The notes beneath the pieces were generated by a model. It was not told where the DNA came from. It searched no databases and was given only the letters and a program-made list of their open reading frames with translations. This document shows positions 1-64,000 of a stretch of DNA of 64,000 nt, piece by piece; the stretch's first letter is position 1; each line of letters starts with the position of its first letter. Location of the stretch: assembly GCA_028023455.1 (NCBI GenBank), contig JAQFVV010000005.1, positions 22,630,001-22,694,000 of the forward strand, read 5' to 3'. Position numbers and translations under genes: made by a program. The DNA comes from Epiperipatus broadwayi (Eukaryota > Animalia > Onychophora).

Positions 1-1400
1 ATTATTCCTTTATTCCTGACACTTTCTTTTTGCATTTGCCTAGTAACAAAAACCATGTCTGTAATGCATCTTGATTCATTAAAACCATATTTTCTGGTAA
101 CCATTCATTTATGACTGAAAGTAATCTATTTCGCAATAATGATATTCGATGATAATTAATGCAATTTTGTCTATTCCCTTTGTTTTTAAAAATTAGAAGA
201 ATAAAAGCATCCTTAAGATCATATGGTACATCATCTTATTTTTTGTATCATTATTCAAAAGATGATCAAAATACTTCTTTCCCTATTCAAAATATCACTG
301 TTATCATCAAAAGAGTTCATTACTGGATTTAATAAGATTGTAATATTGGTTCTTAGATCCATACATTATTTTCAATGCATCAAAAAAAAATCTAAAATGA
401 CCACAATCAGCAGTTTTCTGTAACTTCTTTGCCATTTTAATCTTCTCTTCATTTTAAAGTCTTCTGGTTAATCATTGAATTTCTCTTCTGTTATTTATAT
501 TTATTACTAAGTTCCACATTTAATTGATTATTCTACCCAACAGAAAATTCTGCATATTTCCTTTTAATCAAATCACTAAAATAATATCATTGTCAGAAAA
601 CCAGTCATTATTTTTCCTTTTAGTGAACTCGATAATATGTTTACTTGTATCCATAATACATTCCTTAAGAGAATTCTATGATGCAATAATATGACAGTCC
701 TAATGATCCAAATTAGTAATTTTAGTGCATAACGTGAACTTCTCTTGGATTCTGATTCCTAATTATAATAAATGCCATTGCTTTAAACATGGATTTAGAA
801 TCTATATTTCTTTATAACAGTTTTTTGCTTAAACAAAGTGTTTGTGATAGACAACATCTATTGTTCAAAAATTCACTAATAACAAACCATTTGAATTTTA
901 TAACTCCAACACTATTATTGCCAATAACTTTTAGCCATAGTGTATTATTTGCACCAATTCACGCATTAAAGTCTTCAAAAAGAAAAGTTTGTGATCTTTC
1001 AAGGGTATTGCTGCAATGATACTATCTAATAGGGAATAAAAGATTTCCTTCTCTGAATCTAAGATTGGAGCATAGGCACTAATAAAATGAACACTAGTAC
1101 CATTGTGGACGCAAGTTTAGTACCAGAAATCTTTCATTGATATGAGGAATTCCAACAAAAAAAGATGCTAAATTGGACTTTACAGCAAATCCAACACTGC
1201 ACATTCTCCTTTCACTATCTGACTTTTTCCACACAAAAAAAAATGTATCCTTGTATCTGTTCTTAAAACTTCCTTTCTCTGGTAGTTGAATTGACCCTTA
1301 GCCATCTGTTCATTCCTAGTCTTGAAGAGTTTGTATTAAATAATATTCACTCAGTCCATATATCAGAAAATAAATAATGAAGCAGCTTAATTTGATTGGT
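1..1400 (-). mobile_element. Degenerate RTE-clade LINE remnant (APE and start of RT), continues beyond window start
   Basis: Minus-strand translations LQ-TR, HFISAYAP, NGLLLVNF...ITNTLFKQK and KGNRQNCINYHRISLL, broken by stops and frameshifts. Confidence 0.75.
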
Positions 1401-1707
1401 TAACTATCTTTGGAGAATAATCTCAATATATAAAGGATAGTTAACAAGAGAGAGAGAGAGAGAAAGACTAGTTGTTTGTGAAAATAATAACTGCCAAGAA
1501 ACTCCACAACATAGAATGAGGGTAACTGGAGAGATTTCCCCCCAAAAATGTAAAATCAGATCCACAAATTGAAGACATGTTAGTCCTATCTTCATTATCA
1601 TTTTTATACACTTTCAGATATATCTAATAAATATAAATATATATAGTTTAGTTTTAGTATTAACTAATTTGTTGGCATTGTGTCAATAACTAAATGATCA
1701 ATTGTAG

Positions 1708-1725
1708 CTGATGTAGTAAAGAATT
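1708..1725 (+). CDS. Candidate 18-bp phase 1-1 micro-exon (xDVVKN)
   Basis: tgtag|ctgatgtagtaaagaatt|gtaagt; same phase symmetry as the other exons and a perfect donor, but weak polypyrimidine tract. Confidence 0.3.
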
Positions 1726-2093
1726 GTAAGTAAATTGTTTTAAAACCCCAATGTGTCTGTGTGCAGCTTTGGGGTTTATAGTTAAGGTTCAAAATAAAAT
1801 AATTATTATGTGTTTGATCTGCAGGATAATTGGCCAATCACTTATTAGATAACTCTTGCAGTGCAGGCACAACAATTTCCATGATCCATCTATAATTTGA
1901 ATCCCAGATTATGGGCATAGATAGATGGATAGTCAAGCTGTGATACCCAAAACCAATGTTTTACAAAGAAGTAATTAAATAAAATCATGGATGAGAAAGG
2001 AAAACAAAGATTTAGATGGTCATGTGTTAATGAAAAATGAATTTTGTAATAATTGTTATTCAATTAATTGTATTTATTTATATATATATTTAG

Positions 2094-2213
2094 TTTCAGT
2101 TGACTGCAATACTAAAATCTGCGAAAGTAATTCAAAATGTGAAATGATTGAAGGCAAGCCAGTCTGCATATGTAAAAGTGGTCTTGTTTATGATGATTCA
2201 GAAAAAGTCTGCA
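2094..2213 (+). CDS. Exon A, EGF-like domain (VSVDCNTKICESNSKCEMIEGKPVCICKSGLVYDDSEKVC)
   Basis: tttag| acceptor (alternative in-frame cag 6 nt downstream), |gtaagt donor, 120 bp, six Cys in EGF spacing. Confidence 0.9.
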
Positions 2214-5200
2214 GTAAGTATATAATTACTGTAATATTGACTAAGATTACATATAAGTTTATATGTTTTAATTTACATAAGTTTGCAAAGTGAAAATAAT
2301 TATTATTTATTACTTTCCAGATTTAATTTATTTTTTCATATCTATTTTATTCAATTATTTTGTCAAACTATAAAAATAATCAAATGTAATAGTTTTTTCT
2401 AAAAAAAAAATCACTCACAGTTGTCGCCTATCACTGCACCTATTGCTATTTCATCCAAACTCTTAAGTAGATATCTAAGATTATATATAAGAGTAAAATC
2501 TGTTATTAAACAGGCAAAACTCTCCATACAGTATTGCCACTCAGTGCAAGCCAGAGTAATCAATGGATGCCAGAAGGCTTGTGCATAAAACCCCCATCTA
2601 GTGCCTAAACAACAGTTATAAGCAAGCATAAGAAATGATGATCATGTGATGTTTATTGGCAAAATCTGCTCAATAGCATGTCAAAATATTCAAATATTTG
2701 TCAGAAAAACTCAAATAGTTAGAGCATCACCCCAATCTAAAAGCTTCCGGGCTAGATTGCTATATTAATACTCTCACTGGTCAGGCCAACAACATCTGAA
2801 GAAGAGAGGAGAATAATGCCACTCATTTTTGAGAGCTGAATGTATTTGAAAAGTTTAAATAAAGTCTGAATTTCTCTAAAGACATTTAATAATTAATTCT
2901 AGATAATAGAAATGTTTCAATATATACTGACCTTAACAATTCAATTTAATTTTAAAAATACAACTATTTAACTGATCAAAACAATTCCATCAACAGACGC
3001 GACACATGCTTCGATATTTCCAACCGCTGGGCTACGTAAATAATTTGCATATAGTTTGCATATCATCACTATAGCTATGAATATGAGGCAACACGCCTCG
3101 AAAGCGTTTAGCCGTTAACTTTTGTATAGACTTATAAGAATAATTATTACATTTTCATTTACCATTGTCAAACTCCTCCACTCACAACTTTAACGCCATT
3201 CATTTTAGATACATACACTAATGATTATTACTAATCATTTTCGAAACTAGAGATTATCTCTAGCGCAGATATAAACTTTAAACCTCAGTTAAAGATTAAT
3301 ATTACGCATACGGAATTATTCACCCCCGTAAGATAGCTGCTGTTTCCAGCGCCTCACACGCTTCTAATTTATAATAGTAATAATAATATGGAAAAGGCAG
3401 TACATAATAAATCTAGATAAAGAGTGTTATCACCTGACTGTTTGAGTATAAAAGATGACCAAAACTTACGGAGGAGAGGTTTATAATGATGCTTATGGTA
3501 TATAAGTGAAATTTAGGAATATGAATCAACAAATTTCTTATTTATTTATTTTTTTCAAACCGTGACTGAAATCGTATGTGTTGAATTTGGATATAGTGGT
3601 GGGAGGTGGGAGTATTATATTTACTCATGGAAAATATATCATTGATTAAAATACTGTGATCTTATTAATCCATTAAAATGATGATAGAAAAATTAAAAAG
3701 TTTATGTTAATGTATTAAGTTGATTAAAAATTTAAAAAAAACAGGTTATTAAAAGTATTCTTTTTTTTTTTTAAAAAAAGAAAAAGAAAACATTTTTTTC
3801 TAAAGCACTCATACTTGAAAGAATTTTTTTGCTAATATTATTTTGTTCTACAAGTTGTTAAACCACTTAACTAAAACTGGTTATTGAAATGATATGTTAT
3901 AAGTTAATTATTAACATGGATAATTAGTTTGATTATTTAAAAAAAATAAAAAAATATTTGGAAATTTACATATAATATAAATAAAAAAATAAATAATCAA
4001 GCGTTGGTGGTCGAGTGGTCAGCACAGCTGCCTTACAAGCAGTTGTCTCGGGTTTGCAGGTTCACTTCCCGGCCAATGCTTTGACACATGATAAATAAAT
4101 ATCTTAATTTTTTGAGTCTAAAGTTTATATTTGGATTAGGAATGGTATGATAATCTCTAATCTAAAGAATGATTTTTAATTATTAATGTATTTATCTAAA
4201 GTAAACAGTAGTCAAGATTGTGAGTGCAGTAAATTTGACACTTGTAAATTAAATTATAATCAGAAATGATTATTATGTGAACATGTAATACATCGCTGTG
4301 TTAGAATTTAACACATAATTACGTAAATTATCACCTTTTTACACTTAGTTTTTACTGTTTTCTTTTAATATATACTGCCAACTGATTATCTACAATCGTC
4401 TTCGGATTTCTATTTCTTAACATTTGAATTAAATGTGATATTAATAGAGAGTACAATTCAAATAATCACATTAATAGTAGATTGGCCTGTGGTTGTCAAA
4501 CAACAGCATAATTCTCAATTCAGAAACTTTTTGTTCTCAAATTCATTTCTTCACTACTTTTCTAAACAGTATAAGATTTTACTAATACAGAGCAACATAA
4601 TTAGCATTAGAAACAAATGTGCACACATACAGGATCCTTTTTCCAAACTGTCTCAACACGATTTTTGAATCGATGTATCTGTTATATAGTAACATCATTT
4701 TGCTGCTATTCACCATAAAAATTTTAAAGTGGTAACCTTGTCTGGATCACTAATTACGACATGAAATGTGGCATCTTTATATATCATTTTCAATGCTTTT
4801 CTTGTCATCATGAAATCTTGCAAACCACTTGAAACCATTCTTGCAACTTCTGTTTTCACTGATATACACAATTTAAATCATTTAAAAGTGTTTCAGTAGC
4901 AGTTTTGCCAATTTAAAACAAAATTTAATGTTGATGCATTGTTACATTGTGGATTAAGATACAAAACACACTATCATATTTCATATCTTAACTTGTGATT
5001 CAGATATGCTAAGGCTAGGGTGACCAGACTAGTTTGATCAAAAATCGGGACATAACAACCAATTATTTTTATGGCATTACACCCTTTCTTTTATAAAATT
5101 ACATTCCTGTGTATATCCATCATTGTAAGAACTCTTCCTCTTTGGAATGTTGTCTATTGTTTAGGGTTATTAATATTCCTATTAATTTTATCACTATAGA

Positions 5201-8200
5201 AAATTAATATTAACAAAGATACACTGTCAATCAAAGCAGGCGCAAATCTAGTTCAAATTTTAGCCTACAAAAATCCAACTACACATGCTGCTTGGCGATG
5301 TTGGATGCGAGAATATGTCTAGCTTGAAAATACAGCCATATAACCCAATAGTGATCTTTGTTTTGGTATTGGGATTTGTCTGAAGTTTTTATAATATTAC
5401 AGTAGAGGTTAAAATGGACACAGATGGCCAAGAAACTATCATTTTTGCAATGAATTATTTATGTAAGGCAAATAATATTTATGAGTATTTGAAAATTGGG
5501 ATATACAATAGTCAGAAAAACATTTTGGGGACACTAGAACATCTAATCAAAAATAGGGACAAATCCCCCAAAAAATCGGGATGTCTGGTCATCATAGCTA
5601 AGGCTCTAAAATTTTTGTGGACAATAGCTAATCTATGTCCCTGTGTGCCACAAACATTAATTCAGAGATCGTACTTCAGGCAATTTGGAAAGAGAGCCAG
5701 TCACCTAATGTGTTTATACTTACACATCTATATATATCCATGTTTTACATTTCCATATTACTTGATTTTGAGACAGTTAACTAATTGCATTCAGTCTTAT
5801 TCAAATTGTATATAGATTGTTAATGATATATAAATGTTAAAGTATTTAAATTCAGGTTAAAAAGTATTTTTGCAAACATGACACTGCTATTCTCTTTACT
5901 GAATATTCCATTAATCTGCAAGACTAAATAGGCAGTTTTCAACCTTCGTTAAAATAATGACCAAATAGCTAGAAACTCATCTGAGGAATCTGATGTGATG
6001 GTGCTACCTATTTGATGTTCTTGAATAATATAGTTGTCTTGCTTGATTTGATGGAATGATAAGTGGCAAAGCATGAAGTATAAGGTCCATGGATTGTATC
6101 CCATTTTTTTACACATCTGATATTCGAACCTATTATGAACTATAAACTATTTGATCTCTATTAATATTTATTCATATAATTTTTAATGTATTTGATATAA
6201 AAAAAATGCAGACGACACATTAGCATGGATCCATGAGTCACATGCAATTCTTTATGGCTTTTAATATGGTGCATTCAGCGTTAAGAATGCTCTGTGTAAT
6301 TTAATGCAATAGTAGCATAATGAATTCTAAGGACCTAAGTCTGTGGATTATGGCTGGTTTGTTACTTTTAATGCTCGAACTTTTTTTGAACTCTTAAGCA
6401 ATAAATCATTTGCCTATTTAATATTAAGAACATTTTAAACTTTCCCTTTATAAGATATAAATTAAAACCCATTTATTATAATAAATATATTTGATTATAA
6501 TCAATATGGATACAGAAAGGAGGTTGCTGTTAACTGAAAAGAAACCCTTTGATTTTTCTTGGAAGCCTTAAAGGAACTGAGCAGGGCAAATTCCTAATGT
6601 TCATTCCATATGTTCTTGTCATTGCAGCTGTATTGCTATGTGATTATTCATTTAGTATACAAACATGGATGGATTGCTCACCAACACGCATTAGCCAGTG
6701 TGATGAGTTTATTGGCTTTTTATCTGAGTTTAAGATTAAGAAATAACATAGTCTTTCTTCTTGGATGTCTGATAAAGCAGAATGAATGTGATATGTGAAT
6801 GAAATATTTTTTTCTAATAGATATACACAGTCATGACAGACAAAAATAAATCATGGCCCTTATTTCCAGGAGGCTGTAAAGTCACCAACCAAGGCAGCGG
6901 TTGGTGGCCAAAGGTGGACAGTGCTAAGAATCCCCTAATTGCAGACCCAGACTGCCATTTGATGACAACTTTTTATTTAGATATTTAAAACTCCAGATCA
7001 CTTTCAAGTGAGGGAAGATTCAAGAATTGGAAGAAGAACTATCTCATATGAAATTGGTCATTATTGGACTTTATGAAGTTAGAAGAAAAGATGAAGAGAA
7101 AATTGATTTAAAATTGTGGACATGTACTCTACTTCAAAGGCATAAATATTGGAAGCACAAGTGGAAGAGGATTCATTATAAATAAAAACTGGAAGAACAA
7201 CATTGTGAAAATTGATGGGTGTATCAGACAGAGTGGCAAGATTAGTTATTCAACTTAATAGCAGTTACCAAATGCAGATAATTCAATTTATGCCCAACAA
7301 GTTCTCATAGTGAAGAAGTAGTAGAAGATTTTTATATGGATGAACAAAAGGCTTTTGATCAGACTAAACAACATTTTAAAATTGTTATGGGAGACTTGAA
7401 TGCTAGAATTGGTAAACAAATGAAAGATGAAATTGCTGTAGGTAATTTTGGTTATGGTAATAGAAATGAGAGAGGACATAGACTTGTGGAGTTTGAAGAA
7501 AAAGAAAAATATTATGTTATGAATTCTTTTTTTGAGAAAAATGTTAAAAGGAAATGGACATGGAAGCATCCAAATGAAGGTACAATAGAATTGGATTATA
7601 TTTTGAAGCATCCAAATGAAGGTACAGCAGAATTGGATTATATTTTGACTAACAGGAAATACATATTTCAAGATTGTAATGTTCTTAATAAATTCAACAC
7701 AGGAAGTGATAATCGATTAGTAAGATGTAAGATACGTGTTAATGCAAAACTAGAGACAAAAATTATTAAGAAAAACAACATTTACAGCTGATATTCCTAA
7801 TCTTCAGAAACATTCTAGTGAATTTAAATTAGAACTTACAAATAATTTTCAAGTATTAGTAGATTTTGAATATGATTCAAATTTGAATGAAATTAATAGG
7901 AAAATAACTGATACACTTTTAAAAACTGAAACAAAGATAGCTGGAAGAAAGAAGCAGCAATTGACCAATAAAATTTCTACTGAGATTAGATAATTTATGA
8001 AGAAAAGAAGGAATATGAAGATATATAAAAATGATGCATTAAGAAGAAGTGAATATCTCGAATTTTGTAAAATGGTCTGAAAAAGAATTGATAATGATAT
8101 AAGAAAGTATAATTGTGAATTACCAAAAAAATCTGTAGAAGAGAATAAAAATCAGAAGAATGTAAAACAATATTTTGGTATTGGTAGGAAACTTATATCT

Positions 8201-11200
8201 GCAATAAAGAATTATATAGTAATAAGGAAGAAATACGTCCTACATCTATTATATCTTCTGAATTGCCCAGGATTTTAAATAAAGAAGTGAGACATGCAAT
8301 CAAGTGTATGAAGAAAAGAAAAGCTTCAGATAATGATGGAATTATAATTGATGTATTAAAAGAGCAGATGAAGAAAATACCAGATGTCTAAATGATACCA
8401 GATGATTGGAATAATGCAGTTTTAATATGAATATTTTAAAAAAGTGATAAAGAAGATTTTAGAAATTACAGGACCTATCAGTCTTTTATCAGTTTTATAC
8501 AAAATTTTTATCAAGATAATTAGAACTCGCCTACAGTAAGTATTGTATTTCAACCAACCAAATGAACAAGCTGTATTTAAAAGTAGTTTTAGTACAGTAG
8601 ATCATATCCAAGTATTGAGAGAAATTATAGAAAGGATAAATGAATATGAGTTGCCATTATGCTTTGGATTTGTAGATTATGAAAAGGCATTTGATTTTAT
8701 AAGCCTTTCTTTATAGATTGAAGTATTGGATCATCAAGTATAGATCCATGATATTGTCATATTTTAAAGAATATTTATAAAAATGCAACAGCAACAATTA
8801 GATTATGTACTGATACTATGAAGGTTAACATTGAGAAGAGTGTAAGACAGGGTGACTCCATATCTCCAATACTTTTTACAGCAGTGCTGCAAGAAGTATT
8901 TTGTGGATTAAAATGGGAAGCTAAAGGAGTAAAAGTAAATAGAGAATATTTAAGTCATTTGGATTTTGCAGATGATATAGTTTTTTTTTTTTTTTTTTTT
9001 TTTGCAAATAATACTTCAGAGCTTCAGGAAATGTTGCAAGAGTTATCAGATGAAAATAAGAAAGTAGGACTTAAGATAAATGTTAAAAAGACTAAAGTAA
9101 TGTTCAATGGATTTTCTCAAAAAATGAAAATAAAAATTGATTATGATGCATTAGAAGAAGTTAGCAACTACAAATACCTTGGTCAGATTATTAATACAGA
9201 TGGAAACATAGTGGATGAAATTAATCATAGAATTAAACTTGATTGGAGTGCTTTTGTTAGAAATAACTTAAATTTTAAAAGGAAACATGCCCATGTGTTT
9301 GAAAAGGAAGGTTTTTAATAAATGTGTTTTACCAGTTCTTACTTATGGATTTGTGACTTGGATACTTAATAAAAGAGCAATACAAAGACTTCAGACCACT
9401 CAAAGAAGTATGGAGAGATGCATGTTGAGAGTAGCAAGAAGAGATCGAAAACGCAATGTATGGGTAAGAGAATAAGCAGGTGTTACTGATCTCATTGAAA
9501 AAATTAAAAGACTGAAGTAGAGTTGGGTTAGACATATTTCTAGAAGAGATGATGATAACTGGACAATTGAAATCTTAAACTGTATTCCAGGAGATTGTAA
9601 AAGACCCAGAAAAAACCACATGTGAGATGGATAAATGAAATAATAACTGTGCAGGGCTAATGTGAAGAAGAAAGGCTAGAGATTGGACAAGATGGATTAA
9701 ACTTAGAGTGACTTTCATCCTCAATGGATTGATAATGTTTGGGAGTAATGAATGATGAATCAATATGCATGTAAATAATAAACCATTTTATTTAAGCATT
9801 TATTTCCGTGTTATTTTTTGTTCTTGCATTTACAGTTTTGATTGTACTTTTCTTCAGAGCCTTATTTTTTTATCTTTTAGATTATCCAATATTTTTTTTT
9901 CAACAAGGGAAATAAGCTTTGGAGAAGTTTATTATATAGTTATAACTATAAACCTAAAAATAAAGTGTTATTTGAGAAATAAGTAGTCAAGGGTTTTAAG
10001 AAGATATTGATTATAATATAACCAATGCAAAAGAAAAGAGACAAAAAAAGTGAATCATTTTTATAATTAATATTCATAAGTTTGCATGTCTATGTTTATG
10101 TGTATAGATAAACATATTTTTCGATCTATGTTCAGTGTTTTTTTATGATATTGTTCATTTTGTATTAAAAGTTTAAACTATTTATGTTTGAGTGCAAATA
10201 TTGAGAAATCTAAAATAAAATTACACATGTTATAGTATGTAAAAGGAGATGAGATTAGTATAAGAAAAGAAGGCTAATACTTTACGTGTTTTAAAATTTT
10301 ATGGCCCATTGTATAATGAGCAAGATATCAAAGTTATAAGAAATAAATACAAGAAAATTATATTAGACATATAATTAAAATTTATATTAATCTACATTTT
10401 ATTAAAATATTTTCTATTTTTTTAGTTAATATATTTATTTATAATTTAGTTTCTGCTAGTTGTCGCATGATAAAGTGTGGCAGAAGTGAAGAATGTATTG
10501 AAAAAGATGGCCGAGCTTTATGTATACCAATATGTGATAAAAATCAAATAGTGAATTCCGAAGGCAAATGTGAAACAGGTATTATAATTTATATTTCTTT
10601 ATAGATAAAGTGACAATGTTTACATCTATGCAATTTTTATATATAATACAATATATTATAAATAAATAATATAAAAATGTACTGTAGGAAAAAAAACTAA
10701 AGTTTAAATAATAGTTTAATAAAACAGCTGAGTTGGTTTTGTAAACAGAACATTTTTCAAATTTGAATCAACCAGTCATGATCTCATTTTGTTTTTGTTA
10801 ATTCTGTGGTGAAAATAATTTTCATAAAAAACAAAATTGCAAGATTTTGAACAAATAAATTTGAACAGTCACAAAATGAAGGTTAAAAACTATTACAGCC
10901 TCACTCTCAATTAGGAAAGTGACACTTATGTACTTACAGAATAAATTCTGGAAAAAAAAGTCCTTTTTTTTTTTGTTTCACTCATTAAATTTAAATTTTT
11001 TTTATAAATTTTTTCTAAGTACTAGCAAAAATTCCTTTTTAATTATAATATTAGTTTATAAAAACTGGACTTAATTTTCATTGCCAAAGATGTGATGTCC
11101 AAATTTAACTCCACGATGTGCTTGATTTGACACATGGGCCATATCTGATCAAATAGATTAACTGAACAAAAGATTACAAATTCAAATTTTGAAGAAGTTG

Positions 11201-14200
11201 ATTTTATATGAACATCCTAGAATTACAATACTAAAAAAAAATTAAAGGATATAATCAACCAAATGCATTACTAGATTTTTCATTATTCCTTTTTTTTATA
11301 TATTTCAGTATCAAAAGACACCTATATGATGATTAAAACAGTAGTGATGTGATATGATGTGATGCAAAATGTTTTTGCACAATAGCGCCACCTACTGTAA
11401 ACTCTAGTATACTGCTCCCAGATCTAAGGCTATTCACTGATGAAAGCCATAAGCCAGAAACTAGTCTGAGTACACTGGATGAGTAGGCACTAGATAGAGA
11501 TTTCATGTACAAACCTTCTTGCATTCACTGATTACTAAGTCTTACACTGGGTGGCTAATAGGTTTCTCTGGGCATAATTGTTGAGAGATTCCTGACTCCA
11601 TGAAAGGAGAAGTCACAGTGCATCACATTACATTACTGTTTTAACAGCTTGTGTAAGCATTAAAAAATTATGCTTTATGTGATGTTTTAGTGGGTAATCA
11701 TTGATGGTATATTAGATGGTTGCTGTCAATATACTCATTAGCAAATTAATCTAATGCGTGGATCATGAGGATCTAAAAACAGTTTTTCTTTTACAAAGGT
11801 ACTTCTGGGCTCAGTTTTTGGATAAAACAACTCTACAGGTTTTCAACATGTTAAAGAAAAACATTTGGAGTTATCTATATAATGTTAACCATGTTGTCTT
11901 ATTTACATATTTTTTATTTATGGAAATCTCATGGAGTCTTTGACTATAATTATCTTTTTTTGGGGGGGAGTTCTATCTTCAGTAGATATTTGCATCCAAG
12001 AAAGTGTAATGAGATCATATGATAAATACATAACTTGGATAATGTTATTTAATTTTTGTTTTTCAGCATGGTAAAAAAAAAAATTAGGATTTATTGACAC
12101 TTATTTGAATCTGTTAAAATTTAAAATGTATCGCATTAATAAATGTGAATTTCATAAATTCTACTCTTTTTTTCTTCAAATATATATATTAATGGTAAGA
12201 TTTATAAAAAATGGAATTGATTAAAACAAATTATATTTGACATTTTTTAACTTTCAACCGTATTTTTTATGAATGACATAACAAAATGCAAAGAAAATAT
12301 ACGTAGAGTTTCTATCTCTTGAGATTAAACTAATCCATTACTTTTAGTTTTTTCTTGTATACTTTTTCTCTTTAATTTACTAATTTATTCTATAGTTGTT
12401 TACTTGTTGCTATGTATTAGTATTGCGTTATTATAATATATCAGCAAGTAATAGAAAGTTAAATACTTTAATGTACATGTCTAAAGATAAGAAAAGAGAT
12501 AAGCATTTCCAGTTTTATCCCGCCCCCTCCTCTGCGCGGGAAACGCACGAACCTCAGAGAAATAGCAGTTTGGAACACGGACCCGAAGCAAGACAAGGCT
12601 ATCCCAGACTCCTGTGCATGAATGAGAAGAGCAGTATTTAAGGCCCAGTGAGAACCAAGAAAATTGTCACGAGATAGCAGTGTAACCAGAAGACAGCATG
12701 CCGGCTGAAATCAGAACTCGTGATCCAGTGAACTCCGCCACTGAAGGTGCCAAAGGAGGGATCTAGGCAACTTTAAAGGCCAACTTGGTCTATATTATTA
12801 TTTATTAGTAAGCCTAATGGCACAGATAAAAGTACGGTAAAATTACTTATGTAAAATTTTGTATACTTTTGATTACCATAATTCGTTGTAACTAATTATA
12901 CTCTGTAACCTTTTCCAAATTGTTATTAAATAGTTTAACCTGACTGTCACTCTGAGGTTCGTGCGTTTCCCACGCAGAGGAGGGGGCGGGATAAAACTGG
13001 AAATGCTTATCTCTTTTCTTATCTTTAGACATGTACATTAAAGTATTTAACTTTCTATTACTTGCTGATATATTATAATAACGCAATACTAATACATAGC
13101 ACTTGTAAAAGATTAAGTTTATTCTTGAAATCTATGAATATTAATATCTTTGTTACTCACTAATCAATTTCTTCTATATGTTCTTCAAAAGTAAGTAAAA
13201 TATCAGTTCTTCAATACGATTCTCAGAAAGGTTCTTTCATTTGTTCTTCCATGCATGTGTAAAGTATCATATGAATTAAATATAGCACAGAAATCTCAAG
13301 ATCATGAGGCTAGATTCTTATTGTCTCATATCCAGAGAGTGCATATATAAGATAAACATCGATGCGTTCTCACTTCTGTTCAGTTTCTATAATTTGATGA
13401 ACGGCAGTCAGGCAAGTGGTTTACTTCATACATATTGGGTATGAAATATCAATGAAGCCAACTCACTATTTCTCTGCAACTTCAAACTTGACCAATGAGG
13501 AGACCAGCAATTGCCTTTTTTTGAAGCTGACTTTCTATGCTCTCTGCCATCTAATATTCTTTCTAAAAACTATCAATTAATCTGAACCCACTATTTATAG
13601 TATGTATCAAGAAATTTGAAACAAGAAGATTTTTAAGTTTTCCATCCTTATTAATGAAAACCTAGATAATTATCATTGTTCTGGGTTTTTTTAAAATTTA
13701 TACTAATCCTTTAAATGAGTTATTTATTTTTATATAGCGCGATGATTATGAATTGTAATAAACTAATGATCAGCTTTTCAAGCTAATGCACATGCGCTTT
13801 ATGAATCCTAATAATAAATGAATACTTCTCACTTCCAACACAAGATAAAGTCTTTGTGAATGAATAGAATGAATCCACCTATTCTTTCAACCCAAACGCT
13901 TAAGTATGGGCAAATCTTAAGTACTGGAAATGAGAGCGTGAAGATATTAACCAATCACTTTAAATTACTTTTACTATGTCTGAATGAATGACGCCTGTGA
14001 AATTTACTAGAATTTACGATATGTCATTCTTAAATGAAATTAAACATATGTAAATGAGATATTTATTTTATATAGTGTGATGTTTATGAATTGTAATAAA
14101 CTAATGATCAGCTTTTCAAGCTAATGCACATGTGCTTTGTGAATCCTAATAATAAATGAATACTTCTCACTTCCAACACAAGATAAAGTCTTTGTGAATG

Positions 14201-17200
14201 AATAGAATGAATCCACCTATTCTTTCAATGCAAACACTTAAGTATGGGCAAATCTTAAGTACTGGAAATGAGAGCATGAAGATATTAACCAATCACTTTA
14301 AATTATTTTTACTATGTCTGATTGAATGATGCCTTTAATTAAAAACAAATTTTAATTAACTCCATAATTAAAATGCATTACAAAAAAAAAGAAAACACTT
14401 TTATTTTAGACAAAACTATTTTTCTTTCTTTATCATATTAAAATTTGATTTTAAATAATTTATATTTCAAAATATCAAGAAATAGCATTCAATTAATCAA
14501 TATATAAGTCTTTCCATAAGTTTATTTTAAATAATTATGTATGTAAATTTTGTCTGTATCTATTTCTATATATCAAGTTTTAAATATATATGTGCACACA
14601 CATTACATTGCATGCCATGAGATTAATCTGTCTCACTATTTATATTATAAAATAAAAATGGGATTTAAACTAATAGTAGAAAGATAACTTTTTATTTTTT
14701 TCAAATCATTTCAATTTTAAAAAATCAGATTAATTTTAAATTAATGTATATAATTTTATAGTTTCTGGTTCATGCACTAAAAATAACCCATGTCATAAAA
14801 CAGCCCGCTGCGAAGAAGAAAATGGTCCAAAGTGTTTCTGTGAAGACAGAGAAGTTGCTTTTGGTGAACAATGTGCAGGTACTTATGATTATGGAATATT
14901 ACAAAACTACTTCAGAGATCTCTATTTATTCTATTCAAAAATACATAATAAATTGTTATTGACATAATTCACATTACCATTGAATTAATATTTTGTAGAT
15001 TTATCATATGGACTTCAGTTGTTAAACTATTCTATTATAAGAAAAAATTTATTATAATATATGCTTTTTAACCCAAAATCTAAAAATTTGGAATTTTTGA
15101 AGTTTCAAATACATATTGCTATCATGTTCTCATATAATTGACTAGTTATTGAACTTATGTTTGAGAATAAGAATTGATGTATAGATATTTGTATACAATA
15201 ATAAAAAGAGAAAACAGCCTTTAAATAGCCAGTTAATGGTAATATAATTATTCTTAGCTAGAGACTCAATTACTGGCAAATAGATGAATAGTAAAGGAGA
15301 AAGCAGTATTCTCCAGGTTTAAGTTAAGAGATGATAGAAATTTGACCAGTGTTCTATTCTCTTTCATGCTTTATATAAGAATAGCTATATACCTATTTAC
15401 TAACTAATATTGGTTTGTGGATTGCATTTGCTATAGATTTGCAGCCTGAAAGAGAAAATCCCAAGGCAGTTGAAAAAAATGTTTAAGTTTATTCTGCTTG
15501 GATTTACACCCAGATCATAGACTTGCAAGCAGATGCATAACCGTCACAGTACAAGGCTCTTTCTCTATACACAAACACACACACACATATATATCACTAG
15601 TTATATACCATATATATCTGTAATCATTTTTAATAACATTAATTTAACTTATGTCATCTATAGAAAATTTTTTTACAAACATGTCAAGTGATAATATTAA
15701 ATGAAATAAACACCAATATTTTGCTAAGCATATGTTTCGATTAATAGTCAACATTATCAGCAGCCTGGAATCTAGTTGAGATTCCATCAAACATTGCAAC
15801 ATTATTTTTACTTAATTTCAATTGCAACATCTAGTTTGATATTTAAGTTTAAGCATAATTTTAGTAGTAATTTAACTAAAGCTATATAACAGTTTAATAT
15901 AAAAAAAATTACCGATTTATGTGATTTTTAATTTTTTATAATATTTAAATGTTATTTAAATAAACATTTATTTTTAGTGCTATTTCTAATTGTAATAAAT
16001 TTAATCAGCCATTTAAGCTATTGTGCACTTTTTCACAAGTGTTAAATAATAATAAATGAGTACTTCTGCTTACAACACAAGATATAATATTTAGGAAAGA
16101 AGAAAATGAATCCACTTATTCAATCCAATCCAAATGCTTAAATGTTATTTGTAAAATGAGTAATTGAAAGCTCTTCCTCGTCTATTAAAAAGAAGCTGAT
16201 GCAAAAGATGCTTTCATTAAATTGGTAGAAAATTGCATTCAAACTTTAATTTAAAATTTGGAGTTGTGATTGAGATTGTGTTTCTATGTTTGGTAGGGGG
16301 TCTTGATTAAATTCCAGGCTGCTGATAGTTTTTTAAAATCAACATTGCCACCCAAAAGTTCATAAAAAAATATCTGTAGATGACATAAGTTCTACACATA
16401 CTTACGTTTATAAAATACTTATCAATATTCTATGACTTTCCATTAGTATTGATAGTCTTCAAGTGAGATTACTCAACATTTTTCGATTTTGCTTGGTATT
16501 TTGTTGTTGGAGGAGAATGTTTAATTAGATCTGACAGTTGGAATTATTCATAGTGACAATATATGAATTTTTTTTTAATAAGTTATGTTAGAAATTTTAA
16601 CTGTAATAACTTTTTTTTTAAATCGGATGAATTTTTTAATATAATAATCAACAATAATCTATCTTCTACCAATGGTTTTAATTAGAATTTGTGAATCAAT
16701 TACAAATCTGAATGACTTTTCTAGCAAAAATACAAATTCTAACTAATATGAGTAAACGTTATGCCTGGCATACACTAAATTCATTACACGTCTTTTATTT
16801 ATAAAGCCTATTTTTTTTAATAAATGCTACTTGTTAAATTAAATTTATATTTAAATTACAAAATTGATTGTTACAAATAATAAATTTGGGCTTTACAATA
16901 TCAAAAACGAATGGATAGATTAATAATTATTTTAATAATATTAACTCCACTATTTAATTAGTGTGAAAGCTAACCAATATAAGTCCCAAATAATTTTTAG
17001 CATGCTCTAAGCTGCTTTTATTATCTTTAATGGTAGGAACTCCATTGGTTGTTTTTTCAGGGTTTTTCCACTCCATCCTAATCCGACCTAGATCAGATAT
17101 AAAAGTTTCTCAGCTCATTAACATTGCTGGAACAACTTTCAACCATTACTTGTGACTGACCACTGGAATACCAGAGTTTATTTTTATGATTCAAGAATTA

Positions 17201-20200
17201 ATGAACAGGCCATTTTAAAACAACCTAAGTCTAACATTATTTAGTAAACACTATTGTTATTTTAAAAATGTGTTTTTCTATGTGTTATCTAAAGATTACT
17301 CATAGTTTTATTCCTAAAATTATAATTTTATTTACCTTTAATCATTTATTTCGTCTCTGACTTTGATAATTAAATATAAACATTCATCAGCTATTTCTCT
17401 ATTATTATTTATTAGTGGATCAAGTACTTTTTTTTGCAGATAAGAATGATATTCATCTTTATCCATAGCTTTTTATAAACGTATCATCAGCAGTGGTCAA
17501 TCATGCATCCAATACTTGCAGACTCTCGCAGCCAGATTTTGACTAGTTAGTTTTTATTTGCAGAAGTAGTAGAAAATAATTATTAGCAAAGATTAAAAGT
17601 GCCAGCTGTGTTCTTAAAATTGAATTATAAAAACTTATTTAATTAAATATTTGGCGTGTTTTGTTTATATTTATTATCACATGATCATCTCTTATACTAG
17701 CACATAATTGTTATTAAACAAGTCAAAACTCTCCATACAGTAGTGCCACTCTGTGCCAACCAGAGTAATCAATGGATTCTGGCATCCAGTGATTACTCTG
17801 GTTGGCACAGGGTGGCGCTACTGTTTGGGGAGTTTTGCCTTGCATATTTATCATCATAAATAGTTTAAGTAGCTCAATTTTAAGAAATTATCTGTCATCA
17901 TGGGTATATTGGGATTTTTGTGAATGATCCTCAAAGCAGGTCATCACTTTGTGTTTGGAATTGGCATTTTGTTAGAAATGGCTGCAAGCAAGTTGAATAG
18001 ATGTTAGTTATTACAGAAGTGGACTGAAGTTGTCAGTGATATTGAAAGAGCCATAGTCAAAAGCTCCTCCCATAAGAAAAGAAGGTTTTTAAATTCTAAC
18101 AGAGGGCGCTTCTAATAAGACTGTTAGTAAATATCCACAGTGAGACTCAGGATTATGAAGGAGTTTACTTATTGATAATTCTTTTTTGATGCAAAAAGAA
18201 GTAGGCCTTATTTGTCCTTAAGAATATTCATTTTGAATCATATCGTCTGTAAAAATTACTTTTCCATAGTCTGAGAACTAGATGTACTTTTTATAATTGT
18301 TATGATGCGATGCACTATGGCTTTTCCTTTATTGGAATCAGAAATCTCTCAGGCACTATGCCCAAAGAAACTTGTTAGCCACATTACCTTCCCTTTACAT
18401 CCCCCATTCTGTTTTTCCCATATTCTTCTCTATCCTACTCTATCCCATTTCTACACTATTATCTTTGTCCAGCATAAAAACTAAGAACCCACTTTCTGTA
18501 TAATCACTTTGTTTATATGTATTCTCTCACAAACTTCATTATTTATACCCTTTCTGCTTATAAACACATTCAATTCACAAATACCTAATATTTGTCATGC
18601 ATTCCTTGTAGACTAAATCACCCACATTTCTCCATTTATGTGTATATTCACTTGTTGTTAACAATCCTGTTGGAGCCTTAAATAGTAAACTACTTTCCTT
18701 TCTATTGTCATAAATTAATTCACATCCAATAATCTGTTTACTTCTATATATATTTAAACTCTTTTTACTCTCCGTACTAATTCTCCATCTATCCAACTTC
18801 TATTTTTTATTAATGCATCTATTCTTCTATCCCATTCTTTGACACCAAAACATTCAACAATTTTTTTAACACAGTCATTCTACCTTTTGTATAAGTATAC
18901 TAACATGAATTCTTTATCCAAATCTTCTGCATACCGTATTACCTTTCTCACCCATCTTGTTGCCTGTCTTTTATTCATAACCTTACTAAATACTATTTTG
19001 GCTATTATTATTCATAAATTGCAATCTACTGAACATTTTTATTTTGCTTTTTGCATCTCTCATATAAAATCTTGACTTTCCCATTTCTCCTTGAATTGCC
19101 TCCTTTGCCATCCACACATTTGCATCTAATACATGTCTTCATACTTCTCATTGTACTTTTTCTAAATAATCTAACATCCCTTTACTAACACATAATGCAT
19201 CATTATCATAAGTTAATCCTACTACTGCCACTTCCTGCCATATAATTCTAGCTACATCATATTTATTATATGAAAATACTGTTAATTTCTTTATTAGTCC
19301 CTTTCTTTTTTTTTTTTTGCTTCATTTATCTATTTTTTTTCCCATTCATCCAAGCAATTTCTTTTATTACTTACAATAATTCCCAAATAGTTATACCTAT
19401 TCACTACACTTAACTTTATATCCTCCAATAAAAATTTATTCTCTTTGCCCAGCATTTTATCATCATTACTTTTGATTTTACTTCACTAAATTTAATCCCT
19501 ATCTCTTTCCACTCTCTTGTGCAAGTCTTCAGCATAATTTCCATATCTTTCCTACTTTCTGTGCATAAGAATATATCATCAAATAAAAGACCTGATACTA
19601 TATACATTCCCTTGCCATTTATTAATGGTATCTCTACTCTTTTTCTAGTTTTTATATTATGTTATGTGTCAAGGCCTGATTGCTCTTCAGACCACTGTTT
19701 AACATCTGATTGGATGTCTGAGAAACAACAGTAGGTGCATGTGAATGACTAGCAACCTTTCAATTTATTACTAATTTAATAACAACATGCGATTTAGACA
19801 AATATTATTGTGATGTGAAGTGATATAGCTACTCCTTTATCGAAGTCAGGAATCTCTTAGCCACTATGCAAAAACCTGCTAGTCACCTTATTTTCCCTTT
19901 CTATTCACGATCCTAAGTTTCTCCCATATTCTCTTCTATCCTGCTGCATTCAATTTCCAGAACATCATATTTGTCCATTCTATGGCTTTTATATCTAGGT
20001 CCCCCTTATCTTTTTCGAAACCCAGCATAAAGACCAAAAATCCACTTTCTGTATAATCACTTAGTTTTTATTTATTCTCCCATAATTTCATTATTTGTAC
20101 CCTTTCTGCTTTTAAGCATTTACATTCAATTAGTAGATGTCTAATATTTTCCATGCCTTCCTTACATAACTTGCAATCTAAATCACTCACATCTCTCTAT

Positions 20201-23200
20201 TTTTGTGTATATTCCCTTGTTGCCAATGATCCTGTTTGAGCCTTAAATAGTAGAGTATTTTCCTTGCTATTATCATAAATTAACTCACACCAATTTTCTA
20301 TTTATTTAGACTCTTTTTTACTCTCCTATCTCTCCAGCTCCCTTTTTTTATTAATGCATTTATCTTTGTATCCCATTCTTTGCCACTATAACACTCAATA
20401 ATACTCCTAACACAATCCTTCCATGTTTTGTGCAAGTATAGTGACATAAAATCTTATCCAAATCTTCTCTCTTAACCCAGTTAAATACTATTTTGTCTAT
20501 TCTCTTACTATCCATAAATTGCAACATTTTCATTTTGCTTTTTGCATCTCTCATATAAAAACTTAAACATCTTTGCCTTGAATTGACTCCTTTGTCATCT
20601 ACATATCTGTATCTAATACATGTCTTCCTACTTTTCTTTGTAGTTTTTCTAAATTTATCTAACACCACTCTTTTACTAACAGATAATGCATCATTACTGT
20701 AAGTTAACACTGCTACTGCCACTTTCTGCCATACAATTCTTGCTACATCATATTTATTATATGAAAACACTGTTAATTTCTTTATCAATCCCTTCTTTTT
20801 CTTTGCTTTGTTTATCAATTTTTTCTCCCATTCATCCAAGTAATTCCTCTGATCACTTAAGACAATTCCCAAATAGTTATCCCTATTCACCACATTTAGC
20901 TTTGTAATCCCCAATAAAAATTCTTCCCTTTCTCTTTCCCCAGTATTTAACATTATTACTTTTGATTTTTCTTTAAATTTAATCCCCATATCTTTAGCCA
21001 CCCTTGTGCATGGTTTTCAGCATAATTTCCATATCTGTATTTTCTGTGCATAAGAAGACATCCTCTGCAAATAAATGATCTGATAATGTATATACTCCAT
21101 TTCCTTCAAATACAACAAAAACAAAATAGTGACATAGTGCATTCTTGCCTTAGTCCCACCCTATTTTTAACTTTAACTCAACCATCCTCTAGTAGCTCTT
21201 TTTTTGAACTAAGATAAACAACAGTGAACATAACCACCATTTACCATAGCTATTTTCTGCAACTTAATTAGTGATTCATTGACCATTGTGCCGGTTTCTG
21301 TGAAATTGTATCCATTAGGCTTGCAGGGATTTCCACTAGTGTAATGTTAAATTATAATCATCAATAATATTTGAGCATTTTACAATATTTAATTTGTTTT
21401 TTCAAACAGTAATTCCATCTGTCAGCTGCCAGATGAAAAACTGTGGAAAGAATGCCAAGTGTGAACTTCAGAATGGTTTAGCGATTTGCATTTGTCCATC
21501 TGGGTTCCAAGGAACTCCTGAAGAAGAATGTTGTAAGTAGTGCTTTTATTCATATTTTACATATTTTTAATAGCAATTTGTAAGTCCTGTATTTTTTTAT
21601 ACTTATAAAATAATGATTTGCATTAAAGATGTACATAGGATTATTGTATACAAACAACAAGATCCCTCACAATCTCTCATACATTTCTAGAACAGTTACT
21701 TTCAACATAATCTAGAATTGTCTACTATAAGTTTTACAGGTAGGAATTTTTTCAGATTATACCTTCTGGAATCCATCAATTACAGTAGCTTGCTCTAAGG
21801 AGATTATAGATATCTGCACTTGAAAGATTATTATATAGTTACCAAATTGTCTTACATAGAAATATATTAATAAAAAAAATACAACTAGTAAATTTAGTAA
21901 AGTTATGTTTTTATATAGTTTTATTAGATTAGTGGTAACTAGTAGTTAATTAGCATTTGACCATTAGAACCCATTTTTAAATTTTTTTTGGTTTGATGTG
22001 GTTTCCAATGAAATTTTGTTAGATAACATATTTGTATATGTTAGAATTCTGAAGAAGACTGTTGAATGGTCGAAATTGACAACTATTTTTTGGCAGTTTA
22101 TAATATTAAAATATTGTATTTGCATTGCATAAAAAAAGAATGTGTTAATATTGTTTGTATATTTTAGAAACAAATTATTCTGATACCTCTCTGATGATTA
22201 ATTAACAGGATAATTAAAGAGATTTTTCATGGGGTGAATAATTCTTAAAACCCCAAGTCGTCTATAATATTTTTAGATATATCTTTATGATCTTTATAAT
22301 GCTATGCAATATATTGTTTGTATAAAGATTTTATATTTACCACACTTACTTTGCCTAATCATATTTTTTTTAGACGGAAATAAAAAAATTAAATGCAAAC
22401 TCTACTATATTCATTACCACCTTTACGATGTGTCCTAATAATTATAATTAAACTGCTCTAAAACTTACAAAAATAAAGTCAATATGATCTATTAGTGATC
22501 TTCAACCCTTGGTCTGCAGACCGGTGCCAGGCCACAGAAGTTTTCTGCTGGGCCGCAGGAAAGTTTGTAATAACAAAATAATAAGAGTTTAAACTTTTAA
22601 TTAATATAAACAATTTTTATTTATTTTTTCATCTCATTTTTACCCAATTAAAAAAAAAGAAACAGAACGAAAACAAAATCTAATCAATCATACATAAATT
22701 AATTTGTTTTTTTTAATTATCACAGATGTTTATGGGGGGGTGGGGGGGTAGAATTAAATTTTTTATTACTTTTCTAAAAAAATTCAAAATTAAACAAAAA
22801 AGTCTTTTATTATACAAGCTCCATATATATATAATTTCATCTTGTATATTTAAGTTGTTGTTTTGATTAGTTATAACAATTATGTTCATCTAAAGCTAAG
22901 CAGTTTACATCTTTAAGAAAATTTATCTATAGACTTCTGCCGGTCTGTGAAACCTTATTCTTATTTTTGCCGGGCCGTGAAACCTTATCCTTATTTTTAC
23001 CAGTCCGCAGATGTGAAAAGGTTGAAGACCACTGATCTATTACATAAAAATCTCTACAGGATTTCTGCACCTATGACTACTCTTAATGAGGGCCCTTAAG
23101 GCTAAGCTTAATATGTTTATGCTGAACATTGAGATTTGTGGACTGCGAATGATTTAATCTGAACTATTAGATATTGAAGGATTACTACATCTATTTTAAT

Positions 23201-26200
23201 CAAAACCTCTTTACAATAGGCATTGGAAAACATTGAAGTCAAGGAATATAGAGTTCCATGACTATTTTCTTGCAATTTGTTTGTTTTTTTTTAAATTTAG
23301 ACTGCAGTCCATTTCATAATCAATTAAGCTATTTAAACCAATAGTCTAAAAATTTTAATTATTGTAAGGTTATGACCCAAGCCATCACTTTGTCGATCTG
23401 CGTGGATGTGTTTGTTTCTACTGCCTTGCAAGCTTTGGTATAGTGACAGAGTGATAGTCTGGAATCCAAGGTCCATTGAACATGGCCTGTTTCTGTCACT
23501 TCTAGTACTCAAACTTCTTATAAACTCCTGAGCAGTAAAACATTAAATTATTATTTATTGTTTGTATAGTAATTCCTCCTGCTTAATGAAGGCCAACTTA
23601 TCAAGATACTAAGAATATTGACTGTACTGCCATTTAGTGATGATTTACTGTTTTTAAACACAAGTTGTGATGGAGGTATGACCACTGATTATTGCATAAG
23701 AAATAATCTGAGATGATTTAAACAACTTGTCAAGTTACCTTTTGCAATAATGACACAATTCTCTTTTTTATAATATAATACACCATATACACCTTAAATG
23801 ACACTTTACAGTGCAGTTTAACATATGATTCATTTTTATTTCCTTACAGTTTCAACTGTCCAGCAGTCATCATCAGAGCTACAATATTTAAACATATTTA
23901 AGTTAATAGTTGGAATGTTGTTTTTATTTTTGTATTTATATATATATTTGTATATGTATGTGTGTATATATATATATGAAAAACAAAAACCAAGTTTTAT
24001 ATACATAAACTTGCTATTGCTTGTATTTATGATCAATAGATGGAGCTTTACCAAGACCTCCAAACAAGCATATTTTTGTTTACATAAACGTCAGAGTCAG
24101 CATTCACTGTCTCTTTCATTGGCTCCACCCTCAGATCAGCTGATTTCAAGCTGATTTGCTATCATCAGTGAAGGATAGGAGTTAGAAACTAGACCTAAAC
24201 ACTAACTCCAAGCATTTATGCAACAAGTTTCTATCAGTTTGCAAGCACATATATATATATATATTGGTATATGTACAGATAGATATTAATTGTACATGTT
24301 TAAATGTTGTTGCTCTGATGATGACTGCTGGACAGTTGAAACTGTAAGGAAATAGAATAAATCATATGTTAAACTGCATTGTAAAGTGTCATTTAAGGTG
24401 TATATGGTGTATTATATTATATATAATTCAGCAATGCAAATAAGAAGTGGAAGGAAATTTTAATACTCTTTTTTCTAAAACAAACTGTTCTTTCAGAGGA
24501 CTACCACTTTGTATCCACTGATACACTCAATGCTTAAATTTTGATTTCTAGAATAAAGAGATAGAAATTACACTTATCTTATTTTGAGAGAAATAATTTG
24601 TGATATTTCATATTCGTATTTTATATTTTGATTACAATATTTTTTTTATATATTTCAGTAAAACATGATTGTTTTTAAGTTTCTTTTTTAAAAATAATGA
24701 AAACTGTCCCATATTTTAATTATTATTTTAGAGCTTTATTTTATTATGCTTTCCTTTATTTATAGGGACAGAAAGCTGTAGCGTACTACAATGTGGTATA
24801 CTTCAAACTTGTGATGTTTTAAATGGAAAAGCAGAATGCCGTGAGTAGATTGCAATTAATTTTGTTATTAAGATACATAATAAAGTTAAAAATAAATTAT
24901 TATTGAAATGTGATGTGGTATACTGTGGCTTCTTTTTTAAACGAATCAAAAATATCTCGGCAATTATGCCCAGATAAACCTGTTGGCCACTTTATTTTCC
25001 ATTCCGCACTCTAAATTTTCCCATATCTGCTCCATCCCATTTCCACAACATAATCTTTGTCAATTCTATGGCCTTTATATCTAAATTCCCCTTATCTTTT
25101 CCCAAACCCAGCATAAAAACCAATAATTCACTTTCTGTATAGTCACTTTTTTCATATTTATTCTTCCGTAACTTCATTATATATACTCTTTCTGTTTTCA
25201 AGCATTTACGTTCAATTAACAAATATAAAACCTATAAATAGTAGTGATCTCTATTGTCACATAAAGTGTATTATTTCATTATAATGATTGAATGGTCTTG
25301 AATAAAACAACCAAATCCTTAATTGTTATGTAATAAAATTATATAATGTTACATGGAAGATGTATATATAGCACTGAATATTACTGAATAGTTCTAGTCA
25401 TTTCTTATTGCTGATGTCTGATTGGGATTAGCTTTCTCTTTTTGATTCACAGAGGGGCAGAAACATCAAGTGATATGATCAGAAATATTTATTATGTACA
25501 ACAGATACAGTTAATAATATATAAATATAAGGCAAATTATAACTTTACCTAAGTTGTCTTCTGAAAAAGCGAGATTAATCCTACAGCATGTATAATTTTT
25601 TATTAGTCACAGAGAATACGTATTCATCCAAATTTTGTGAGCACTTGTGACTAACTAGTTTTTTTTTCTTTTCTTCTACGTAGTACTCTTTTATATGGGG
25701 TGAATTAAATCAGTCAATAGTGTTTACCTGTTACCAGTCGACTGCTCTTTAAGTATATCGCATACAGTAAATACTTGAGCATTCAGTTGGATCGTTGAAC
25801 ACCAGATAGCATTACTAACAGAAATATGATCATTTTCTGAGTCACCGATTTTCATTCAAGCATAAGGACTGTGTTGTACTATATCTGTTCAGATTTCTGT
25901 TGTCCAGCTTAAGTACATGCTTCCATTGTGGAGCACTGAAATCTGTTTATTAATTCTAGGATTACTTGACAAAAAGTGTATTATATTGACTACATCAATG
26001 CTCACTAGTGATGTTGTTAAAAATCCCAACAAACTAAAATTCTGACAGCTCAAAATGCCATTAGTTCAAAATTCTAACAGCAAAAATCAAAAGCTAAAAC
26101 TCCAACAGTGAAAAATCTTAACCGATCAAAATAGCAACAATCTAAAATTTTGAAAATGTCAACACATAAATAATTTGTTTTGTATCTATTAAGAATAACA

Positions 26201-29200
26201 TTATGTTTTCTTACCTGTGATATTATTCTGGATTTTTAGGAAATTTGGAAAATGGGAAGTAACCTTTAATACAACATAAGATTAAAATTTTGACAATAAG
26301 TTTTATTGAATTCCTTTGATGTACTGCACATTTTTTTGATTATTTTAATATATCACAAACAGAAAAACAATTTTATTTTTAATACCTACAAAACAAATTA
26401 TTTCTATTTGAAATCAATCTTTTGAAGCAATTTTTTTTTTTATTTGGCAAAGTAAATTAAAAACGAAGTTTTATACAGGTAGTTTCACAATGAAACTGTT
26501 ATTGTCTAAATTTTGATTTATTGACATTTTACCTTGACAGGATTTTGGGATAAGCTCAATGCTCACATGATTGGCTATTAAGATGGTTGGGGTCATCATT
26601 CTTTATGTAGTAGAATCATTTCTATCTAGTCATGATAGAGTGTGGGTTTAATTGTTTATTTTCTGCTTTTCTATTTTTTAATATAAGCAGCAAATATTAA
26701 AATTATTTTGACAAAAACTAGTGGTTTTTTTTTTCACTCCAATTATTTGTCAAAAAAATAAATCTTATACTTTGTTCAAGGTCATTTTTTTCAAGATTTG
26801 CCTTTTCTTTACTTATTGTTACACTCGCCACACATTATCCAAATATATATTTTGGAACTTTGTTGCAGTAAAAACTATACCTATTGTTATGTTTGGTCTG
26901 GATTACAGACCCAACCTACAGAAATAATACTATTATAATTAATATATTTATTATATCTACAAATATATTTAATACAATATACAGTATATATACAAGAGAA
27001 TATTTACAATGTTGAATATTGTAGCTTAACGTAAACTCTGGGTTCTGCCTACTGCTTCCAGCTACACCTGATAGCTTGCCTCACGGGTAGGGTGTGTGAC
27101 TCTTCCAGTTGTACAAGACAGCTTGCCTCGAGCTGACAGTAGTCTTAGCAGTGTCCGGTCTCTGTGGGATTTGCCTAGCTGTGTAGACTAAATAGCGTAG
27201 TGCTATCAATGGGAATACTTGCTGCTGTTCAGGTTAGCAGAGCTTCCCTGGGAGAATGCGAAGAGTCTTTTCAGGTTAGACAGATGTTCTTCCCTGATTG
27301 TCACAAAAGGCTGACTATTTATAGCCAGATCCCTGACCTTATCGAAAACCTTTGGATTCAGCAAGCATTGCTGCTTATTGGCCTGTAATAGTCATCGGCT
27401 ATGTTTTTATCTATACATCAGCCTATTGGCCTGTGGTAAACAATGCTTAATCCGATCAGAAGATAAGGAGGCATCTGGAATGGTCCATTTCTGAGAGAAG
27501 GGAGGACTATAACACCTATCATTTTTTTAAAAAAATAGAGGAAATACATGTTAAACAGAGGAAAATAGATATGGGAAAAGAGTTAATGATGAATCTATGC
27601 TTTTAAATCAACTGATAATCTAATCTGTTGATGTTTGTTAAGCAAAGAATATCTATGTGTGTGCAACAATAAATATATAATAATTGTAAATAAACATTTA
27701 TTTTAGTGCTGTTTCTAATTGTAATACATTTAATCAGCCATTCAAGCTATTGTGCACTGATTAAATGTATTACAATTAGAAACCGCTAAAATAAATGTTT
27801 ATTTACATATGTTTAAAGTTTCATTTGTGAGTGAAGTCTAGTAAATTCTAGATAATTTCGTCGACGTCATTCATTCAGATATCGTAAACAGTGGTTTAAA
27901 GTGAGTGGTCTATCCTCACGCTTTCACTTACAGTACTTAAGATTTGCCCATATATAAGCATTTGGGTTGGATAGAATAAGTATTCATTTTATTCTTTCCT
28001 AAATACGATATCTTGTGTTGGGAGTGAAAGTGCTTATTTATTATTTAACACTCGTAAAAAGCTCACAATAGCTTGAATGGCTGATTAAATGTATTATAAT
28101 AATTGTGTAGAATAAAAATAATAACTTTGTGCAGTAATTGTGTATAATGATTGTGTGAAATAATTATATATGTAAGGATTATATAAATAACTATGTAACA
28201 ATAAATGTGTAGCAATTTGTTAGATCATAGCTCACAGGACATAACAATAAGCTTTTGTTATACAATATATTCCTTAAGTCTCTTTTATCAGTGAATTTTT
28301 ATCTTAAATATAAACAATCTTAAAATCATCCACTGCATAGTACCCCCCCCCCCCCAACAATTTCTCATAGAAAAATAGTGACAAAGGAGGCATTTTTCAC
28401 AAGGCTTTCTGGATAGTAAGAATTTTACAATTTAGCTAAGAATAACTAAGTCAGCATTTTCTGAGCAGCTCTGGATATTCAACTGAATTGGCTACATGAA
28501 TTCAAGTTCATTTGTATCAGGTTCAAATCCAAACCATCAGAGTGTGCCTTATTAATCACCACGATGATTCTGTTAGAGTATTTCTCTAATGATAACAATT
28601 TATAGTGTAATTTTTTTATTATGACAAAAACAACAGAATAATGGTTAAAGAAAATTCCCATTGAAACTTCTTCCTTCACTCAGTAGAAGCAAATATCTAA
28701 AATTAGTGAATTACTGATAGTTTTACTAGGGCATGAGTGTTCTATGAAGTATTTATATCCCTAAATGTTAGATATTTGATCAGCAGTTGAACTCATTTAT
28801 GTGCGATTAAAATTTTTACTTGATGTGTTTTTGCCACTTACTAAGATAACGGTATCCATTTTGCTGATAATGCAATCTTTAGTATAGATCAAGTAGTTGT
28901 TAGAATATCAGTTGGCAGATTAATAATATAACCACACGTAACATCAATTTATATCTTATAATCTGCTTTGCTCAAATATTATATTTTTGTTTTTGTTTTG
29001 CTCTACTTTGTAGAAATAAATGTTCTTGTACTAATGTAAAAATTATTTTAAAATGCATTTTATGAATATATATCTCATGTATTGTTTGTCACGGAGAAAA
29101 AGAGACCGTTGAACATTTCCTGTTCAACTTTTCCTTTCTTCAAACACTACACTGACATTACTCACACACACACATATACTCATTAATGCCTCAGTGATAG

Positions 29201-32200
29201 TGCACACAATGAATCACTCATACTTACTGGCCTCTAATAGCCTACTTAATAAACTTTTTCGCAACTTAAGAATTACTACTTTCATTCTCTTCAGTCTTGC
29301 TTACATTAACTAATCAGTAATCTCATATCACAATGACTTCATTTGGTTTTTTGTATTTTTTTTTTACTCAATAATATATATGCTATAAAACTGATTATCG
29401 ATATGAATGTAACTATTCTTTATATTACTAAGACAGTATATCATTGCACATGTATGACAAGGTTTAATGTGTCATGTAAACTGTTTATTCATTCAAGAGT
29501 ATATTATCATCTACTAGAACCTATTTATAGATATCTTTAACATTTAATTTAATTTGGAAAATCATATGATCAAATGAACTAAGGGAGAAGGGATTTTTTT
29601 AGTAGCTCTGGGCTGACATTTTTATATTGATTCAAGTCTTTGGAAATAATAACAAACATTAACCCATTCTTAAATAAGACAAGAGCAGCTCTCTACTCTA
29701 GCATCTTCTTGGATAATCAGTGATTAGAGATGCACTTTTGTTAGATGCTTTGCTGTTATCACTTTTCATGAGAAACATTTTATTATTGTTATCCTTTTTA
29801 ATAAAAACATTATAATAAAGTAATAATAAATCTAAGACTTCAGTGTCTGTTAGAATATATAGCTTTTCCTCCAACTTTGTATTTTGTTTTAAACTCAGAA
29901 TTCCAGCAGTCAGCTCATTGGCCCAGAGTCTTCATGGGACTTAATCTCAAGATAAGAATGACTATCAATGCTTTGTGGAGCAATCATAGTGACATACCTA
30001 TAATCTGGGTTCAAATTCCAGCCCAATAAACTCAAACATTTTTTTGTAATGGCTTAAACATTTTTTTCAAATAGATAGTCTGTGGAATTCAGCTGACCAT
30101 CTTACATTGATAAGAAAATAAGTATCCAGCATTTTAAGCTAGAAGATAAAACAGGTATAATACTAAATTGTCCATTCACTTTATTACTGTTACATAATGC
30201 TTTATTTATCACCCTTTTTTACAGTTTCGATTGCCCCAGCAATCTTCTTCAGAACTTTATATCTCCTAGCAATACTTTATTTACCATCCTTTTTTTACAG
30301 TTTACAGTTTTGATTGCCCCAGCAATCTTTTTCACAACTTTATATCTTCTAATTGAGGCTTCAAGATATGAAGTTCTGAAGAAGATTGCTGGGGCAATCG
30401 AAACTGTAAAAAAGGGTGGTAACTAAAGCATTGTGTAACAGTAGTAAAGTGAATGGACAAGTTAGTATTATATGTATACATTTGGCAATGCAATAAGATA
30501 GAGTAGTTATTATGCTTCTTGAAGATAAAACTTTCAGCTCTAACTATTAGCAAGCTTGATGAGTATTGCATTCTTCACTGTTTCCATGTGAAGTGCTGAA
30601 AAGGCCTTTACTCTCTAGTTGCCTTATTTAAAGTTTGTTTTACCACTTACCTAACCATATTCCTATTTATTAACCAGTAATTGAATTATTTATGGGCCAA
30701 CTATATCAAAAAATTATATGGGTGCTAGGAAAATCTTTTTCATATCTAATAACTTTTTAAGCTTACCTGCATTTGAAGTCCATATCATGGATAACTGGTG
30801 AATAGATTAAGAAATAGACCCTTGAAACTTTCCACTGTATTATTCACCATTAATGGTTTATTGTTTGGGAATTCATAAGAAATTCAGGTACCAGAAGTGA
30901 TGGAATTGGAGCAGTGATTTCTTTGAGCTCCAGAATCTATTATTCTATTACTGCATTAAACTATGAGGCTTTAAATTATTTTATTATACAGTAATGATTA
31001 TTATTTTTTACAGCTTTATATAAGCAATGAAAAATTAATGAACATAAGATTACTTACTCCCAAATTGAGTTTAGTAGTGGTTATAAAATGGAGAAATTTA
31101 TGGATGATGAAGGATTACACCCTCCAATAATCTTTTCACTCCTATTAATCTGTTGAAGATAATAAATTAAAAATTTTGACATTTTATAAGCCATTTTGTG
31201 ATTTCCATAAAAATGTGATATTGAGGGGGAGGGGGTAAATGTTACCACTGTGTTCTTTATAACTAAAGCTATTTAAAATAATAATAAAAACTTTTTATAA
31301 TTAAATATTAAATTTGGAGGTATCATTTTAATCAGTTAAGTATTTATGTTTTCTATTTCAGTTTCTCCTCCAGAAGTTTGTAAAACAAAACAGTGTGGAA
31401 AGAATGCAAGTTGTGAAGTAAGAAATGGTTTAGCAGTATGTGTTTGCCTAGATGAATTCCAAGGCAATCCAGAAAAGGAATGCTGTAAGTATTATATATA
31501 CATGTTAATGTAATATTTTTAATGCACTAATAGGCGATAAATCATTTTAATCTATGGAAATTCAATTGTTAAAGTCTAGTTAAATTTTCAAGCTGCCAAC
31601 CAATCAAAATCTGCTTGGCAGTGATTGATTGTTGCCTTGGATGCATCACAGCTTGAAGATTTAACTATATTAACAGTTGCTATAAAATACATTGATATAC
31701 CAAATGTAACAGCACAAATGAATGTGAAATATTAAGCTAGTTAATCATAATAAAATATAATATCACATACATATTTTACAACTACCGATGATATATTAAA
31801 ATAAGCATTCTGTAATGTTTATAATTACTTTATCGCAATGTTATTTCAGAGTCATAATTACGTTTCCAGATATAATAATTGATGTACTGGGCACTATCTT
31901 CCGAAAGGAAAAGTTATTCTATTGAGATTATTTTAACCTTTCTGTATTTTTTTTAAATTCTTCTCTGTTGTTGCTTTTGGATTCTAACTAGCTCATGATT
32001 GCATATATTAATCTGTTCTGCGCTGACCTCTCGATTGCATACGCATTAATCTGTTCTTAATACATTAATTGCATGTCTAGGAGGAAAAACATTTGAACAT
32101 ATATGAGAAGAGAATAAATTGAGAATAAGTGGACTTAATAAATTAGCAACATATTTATTATTGTAAATGAAATAAAGAATTTGATATAACTACATCACAA

Positions 32201-35200
32201 TTATATAGATACACGTATGTACACTTGTGAAATATATATTTATCTGTTATTTAATTATTAGATCTATTTTACTTAACTTTTAATATTATCTACTAACTAT
32301 ATTGAGAAGTATTATTTTTTCTCATGTTTTTTTTTTTTAGAATAGCAATTATTAACTTATTAATTATTAACTTATTACATTCCTTAAGTGATAATATGAC
32401 AATTCCAAACATTTTAAATAATCAAAATACTGTATAAATAAATAATGTTTTTTAAAGGTAGTTGTAAAAGAGAGAGAAAACTACAAAAAAAAAAAACACA
32501 ATAAAGTAAATATTTTTTCCTCTTTCTTCAGTAATTTTATCTATCTATATGTTTACCAGGTTTTTTTTAAAAGGTATTAATAATTTTTTTAAAGAATGCT
32601 GATTTTAATTAATTAAAGTTGATTTTCTATCTCTCTCTAAAAATAAATGTAATGTTTTTGAAATTAAAGTATAATTAAAGGATTATCTGTTTCTAGTAAT
32701 TAAGAAAAAACAACTTCAGAGGAATTTTTCAATAATTAGGATATGATTGGAATTTTAATTAATTAAAAAAAAGAAGAAATAATCTTTTGTAAAGAAATGC
32801 CCAGTTGGTCAAATCATTTCTGAGGTAGTGTATGATTAGATGGATAAGGGGAGGCTGTATTAAAATAAGATAAGGGGATGTTAAAAGGATTGATTTCAGT
32901 GTCTAGTTAGTGTCAGTCTTGGTCCAGGTATTGAGAAGAGAAGAGCAGTGGTAGTTACAATTCAGCTATTGAGAAGACATCAGTAGTAGCAATTTAATTG
33001 TGAAGAGAACTGAAAAGTTAAATTTGTAGTCTGAAATAGTTGGTGCTAGACTGGAATATTGCTTTTGTTTATAACAGTCTATTATACATCAATTTAGTTT
33101 TCCAATATGTTATTTAATCTTATTTTAAGCTGAGACTATTATAATAATAAGCTAATAACTTGTTACTTGAATTTTTATAAGATGTTCAGATAATGAAAGT
33201 GATAGAATTGAACTGTAATCCATGAATTTTTAGTTGTTGAGTCCATCATTATATTAACTCTTATAGGGTACTGAGCTTATTTATAAAGCATTATTCTTAT
33301 TTAAAGAATATTGGGGTTTTAAATATATATATAAATTTATTTACAGAACCTTTAAAAATATATGATTTGTGGTGAAAGAAAATAAGTTATTATTGTCTAA
33401 TTTCTTATTTTTAATTTTTGCTGCATGTTCTCTGTGTTACACAATGTATGCTATAATGAAATCACTTTCAGTCATTGAAAAGAAGAGTCATATTCTACTT
33501 TTATGTTTTTATATTTTTTAAATGATTTTTAGATGATTTTATTAATCGATACTTTGTAAAATATATCTTTTTATAATATTTCTGTTTTTTTAATAGTTTA
33601 ATTTTTAAATTATCACTTGTCTTTAAAAATTGAAACAGTTTGATTATAATCATGCATTTAATATCTGTGCAGTTTAGCACAGTGGTGAAGTGAGAGGTTG
33701 TTATGTATTCAAATGCAGGTACTCAGACTAACGACAAATAAGTCAATAAATAATCAATTTTGATACAGACTGAAATAATGTTGAAATGTTATTAATAGTG
33801 AATAGTTATTGACACACTCCAACACAGTATATATAATTCACTTGTGGTTCAATTCCCAGGACAAACAGCTTGCTGCTTGCTGGATGGTTTCCTTTGACCT
33901 CAGTTTCTAAAACATTTTGGCTCCACTCCTCAAACTAACAGATTTCTTTGACTCTGTTCAGTTGCTGCTCACGATCACATTGGCTTCCCATTGGAGCACT
34001 ACACTGTCACTTAAGCTTCTTGCAGCTATTGTCCATTAAAATCTCTTGCCAACAGTTCACTTGATAAAGTCACTGAAATAAGAACGACACTTTGCTGTAC
34101 CAGCTATCCCCCCCTCCCCAGTTTGGCCTCCAGCAATCCAATATTTGTCCTTGATTGTTATCAGCTTTGTTTTATCTTTGCATTTTTAATTGGTAAGTTT
34201 AACTTCTAGTGAATCAAGAAATATTTGTAATTAGCAAATATTTCTTAGCTTTTACCAAACGCAATTTTCTTATCACAAATACATAAATATTTTCTATTGT
34301 TAAATTCTATGCAAGTTTAATCATTAATTAAACCCTTAGCAGTTAGGGATCTAAAAAAAATATGTTTCTCTAATATATTTCCCTTTTTTTTTTCTGGAGT
34401 CAAAAAACTTATTATTGAATTTTTACATACATATTTTACAAACATGACAGAGGTAAAGATTATTTTTATTGTCTAATGTCATATGACCTTCTGAGCAACT
34501 AATCAATCAATTATTTATTATGCTTTTAAACCTAATAAGTTCTACGTGTACATTTGATTATTTCATATATTGAGATTAATGATCTTTTTTTCTAGATCAA
34601 AAATAAAACTCCTTAAAATTAGAGATTATACATATGTATTATTTTATAAACTTAATTATTTGTTTTGTATTACAGCACGTCAATCTACAAATTGTCAGAC
34701 TTTGCATTGTGGAAAGTTTTCTAAATGTGAAATTAAAAATGGTTTAGCAGTCTGTGTCTGTCCACCAGGATTCCAAGGGATACCAGAAGAAGAATGCTGT
34801 AAGTTCGCATTATTCTTTTTTTGTATATATTTTTATTTAATATACCGGTTGGTTTTTTTTGCCTGTCTTATGAAATCTTGTAACTCAATTTTCACCCACT
34901 TTGTAATCTAGTTTAATCTTTGCATATGTATATATTTCTGAAGATAGTATGTTGTTTTGGAGTTTGTAAGCAATTCTAGCAAAACAAATTCAATGAAAAA
35001 TTTATATTTTAATTAAATTGTATTTAGAACTATAGAAAACTAAAAAATAGAAAATAAAAAAATATAAAAATTTTAAAGAAATGCTTTTATTTTTAAAATG
35101 CACTAAAAGATTTTAAAATGTAAAAAATAAATTTTCTTTTGCATTCACTATATTCTTGACAATGTGCTATTAAAATAAAAGAATTTGGTGCTCTTATTTA

Positions 35201-38200
35201 AAAATATATTTAGATTATTTTTGAATATGAGTATTACATGCTTTTATTTTGGTCACATAATATCCAAAATACTCTGAAAGCCAAAGAAAATATATTTTTT
35301 AGTGCATTTATGAGAATAAAAACTTTTTTAAAAGTTTTATTTAAAAAATACATATAAATACATAAATAAATTAAAATAAACGCAGACTATGAGTTCAGAA
35401 GAAATGCAAAGAAATTAAAAACAAGGAATAGGAATTTGCTTAAGTATTCTAGCTAAACAGTAGAAATTTCTGTATAGAAAAACTTATGTATTTGTTCTTA
35501 TAATCCATTACTTTTATAATGATATGTTTTCCAAAGGTTCAGCAAATGATTAAACAAAAAAAAATATTTTTTCTTTCTTAATGATTAAGGTCCTATTTAC
35601 ATATAATATTTTACCTTGTATGCACAGTGGTGAGGTGATGGATATGGAAACTGAAAGTTCCATGATCAAAGTTTAATCTGTGTCTTCAGTATTTAAACAT
35701 CGTTTGACATGCCAAATAACTAACTACAATTATTTACCTTATATGATTTGGACCAGCAGTAGTTTAATCAACTTAAGAGCTAAGAAATTCCTGAATCAAA
35801 GCTCAGATTATTGCTGGCACTAAAATGTTACATGACCTCCTAAACAATTAATTAGCTTTAGTCAAAACATGCTATTTTACATTTAGTAATTTTTTCTCCA
35901 GTTACAGAAATTATCATTAGGGTCATCTGTCTTTCAACTTCAAAAAGCATCAATGAAAACAGTAAAATCAATAATTGCTAGGAAGGAGTGCAACTTCCCT
36001 ATCAGAATGCCATAATTAGAATCAAACCATAAGACTTTGGCTGTTCTGTCCAGTGACATTAATCATGACTTTTGATGAAAGTTTCTGCGTTTTTAATATT
36101 TGTTGGTTGAAATTAATTAACATAATTTATTTTTATATAAAATAAATATAATTTATTTTTATAAAATAGAAAAATTGTTTTTGATTTGGCTGTTTATTTT
36201 TTTAAAAAAAAAAAATGTTTTAGTCTTAATGAAATCTTTTTTAAGACTTATTTTTGGTAGGATTTAAAAAGTTTCTATTTTAATTAAAAATTTAAATAGG
36301 TCAAAGTCACATGATAGGTTAGAGCCGATCAGAATTAACTTGATTGAAATTGTAATAAATAAGATAATCAGAAATGCTTACAACAATATATATATATATT
36401 TATTGTGAAATTGAAGCAATTTTTGTTTACATGAACTTAAATATGTATATTAACTATGTGTTTGAAAAATATATACTAAGGCATATAGTAAATTTACTGT
36501 ATTTTATTATTCAACATTTATAATAGAGTTTATATATACAATAGTTTAAGTTCATTATTTTACTGTGATCGGTAAATCTATCATTATTCAACTTTAATTT
36601 ATATAACATTTATACAACTTACTGCAGACATGGGCATTGGTCAATAGAAGAAGCCATTCATTGGTTTTCTGGATACTTTATTTCTAGAGTACAACCTAAT
36701 ATTATTTTATTTGTATTCACATGAGTGCTTTGTTGGCACAGGAATGATTGTTCTGGATATATGGTAAATAACTAAACATCACATGATCACTATCTCTTAT
36801 ACTAGCACATAATTGTTATTAAACAAGGCAAAGCTCTCCATACAGTAATGCCACCCTGTGAACTGAGTTCAGACCCATATATGACTATATAAGCTATTGA
36901 GCTTAGATTGAAAATATTATTGTGTTTTCAATTTCATTCTCATAGTTTTGTAGTTAAGCAGAGATAAAAGGTGGCTGCTGGAGGGTTGCATTAGATCCTA
37001 AGATCTAGGTGCAGTTCTCTCAGATCCAAGGCTTCTCACTGATGAAAGCCACAAGCCAGAAACTAGTCTGGGGATATTGGATGAGTAGTCACTAGATAGG
37101 GATTTTATGCACAAGCCTTCTGGCATCCATTGATTACTCTGGTTGGCACAGGGTGACACTACTGTATGGAGAGTTTTGCTTTGTTTAATATATGGTAAAT
37201 ATAGTCTTTCATATTAAAATGGATTCTGCATCATTATTTATGGTTGGTTTATTTTTAGCTTTATTCTAGAATTGGTTAAGTGGTTTGATTAAAAGTTTCA
37301 TTTTTTTTCAGTCCGTTTTTTCAGCTGGACTTTAATTTGATAATTCTAATCAATACGTTTCCTTATGAGTATCTCTTTTAAAAAATGTATCATTGATAAA
37401 AATGATATTTAATAGTGATCAGATGAAATAAATTACATCAAGTTAAATATTTAGAATTGATACCAATCACTCAGCTCATGCTAGAATTATGGCACCTATC
37501 AATTATTTTATTCAAAATTGCTACAAAAGTAGGATTTTTGTTGCTTTGAGTTTTTCAAAGGCATTCTCTTTCTCTTTCACTATGGCTATGCTACTTAATG
37601 TAAATTTTATAAACTAATAAATGCCAAATGATATTACTTATTAAATCCCTATCCAGTGTTGTCCTATCCATTCAGACTAGTTTCTAGCTTTTGGCTTTGA
37701 TCAGTGAAGAGCTGTTCCAAGATCCATAGCTCTTAATTGGTGAAAGCCATAAACTGGAAACTAATCTGAGGATATTGGATAGGTCAGAACTGGAAAAGGG
37801 GCTTTAAGCATTATGAGCTGTCATCTATTAGTTACTAAAGCTTACATTAAGTAGCATAGCAGTGATGAGAAAAACTATGCTGCTACATAGTAATGTTGAA
37901 AGCTGGAATCATGTGATAGTCATGTGATACTTTGAGTTTTTTAACATAAATCTATTATTATATATTATTTTTATAATAATTCCTTTAAAATTTGTTATTT
38001 TCACTAGGGACTGAAGATTGTAATGTTCTTCATTGTAATAAAATCGAAAAATGTGAAGTTGTAAATGGTAAGGCAGAATGCAAAAAATGTGAAGATGGGT
38101 ACCGAATTAATAAGGATAATGAATGTGGTAAGTAGAGTGATGATGATAATTATTTATATTGTTCACAAATATAAGATATTATTGCATTTTTTTTTTTATT

Positions 38201-41200
38201 TTACTGTCTAGTATCAAATTTTTTGTTACTAACTTGCTACATATGTTTAGTAGAATAAAGAAAACGTACAAATTTTTTAAGTTGTAAAGATTAGTCCTGA
38301 GAATTGTTTGAAAAAGGAAACAAAATATTTGCTTGAATGATTTTGAATAGGCATTTAATGGCATAAATTGTGATGAAATTTTTATAAATGTGAAATACTT
38401 TTACAAAATCAGTATACGAGGTGGAAAATGTTTGCAAAAATAAATGTTTTAGTTGCAGTAGATTAAATGTACTGGCAGAGGTTAGTAGGGATAGTAAACT
38501 AGCAATTATTAGGAACCAGTACAGTTATATTTTAAAGAATATTTATAAAAATGCAACAGCAACAATTAGATTACATAATGATACTGGAAAAATCAACATT
38601 GAGAAAGGTGTAAGACAAGGTGACTCCATATCTCCAAAACTCTTTATAGCAGTGCTGCAAGAAGTATTTTGTGGATTAAAATGGGAAACTAAAGGAGTGA
38701 AAGTAAATGGAGAGTATTTAAGTCATTTAGATTTCACAGATGATGTAGTTGTTTTTGCAAATAATGCTTCAGAGCTGCAGGAAATGTTGCAGGAGTTAGC
38801 AGATGGAAGTAGAAAAGTAGGACTAAAGATAAATGTTAAAAAGACTAAAGTAATGTTTAATTGATTTGCTCAAAATATGAAAATAAAGATTGATTATGAA
38901 GAATTAGAAGAAGTTCACAGTTACAAATACCTTGGTCAGATTATTAATACAGATGGAAACATAATGGAGGAAATTAATCATAGAATTAAACTTGGTTGGA
39001 GTGCTTTTGGTAGAAATAACCTGATACTAAAAGGAAATATGTCTATGTGTTTGAAAAGGATGGTTTTTAACAAATGTGTTTTACCAGTTCTTACTTATGG
39101 ATCTGAGACTTGGACACTTAATAGAAGAACAATACAGAGACTTCAGACCACTCAAAGCAGTATGGAGAGATGTATGTTGGGAGTAGCAAGAAGAGATCGA
39201 AAACGCAATGTATGGGTAAGACAACAAACAGGTGTTACTGACCTTATTGAAAAAATTAAAAGATTGAAATGGAGTTGGGCTGGACATATTGCTAGAAGAG
39301 ATGATAATAGATGGACAATTGAAATTTTAAACTGGATTTCAAGAGATTGTAAAAGACCCAGAAAGAGACCACATGTGAGATGGATGGATGAAATAAGAAA
39401 ATGTGCAGGGGTGTTGTGGAGAAGAGAAGCTAAAGATCGGAGAAGATGGATTAAACTTGGAGAGACCTTCATCCTGCAGTGGTTGATAATGGTTGATGAT
39501 GATGATGATGATGACAGAATTGGAGAAAGAAAATTCAATACTCATAACATAATAGCCAAGATTTATTGAATTTGAGACCTTCATCCTGCAGTGGATTGAT
39601 AATGGTTGATGATGATGACAGTTAGAATTGGAGAAAGAAAATTCAATACTCATAACATAATAGCCAAGATTTATTGAATTTGGAGGTAAAATATAAATTT
39701 AATTACCATTTCTTTGCGCACGTCTTCAGCATAACTTCCATATCTTCCCTACTTTCTGGGCACAAGAAGATATCATCAGCAAATAAAAGATCTGATAATG
39801 TATATACTCTCTTGCCATCTGTTAATGCTATCTCTACCCATCTTTCTGTTGCTCTCTCCATTTCTCTTAAATATAATTAAAACAAAATAGATGATATAAG
39901 ACCTTAGTTCCACCCCATTTTGAACTTTAACTGATTCTAAATTTCCTAATTAATACATATAGTAATTATTTTCATACAATCACTTAATAAGATCCATTTA
40001 AAGCTCCGTTTATTTCCAAATTTATTAAACTTATCCATAATCTCTTTCTATTTATTCTATCATATGCCTTCTCTATATCTATAAAGATAATATATAACTG
40101 TCTACCTGTATGCTTACTTATATCTATAAGTTGTGTAATTACAAATAAACTATTTCCTATATGCCTATCTGATCTAAAACCTTGCATTTCTTCCACTATA
40201 TTATTTTGTTCCATCCATTTTGTCACCCTTCCAGCCACCATGTGTGCAAAAACTTTATATAACACTGACATTACTGCATTGTGTTTGTAATTGTTTAACT
40301 TTCTATGATCCTTACCCTTTCTTTTAAATAATAGCCTTACTCTTGTGTTATTCCAGCTATCTGGAAATTCTCTTCTGTGTGATCTTATTGAAACATGATA
40401 TAGATTTAATTTTGCCTTATTTCCCAAATTTATTACCATCTCTGCTGCCTATCCATCTAAATCTTTTGTCTTTCCATTTTTCAATTTTTTCCCTGCCTCA
40501 TTCAGTTCTTTTTCTGCAAAACTAGTATATCCATTACTATGTGTTTTTACATTTGATATCACCTGTCCTTCACATCTAACATCTTTTCTATATCCATTAC
40601 ACACTTATTTAAGATTATCTCTAATTTTTTTTCTAAAGCTACACTCTTTTTACTCATCATTTAATAATACTATATCTCTTTCTCCCACATTTTTTCTTTT
40701 AATATATTTCCAAAATTTTTACTTCCATCTCTTCCACTTTTATTAATATCCTCCAATAATTTACTATTTAATTTAATTTTTTCTATATAATTATATATTT
40801 TAGCCAACTTCTTTTTTTAAAAAATAGTTTTCCCATTTAATATTAACATCTTTTTCACTTTCTTTGCTTTTAATAGCACATTTATATTCTCTGCATGCTT
40901 TTCCCCTCTCTTTTACAATTTTACTAATTCTCACTTTTCTATTACTTTTATTCTTCTGAATATTCGCACTTAAAACCCTATTTGCCACTTTTTCTATTTC
41001 ATCACACCAGTCCTTATATTCATCCCCAACAAACTCTTCCATGATTTCTTCTCAGTTTTATTTTATATTCTTCTATCTTATTCTTATCATTCATTCTCCA
41101 TCACATCTTTCATTATCCTTTGTACTTTTATTACTAATTTCCATCACATTACTAACCATTTCTATTATAAAAAAAGTTATGATCACTATTATATACTCTC

Positions 41201-44200
41201 TCTTCATTATCAAACACTTTAATTTTCTGTACTTTATTCATTCTCTCTTTCTGTACTAATACATAATCTATTCTGTGAAATATGTTATTTCTAAATCATG
41301 TGTATTGTCCCTCATAAATATTTGATAAATTTCTAATATTCAAATTCACTCTCTGACAAAAAATTTTCAAAAGCCACCCATTCTTGTTATTCATGTCATC
41401 AATTTCTTCAATATGTCCATTCATATATCCTATAACCACTATTTTCTTCCCCTTTTTTTTGAAATTCTGTACGACCTTAACTAAGCATTAATATATGCTA
41501 CTGTTCCACTCCTTATCTCCATTGGCCATATGCATTATAATCATCATCCATTCTTGTCTTCATAACCTTATCTCAAATCACAAATATTTTTTTGACAACC
41601 CCTATGCTACCTCCCCCCCCCCCACTTTTTTCTATTTATTCCTTGCCATAGCAAATCTTCCAGAGTAGATTTTTTTTTTCTCTAATTAGATATGTTTCCA
41701 CTACTGCTAATATTTTAAGCCCTTCGTTTTTAACTGCTTTGTTTAATTCTAATCACTTTTCTGGTCTCCTATTACCTTGCATATTCAAATATCCAATTTT
41801 AACAATTTCTTCCTTTCTTACTACTCTTTTATAAATTCTTTTGTCTCTATTACATTTGTAATTAATTTGTTTATCATTAGTTTTATGGATCCATTCCCTT
41901 TCCATATCTACATATATATCTGGATCAGCTACTCTTTGTTTACTTCTTATGTCCCATCCATTCTTAACCTTTTTTTTGATAATACTGTAATTTAAAACCC
42001 TACCTCCCTTTATAAGTTTCCCAAACTATAATGTTTTTCATAAATCAACCCCCCTAATGCTTCACTTCCTTGTTTTGCTAAGTGCAATCTATCTTTACTC
42101 TATAATTCCCTCTTACTAATAAAAAAATCCCACACATCCATAAACATAACATTATTTCTGACACATAATTTTTTAAATCTCTCATTTATAGAACATCTTC
42201 TCTCTAACATATACCTATTGTCGAATCTTTGTAGCAATCCACTACTCCTTTTTTTCCTTTAATATTTTCAAACTACTAATCAATTTTTTGTACTCATCCA
42301 TTATTCTCTCCAATGGCTCTGACAAATTATTTGCCCCTACCATAGCATAAACATCTCTACTCCCTTGTTTCTTTATCTTGTCTGTAACATCCCTAATTCT
42401 AGCTCCAGGAAAACATACTATTTGATGTCATGTGATGCACTGTGACTTCTTCTTATACGGAATCAGAAATCATTCAGCAACTATGTTCAGAGAAATCTGT
42501 TAGCCACTTTAACTTCCCTTTCCATTCCCCACCCTACGTTTTCCCATATTCTTCTATATCCTGCTCCATCCCATTTCCACAGCATAATCTTTGTCAACTC
42601 CATGATCTTCTAAATCCCCCTTATGCTTTCCCAAACCCAGCATAAAAACCAATAACCCACTTTCTGTATAATTATTTTGTTTATATTTATTCTTCCACAA
42701 CTTCCATTATTTATACCCTTTCTGCTTTCAGGCATTTACATTTAATTAACAGATACCTAATATTTTCTATGCCTTCCTTACACAACTTGCAGACTAAATT
42801 ACCCACATTTTTCTTTTCAAGCCTTATACAGTAAACTACTTTCCTTGTTATTATCATAAATTAACTTGCACCCAATATTCTGTTTACTTCTATAAATATT
42901 TAAACTTTTTTTGTTCTCCATGCTAGTTCTCCATCTCTCCAACTCCCTGTTCTTTATTAATGCATCTATTCTTGTATCCCATTCGTTAACACTATAACAC
43001 TCAACAATTTTCCTAACACAATCATTCCACCATTTGTATAAGTATACTGATGTATATTCTTAAATCTTCTGTATATCACATTACCTTTCTCACCCATCTT
43101 GTTGCCTTCCCTTTATTCATAACTCAGTTAAATATTATTTTGGCTATTCTTTTATTATCCATAAACTGCAATCTACCAAACATTTCATTTTGCTTTTTGC
43201 ATCTCTCATATAAAAACTTAACCATCCCATTTCTCCTTGAATTGCCTTCTTTGCCATCCACACATCTGCATTTAATGCATGTCTTCCTACTTCTCTTTGT
43301 ACTTTTTCTAAGTAATCTAATACCTCTTTACTATCACATAACGCATCATTACCACATATTAATCCTGCTACTGCCACTCCATACAATTCTGGTTATATCA
43401 TATTATATGAGAACACTGTTAATTTTTTTATCAATCTCTTTTTTTTCTTTGCTTCATTGATGTGATGTGATGTGATGTACTGTGACTTCTCCTTAAATGG
43501 AGTCAGGAATCTCTCAGCAGCTATGGCCAGAGAAACCTGTTAGCCACCTTACCTTCCTTTTCCATTGTCCACCCTAAGTTTTCCCATAATCTGCTCCATC
43601 CCATTTCCACAACATAATCTTTAATCAACTCCATGACCTTCATATCTAAATCCCCCTTATTTTTTCCCAAACCTAGCATAAAAACCAATAACTCACTTTC
43701 TGTATAATCACTTTGTTCATATTTAACCTTCCATAACTTCATTATTTGTACCCTTTCTGCTTCCAAACATTTACATTGAAGTAACAGATGCCTAATATTT
43801 TCTATGCCTTCTTTACACAACTTGCAGACTAAATCACCCATATTTTTCCATTTACATGTATATTCCCTTGTTGCTAAAGATCCCATTCGAGCCTTAAACA
43901 ATAAACTACTTTCCTTATTATTATCATAAATTAACTCACACCCAATGTTCCGTTTACTTTTATATATATTTAAACTCATTTTACTCTCCATTCTAGTTCT
44001 CCATCTCTCCAACTCCCTATTCTTTATTAATGCATCTATTCTTCTATCCCACTCCTTCTCACTATAACACTCAACAATCCTCCTAACACAATCATCCCAG
44101 CTTTTGTACAAGTATACTGACATAACTTCTTTATCCAAATCTTCTGCATACCGCATTACCTTTCTCACCCATCTTGTTGACTGCCCTTTACTTGTAACCC

Positions 44201-47200
44201 AATTAAATACTATTTTGGCTATTCTTTTATTATCCATAAACTGCAATCTACCGAACATTTTCAATTTGCTTTTTGCATCCCTCATATAAAAACTTGACCA
44301 TCCCATTTCTCCTTGAATTGCCTCTTTTGCTGTCCACACCTCAGCATCTAATGCATGTCTTCCTACTTCCCTTTGTACTTTTTCTAAGCAATCTAATACT
44401 TCTTTACTTCATTAAAAAATAACTGACAGTTGTGACGTCTTTTAATCAAAAATATAAACATATATAGAGCTATTTGTACAGATTATAAAAAAATATCAAA
44501 TAAGTAAATTATTTTCCTAAATATTTATGATAGTTAAACATGTTTTTCTTATTTAAAATTTATTCATATTTTTAGCAATAAATTTTGTATGTAATGGCTC
44601 CAGTTATTATTTATTTGTTTGTTTGTTTTTCTGTTTATTTTATTTATTATTATTATTTTTACATTTTGCTTCCATAAGATTTAGGAATTTACTTCAATAA
44701 GTGGAGTTTTTTTTGTTAGTTATATTATGAGCAATTATCCCCGTTCCCTTTGCATGGTGGTAGAGTGGAATTCTTGAGAACTAAAGGTCTATGGATCACA
44801 ACGTCAGACCATTTGATTTTTTTTTTTTTGCATTTATTATTTTCCAATTCTTTTTGATACTTACAAATGAACATCTTTCATCTAAAATCCTATTCATAAA
44901 ACAATTAAGTTCAAATAAGAAATTAAGATAATCCATAACAAAGAATCATTACATTTGTAATTAACACTCACCTTTAGTATATTATTGCCAGTCTATTTTG
45001 TCAGATCATCTTTTGTTTCACAAAATAGATTTACATTGATATAACTAAAGATGGGCATATATCCAAGTTAATTTAAATTATTCTTGGGAAATATTGCTTG
45101 TGAAATTATCTTACAAATGTATTCAGATTTGTGTGTTCTGTGAATAGATTTATATTCTTAAAATTCCATTTTAATAAGCAGGGAAAATTACTTAAGTACT
45201 CATTTTAAAAAGTTATTAGAATTTCATCAGTAATATATTAATCAAAAACAGTTGAATCTGATTTTATTCTCGAATGGCTAATTAACTGACTTTACCCATG
45301 AAAGCTAAATTGATATTCGTAACAGCACAGAGTCATATTGAAAAAATGTCTCATGAGCTTTTCAATTTGGCTGTGAATTTTGATGAATGGGTCCAATAAT
45401 TTTTTGTGGACATAGTCAACCCAGTCCATACAATTTTGCACTGTTTTACATGACTGCTATAGAAACAAAATAATGAATTTGTATCAGCTGTGAAATATTC
45501 TATTTATTTTATAATCAATATGGGAGTTGCCACAGAGTCCATATTTAAGATGCACGAGTTGTCCCCCAATAACGTTATGTAGATTCTTTTTTTTTTCTGA
45601 CAGTTCATATAACAACTTATCTTTCAAAAGTCAAAGCTTTTAAGAAAGCAGAATCCTGGAAATAAGAGTGCAGAAATCCTATCGTCAAGAGATGTTGTGT
45701 AATAAGATTTTTTAAATATCTTCTTATACTTTTCATGTGATTGTGCTTTACTTGTACAATGCGACTTGTTCATTATCTATCTAAGAATACTATTTGAGTC
45801 TCATTAACTTAAAAGATATGAATCACTAATGTTTATTCACATTAATTAAAAATGACAGTTAAATATTTGTTTTGCTGAAGATTGAAATATCTTTCATTTA
45901 AAATAGTATTTTGTATTAATAACGTTTTTATTATCTAAATGTATTTTGCTGAGCTGATATATAGCCCTCATGGAGAATGAAGGATTTAATTTTAACAATT
46001 TTTTTTTCTTTTCATGTGTCAAAGCATCGACCGGGAAGTGAACCCGCAAATTTGGGACAACTGCTTGTAAGGCTGACTACTCAACTAGCAACGCTTGACT
46101 AATTTTAACAATATAAATGGCAAGAATTATTAGAAAAAAAATAAGAAAGAAGTACTAAATATAAATGCTAAAAAGATTAAAATAATGTTCAATGTTTTTT
46201 TTTAATAGAATAAGAAATAATGATTGATGATTATGAATTAGAAGTTAAGGATGACAAATACGCTGATCAAATTATTAATGCAAATGGAAACATAATTTAT
46301 AAAATTAATTCTAGAATTAAATTTGGAAGGAATGTTTTTAGTAGAAGTCACTTAATTTTAAAAGGAAATATGACTATATATTTGAAAAGAACGATTCTTA
46401 ATGTATGTGTTTTGCTAGTTCTTAAAACTTGGACTAACTGAAGAACAAAATGGAGACATTAGACCATACTTTGTCAAATGGAAAGATGTATGATGATGTT
46501 AACAAGAAGGGTTTGAAGGCAAAATATATGGATGAGAGAACAATCAAGTATTATTGGCATCATTGAAAAAATTAAGAGACTATAATGAAGCTGGGTTGAA
46601 CATATTGCAAGAAGAGTATTTGAATAGTTGAAGTTTTAAATTTGATTCCAAAAGATTTAAAAGACCTAGAAACAGACTATGTGTGAGATGGATGGAGGAA
46701 ATAAAATTTTCTGGAGTGATGTAAAGAAGAGAGGCTATGAATAGTAGAAACTGGATAAGACTTGGAAAAGACCTTCTTCCTGCAGTAAATTGATAATAGT
46801 TAGAAATAATGATGATGTTGGTCAATTTCTTATAAAATGATTTATGTTTTTGGACTCTGACTTAAGTTAAACATTTAATAATTGCACTCATTTAGACTAA
46901 ATTAGATTTTTTTAATTTGCATTACTCAGGTAAGGAGACAGCTCTGAATCTTTTGAAACTGCCACTTTGCTAAACCGCACATGATATTTTAGCAATAATT
47001 TTATTATTTACAACTATTTATTTTCTTTTTAGCTGTTTAAAAAAAATCATTTATAAAATTCATAATTCAATAAATAAAATAAATATACAATTTAAGTATT
47101 TTTATTACTCAAGAGTTCATAAAAAATTTGAGCACTGGATGTACTAAAACTGGAATCAATTCGAGGATCTTATGCTTCAAAGAATACATTACTATGGCAC

Positions 47201-50200
47201 TAAACCATACAGATTATATTATATATATAAGAAATGTTATACATGGAAATTGTTAAGTTTATATTGTAACAGGAGGGTTACAATATTTACACAAATAACT
47301 TTACCAGTTTAATCATATAATGAGAATGTTGTTTTGGTAGAAATTGCAAATATTTTATTTTGTGTTGTTGTGTTCTGTAATTGTCTATTTTTTTATATAT
47401 ACTTCTTTTTATTGGTTTTATATATACAGTAAGAAATTGAAACTTTAGTGTTATTTGTGAATATATTTTTTTATTTATAAATATAATATCACATGCTTTT
47501 ATTTTAGTTGCTGCATCGTGTAGAGTTCTGTCATGCCCAACTCCCTCCACATGTAGAATACAAAATGGATTTGCTGTGTGTGTGTGTCCTTCAAGTTTAA
47601 TGATTTTTGATTCAGACTCACGCATTTGTAAATGCCCTAAAGATATGACCTATTACCCTCAAACAAGAGAATGCAAATGTCCAAAGGATATGACATATTT
47701 TCCAAACACAAAAGAGTGCAAATGTCCAAAAGATATGACTTATTATCCAGAAACAAAAGAATGTAAATGTCCAAAAGATATGACCTACTATCCAGAAACT
47801 AAAGAGTGTAAATGTCCAATAGACATGACATATTACCCAGATACAAAAGAATGTAAATGTTCAAATGGTATGCCATACAATCCTGAAACAAAACAATGTA
47901 AGTGTCCAAAAGATATGACTTATTATCCAGATACAAAGGAGTGTAAATGTCCAAAGGATATGACCTACTACCCAGATACAAAAGAATGTAAATGTCCAAA
48001 AGATATGACCTACTATCCAGAAACTAAAGAGTGTAAATGTCCAATAGACATGACATATTACCCAGATACAAAAGAATGTAAATGTTCAAATGGTATGCCA
48101 TATAATCCTGAAACAAAAGAATGTAAGTGTCCAAAAGATATGACTTATTATCCAGATACAAAGGAGTGTAAATGTCCAAAGGATATGGCCTACTACCCAG
48201 ATACAAAAGAATGTAAATGCCCAAAAGATATGACCTATTATCCAAAAACAAAAGAGTGTAAATGTCCGAAGGATATGGTCTATTATCCAGATACAAAAGA
48301 GTGTAAATGTCCAAAGGATATGATTTATTATCCAAACACAAAAGAGTGTAAATGTCCAAAAGATATGACATATTTTCCAGACACAAAAGAGTGTAAATGT
48401 CCAAAGGATATGACCTATTATCCAGATACAAAAGAGTGTAGATGTCCAAAGGATATGATATATTATCCAGACACTAAAGAGTGTAAATGTCCAAAGGATA
48501 TGACATATTATCCAGACACAAAAGAATGCAAATGTCCAAAGGATATGACCTATTATCCAGATACAAAAGAATGTAAATGTCCAAAGGATATGACCTATTA
48601 TCCAGATACAAAAGAATGTAAATGTCCAAAGGATATGACTTACTATCCAGACACAAAAGAATGTAAATGTCCAAAGGATATGTCATATTATCCAGATACA
48701 AAAGAGTGTAAATGTCCAAATGGAATGCCATACAATCCTGAAACAAAAGAATGTGGGTGTCCCAAAGATATGGCATATGACACCCAAACAAAGGAGTGTA
48801 AATGTCCCAAAGACATGTTATTTGATATAGAAACAAAAGAATGCAAATGTCCCAAAGATATGGCATATTATCCTCAAACAAAAGAATGTAAATGTCCTAA
48901 AGATATGATTTATGATACCCAAAAGAAAGAGTGCTTATGTCCTAAAGATATGATGTATGATTCTCAAAGAAAACAGTGTAGATGCACCAAAGATATGATA
49001 TATGATTATAGGACAAAAGAATGTAAATGCCCTAAAGACATGATTTATGATTCTAACTCTAAGGAATGTAAATGTCCTAATGAAATGATGGTTTATATGA
49101 ATAAAGAATGCAAATGTCCTCAGAATATGATTTACGATTCTAAATCTAAAGAATGTAAATGTCCCCACGAAATGATGGTTTACATAAACAAAGAATGCAA
49201 ATGTCCTGAAAATATGATTTATGATTCTAAATCTAAAGAATGTAAATGTCCCCATGAAATGATGGTTTATGTAAACAAAGAATGCAGATGTCCTGAAAAT
49301 ATGATTTATGATTCTAATTCTAAGGAATGCAAATGTCCTCATGAACGAATGGGTTACGTAAACAAAGAATGCAAGTGTCCTGAGAATATGATCTACGATT
49401 CTAATTCTAAAACATGCAAGTGTCCACATGAGATGATGGTTTATGTAAACAAAGAATGCAAATGTCCCGAAAATATGTTTTTTGATGCCGAAGCTAATGA
49501 CTGCAAAAAGTGTCCAGAAGATATGAGTTTTGATGTCAACAGTAAAACGTGTAGTAAGTGAACATGTGATCAAACATTAATTCCCATTAACTGAGTTGGA
49601 TTATGCATGAGTGCTCATTAAATTAAGGGATGAAATTGCCTTGGGCTTGGTTAATCTTTGGAATTGTTAATTTGTGGAATTTAATTCAGAGTATAGATTT
49701 TTTACCACTTACTGAATTTTTAACATATGTAAAATTATTAATGTTATATAGAGGGATTAAAAGTGTGCCATGTATGTGTAATTATTTCTGTGTAATTATT
49801 ATAAATTTTAGTGTCTTAAATTTATCACAGAAATGTTTTTAATCATACTGTTTTTAGTTTTTAAAAAAAAAACTTTAATTTTAATATATGAAAATGAATT
49901 CAGTAAATAATGCTTTGCTTATTCATTCAATAACATGTACACACTTAATTATATAATCAGGAGTTTTACTATTGATAAATACTTTTTAAAATAATGGATA
50001 TCCATTAGAAATCAAAGTGTAATACAATTTTATTTTTTTCTGTGTTGAAATATTTTATATAAAGTTATTAAACTTATTTTAAACGCACATTATTATATTA
50101 AGTAATATTTACTAAGGCTGTAACCTCAGGAATATGCATTTGAAAAATGTGAAAGTAGGGACCTCTACAGGTCTTAACCACAAGCTTACGCCTTGGAAGA

Positions 50201-53200
50201 AAAGAGGGAAACCCTACCCTCTTTTCTTCCAAGGCGTAAGCTTGTGGTTAAGACCTGTAGAGGTCCCTACCTTCGCATTTTTCAAATGCATAAAGATATT
50301 AAATAATTATGGTCTCTCCTTTTTTTTTTTCTATTTGTTTGTTTTACTCAATAAAGTGTTTCAACTCCTAATCATTAATTGTGTAACAAAGAACATATAT
50401 TACATATGTGTATGTAAAAGTCACAACTATACACCCCAAGCTCTGCTAATGTAAATCATTAACTTATGTCTTGCATTGGTGGTCGAGAGGTCAGCGCGAC
50501 TGCCTTGCACTTGCAGGCAGTTGCCCGGGTTGCGGGTTTGCGTCCCGGCCGATGCTATGACACTTAAAAAAAAAATCATTAACTTATCCTCCAGATATTC
50601 TAATTCAGTTAACTTTTTACAGTTAAGAAAACGGCTACTTCTTACTGCGAGTTCAAGATCGTATATCAAAAACTAGAAATCACTTCAATTATTTATATTA
50701 ACGCTGCTCAGATTTGTCATTTTGACTATTATATATTCTAGAGCATTGTGATTCTCTATTGTGATATATATATATATATATATTTATCATCAAATTGAAC
50801 ATTCGATTGAGGTTAAATAGAAACTGCATTATTATGTTTGATGGGGATCTTGATTAGTTTCTGGACTGCTGATAGAGTTGTTATTGACAGAAACATGTGT
50901 CCAGCAAAGACTGCTTGATTTTTTATCTAACATTGCTATTTTAAAAATTATGAAAAATTTCTATAGAAGACTAAGTTAAAATTGGCACTAGTAAATGGTT
51001 AATTATTTATACATATTCCACGAGTATTCATTGACAATAACTAATCATTATTTAAAATTGCTAAGTCAAGCTTTTGAATTTCCAGCAAACATCAGAAGCC
51101 CTGATGTGGTAATTTTAAATATTAAATTTATAGTAATTATTAATTGACAACACCCTCTTGTAGAATATAATTTTATATTTCACTATGGTTAAATATTATT
51201 GTTATATATATTATTTTAAAAAGCAATGTACTAATTTATGAGGACATCATGAAAATTCAAAAAAATGTTGTGAATTTTAATACTAAGATAATAATAATAA
51301 AAGAAATGAATAAATGAGGGTGGTAGGGGTGGGAAATCTTAATTTTTCTTTTCTGTTTATTTAAAACTTGATTGTTATAATCTGCTGCTTTCATTAAAAT
51401 CTCATAATAGTAAAAATCGATTTTGATAATTATTTGATAACAAAAAATGTACTTATACTTGATATTTTCATATGATCTAAACATATGCATAATTTATTAT
51501 AAAAAAGCTTAAATATACAGTGCTAAATAAGTAAAGTTGGCTACATAAAAATAATGTATCAAAAAGTGGAGTGCTTGGAAATAATACAATGAAACAGGAC
51601 CTATGATGAAAAATATTGATATATAATATTACAACTTCATTTTTATCTTAGCGAAAGCAGATCATTGGCTTATTAATGAAAGGATTTGATCTTGGTTGCC
51701 TTTTAGCTAAATGCAATGCATGCTTTTTAAAATTAATTATATTTTCTTTTTAATTGTGTGTCCAATAAATAATTTAAAATTAGATCTGAATTTAATATTT
51801 ATGACTTTCAAATATTTGTCTCTAAATAATACATCTAAATAAAAAAATTAAATTAACCAAATGTCAATAATATTTTAATTTGCGAAGAGCAGATAGTTGA
51901 AAATTGAAATAAATTGAGATACTGCCGAATCTCACTGCACTCGTTACAATACCAATCCAACAGCCAATCAGATGTCATGATATCCATCTAAACGACAATC
52001 AAACCCAAACACACAACAAAGATTTTACGAGAAAAGGGCGGCCATCCTTCTCTCTACTTTTCTTTTTATACTGTATATCTAAGCCAGTCATAAGTAATTA
52101 GGTTTGTATGTTTATGATTTAGACTCAGTGAGTTATTTGTGAAGATATTTAAAGCTTTCAAACCTAAATACTTACGACTAGCTTAGATATATAGAGAGAA
52201 AAGTAGAGAGAAGGGTGGTTCACCCTTTTCTCGTAAAATCTTTGTTGTGTGTTTGGGTTTGATTGTCATTTAGATGGCTATCATGACATCTGATTGGCTG
52301 TTGGATTGGTATTGTAATGAGTGCAGTGAGATTCGGCAGTATCTCAATTTATTTCAATTTTTAACCAAATGTTGTAAATTATATTTAGAGCTATTAGATC
52401 TTATTTTTTTTTAATTTATTCACTGAAATGTAGTTAAATGTTTAAAGTTTATTTAAGTAAAAAAAACAGAAACATATATAGCATTAACCAATAAATATTT
52501 CTCTCTTCTTCCTCAATTAAAATAATTGTATAGTTGTGACACCTATCCTCCAGCTCTAGAAACCAAAATGTAAACATTCAGTAAAATCAGTGAACTTAAA
52601 ATGGTCCTGGATCCAGAATCTTATAATTAGCTCTTTTGGCTAATTTTTTTTGGTAGAAATAATTATCAGAAGAAAGCCAATTTGTAGAAATTTATTGGCA
52701 TAAACTAGTCAGAAACTGCTGCATTCACCGATTTTCGCTCACGTGTGATTTTTGAAGCTGAAAGCATCGATATTCAGCGTCGTTAGTATGTGAATATGGA
52801 TTCAATAGATGTTTATTATATTTCCCATAAGTAATAAAGGCTGTATCATATTGCAAACATATTACGTTTTGTAACAGTATACTAACAATTTTAAATGGTT
52901 CCGTCAGTCTACAAGAACTACAGGTTGAGTTCATATCTGGACTGAGTAAACTTTAAAATTTTTTCAACAGGCTTAGAATTTTTCTTTCAGGGCAGCTTAA
53001 CTGTACCCAACCCAACTAATCATCCAGTACTGATTTAGCTACTGTGATGAGAACTGTTCAAACTTTCCTCACCAAATACTGACTGCTTCATTGTTCACGC
53101 TATCCTTGCTGCTTTTATGTGAGGCACTGCTAAAGAGGCCTCTTCCTCTGGTGATCTATTTTTACTGAGCTATTTATCTTAGCATTTAAAAGAACAACAT

Positions 53201-54756
53201 AAATTTGTTGGAATAATTAATTACTCATTTACCAATTAGTATTGGATGATACATTGAGTTGGTATGGGCAAGCTATTTGAAAAAAATAATATTTGTTTGG
53301 AAAATTCTCAATTATTTGAAAAAATATCCAAATTCTTATCCTTAAACTATAAAATTGTATACTTTTGATTTTCATATATATATATTGTATATATAAATAT
53401 ACTTACAATATAACTAGTAAAATATATTAATGCTTCGCTACTAATTTATTTATTGTTTTGTCAGACATTAGAATTGCTCCTGATTTCATTTTTTTATATC
53501 AGTAAGTGGTAAAAATTATATCTCTTTTTTTTTCACTAATCATAAAATGAAGGATTGTATACTTAACCCTTTTACATATTTACGATTATATATTTCTTAT
53601 ACGTTTGTAACTCATATTTGTAGTTAAAGTGACATGTCAAACTAAGATTTGTGGTAAAGATGCAAAATGTGAAGACATTCATGGAGAAGCTATGTGTGGT
53701 AAGTAAATTAATATTGTTGTCATTCTTAAGATTAAATTTTAAAAATCAGGTTTATTAGAAAATTGATGATAAATGTTGTATTGGAGAATACAAAAACAAT
53801 TGTGATTACAATAATGTCTCCACATAATTCTATGGAACCATTATTTTAAGCATTTAAAGAGAATTCCCATTATCTTGCACTTCAACTCCAAATATAATTG
53901 AAGCATGATATTCTATATTTTTAAGAGCAGAAGACTTAATATATTAATAATGATTCAGTATTGAAGAGATATTTTTATTTTTTTGTCTTGACTTTTGGAT
54001 CAATATAACAGTGCAATTTATTATTATAATGTGATATTGTTGGCTTATGCATATAATATGCATGTTTAAAAGCATGATTTTTGCATCCTGCTAATAATTT
54101 AAAGCAGCAACATTTATTTTTACCAAAGAAGCTTTTTAGATAAAGATCAACTAAAGGCTTATTGATTGTAGGGGTATAGCATGACCTCATCTCTCCTCAC
54201 AAATTGTAATGGCTGCAATATATTTACAATTATTTGTTTTTACAATCACTATAGCAACTTGCCAACAAAGTCAGACTAACTTTTAGGTAAATAATAGCCA
54301 ACTATTTATCGGCAATGTGTACAGCGAGTTAAGTTGGCTACTTAATTCATTTGGTTATCACTAAATAAGTATGTTAGTAAACGTTAGATAATCATATACT
54401 AAATATCTTGATAACATCCTCAACTGGCATTTTATAAAGTATAAGTAGATAATAAAATTCTTAGTCCTTCAGATTATAGTAAATATAGATGTCACCATTG
54501 TGTATAATATAAGTGGTCTGAGGTAGCAATCTTATGTTTTTTATTGTATATATTAGGACTTATTAAGCATGCACACTCATGTAAAGATAGATTTAACTTC
54601 ATGTTTACATATTTTATAATTTTTTTTTTATAGTTAGTCCTTGTACTGAAGGCAATAACCCATGTGATAAGTCCGCAAAGTGTCGTCATCTTGAAAATAA
54701 TAAATTGGAATGTGTTTGCGAAGATGGAAAAATTGTAGGACAAAAAGAACCATGTC
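2094..54756 (+). CDS. Multi-exon gene (partial, both ends outside window) encoding an EGF/FOLN-like multidomain, cysteine-rich protein with a long CxCP repeat array; 11 exons, about 3174 coding bp, about 1058 aa
   Basis: Exons 2094-2213, 10450-10578, 14762-14878, 21410-21532, 24766-24840, 31362-31484, 34676-34798, 38008-38127, 47508-49553, 53624-53698, 54634-54756. Each has a pyrimidine-rich AG acceptor and GT donor, a length divisible by 3 and phase 1 at both ends. Junction codons (I,V,V,W,L,S,W,V,I,V) give no stops. Cys spacing is EGF-like. Confidence 0.9.
2501..2654. repeat. Fragment of the GAAACTAGTC foldback family
   Basis: Matches 17710-17780 and the reverse complement of 37090-37185; ends gatcatgtgatgttt. 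Confidence 0.7.
4001..4091 (+). mobile_element. tRNA-derived (Gly-like) SINE, copy 1
   Basis: GCGTTGGTGGTCGAGTGG (A box) ... GGTTCACTTCCCGGCCAATGC (B box); 7-bp acceptor-like stem; same family as 46000 and 50468. Confidence 0.75.
5016..5596. mobile_element. Non-autonomous hAT (Blackjack/MER81-like) MITE
   Basis: TIR tagggtgaccaga / tctggtcatcata, subterminal cgggac motifs, 8-bp TSD gctaaggc (5008-5015, 5597-5604). Confidence 0.85.
6509..9757 (+). mobile_element. Near full-length degenerate RTE LINE (APE + RT)
   Basis: ORF pieces VMGDLNARIG, GSDNRLVRCK, SVRQGDSISP, HLDFADDIV, YKYLG; tga/atg-like tail; candidate 10-bp TSD aatcaatatg at 6499-6508 and 9758-9767; about 3.25 kb. Confidence 0.88.
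10450..10578 (+). CDS. Exon B, EGF-like/Cys-rich module (SASCRMIKCGRSEECIEKDGRALCIPICDKNQIVNSEGKCET)
   Basis: tttag| acceptor, g|gtatta donor, 129 bp, six Cys. Confidence 0.85.
11333..11644 (+). mobile_element. Chimeric small element: hammerhead-bearing hairpin-family fragment fused to the 3' end of the RTEX-like LINE, bounded by short inverted repeats
   Basis: 11420-11550 matches the family at 37020-37160; 11551-11635 is the reverse complement of the LINE 3' end at 43470-43552; inverted termini ttaaaacagta / tactgttttaa. Confidence 0.65.
11432..11471 (+). ncRNA. Minimal type I hammerhead-like motif
   Basis: attca CTGATGA aagccataagcca GAAACTAGTC tgagt: stem I attca/tgagt, palindromic stem III ACTAGT, GUC site; stem II imperfect. 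Confidence 0.55.
12408..13101. mobile_element. 694-bp foldback element with 152-bp TIRs, TG...CA ends and 5-bp TSD (unclassified)
   Basis: Arms 12408-12559 and 12950-13101 differ at only one position seen; TSD cttgt at 12403-12407 and 13102-13106. Confidence 0.85.
13712..14336. repeat. Partial tandem duplication (339-bp period) of a dispersed repeat also present at about 15945-16145 and, inverted, at 27685-28095
   Basis: taaatgag...tgaatgacgcct repeated at 13712 and 14051; shared aatgaatccacctattc and ttaagtactggaaatgagag blocks. Confidence 0.8.
14762..14878 (+). CDS. Exon C, EGF-like domain (SGSCTKNNPCHKTARCEEENGPKCFCEDREVAFGEQCA)
   Basis: ttttatag| acceptor, g|gtactt donor, 117 bp, six Cys. 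Confidence 0.88.
17676..17842. repeat. Collapsed near-perfect hairpin of the hammerhead-associated foldback family
   Basis: About 55-bp arms caaaactctcc...aatgga / tccagtg...gagttttg around an 8-nt loop ttctggca. Confidence 0.8.
18299..19650 (-). mobile_element. RTEX-like LINE, 5'-truncated copy
   Basis: LLFDDIFLC RT motif; C-terminal region GCELIYDN.KESSLLFKA; (catca)-like 3' tail. Confidence 0.8.
19805..21170 (-). mobile_element. RTEX-like LINE, 5'-truncated copy
   Basis: ORF 20360-21001 (post-RT region, SFYMRDAKSKMKM); tail tgtgatgtg on + strand at 19808. Confidence 0.8.
21410..21532 (+). CDS. Exon D, EGF-like domain (IPSVSCQMKNCGKNAKCELQNGLAICICPSGFQGTPEEEC)
   Basis: ttttttcaaacag| acceptor, |gtaagt donor, 123 bp; paralogous to exons F and G. 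Confidence 0.92.
22495..23034. mobile_element. Non-autonomous hAT (Buster/Charlie-like) MITE
   Basis: TIR [ca]gtgatcttcaacc / ggttgaagaccactg; 8-bp NNNTANNN TSD atctatta (22487-22494, 23035-23042); subterminal ggtccgc-like motifs. Confidence 0.82.
23769..24421. mobile_element. Penelope-like inverted pLTR foldback with hammerhead-like motifs
   Basis: About 126-bp arms 23769-23895 / 24296-24421, each with CTGATGA-t-gactg-ctgga-cagtt-GAAACTGTA and a downstream aataaa. Confidence 0.75.
24128..24174 (-). ncRNA. Type I hammerhead ribozyme candidate
   Basis: Minus strand ccttca CTGATGA tagc aaatca gctt GAA ATCAGCTGAT C tgaggg: 6-bp stem I, 3-bp stem II plus a U.U closing pair, palindromic stem III, AUC site. 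Confidence 0.65.
24766..24840 (+). CDS. Exon E, four-Cys FOLN-like half-EGF module (TESCSVLQCGILQTCDVLNGKAEC)
   Basis: tttatttatag| acceptor, |gtgagt donor, 75 bp; similar to the N-terminal part of exon H. Confidence 0.85.
24908..25225 (-). mobile_element. RTEX-like LINE 3' fragment
   Basis: ORF 24992-25222 matches the C-terminus of ORF 43521-44339 (YTESELLVFMLGLGK). Confidence 0.8.
26885..27514 (-). mobile_element. Solo LTR (630 bp)
   Basis: TGTTAT...ATAACA termini, 5-bp TSD cctat (26880-26884, 27515-27519), minus-strand TATA-like ctataaata. Confidence 0.8.
27685..28095. repeat. Copy of the 13.7-kb repeat family with a terminal about 50-bp foldback (27685-27807)
   Basis: tgtaaataaacatt...ttaatcag / ctgattaa...gtttatttaca; the remainder is the reverse complement of 13760-14050-type sequence. 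Confidence 0.7.
30156..30472. mobile_element. Penelope-like pLTR foldback: two inverted copies plus one forward copy of a hammerhead-like unit
   Basis: Forward CTGAAGA-a-gattgc-tggg-gcaatc-GAAACTGTA at 30376-30408 (6-bp stem II); reverse-complement copies at about 30221-30255 and about 30300-30335; arms extend to tataatactaa / ttagtattata. Confidence 0.75.
31362..31484 (+). CDS. Exon F, EGF-like domain (SPPEVCKTKQCGKNASCEVRNGLAVCVCLDEFQGNPEKEC)
   Basis: ttttctatttcag| acceptor, |gtaagt donor, 123 bp. Confidence 0.92.
33699..34449. mobile_element. Possible solo LTR
   Basis: TGTTATG...CATGACA with flanking gaggt direct repeat (33694-33698, 34450-34454). The right third is AT-rich and unlike the rest, so the boundary is uncertain. 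Confidence 0.4.
34676..34798 (+). CDS. Exon G, EGF-like domain (RQSTNCQTLHCGKFSKCEIKNGLAVCVCPPGFQGIPEEEC)
   Basis: ttttgtattacag| acceptor, |gtaagt donor, 123 bp; also inside ORF 34570-34911. Confidence 0.92.
36771..37187. mobile_element. Foldback retroelement (Penelope-pLTR-like) with hammerhead-like motif and 14-bp TSD
   Basis: TSD atatatggtaaata (36757-36770, 37188-37201); inverted arms aaagctctccatacagta / tactgtatggagagttttg; motif ttctca CTGATGA...GAAACTAGTC tgggga at 37033-37074. Confidence 0.75.
37643..37783. repeat. Degenerate head-to-head pair of the GAAACTAGTC hammerhead-family unit
   Basis: cagactagtttctagc...atcagtgaag followed by gtgaaagccataaactggaaactaatctgaggatattggatagg. 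Confidence 0.6.
38008..38127 (+). CDS. Exon H, EGF-like domain (TEDCNVLHCNKIEKCEVVNGKAECKKCEDGYRINKDNEC)
   Basis: ttattttcactag| acceptor, |gtaagt donor, 120 bp. Confidence 0.9.
38528..39617 (+). mobile_element. 5'-truncated RTE LINE (RT and C-terminus), same family as 6509-9757
   Basis: ORFs 38421-38864 (GVRQGDSISPKLF, HLDFTDDVV) and 38877-39569 (LKWSWAGHIARR); (gat)n tail; 3' end plus flank duplicated at 39573-39681. Confidence 0.9.
39700..42420 (-). mobile_element. RTEX-like LINE with SGNH esterase ORF1, APE and RT (3'-truncated, degenerate)
   Basis: Minus strand VCFPGARIRDV, MVGANNL, DRLHLAKQG (esterase blocks); IGYLNMQG, ILAVVETYL (APE); QGFRSDR, FIDIEKAYD, LLFADDIFL (RT). Confidence 0.8.
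42421..43458 (-). mobile_element. RTEX-like LINE 3' fragment
   Basis: ORF 43144-43386 AIQGEMGWLSF; tail gtgcatcacatgacatc. Confidence 0.82.
43459..44410 (-). mobile_element. RTEX-like LINE 3' fragment with an intact 272-aa C-terminal ORF (CCHC knuckle CKLC..E...HLLLQC)
   Basis: ORF 43521-44339; (acatc)4 tail at 43459-43478. Confidence 0.85.
46000..46099 (-). mobile_element. tRNA-derived SINE, copy 2
   Basis: Reverse complement of the 4001 family with an A-rich tail; 13-bp TSD taattttaacaat (45987-45999, 46100-46112). Confidence 0.85.
46190..46820 (+). mobile_element. Older degenerate RTE LINE 3' fragment
   Basis: ORF 46220-46441 (IINANGNI..KINSRIKFG); gaccttcttcctgcagt...gatgatg tail. Confidence 0.75.
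47508..49553 (+). CDS. Exon I, 2046 bp: EGF-like N-terminus followed by about 43 tandem Cys repeats (CKCPKDMTYYPDTKE, then alternating 14/15-aa units); reminiscent of Balbiani ring 3-type CxC repeats
   Basis: ttttattttag| acceptor in frame with the 661-aa ORF 47576-49561; donor tgt a|gtaagt at 49553/4. Units differ at many synonymous positions while Cys, Pro and Met are conserved. Confidence 0.93.
50133..50292. repeat. 160-bp near-perfect palindrome (about 76-bp arms, 8-nt loop)
   Basis: tatgcatttgaaaaatg...gaaaagaggg aaacccta ccctcttttc...caaatgcata, two mismatches seen; same family as 55830. Confidence 0.9.
50468..50572 (+). mobile_element. tRNA-derived SINE, copy 3
   Basis: GCATTGGTGGT...TCCCGGCCGATGC, poly(A) tail, 15-bp TSD aaatcattaacttat (50453-50467, 50573-50587). 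Confidence 0.88.
51896..52365. repeat. Foldback element with about 210-bp arms
   Basis: Arms 51896-52106 / 52159-52365; 12-bp direct repeat ttaaccaaatgt at 51853-51864 and 52361-52372. Confidence 0.85.
53624..53698 (+). CDS. Exon J, four-Cys FOLN-like module (KVTCQTKICGKDAKCEDIHGEAMC)
   Basis: atttgtag| acceptor, g|gtaagt donor, 75 bp; similar to the first half of exon A. Confidence 0.88.
54634..54756 (+). CDS. Exon K, EGF-like domain (SPCTEGNNPCDKSAKCRHLENNKLECVCEDGKIVGQKEPC)
   Basis: poly-T tatag| acceptor, |gtaagt donor, 123 bp; similar to exon C. Confidence 0.9.
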
Positions 54757-54943
54757 GTAAGTATTTAGTTCACATTAAAATAGAAAATTATATAACATTA
54801 CAAAACTAGCCAAAAAAAAACAAAATTTACTAAAATTCTCTCGTATCCATTTGATCTGTATACAAATAGACCTTTTCAAATGAAATTAAGCAAAATGCAA
54901 ACAATGTATATATAGAAAAAAAAAAAGTTTTTTAATTATTCAT

Positions 54944-55261
54944 TTCAAAAACCAATCACCTTTAACATCAAAGGATGTCTTCATGAGATTAATGTAAGAT
55001 TTGTCATCAGTATTTTTTTGTTTCTTCTTATTAATTCATTTTTTTTTTCATAAAAGATAATCTCTGTATTGCCAAATAATATTCTATTATCTGTATTTAG
55101 CTTGGTCATAAAATATTATTTGATAATGTAGAGATTATCTTTTATGAAAAAAATGAATTAAAAAGATGAGTCCAAAAAACACTGATGACAAATATTCTTG
55201 AATCTGAAGCCATCAATCTCATGAAGATATTCTTTAATGTTAAAGGGGGTTTGTTTTTGAA
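54944..55261. repeat. Degenerate foldback element with about 110-120-bp arms
   Basis: ttcaaaaacc...cataaaagataatctct / agagattatcttttatg...tttttgaa. Confidence 0.75.
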
Positions 55262-55829
55262 GTGAATTATGGGAAGGCTATTTTGTTTTTTTATGTAAAT
55301 ATTATTTGTATTTTGTTGAATTTAATTTGAAACGGTCTATTTATTAATAGTTGAAACCATTGTCATGAGAGATTTTTAAAAAAATTTTGTTATTTGGCGA
55401 ATCCTGTAATGTTATATAATTTTCTATTTTATATATCATCATTAATTAATGTAACATTAAACAATATTCATATTGTATTTAAGCATTTCTCACTGTTTAG
55501 AAAAAAAGTGGAAAAGTATTTTATGATTTTATTTCTTTGCTTACATTTCCTGAATTATAAGTAGTGACACCAAATTTCATTCTGAACCTTACGTTAACAG
55601 TAAGAGTCACAAAATACATTTAAGAGAAAAGATGTCCTCCATTTGTGAAGAACTAAATTGGCAATTGCTTTCATGCTACAAACTATCTAGATCATTTCTT
55701 GATTAATTAGAATTTGTCAGAAAAGTTATTCTGCACAAACTGCCTGGATGGGTTTATAAAGTTATCCAAATTAATAATGTAAACAATATCAAAATCACCT
55801 TTTTCTTTATTTTTGCTATAATATCTTAT

Positions 55830-55970
55830 TGAGGCTATAACCTCCTTAATATGCGTATAAAATATGATAGTAGGGACCTCTATAGGTGTTTTAACCAGCT
55901 TGTGGTTAAAACACCTGTAGAGGTCCCTACTATTGCATTTTATACGCATATTAAGGAGGTTATAGCCTCA
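55830..55970. repeat. 141-bp palindrome, same family as 50133
   Basis: tgaggctataacctcc...ttaacca gcttg tggttaa...ggaggttatagcctca; the flank gtaaatattact...gtgcattt matches the reverse complement of 50083-50112. Confidence 0.88.
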
Positions 55971-56024
55971 GTAAATATTACTACGTAATCAATGTGCATT
56001 TAATAAATTTATAATTATAATATC

Positions 56025-56265
56025 TTATATAAATCCAATTTATCCAAATCACTTTGTACACTTTTTAGCAAAAACCTTTTATTGTACATATACACACAAA
56101 CACCTATGTTCCAACTGTCCTGCAACCTTCACTTTACTTTAATCTAAACTGGCTCTGAAGAAGACCGCAGGACAGTCAAAATGTAGGTGTATGTGTATAT
56201 ATGTACAATAAAGGGTTTTTGCTAAAAAGTGTTCAAAGTGATTTGGATAAATTGGATTTATATAA
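56025..56265. mobile_element. Penelope-like inverted pLTR foldback with a degenerate hammerhead core
   Basis: Arms 56025-56123 / 56167-56265; CTGAAGA-a-gaccg-cagga-cagtc-aaaa at 56155; aataaa in the arm. Confidence 0.7.
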
Positions 56266-57279
56266 TGTAAACAATCAGGCTGATAGTCTGAGTTTAAATC
56301 TTTAGAGTATTTTAATGTTCAGCTTTTTGTTCAGATGCATATAGAATGTTGAATGAGCATATATAAGTAGTCAGAAAAATGAAGTCCTTAAACTCAGTTT
56401 TTCAGATGGGTAATCTTGATTAGATTAAACATTTAATTAATAGACTAGAAGTAGTCGGATATGAAGTAGTGTCCCTTCTCTGCAGCCTGTTTTAAAGTCA
56501 AGAGCACCAGAAAACCTTGCTGCTATTATTTCTGACTTCCACGACTGATTTCCAGCTTTGTTAGGTAGTAAAAAGTGTTAGCCTTTGTTTATTTGCTAAC
56601 TAATATTTTTATGGAAAATAGGTATTGCAATGACTTCAGCTGTAGCTGAACGATCGCAAATATAAATACTTAATTTAAAATAAGAACTACCGACTTATTT
56701 ACACTAGATCTTTATTGGTTATGTAATAATTCACTCTAAAACAACAGTTATGGGTAATTGGTTAACATATATATCTATATACATAATCTGACTGCATTAC
56801 AATTCAACTCCCTCTCTCTGTCTAACAGTAATACAAAAATGCACAGTACCTTGACTAGGTGACGAAAATAAACCCTCGTAAAAAGCCACTTAGGGTGTTT
56901 TAAAATTATATTAAAACCAGTGGACCAGTCTGCTTCTACCCTAATCTGCCAGATTCACCTACAGGTGCCGAGAACCTGGGATCACAGTCCATAGTGGCAG
57001 CACTCATGGAGAACCAAAGGACGAGAGAGCGATATTAATTTTTCCTGCTCTTTTATACTCCCATGTTTGAAAATCCCACTCTCGTCACTTCTTTTCTGGA
57101 ATATTAATACATCTTTTTATATGAGTGCAGACAGCTTCATTTGGTTATTAATTCCCTTGGTACTTCAATCTGTTAAACAACACATCTTTATTTAGTTAAT
57201 GCAGCCTGATCTAATTACTTTTATTTTCACTTAATTAAACGTGTGCCTTTACTGGCTCTATTTACATATGTATACAACA

Positions 57280-57293
57280 CCTCCCCTTACTCC
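57280..57293 (-). promoter_or_regulatory. Polypurine tract
   Basis: ggagtaaggggagg directly before the 3' LTR. Confidence 0.85.
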
Positions 57294-57305
57294 AGAAAAA
57301 GATAG

Positions 57306-60300
57306 TTGCGTAATGGCACTATATATAGTCTTTTAGTTTGTCCGGTCTCTGGATTTTCCATTTTGGTCTGGCTGTATTGCTTTGTGTTTCATCTGGCTTT
57401 GAGCTCGATGCTGTATCATTTCTCACTATCCGTTGGTGCTGTCTCTGTCTCCATTGGTCGCTGTTGTTTTATTTCTGTGGTTTGTTGCTCATTCAACAGT
57501 AACTCTCTTGTAATGTCAGGTAACTTTTGTATTTCCTCTACAACTCACTGATGGACGTGGTTTACATGTCTTCTATAGCCAGTACCATCCTGTAGCTGCA
57601 CGATTACTATTTGTTGAGACAACAGTTTCATAATTATTCCCTCTACCCATTTCTTTTGCAACATATCCCGGACCCAAACTTTATCCCCGATTATGAACTT
57701 GTTTACATTTTTGTCACTGTTGTTATTTTTGACAAGATCTGGCAGTAATCAGTCTAATTTAATATGCAGTTTTTTGCCCATTAACAGATCTGTGGGTGAT
57801 TTCCCGGTGGCCATTGATGGCGTTGCATGTTGCCACAGCATCGCATTATCAATTGCTTGTTGTAAATCCCTATAATGCCTTTTTGATTATTTGGACAGCC
57901 TTCTCTGCCAGACCATTCGACTCCTAGTGATATGATGGTTTACGTATATGTCTGATGCCATTATCATGGAAATAGCTTTCTATTTCCCTAGCTATGAACG
58001 CAGTTGCGTTATCAGACACGATGGTTTCCGGTAAACCATGACATGCAAACACAGCATTTAAAGTCTTAACTGCTTCAGTAGCAGTTAAATCTTTTACAAT
58101 TCGGCACTCTGCCCACTTTGAAAATGCATCTATCACTACGAGCAAGAGTTTTCCATTCACTGGTCCAGCATGGTCTATGTGGACCCTTTGCCATGCTTTT
58201 GTGGCAGCTGCCACGAATTGTATATCTTAGCTCTCATGTTCATTTCTGTTTGACATGCCGAATATTTTTTGATATTTTGCTCTATGTCGATGGTAATTTT
58301 TGGCCACCAGATGTAGCTGTGAGCCAGTGCTTTAGCTTGCACAACTCTAGGGTGCCCCTCGTGAAGTAAGTTCAATACTTGCTGTCGGCTTTCCATTGGT
58401 ATCACAACCTGATCACCCATTAATATGCATCCTTTGCATATAGATAGTTTATTACGATTTGTCCAGAATCCTGGGTCAATGTACTGAGGCTTTAAAGATG
58501 GCCATCCATTTTTGATCCATCCCATAAGTATCTGATAGCCTTGATCGGAGCTTGTCCAATTGGCTATGCATTTGCTGTTCAGTATTTCTGAGTTTAGGGT
58601 GTCAATATAATTTATTTCTGCCTCCATCGTTGATTGTTCTTGCTTGTCTGGCATTCTTGATAATGCATCAGCATGTGCAATGCCTTTTCCTTTTTTGTAT
58701 TCTAATATGTAGTCATATGCTGACATTATGTTTCTCCAGCACATCATGCATGGGCTTAAATGTTCGGGAGCTAAACGATCGCGACCCAAAATACCCAGTA
58801 GTGGCTTGTGGTCAGTAACTATGCGGAAATTCCTTCCGAACAGGAATTGATGGAAATTTTTTTAAGGCCAAACATTATAGCCAAAGCCTCCTTGTCAATT
58901 TGGCCATAATTTTTCTCTGATTTTGAGAGAGTTCTTAATGCGTAAGCAATAGGGCATTCCCCCTTGTGACATGGATGAGATAGCACCGCCCCCACTCCCC
59001 ACTCTGATGCATCAGTTGTTAAGCGTACTTATAAACTGTTATTATAATGCAGAAATAGTTTCTCGGACGACAATAACGTTTTTGTTCGACAGAATGCTTC
59101 TTCATGAATTCTAGACCAATGCCACTTCTGATCTTTTTTTAATAGTTCGTATAATGGCTTAGCTATGTGAGCTTTACCTTCCAAGAAAGGCTCAAAAAAG
59201 TTTATGAGACCTAAGAAAGCCTGTAACTGTTTTATATTAGTAGGTGGCGATGTCTTTTTCACTGCATTTACTTTCTCTAGGGATGGTCTCTTCCCTTTAT
59301 CAGAAATCAAATGGCCTAGAAACGTCAATTCTTTTGACATCCATACGCTCTTGCTGGCGTTTAATTTAGCCCCAGATTTATTGTTTTTCGCATACGATGA
59401 ATAGTCTGTTGCGCAACATTTCTTATGACGTAGCCGTGATAAGTATGTTATTGTAATAGGGAATGACCTCTTCTAGACCCTGTAGTAAAACATTGAACCT
59501 TGACTGAAATATATTCGGGGCTGTGGATATGACAAAAGGTAAATGATTGCACCTAAATAGACTCATATGGGTCGTTAAAGCCAAGATTTCCGCTCATTTT
59601 TTGGTAACCTGAATCTGGTGAAAAGTGGAATTAAGGTCTAGCTTCACAAAATAGGAAGCATTTTGCAGACCGGCCAAAACTTCCCTTACATTTGGGACAG
59701 GATAAGCTCCCCTGTTTAAAAATTTGTTTACAGTTATTCGGTAATCTCCGCATAATCTAATTTCCCCATTCGGCTTAGTTATTACTACTAAAGGTATGGC
59801 CCAATCAGATGTTTCGATAGGTGTCAACACTCCTTTAATTTTTTGCACAAACGGAATCTTACGCGGTTTACAAATAACCGGTCATGCATTTTCCGATAAT
59901 TCTATTTCTATTGGTTTTGATGCGATGAATCCCAGTTTTTCATTGAACAGATCTGGATATTTATTAACTAGTTCATCTTCCAAAGAGATTTTCTTTATAT
60001 TAATTTGTATCCTGATCTCGCGAAACCATTCTCTCTCTATAATGGGGCTAATTTTACCATTTACAATATATAGGGGTAGATTCGCTTTTTTACCGTTGTA
60101 TTCAATTGGCGCTTTAACCTGACCAATTATTTTGAGGGTGTTACCATTTACATCTCTCGCTTTAATATTTGTTTTTTCTAAAACAATGTTTGCCTTATCG
60201 TATAATTTTTTCCAATCTGACCATGAAATTATGGAAATTGCCGATCCGCTATCAATTTCCATTTCTATTTCTTTACCGTAAATTTTAAGTTTAATCATGT

Positions 60301-61098
60301 GGGTGGTTACAAATTTCCCTCCTCTATCACAAGGCATGTGGGCGTGTTCTTTTATTTTTCCTTTGTCGTCTTGTCTACAGACGCGAGACAAATGGCCTTT
60401 TTTGCCGCATTTAAAACACGCTTCTTTCTGCCATTTGCATTCTCTTGAAATGTGGTCCATTTTCCCACAACAGAAACATATTATTTTAGCATTACTAGTA
60501 TTTGACTTCATTGGGCTTTGATTTCCTCCGTACGTTTTGAAACCCCCATTTTTGTGGTTTCATCCGATTTAAATCTAAAAGCTTGTGCCTGCTCCAATAT
60601 CAATTCATACACTATACCCTTTTTGATGGTCATTTCGTAGGTTAACCCTGTTTATACAAGCAATTGCTGTCTGAGCCTATCATTGGCCATGCCCCAAAGT
60701 AGCTGGTCCATTAAAATTTCATCAACGAAATCACCATAGTTACAATCTTTAGCCAATTCTCTTAAAGCTAGATTATAATCATTAATTTTCTCACCACTAA
60801 ATTGTTTTCTATTTCGGAGAGTTAATCTAGCTATGTGGCGAGAGGGACAGGGGCTAAACTGATCATTTAACCTCTTGATCACTTTCTCATATTTGACCTT
60901 CTCAGGCAAAGGTACTTCAAAATTTTTATGAATAACCTCAATTATTCTTTTCCTGCTATAACACATTAGGGCCGCTATTTTTCTCTTGTTATCATCAATC
61001 GCATTCAAAGTAAAGAAATTTTCGATCTGGGTTCTATATAATGGCCATTCGGACGCATTACTGGCATCGAATTCACCTATGCTGTTCTGCCCTAACAC
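57306..61098 (-). pseudogene. Frameshifted gag-pol of the gypsy element
   Basis: Gag IGEFDASNASEW; two CCHC knuckles; protease IDSGSAISII; RT WAIPLVV..K.NGEIRLCGDYR and FLGHLIS; RNase H HADALSR; integrase HEGHP..., WQRVHIDHAGP, TIVSDN. Confidence 0.9.
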
Positions 61099-61117
61099 AT
61101 AATTTAAAGTTGTTTGA

Positions 61118-61127
61118 GACTACGCCA
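61118..61127 (-). promoter_or_regulatory. Primer-binding site, tRNA-Ser-like
   Basis: TGGCGTAGTC 6 nt inside the 5' LTR, complementary to the ...GACTACGCCA 3' end of eukaryotic tRNA-Ser(AGA/CGA-type). Confidence 0.7.
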
Positions 61128-62224
61128 GTAATTTGCAGTGTCTTCAGCTGTAGCTGAACGATCGCAAATATAAATACTTAATTTAAAATAAGAACTACTG
61201 ACTTATTTACACTAGATCTTTATTGGTTATGTAATAATTCAGTCTAAAACAACAGTTATGGGTAATTGGTTAACATATATATCTATATACCTAATCTGAC
61301 TGCATTACAATTCAACTCCCCCTCTCTGTCTAACAGTAATACTAAAACGCACAGTACCTTAACTAGGTGACGAAAATAAACCATCGTAAAAAAGCCATTT
61401 AGGGTATTTAAAAACTATATTAAGACCAGTGCAGTCTGCTTCTACCCTAATCAGCAGGATTCACCTACAGGCCCCGAGAACCTGGGATCACAGTCCATAG
61501 TGGCAGCACTCATGGAGAACCAAAGGACGAGAGAGCAATATTTATTTTTCCTGCTTTTTTATACTCCCACATTTGAAAATCCCACTTTCGTCACTTCTTT
61601 TCTGGAGTATTAATACATCTTTTCGCGTGTGTGCAGATGGCTTCATTTGGTTATTAATTCCCTTGATATTCCAATCTGTTAAACAAAGCATTTTTATTTA
61701 GTTAATGCAGCCTGATCTAATTACTTTTATTTTCACTTAATTAAATGTGTGCCTTTACTGGCTCTATTTACATATGTATACAACAGGTATCACTATTATT
61801 TAGCCATAAGAATTAGACTAAGGGAAAAGTCATGTGACATAAACACTGAACTCTTGATTTACAGATTATACATGATTTTAGTATCCCAAGTTTTCATAGT
61901 CTGCCATTTATTGGTTCCCTTATCAGAAATTTTCCATTCTTTAAATTCCTTTGCAAAAACACTTAATTGATTTCACTTTCCAGATCCACTATTTCATGTG
62001 ATTTTATCTTTTTCCTAATCAGTTCCAACTTTATTCTTCCGTTTTTTTCACTCAGTCTGAAAAACCTTTTAATTATGCAATTCTATTAATTTTTTATATA
62101 TATAACTCATTCTTACAAAAGTTTCCATTGTCATTAATTAGCACATTTAATTTTAACTTCTGGGGTATTCTTATCACTTTAAGTAGTTTTTAACTAAAAT
62201 ATTTATTGAAAGAAAAATAGTACA

Positions 62225-63000
62225 CTTCCTCCTCTCACTCCAGAAGTTGGAATTGTTTCTTACACATAATCCTTCCATCTTTCTGCATTTTTTTTTTTTG
62301 TGGCACAGGTCTGGGCAGTTTATTTATTTCAGGTTTTGCTTGGATTTCTTCTGCAATTTCATTACTATTTTTCTCAATTAACTGTTTTTCCTCTGTCTTT
62401 CTTCTTTTGTTATTTCTTTTATCACTTTCCTCCTTCTGCATATTTGCATCTTGCAATATTTCCAGCTGCAATTCCTCTGGCTTTCTTTTTTTATATGATT
62501 CATGTGTCATCTGTATTTTAAACCATTAATTCCATTAACCACATATATTTGATTTGGACAATATTTTGTCTATTATTCCCTTGATCTACTTTTTCTGTAT
62601 CACATCTCTCACCCATACAGCCTCCCCACCTCCAAACTATTTACTTGGCTTGACATTTGAAACTAATCTTTTCATTTGGACACAAAACTGCTAATTTAGT
62701 CCTTAGTTTAAGTTCACACATTAATTCTGCTGGAGATTTTCCTATCATTGTAGATGGTGTTAAATGTTGGTATAGCATAAATGTCTGACATGCATTTTGC
62801 GTTTCTACATTGCTCATTTTTTTAAAACTTCTCTTGATTTGCTGTACTTCATTTTCTGCTATTCCATTTGATTGAGAGTGATGTGGAGTTGTGCATTCAT
62901 GATGAATCTCACGGGTACTAAAAAATTGTCATAATTCCTCTCCAGTAAAACCTGTTCTGTTATCTGATACAACCACTTCTGGAAAACCATGTATGAACTG
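62225..63000 (-). mobile_element. Second, older gypsy remnant (integrase, tail and PPT)
   Basis: HGFPEVVVSDN...TTPHHSQSNGIAE..VQQIK...KSPAELM; PPT ggagtgagaggaggaag followed by TGTA (LTR start at about 62224). Confidence 0.8.
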
Positions 63001-63357
63001 TACTTTATGTAAATAGATATATATATATATACACATATATTTTGCGTACAATAATTATGGGGTATTTTGATTTGTAATTATTCAAGTTGTACTTTAAAGA
63101 CATAATTTAAGTTGTATTTCATGTATACTGTGTTTTATTAAATTATTATTAAATTGTCTCATAGCTATAATTTTAATAGATTTATGTTCAACCATTTTAA
63201 ATATCTTTTCTCTGGGGCTTTGAAACTTATGCTTAAATGATATTTCTTAATTTGAAATGTTTAATGCATAATGTTAAATCATAAGGAAATGAAGACATAT
63301 GTTAAGCATAAACTGAGACAGTTGTGTAGTGTTTGTTAAAATAAGGTAGTTTGATAT

Positions 63358-63618
63358 AAACTCTCCATACAGTAATGCCACTCAGTGCAAGCCAGAGTAA
63401 TCAATGGATGCAGGAAGGTTTGCTTCTCACTGATGAAAGCTACAAGTTAGAAACTACTCTGGGGACATTCGATGAGAAGCACTAGATAGGGATTTTATGC
63501 ACAAACTTTTCTGCATCCATTGATTACCCTGGTTTGCACTGAATGGTACTACTGTATGAAGTTTAGCCTCTGTGTAAACAGTTTATGTAAGTATAAAGAA
63601 TGGTGATCATGTGATGTT
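63358..63618. mobile_element. Foldback copy of the GAAACTAGTC hammerhead family
   Basis: About 65-bp arms aaactctccatacag...ggtttg / caaactt...atgaagttt, with the motif at 63424-63465 (stem III G>C change) in the loop; family end gtgatcatgtgatgtt. Confidence 0.72.
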
Positions 63619-64000
63619 CAGTAGTTTGATATATTATTGGAGTAGCAAACTCTGAAACTACAAATCTATGGATTATGTCATAGTCTATCACTTGTGGTGT
63701 TTGAACTTCTTATGAATTACTGAGTAATAAAAGAAAATATTGATTACTCTAATGAGAGTATTTATGTAATCACATTATTTTCTCATGGTGAAACTAAGAC
63801 ATTGCAATAGAATAGGATAATGAAAAATTTTGAGCTGTCCAAACCAGTAGAGAGATTCAGGCATTGGTGTATCTAATTCTTATGATACTTGAAGGTTGTT
63901 CGTGAAATACATACATGGTGAAAGAAGTGGTCTGAGCTGTATCAATAATTAGTTGCATTATTGTAGAGCTAAAATTAGAAAAGCACTGAAAACTTAAAAC

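What the first reader, a model, noticed from the sequence alone, without database searches (positions are those of the whole stretch)
47508..49553. Giant exon in which the last disulfide loop of an EGF domain appears polymerised about 43 times
Seen: the exon opens as a normal EGF-like module (C-4-C-5-C-8-C-1-C) and then repeats C-P-x11-C-K about 43 times instead of closing once. The loop has the same spacing as the C5-C6 loop of exon A (CKSGLVYDDSEKVC). Synonymous sites vary between units while C, P, M and aromatic residues stay fixed, which points to protein-level selection. Established: CxC-spaced Cys arrays occur in Balbiani ring protein 3 (Chironomus silk) and the VEGF-C tail. Inference: a rod-like chain of mini disulfide hairpins embedded in an EGF protein may be an undescribed secreted structural, adhesive or matrix protein family.
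Basis: partly seen in the sequence, partly recalled or inferred. Interest (0 to 1): 0.8.

Follow-up and report, generated by a model that had tools for sequence, protein, structure and literature searches.

The report
EGF hairpin polymer exon, giant matrix gene
One 2-kb exon of a very large EGF-repeat matrix gene encodes 44 back-to-back copies of the last disulfide loop of an EGF domain; it is spliced into mRNA and kept by selection, and is most likely a stiff disulfide-stapled spacer in a Dumpy-like surface-matrix fibre.

Summary
Window 47508-49553 (+) is a phase 1-1 exon of 2046 nt. It opens as an EGF module (Cys gaps 4-5-8-1) and continues with 44 disulfide-size loops (C-x11-13-C) separated by one residue. 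The core is 32 units of 15 aa, CKCPKDMTYYPDTKE.

- Transcription: RNA-derived contigs join it to the EGF exons at 38127 and 53624, and none cover the introns.
- Selection: pN/pS among units is 0.18. Between taxa, synonymous changes dominate and every change in a Cys codon is silent.
- Origin: the unit matches the C4-x-C5...C6 part of the gene's other EGF modules beyond the cysteines.
- Structure: AlphaFold gives an EGF fold followed by one beta-hairpin per unit (pLDDT 78).
- Context: the gene spans more than 250 kb, with over 40 single-EGF exons. Splice-compatible cuticlin/ZP-N exons lie downstream, so the architecture is Dumpy/FBN-1-like. It has no DPY modules.
- Copies: a 25-unit paralogous exon lies 9.8 Mb away.
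- Relatives: in 1.8 billion representative proteins the best hits are 27-34% identical CxC-loop arrays of protists, all uncharacterised.

Verdict: this is a real new variant of a known kind, an EGF-derived module array in an apical-matrix giant. It is not a new protein family. The disulfide pairing, tissue and function are inferred. The scan had already noted the paralogous exon and the upstream EGF array on other DNA.

The parts
47508..49553 (+). Giant phase 1-1 coding exon (2046 nt, 682 codons, 92 Cys, about 80.6 kDa).
   Evidence: Open frame and splice sites. RNA contig coverage starts and stops at its ends. Composition.
47508..47626 (+). Complete EGF-like head: C1-C4 with gaps 4-5-8, then C5 and a first 13-residue loop closed by the first Cys of the array.
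   Evidence: The AlphaFold head matches thrombomodulin EGF at Z 3.6, rmsd 2.0 A over 39 residues.
47627..49066 (+). 32 tandem 45-nt units, consensus CKCPKDMTYYPDTKE. Units 4-8 are duplicated as units 9-13, a 225-nt higher-order repeat.
49067..49456 (+). Nine units alternating 14 and 15 aa (CKCPHEMMVYVNKE / CKCPENMIYDSKSKE), period 87 nt.
49457..49553 (+). Last two loops. The second follows CKKC instead of CKC, and the final Cys closes loop 44.
47506..47507 (+). Acceptor AG after a T-rich tract.
   Evidence: Contig X5 record 16 joins 38127 to 47508.
49554..49559 (+). Donor GTAAGT.
   Evidence: Contigs X1 record 5 and X5 record 22 leave the genome here and continue in the exon at 53624.
38008..38127 (+). 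Upstream EGF exon spliced to the giant exon.
53624..53698 (+). Downstream 75-nt half-EGF exon (C1-C4 only) spliced to the giant exon.
54634..54756 (+). Next full EGF exon, phase 1-1.
34676..34798 (+). EGF exon, phase 1-1.
31362..31484 (+). EGF exon, phase 1-1.
24766..24840 (+). Second 75-nt half-EGF exon (C1-C4 only).
21410..21532 (+). EGF exon, phase 1-1.
14762..14878 (+). EGF exon, phase 1-1.
2100..2213 (+).

Best explanation
The exon is a genuine, expressed coding exon of a giant modular extracellular-matrix gene.

The gene has more than 40 one-EGF-per-exon modules spread over more than 250 kb. It most likely ends in a cuticlin-type ZP domain, which is the Dumpy/FBN-1 kind of apical-matrix fibre protein.

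The exon arose by tandem amplification of a 45-nt segment encoding the C-terminal subdomain of the gene's own EGF module (C4-x-C5, loop, C6). It is still remodelled by unequal crossing-over.

Because the C6 of one unit doubles as the 'C4-position' Cys of the next, every unit is expected to close one C5-C6-type disulfide. On that reading the chain is 44 consecutive 11-13-residue disulfide-stapled beta-hairpins joined by a single Lys. That would be a protease- and stretch-resistant rod or spacer, a few tens of nanometres long, inserted in the EGF fibre. Its surface would be conserved and rich in Tyr, Lys, Asp and Thr.

Shown: the exon is real, spliced, under purifying selection, derived from the EGF C-terminal part, and duplicated as a paralog.

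Inferred: the disulfide pairing, the rod shape, continuity with the ZP exons, and a mechanical or spacer role in an apical matrix.
For: - Open frame of 706 codons against a mean of 12.9.
- Phase 1-1 splice sites.
- Contigs from four coded runs cover the exon but not the flanking introns. They join 38127 to 47508 and 49553 to 53624.
- pN/pS among units is 0.18.
- In a relative's contigs, 16 codons changed synonymously and 10 non-synonymously. All 5 changes in Cys codons were silent.
- The unit HMM aligns from C4 in 29 of 43 other EGF modules of the locus. 24 of 43 exceed the 95th percentile of controls with fixed Cys and shuffled residues.
- The 92 Cys allow complete pairing as C1-C3, C2-C4 plus 44 loops.
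- The AlphaFold2 model has mean pLDDT 77.6: an EGF-like head, then two short strands per 15-aa unit around the P-D-T-K turn. The head superposes on thrombomodulin EGF.
- The locus holds EGF exons from -92 kb to +146 kb.
- CUT_N (ZP-N) exons lie at +153 kb and +160.8 kb. The first scores 34 bits against a cut-off of 27, and their phases match the EGF donors.
- A paralogous exon of 25 units has the same phases. Its residues are gene-specific, and 32 of 37 units are nearest to a unit of their own gene.
- The contigs also carry in-frame skips of one unit (45 nt) and of a 14+15-aa unit pair (87 nt).
Against: - No disulfide map or coordinates were available, so the pairing rests on homology and secondary structure alone.
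- The alignment used for AlphaFold was built from the protein's own repeats plus the paralog.
- No solved or predicted structure matches the array convincingly: Foldseek gave nothing at E <= 1e-3, the best VIA Z was 3.8, and the best Atlas TM was 0.52.
- Continuity of the transcript with the ZP exons was not seen.
- The gene's ends were not reached.
- No DPY modules are present, so it is not a straightforward dumpy orthologue.
- Tissue and organism are unknown. The runs are coded, and their 'RNA' label is a guess supported only by the spliced joints.
Confidence: 0.6

Rival explanations
1. The array is mainly a chemical cross-linking or adhesive surface, not a passive rod. Its 9% Tyr and 16% Lys would serve dityrosine, quinone or DOPA tanning. 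The protein would then be an abundant secreted material such as glue, an egg-case or silk-like coat, or sclerotised cuticle, as in mussel foot EGF proteins or octopus octovafibrin.
For: - Composition is K 16%, Y 9%, P 11%.
- Y9 is fixed in 31 of 32 units.
- Contig depth is very high in one run: X5 depths reach the thousands.
- EGF spacing 4-5-8 matches octovafibrin (PMC10336842).
- The model weakly matches mussel Pvfp-5b at Z 2.3.
Against: - Contig depth is not a measure of expression (caveat).
- No tissue information is available.
- No C-type lectin ends or other material-protein hallmarks were seen.
- The ZP-N exons point to an anchored apical matrix, not a secreted bulk material.
Confidence: 0.15
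2. The cysteines pair differently: either as a ladder between neighbouring units or intermolecularly. The array would then be a covalent polymerisation zipper and not a chain of independent EGF-type hairpins.
For: - CxC motifs in Chironomus Sp185 are predicted to bridge successive modules (PMC12723725).
- No structural template constrains the pairing here.
Against: - The head is a normal EGF whose C5 needs the next Cys as its C6.
- The unit aligns residue by residue with the C5-C6 loop of sister EGFs.
- AlphaFold puts the loop in a hairpin closed at its base.
Confidence: 0.12
3. It is a runaway, essentially neutral repeat expansion tolerated inside a huge modular gene. The symmetric exon could be skipped, and it would have no function of its own.
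For: - The exon is phase 1-1, so skipping keeps the frame.
- Unit number appears variable, with 45- and 87-nt skips in contigs.
- There is a recent 5-unit duplication.
Against: - pN/pS is 0.18, and Cys and Met are invariant across 32 units.
- Changes between taxa are biased towards synonymous ones.
- A diverged paralog keeps the same design with 25 units.
- Contigs show the exon included.
Confidence: 0.08
4. The array is a chitin-binding region, a degenerate peritrophin-A/CBM_14-like repeat that ties the fibre to chitinous cuticle.
For: - The tail (49022-49552) sums to 32 bits for CBM_14 against a cut-off of 22.1.
- Atlas feature and shape neighbours include CBM_14 clusters.
Against: - No single stretch passes. 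Only profile positions 30-49 of 53 are matched, repeatedly.
- The six-Cys CBM_14 pattern is absent.
- The core units give only E 0.23.
Confidence: 0.05

Closest known systems
Drosophila Dumpy (giant EGF-DPY-ZP apical-matrix protein); C. elegans FBN-1 is a looser analogue, cited from my own knowledge
   Same: - A huge gene made of many EGF modules of the C-x4-C-G-x-N-A-x-C...C-x-C-x-x-G-x-x-G-[DN]-P-x3-C type.
- One very large exon holds about 40 tandem, near-identical repeats evolving by unequal crossing-over, as with PIGSFEAST in Dumpy (PMC2930355).
- A ZP-type domain lies downstream.
   Different: - No DPY module (Cx5Cx5Cx4C) occurs in 264 kb.
- The big repeat exon encodes Cys hairpins, not the Cys-free 102-aa PIGSFEAST unit.
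- Neither a transmembrane segment nor continuity with the ZP exons was shown.
Canonical EGF-like domain, C-terminal subdomain (C5-C6 minor hairpin)
   Same: The unit keeps C4-x-C5, Pro after C5, the aromatic position and the closing Cys. It aligns to that part of sister EGFs and is modelled as a two-stranded hairpin.
   Different: It occurs 44 times without the N-terminal two-disulfide subdomain. Each Cys of the CxC pair serves two neighbouring loops.
Truncated-EGF / two-disulfide tandem modules: avian CREMP, the Dumpy DPY module, Chironomus Sp185 (PMC12723725)
   Same: These are structural proteins built from long tandem arrays of tiny disulfide-stapled hairpin modules, extended with few inter-module contacts. 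This gene also has 75-nt exons encoding only the C1-C4 half of EGF.
   Different: Those modules carry two disulfides each and correspond to the N-terminal EGF half. Here the unit has one disulfide and corresponds to the C-terminal half.
Octovafibrin (octopus egg tether, 29 EGF repeats; PMC10336842)
   Same: EGF modules with 4-5-8-1 Cys spacing form a load-bearing fibre. The disulfides hide length and add toughness.
   Different: Octovafibrin has an 8-residue C5-C6 loop, C-type lectin ends, no hairpin array and no ZP domain. No sequence relationship was tested here.
CxC-loop arrays catalogued as DUF4813 / DUF5874, and unnamed proteins of Hexamita, a chytrid, Marteilia and environmental eukaryotes
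   Same: They have a repeating C-x-C-P-x(10-13) pattern, sometimes after EGF_3/cEGF modules (P0003, P0011).
   Different: They are only 27-34% identical, with variable unit lengths. They come from unrelated taxa and none is characterised. The DUF4813 match covers only profile positions 19-86 of 291, and the paralog falls below the cut-off.
Furin-like / TNFR / Eph-receptor cysteine-rich domains
   Same: They are rods made of stacked small disulfide-closed hairpins. The model matches RANK and TNFR1 CRDs and the EphA2 CRD weakly (Z 2.1-2.7).
   Different: Those modules have mixed one- and two-disulfide types with different spacings. The Z-scores are at noise level.

Membership tests
EGF-like domain (head of the exon) | Six Cys with gaps near 4-5-8-1-(8-13) and an EGF fold. 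| tested here: met
   Gaps are 4,5,8,1,13. Model residues 3-44 superpose on thrombomodulin EGF at Z 3.6, rmsd 2.0 A over 39 residues. Pfam EGF profiles are only weak on this head (E 0.16-0.6), whereas sister exons hit EGF_3/EGF at E 4e-6 to 2e-4.
EGF-like domain (repeat units) | The unit is homologous to the C4-x-C5...C6 segment. | tested here: met
   The unit HMM aligns from C4 in 29/43 sister EGFs. 24/43 score above the 95th percentile of Cys-fixed shuffles.
EGF-like domain (repeat units) | C5-C6 disulfide within each loop. | not testable with these tools
   Only secondary structure and pLDDT are returned. No coordinates and no chemistry are available.
Dumpy (Drosophila dp) orthologue | EGF-DPY-EGF triads, i.e. 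DPY modules Cx5Cx5Cx4C. | tested here: not met
   No DPY pattern on the + strand of 264 kb. Relaxed spacing finds only EGF variants and noise.
Dumpy (Drosophila dp) orthologue | C-terminal ZP domain in the same protein. | tested here: inconclusive
   CUT_N exons lie at +153 kb (34.1 bits, cut-off 27) and +160.8 kb (profile 78-103). Their phases are compatible with the EGF donors. No transcript links them, and ZP-C was not reached.
Dumpy (Drosophila dp) orthologue | Transmembrane anchor after the ZP domain. | not tested
Pfam DUF4813 (PF16072) | A match over the 291-position profile above the gathering score. | tested here: inconclusive
   The whole-exon score is 75 bits (cut-off 27.6), but it is made of 6 stretches that all fall in profile positions 19-86. 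The paralog scores 17.5 bits, below the cut-off.
CXCXC repeat (PF03128; VEGF-C tail, Balbiani ring 3) | The CxCxC motif and a Pfam match. | tested here: not met
   No CXCXC hit at E <= 1. The motif here is CxC followed by 11-13 residues.
CBM_14 / peritrophin-A | A six-Cys, ~53-residue domain matched end to end. | tested here: not met
   Only a summed score, from repeated partial matches to profile 30-49/53, with no stretch passing on its own.
Octovafibrin-type egg-tether protein | EGF array flanked by C-type lectin domains, with an 8-residue C5-C6 loop. | tested here: not met
   C5-C6 loops here are 11-13 residues. No lectin exon was noticed among the long open stretches of 264 kb, though that list was not scanned with lectin profiles.

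The most novel reading that the evidence does not exclude
The C-terminal single-disulfide hairpin of EGF is an autonomously folding module that evolution has polymerised into a length-tunable, disulfide-stapled nanorod. The same gene also uses the N-terminal EGF half alone, in its 75-nt exons. That would show that the two EGF subdomains are separable building blocks. It would also define a new matrix module class whose copy number (44 here, 25 in the paralog, variable between taxa) sets a mechanical or spacing parameter of an arthropod-type apical matrix fibre.
Probability: 0.3. Interest if true: 0.65.

Novelty: new variant of a known kind. Interest (0 to 1): 0.5.

Why it matters
EGF is one of the commonest extracellular modules and is usually treated as an indivisible six-Cys unit.

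This gene contains the C-terminal loop polymerised 44 times. It also contains exons encoding only the N-terminal half. Both are natural evidence that the two subdomains can be used separately.

If the predicted chain of stapled hairpins is real, it offers a simple, sequence-defined rod whose length is set by repeat number. That is of interest for matrix mechanics: hidden length, toughness, and the way Dumpy-like fibres resist tension. It is also of interest for protein-material design.

It also gives an independent parallel to the concerted evolution of the PIGSFEAST exon of Drosophila dumpy.

Tried and rejected
- **Word-index protein search of the exon.** It found only two weak hits. The length filter excludes the full-length host protein, so that blank means little.
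- **Exhaustive HMMER search.** There is no close orthologue. The best hit is E 1e-32 at 27-34% identity, and the hits come from protists, a chytrid and unnamed assemblies.
- **NCBIfam and PDB sequence searches.** Nothing was found.
- **DUF4813 and Zona_pellucida profile searches of the whole genome.** The first look found no DUF4813 candidates and no ZP hit near the locus. Both are uninformative because exons are short and only 20 candidates are scored.
- **Organism identification.** A LINE reverse-transcriptase ORF was used as query. Other agents' notes call the genome arthropod-type with chelicerate-like synteny; I did not test this.
- **Search for a separate exon supplying C5-C6 to the two half-EGF exons.** None was found, so they probably splice straight to the next EGF.
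- **Cryptic GT/AG sites inside the units.** Joining them would create TAA stops. The 45- and 87-nt skips in contigs have non-GT..AG ends, so they are copy-number differences or assembly collapse, not splicing.
- **EOGT O-GlcNAc site.** Thr8 sits at the offset of the acceptor in C5-X-X-G-X-T/S-G-X-X-C6 (PMC3650022), but the Gly residues are missing, so no claim is made.
- **Long antisense ORFs over the repeat.** These are a mechanical by-product of the repeat.
- **Not run.** The second structure job and complex prediction would not have resolved the disulfide pairing.
Full report
**1. The observation**

Translating from window position 47507 gives an open frame of 706 codons. In this 29%-GC window the mean open stretch over all six frames is 12.9 codons. 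The next longest is 295 codons and belongs to a transposon.

A T-rich tract and AG at 47506-47507 precede 47508, and GTAAGT follows 49553. Both junctions split a codon after its first base, so the exon is 2046 nt and phase 1-1.

The protein opens as VAASCRVLSCPTPSTCRIQNGFAVCVC. That gives Cys gaps of 4, 5, 8 and 1, the pattern of an EGF module. After that, the gaps run 13, then 43 times '1 followed by 11 or 12', with one CKKC near the end. In total there are 92 cysteines and 44 loops.

- Units 1-32 are exactly 15 aa, with consensus CKCPKDMTYYPDTKE.
- Units 33-41 alternate between 14 and 15 aa.
- Tandem Repeats Finder reports period 45, 31.5 copies and score 1558, plus a period-87 tail.

So the count of 'about 43' is right; by my count it is 44 loops.

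**2. It is coding and under selection**

Across the 32 equal-length units, C1, C3 and M7 never change. Y9 is kept in 31 of 32 units, P4 in 29 and P11 in 26, while third codon positions vary freely. The pooled Nei-Gojobori values are pS 0.65 and pN 0.12, a ratio of 0.18. For the 25 most similar units the ratio is 0.14. Units 4-8 are repeated almost exactly as units 9-13, which marks a recent 225-nt duplication.

**3. It is in spliced RNA**

Ten public runs from four studies hold parts of the exon. I laid the contigs of four of them on 46800-50300. The results were:

- Coverage begins in the bin containing 47508 and ends in the bin containing 49553. The flanking introns are bare apart from two short transposon-like patches.
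- A 1157-nt contig (X5 record 16) leaves the genome at 47507. Its adjoining 30 letters have a single best match in the window, at 38097-38126. That is the end of the EGF exon 38008-38127, with 4 mismatches and no other site within 7 mismatches.
- Contigs X1 record 5 (2467 nt) and X5 record 22 (3744 nt) leave the genome at the donor. They continue with a sequence found only at 53628-53657 in 264 kb, with 1 mismatch. That site is a 75-nt exon at 53624-53698.

Introns of 9.4 kb and 4.1 kb are therefore removed, so these runs are RNA even though their records do not say so. The transcript runs on for at least 3.6 kb downstream.

The runs carry several coded organism labels:

- Run X1 has 43 contigs at 99% identity or more. 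It is probably the same species as the window.
- Run X5 is mostly 95-99% identical.
- Run X9 is mostly 90-95% identical.

In X5, 16 codons changed synonymously against 10 non-synonymously, and all five changes in Cys codons were silent. Two in-frame skips, of 45 nt and 87 nt, have non-splice ends. They look like differences in unit number or collapsed assembly.

**4. Where the unit comes from**

The window and 100 kb on each side carry EGF-like exons on the + strand from -92 kb to +146 kb. Forty-three of them match a full six-Cys pattern. Those whose boundaries I examined are phase 1-1 and 114-123 nt long. In the window these are 2100-2213, 14762-14878, 21410-21532, 31362-31484, 34676-34798, 38008-38127 and 54634-54756. 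Several hit Pfam EGF_3/EGF.

Their second halves read like CVCPVEMTGNPDEEC or CICPDGMAGNPDEEC. These can be set beside the unit plus its closing Cys, CKCPKDMTYYPDTKEC.

I built an HMM from the 32 units and ran it against the 43 sister EGFs:

- It aligns from its first position to the C4 position in 29 of the 43.
- It runs through 'CxCPxxMxxxPD' in most of the upstream array.
- 24 of the 43 score above the 95th percentile of controls in which the cysteines were fixed and all other residues shuffled.

The unit is therefore the C4-x-C5, loop, C6 part of this gene's own EGF module.

Two 75-nt exons (24766-24840 and 53624-53698) encode only C1-C4. I found no separate exon that could supply their C5-C6. 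The gene therefore seems to use the N-terminal EGF half alone as well. That recalls the two-disulfide CREMP and DPY modules discussed in PMC12723725.

**5. Predicted structure**

AlphaFold2 was run on the head plus eight units. The alignment was built from other stretches of the same array and from the paralog. The model has mean pLDDT 77.6, with no residue below 50.

It shows the major EGF hairpin at residues 15-19 and 22-26. After that there is one pair of three-residue strands per 15-aa unit. In unit 1 these are T-Y-Y and E-C-K, on either side of the P-x-T-K/R turn (consensus P-D-T-K).

Residues 1-44 superpose on solved EGF domains, for example thrombomodulin at Z 3.6, rmsd 2.0 A over 39 residues. 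The array itself has no convincing match:

- Foldseek found nothing at E <= 1e-3.
- VIA gave Z 2-3 to TNFR/RANK cysteine-rich domains and to hairpin solenoids.
- The best Atlas match was TM 0.52, to an unnamed cluster.

By homology each loop should be closed by a C5-C6-type bond, from the second Cys of one CxC to the first Cys of the next. With 92 Cys this leaves none unpaired. This pairing is an inference. I had no coordinates and no chemistry to test it.

**6. The host gene**

At +153.07 to +153.25 kb an exon matches the cuticlin N-terminal (ZP-N) domain: CUT_N at E 3.9e-8, 34 bits against a cut-off of 27, profile positions 5-64. At +160.76 kb a second exon matches profile positions 78-103.

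The first of these has a phase-1 acceptor that fits the EGF donors. The pair is joined in phase 0.

An EGF array followed by a ZP domain is the architecture of Drosophila Dumpy (PMC2930355, PMC3650022). From my own knowledge it is also that of C. elegans FBN-1. Dumpy likewise has one huge exon of about 40 near-identical tandem repeats (PIGSFEAST) that evolves by unequal crossing-over (PMC2930355).

However, no DPY module (Cx5Cx5Cx4C) occurs anywhere in the 264 kb. I therefore do not call this gene a dumpy orthologue.

**7. Relatives**

A second exon of the same design lies 9.8 Mb away on the same contig. It has the same phases and 25 units, and its first 161 residues are 66% identical in protein.

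Its units carry gene-specific residues. N replaces D at position 6, which creates N-M-T sequons, and N replaces K at position 14. Of the 37 units compared, 32 are closest to a unit of their own gene. That fits concerted evolution, or separate expansion after duplication.

Outside this genome, HMMER read all 1.84 billion representative proteins and found 237 hits. The best was E 1e-32 at 27-34% identity. The named ones are uncharacterised proteins of Hexamita, a chytrid and Marteilia. Some place similar C-x-C-P-x(10-13) arrays after EGF modules.

Pfam gives DUF4813 at 75 bits, but only against profile positions 19-86 of 291, and the paralog falls below the cut-off. The CBM_14 score in the tail is a sum of partial matches.

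**8. Interpretation**

The best-supported reading is a disulfide-stapled hairpin rod or spacer built into a Dumpy-like apical-matrix fibre.

It is about 80.6 kDa with pI 7.6. Its composition is K 16%, C 13.5%, P 11% and Y 9%, and it has no N-glycosylation sequons.

Octopus octovafibrin shows that EGF disulfides can give a fibre stiffness, toughness and hidden length (PMC10336842). A chain of minimal loops would be an extreme form of that design.

The rivals are a cross-linking or adhesive surface, a different disulfide topology, a neutral expansion, and chitin binding. None is excluded, but each has less support.

**9. Verdict**

It is a new variant of a known kind: an EGF-derived module array inside a known type of giant matrix gene. 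It is not a new protein family.

The scan had already flagged the paralogous exon (s1-086677) and the upstream EGF-exon array of the same gene (s1-086240, s1-087304) on other DNA.

Noticed in passing
window 24766-24840 and 53624-53698 (+): Two 75-nt phase 1-1 exons encode only the first four cysteines of an EGF module (C-x4-C-x5-C-x8-C). No nearby exon supplies C5-C6. They may be natural two-disulfide 'half-EGF' modules like CREMP.
   Followed up: partly
L015:9072-9253 and L016:6759-6886 (window +153.07 to +153.25 kb and +160.76 to +160.89 kb): Two exons together match the cuticlin N-terminal (ZP-N) domain. Their phases are compatible with the EGF donors, which suggests the EGF array ends in a ZP domain.
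   Followed up: partly
L002:883-2100 (-), G000:C5:12.82 Mb: A paralogous giant exon with 25 units. Most of its units carry N-M-T glycosylation sequons where this exon has D-M-T.
   Followed up: partly
window 38394-39566 (+) and 39984-44339 (-): LINE-type reverse-transcriptase and endonuclease ORF fragments fill the 9.4-kb intron before the giant exon. The best database relatives are unnamed or contaminant sequences.
   Followed up: partly
window 56000-62000, e.g. 57924-58214 (-): A block richer in GC (35-39%) contains a retroviral-type integrase-like ORF. It is probably an LTR retrotransposon in the intron.
   Followed up: no
window 47034-47150 and 50076-50300: Short intronic patches are covered at high depth by contigs of several runs, with loose ends on both sides. 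These are transcribed or abundant repeat elements, not exons of this gene.
   Followed up: no
window 10347-10601 (+): An EGF-like open stretch has an unusual C-I-P-I-C in place of C-x-C (ASCRMIKCGRSEECIEKDGRALCIPICDKNQIVNSEGKCE). Its exon borders were not worked out.
   Followed up: no
window 53624 and 53649: The RNA contigs of both X1 and X5 differ from the window at the first base of the exon (G for T) and at 53649 (C for T). This is an allele or assembly difference at a splice acceptor-adjacent base.
   Followed up: partly
window +98342 to +98575 and +125235 to +125543 (L-loci downstream): Two short Cys motifs, CPENE-x-[ML]K-x(7-8)-C-[DE]-C-x-x-G[FY]VRE-x(3-4)-C, differ from the standard EGF exons. 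They may be another module type in the same gene.
   Followed up: no
window 47637-49573 (-): Several long antisense ORFs (up to 212 aa) overlie the repeat. They are a by-product of the periodic sequence and not evidence of a gene.
   Followed up: yes
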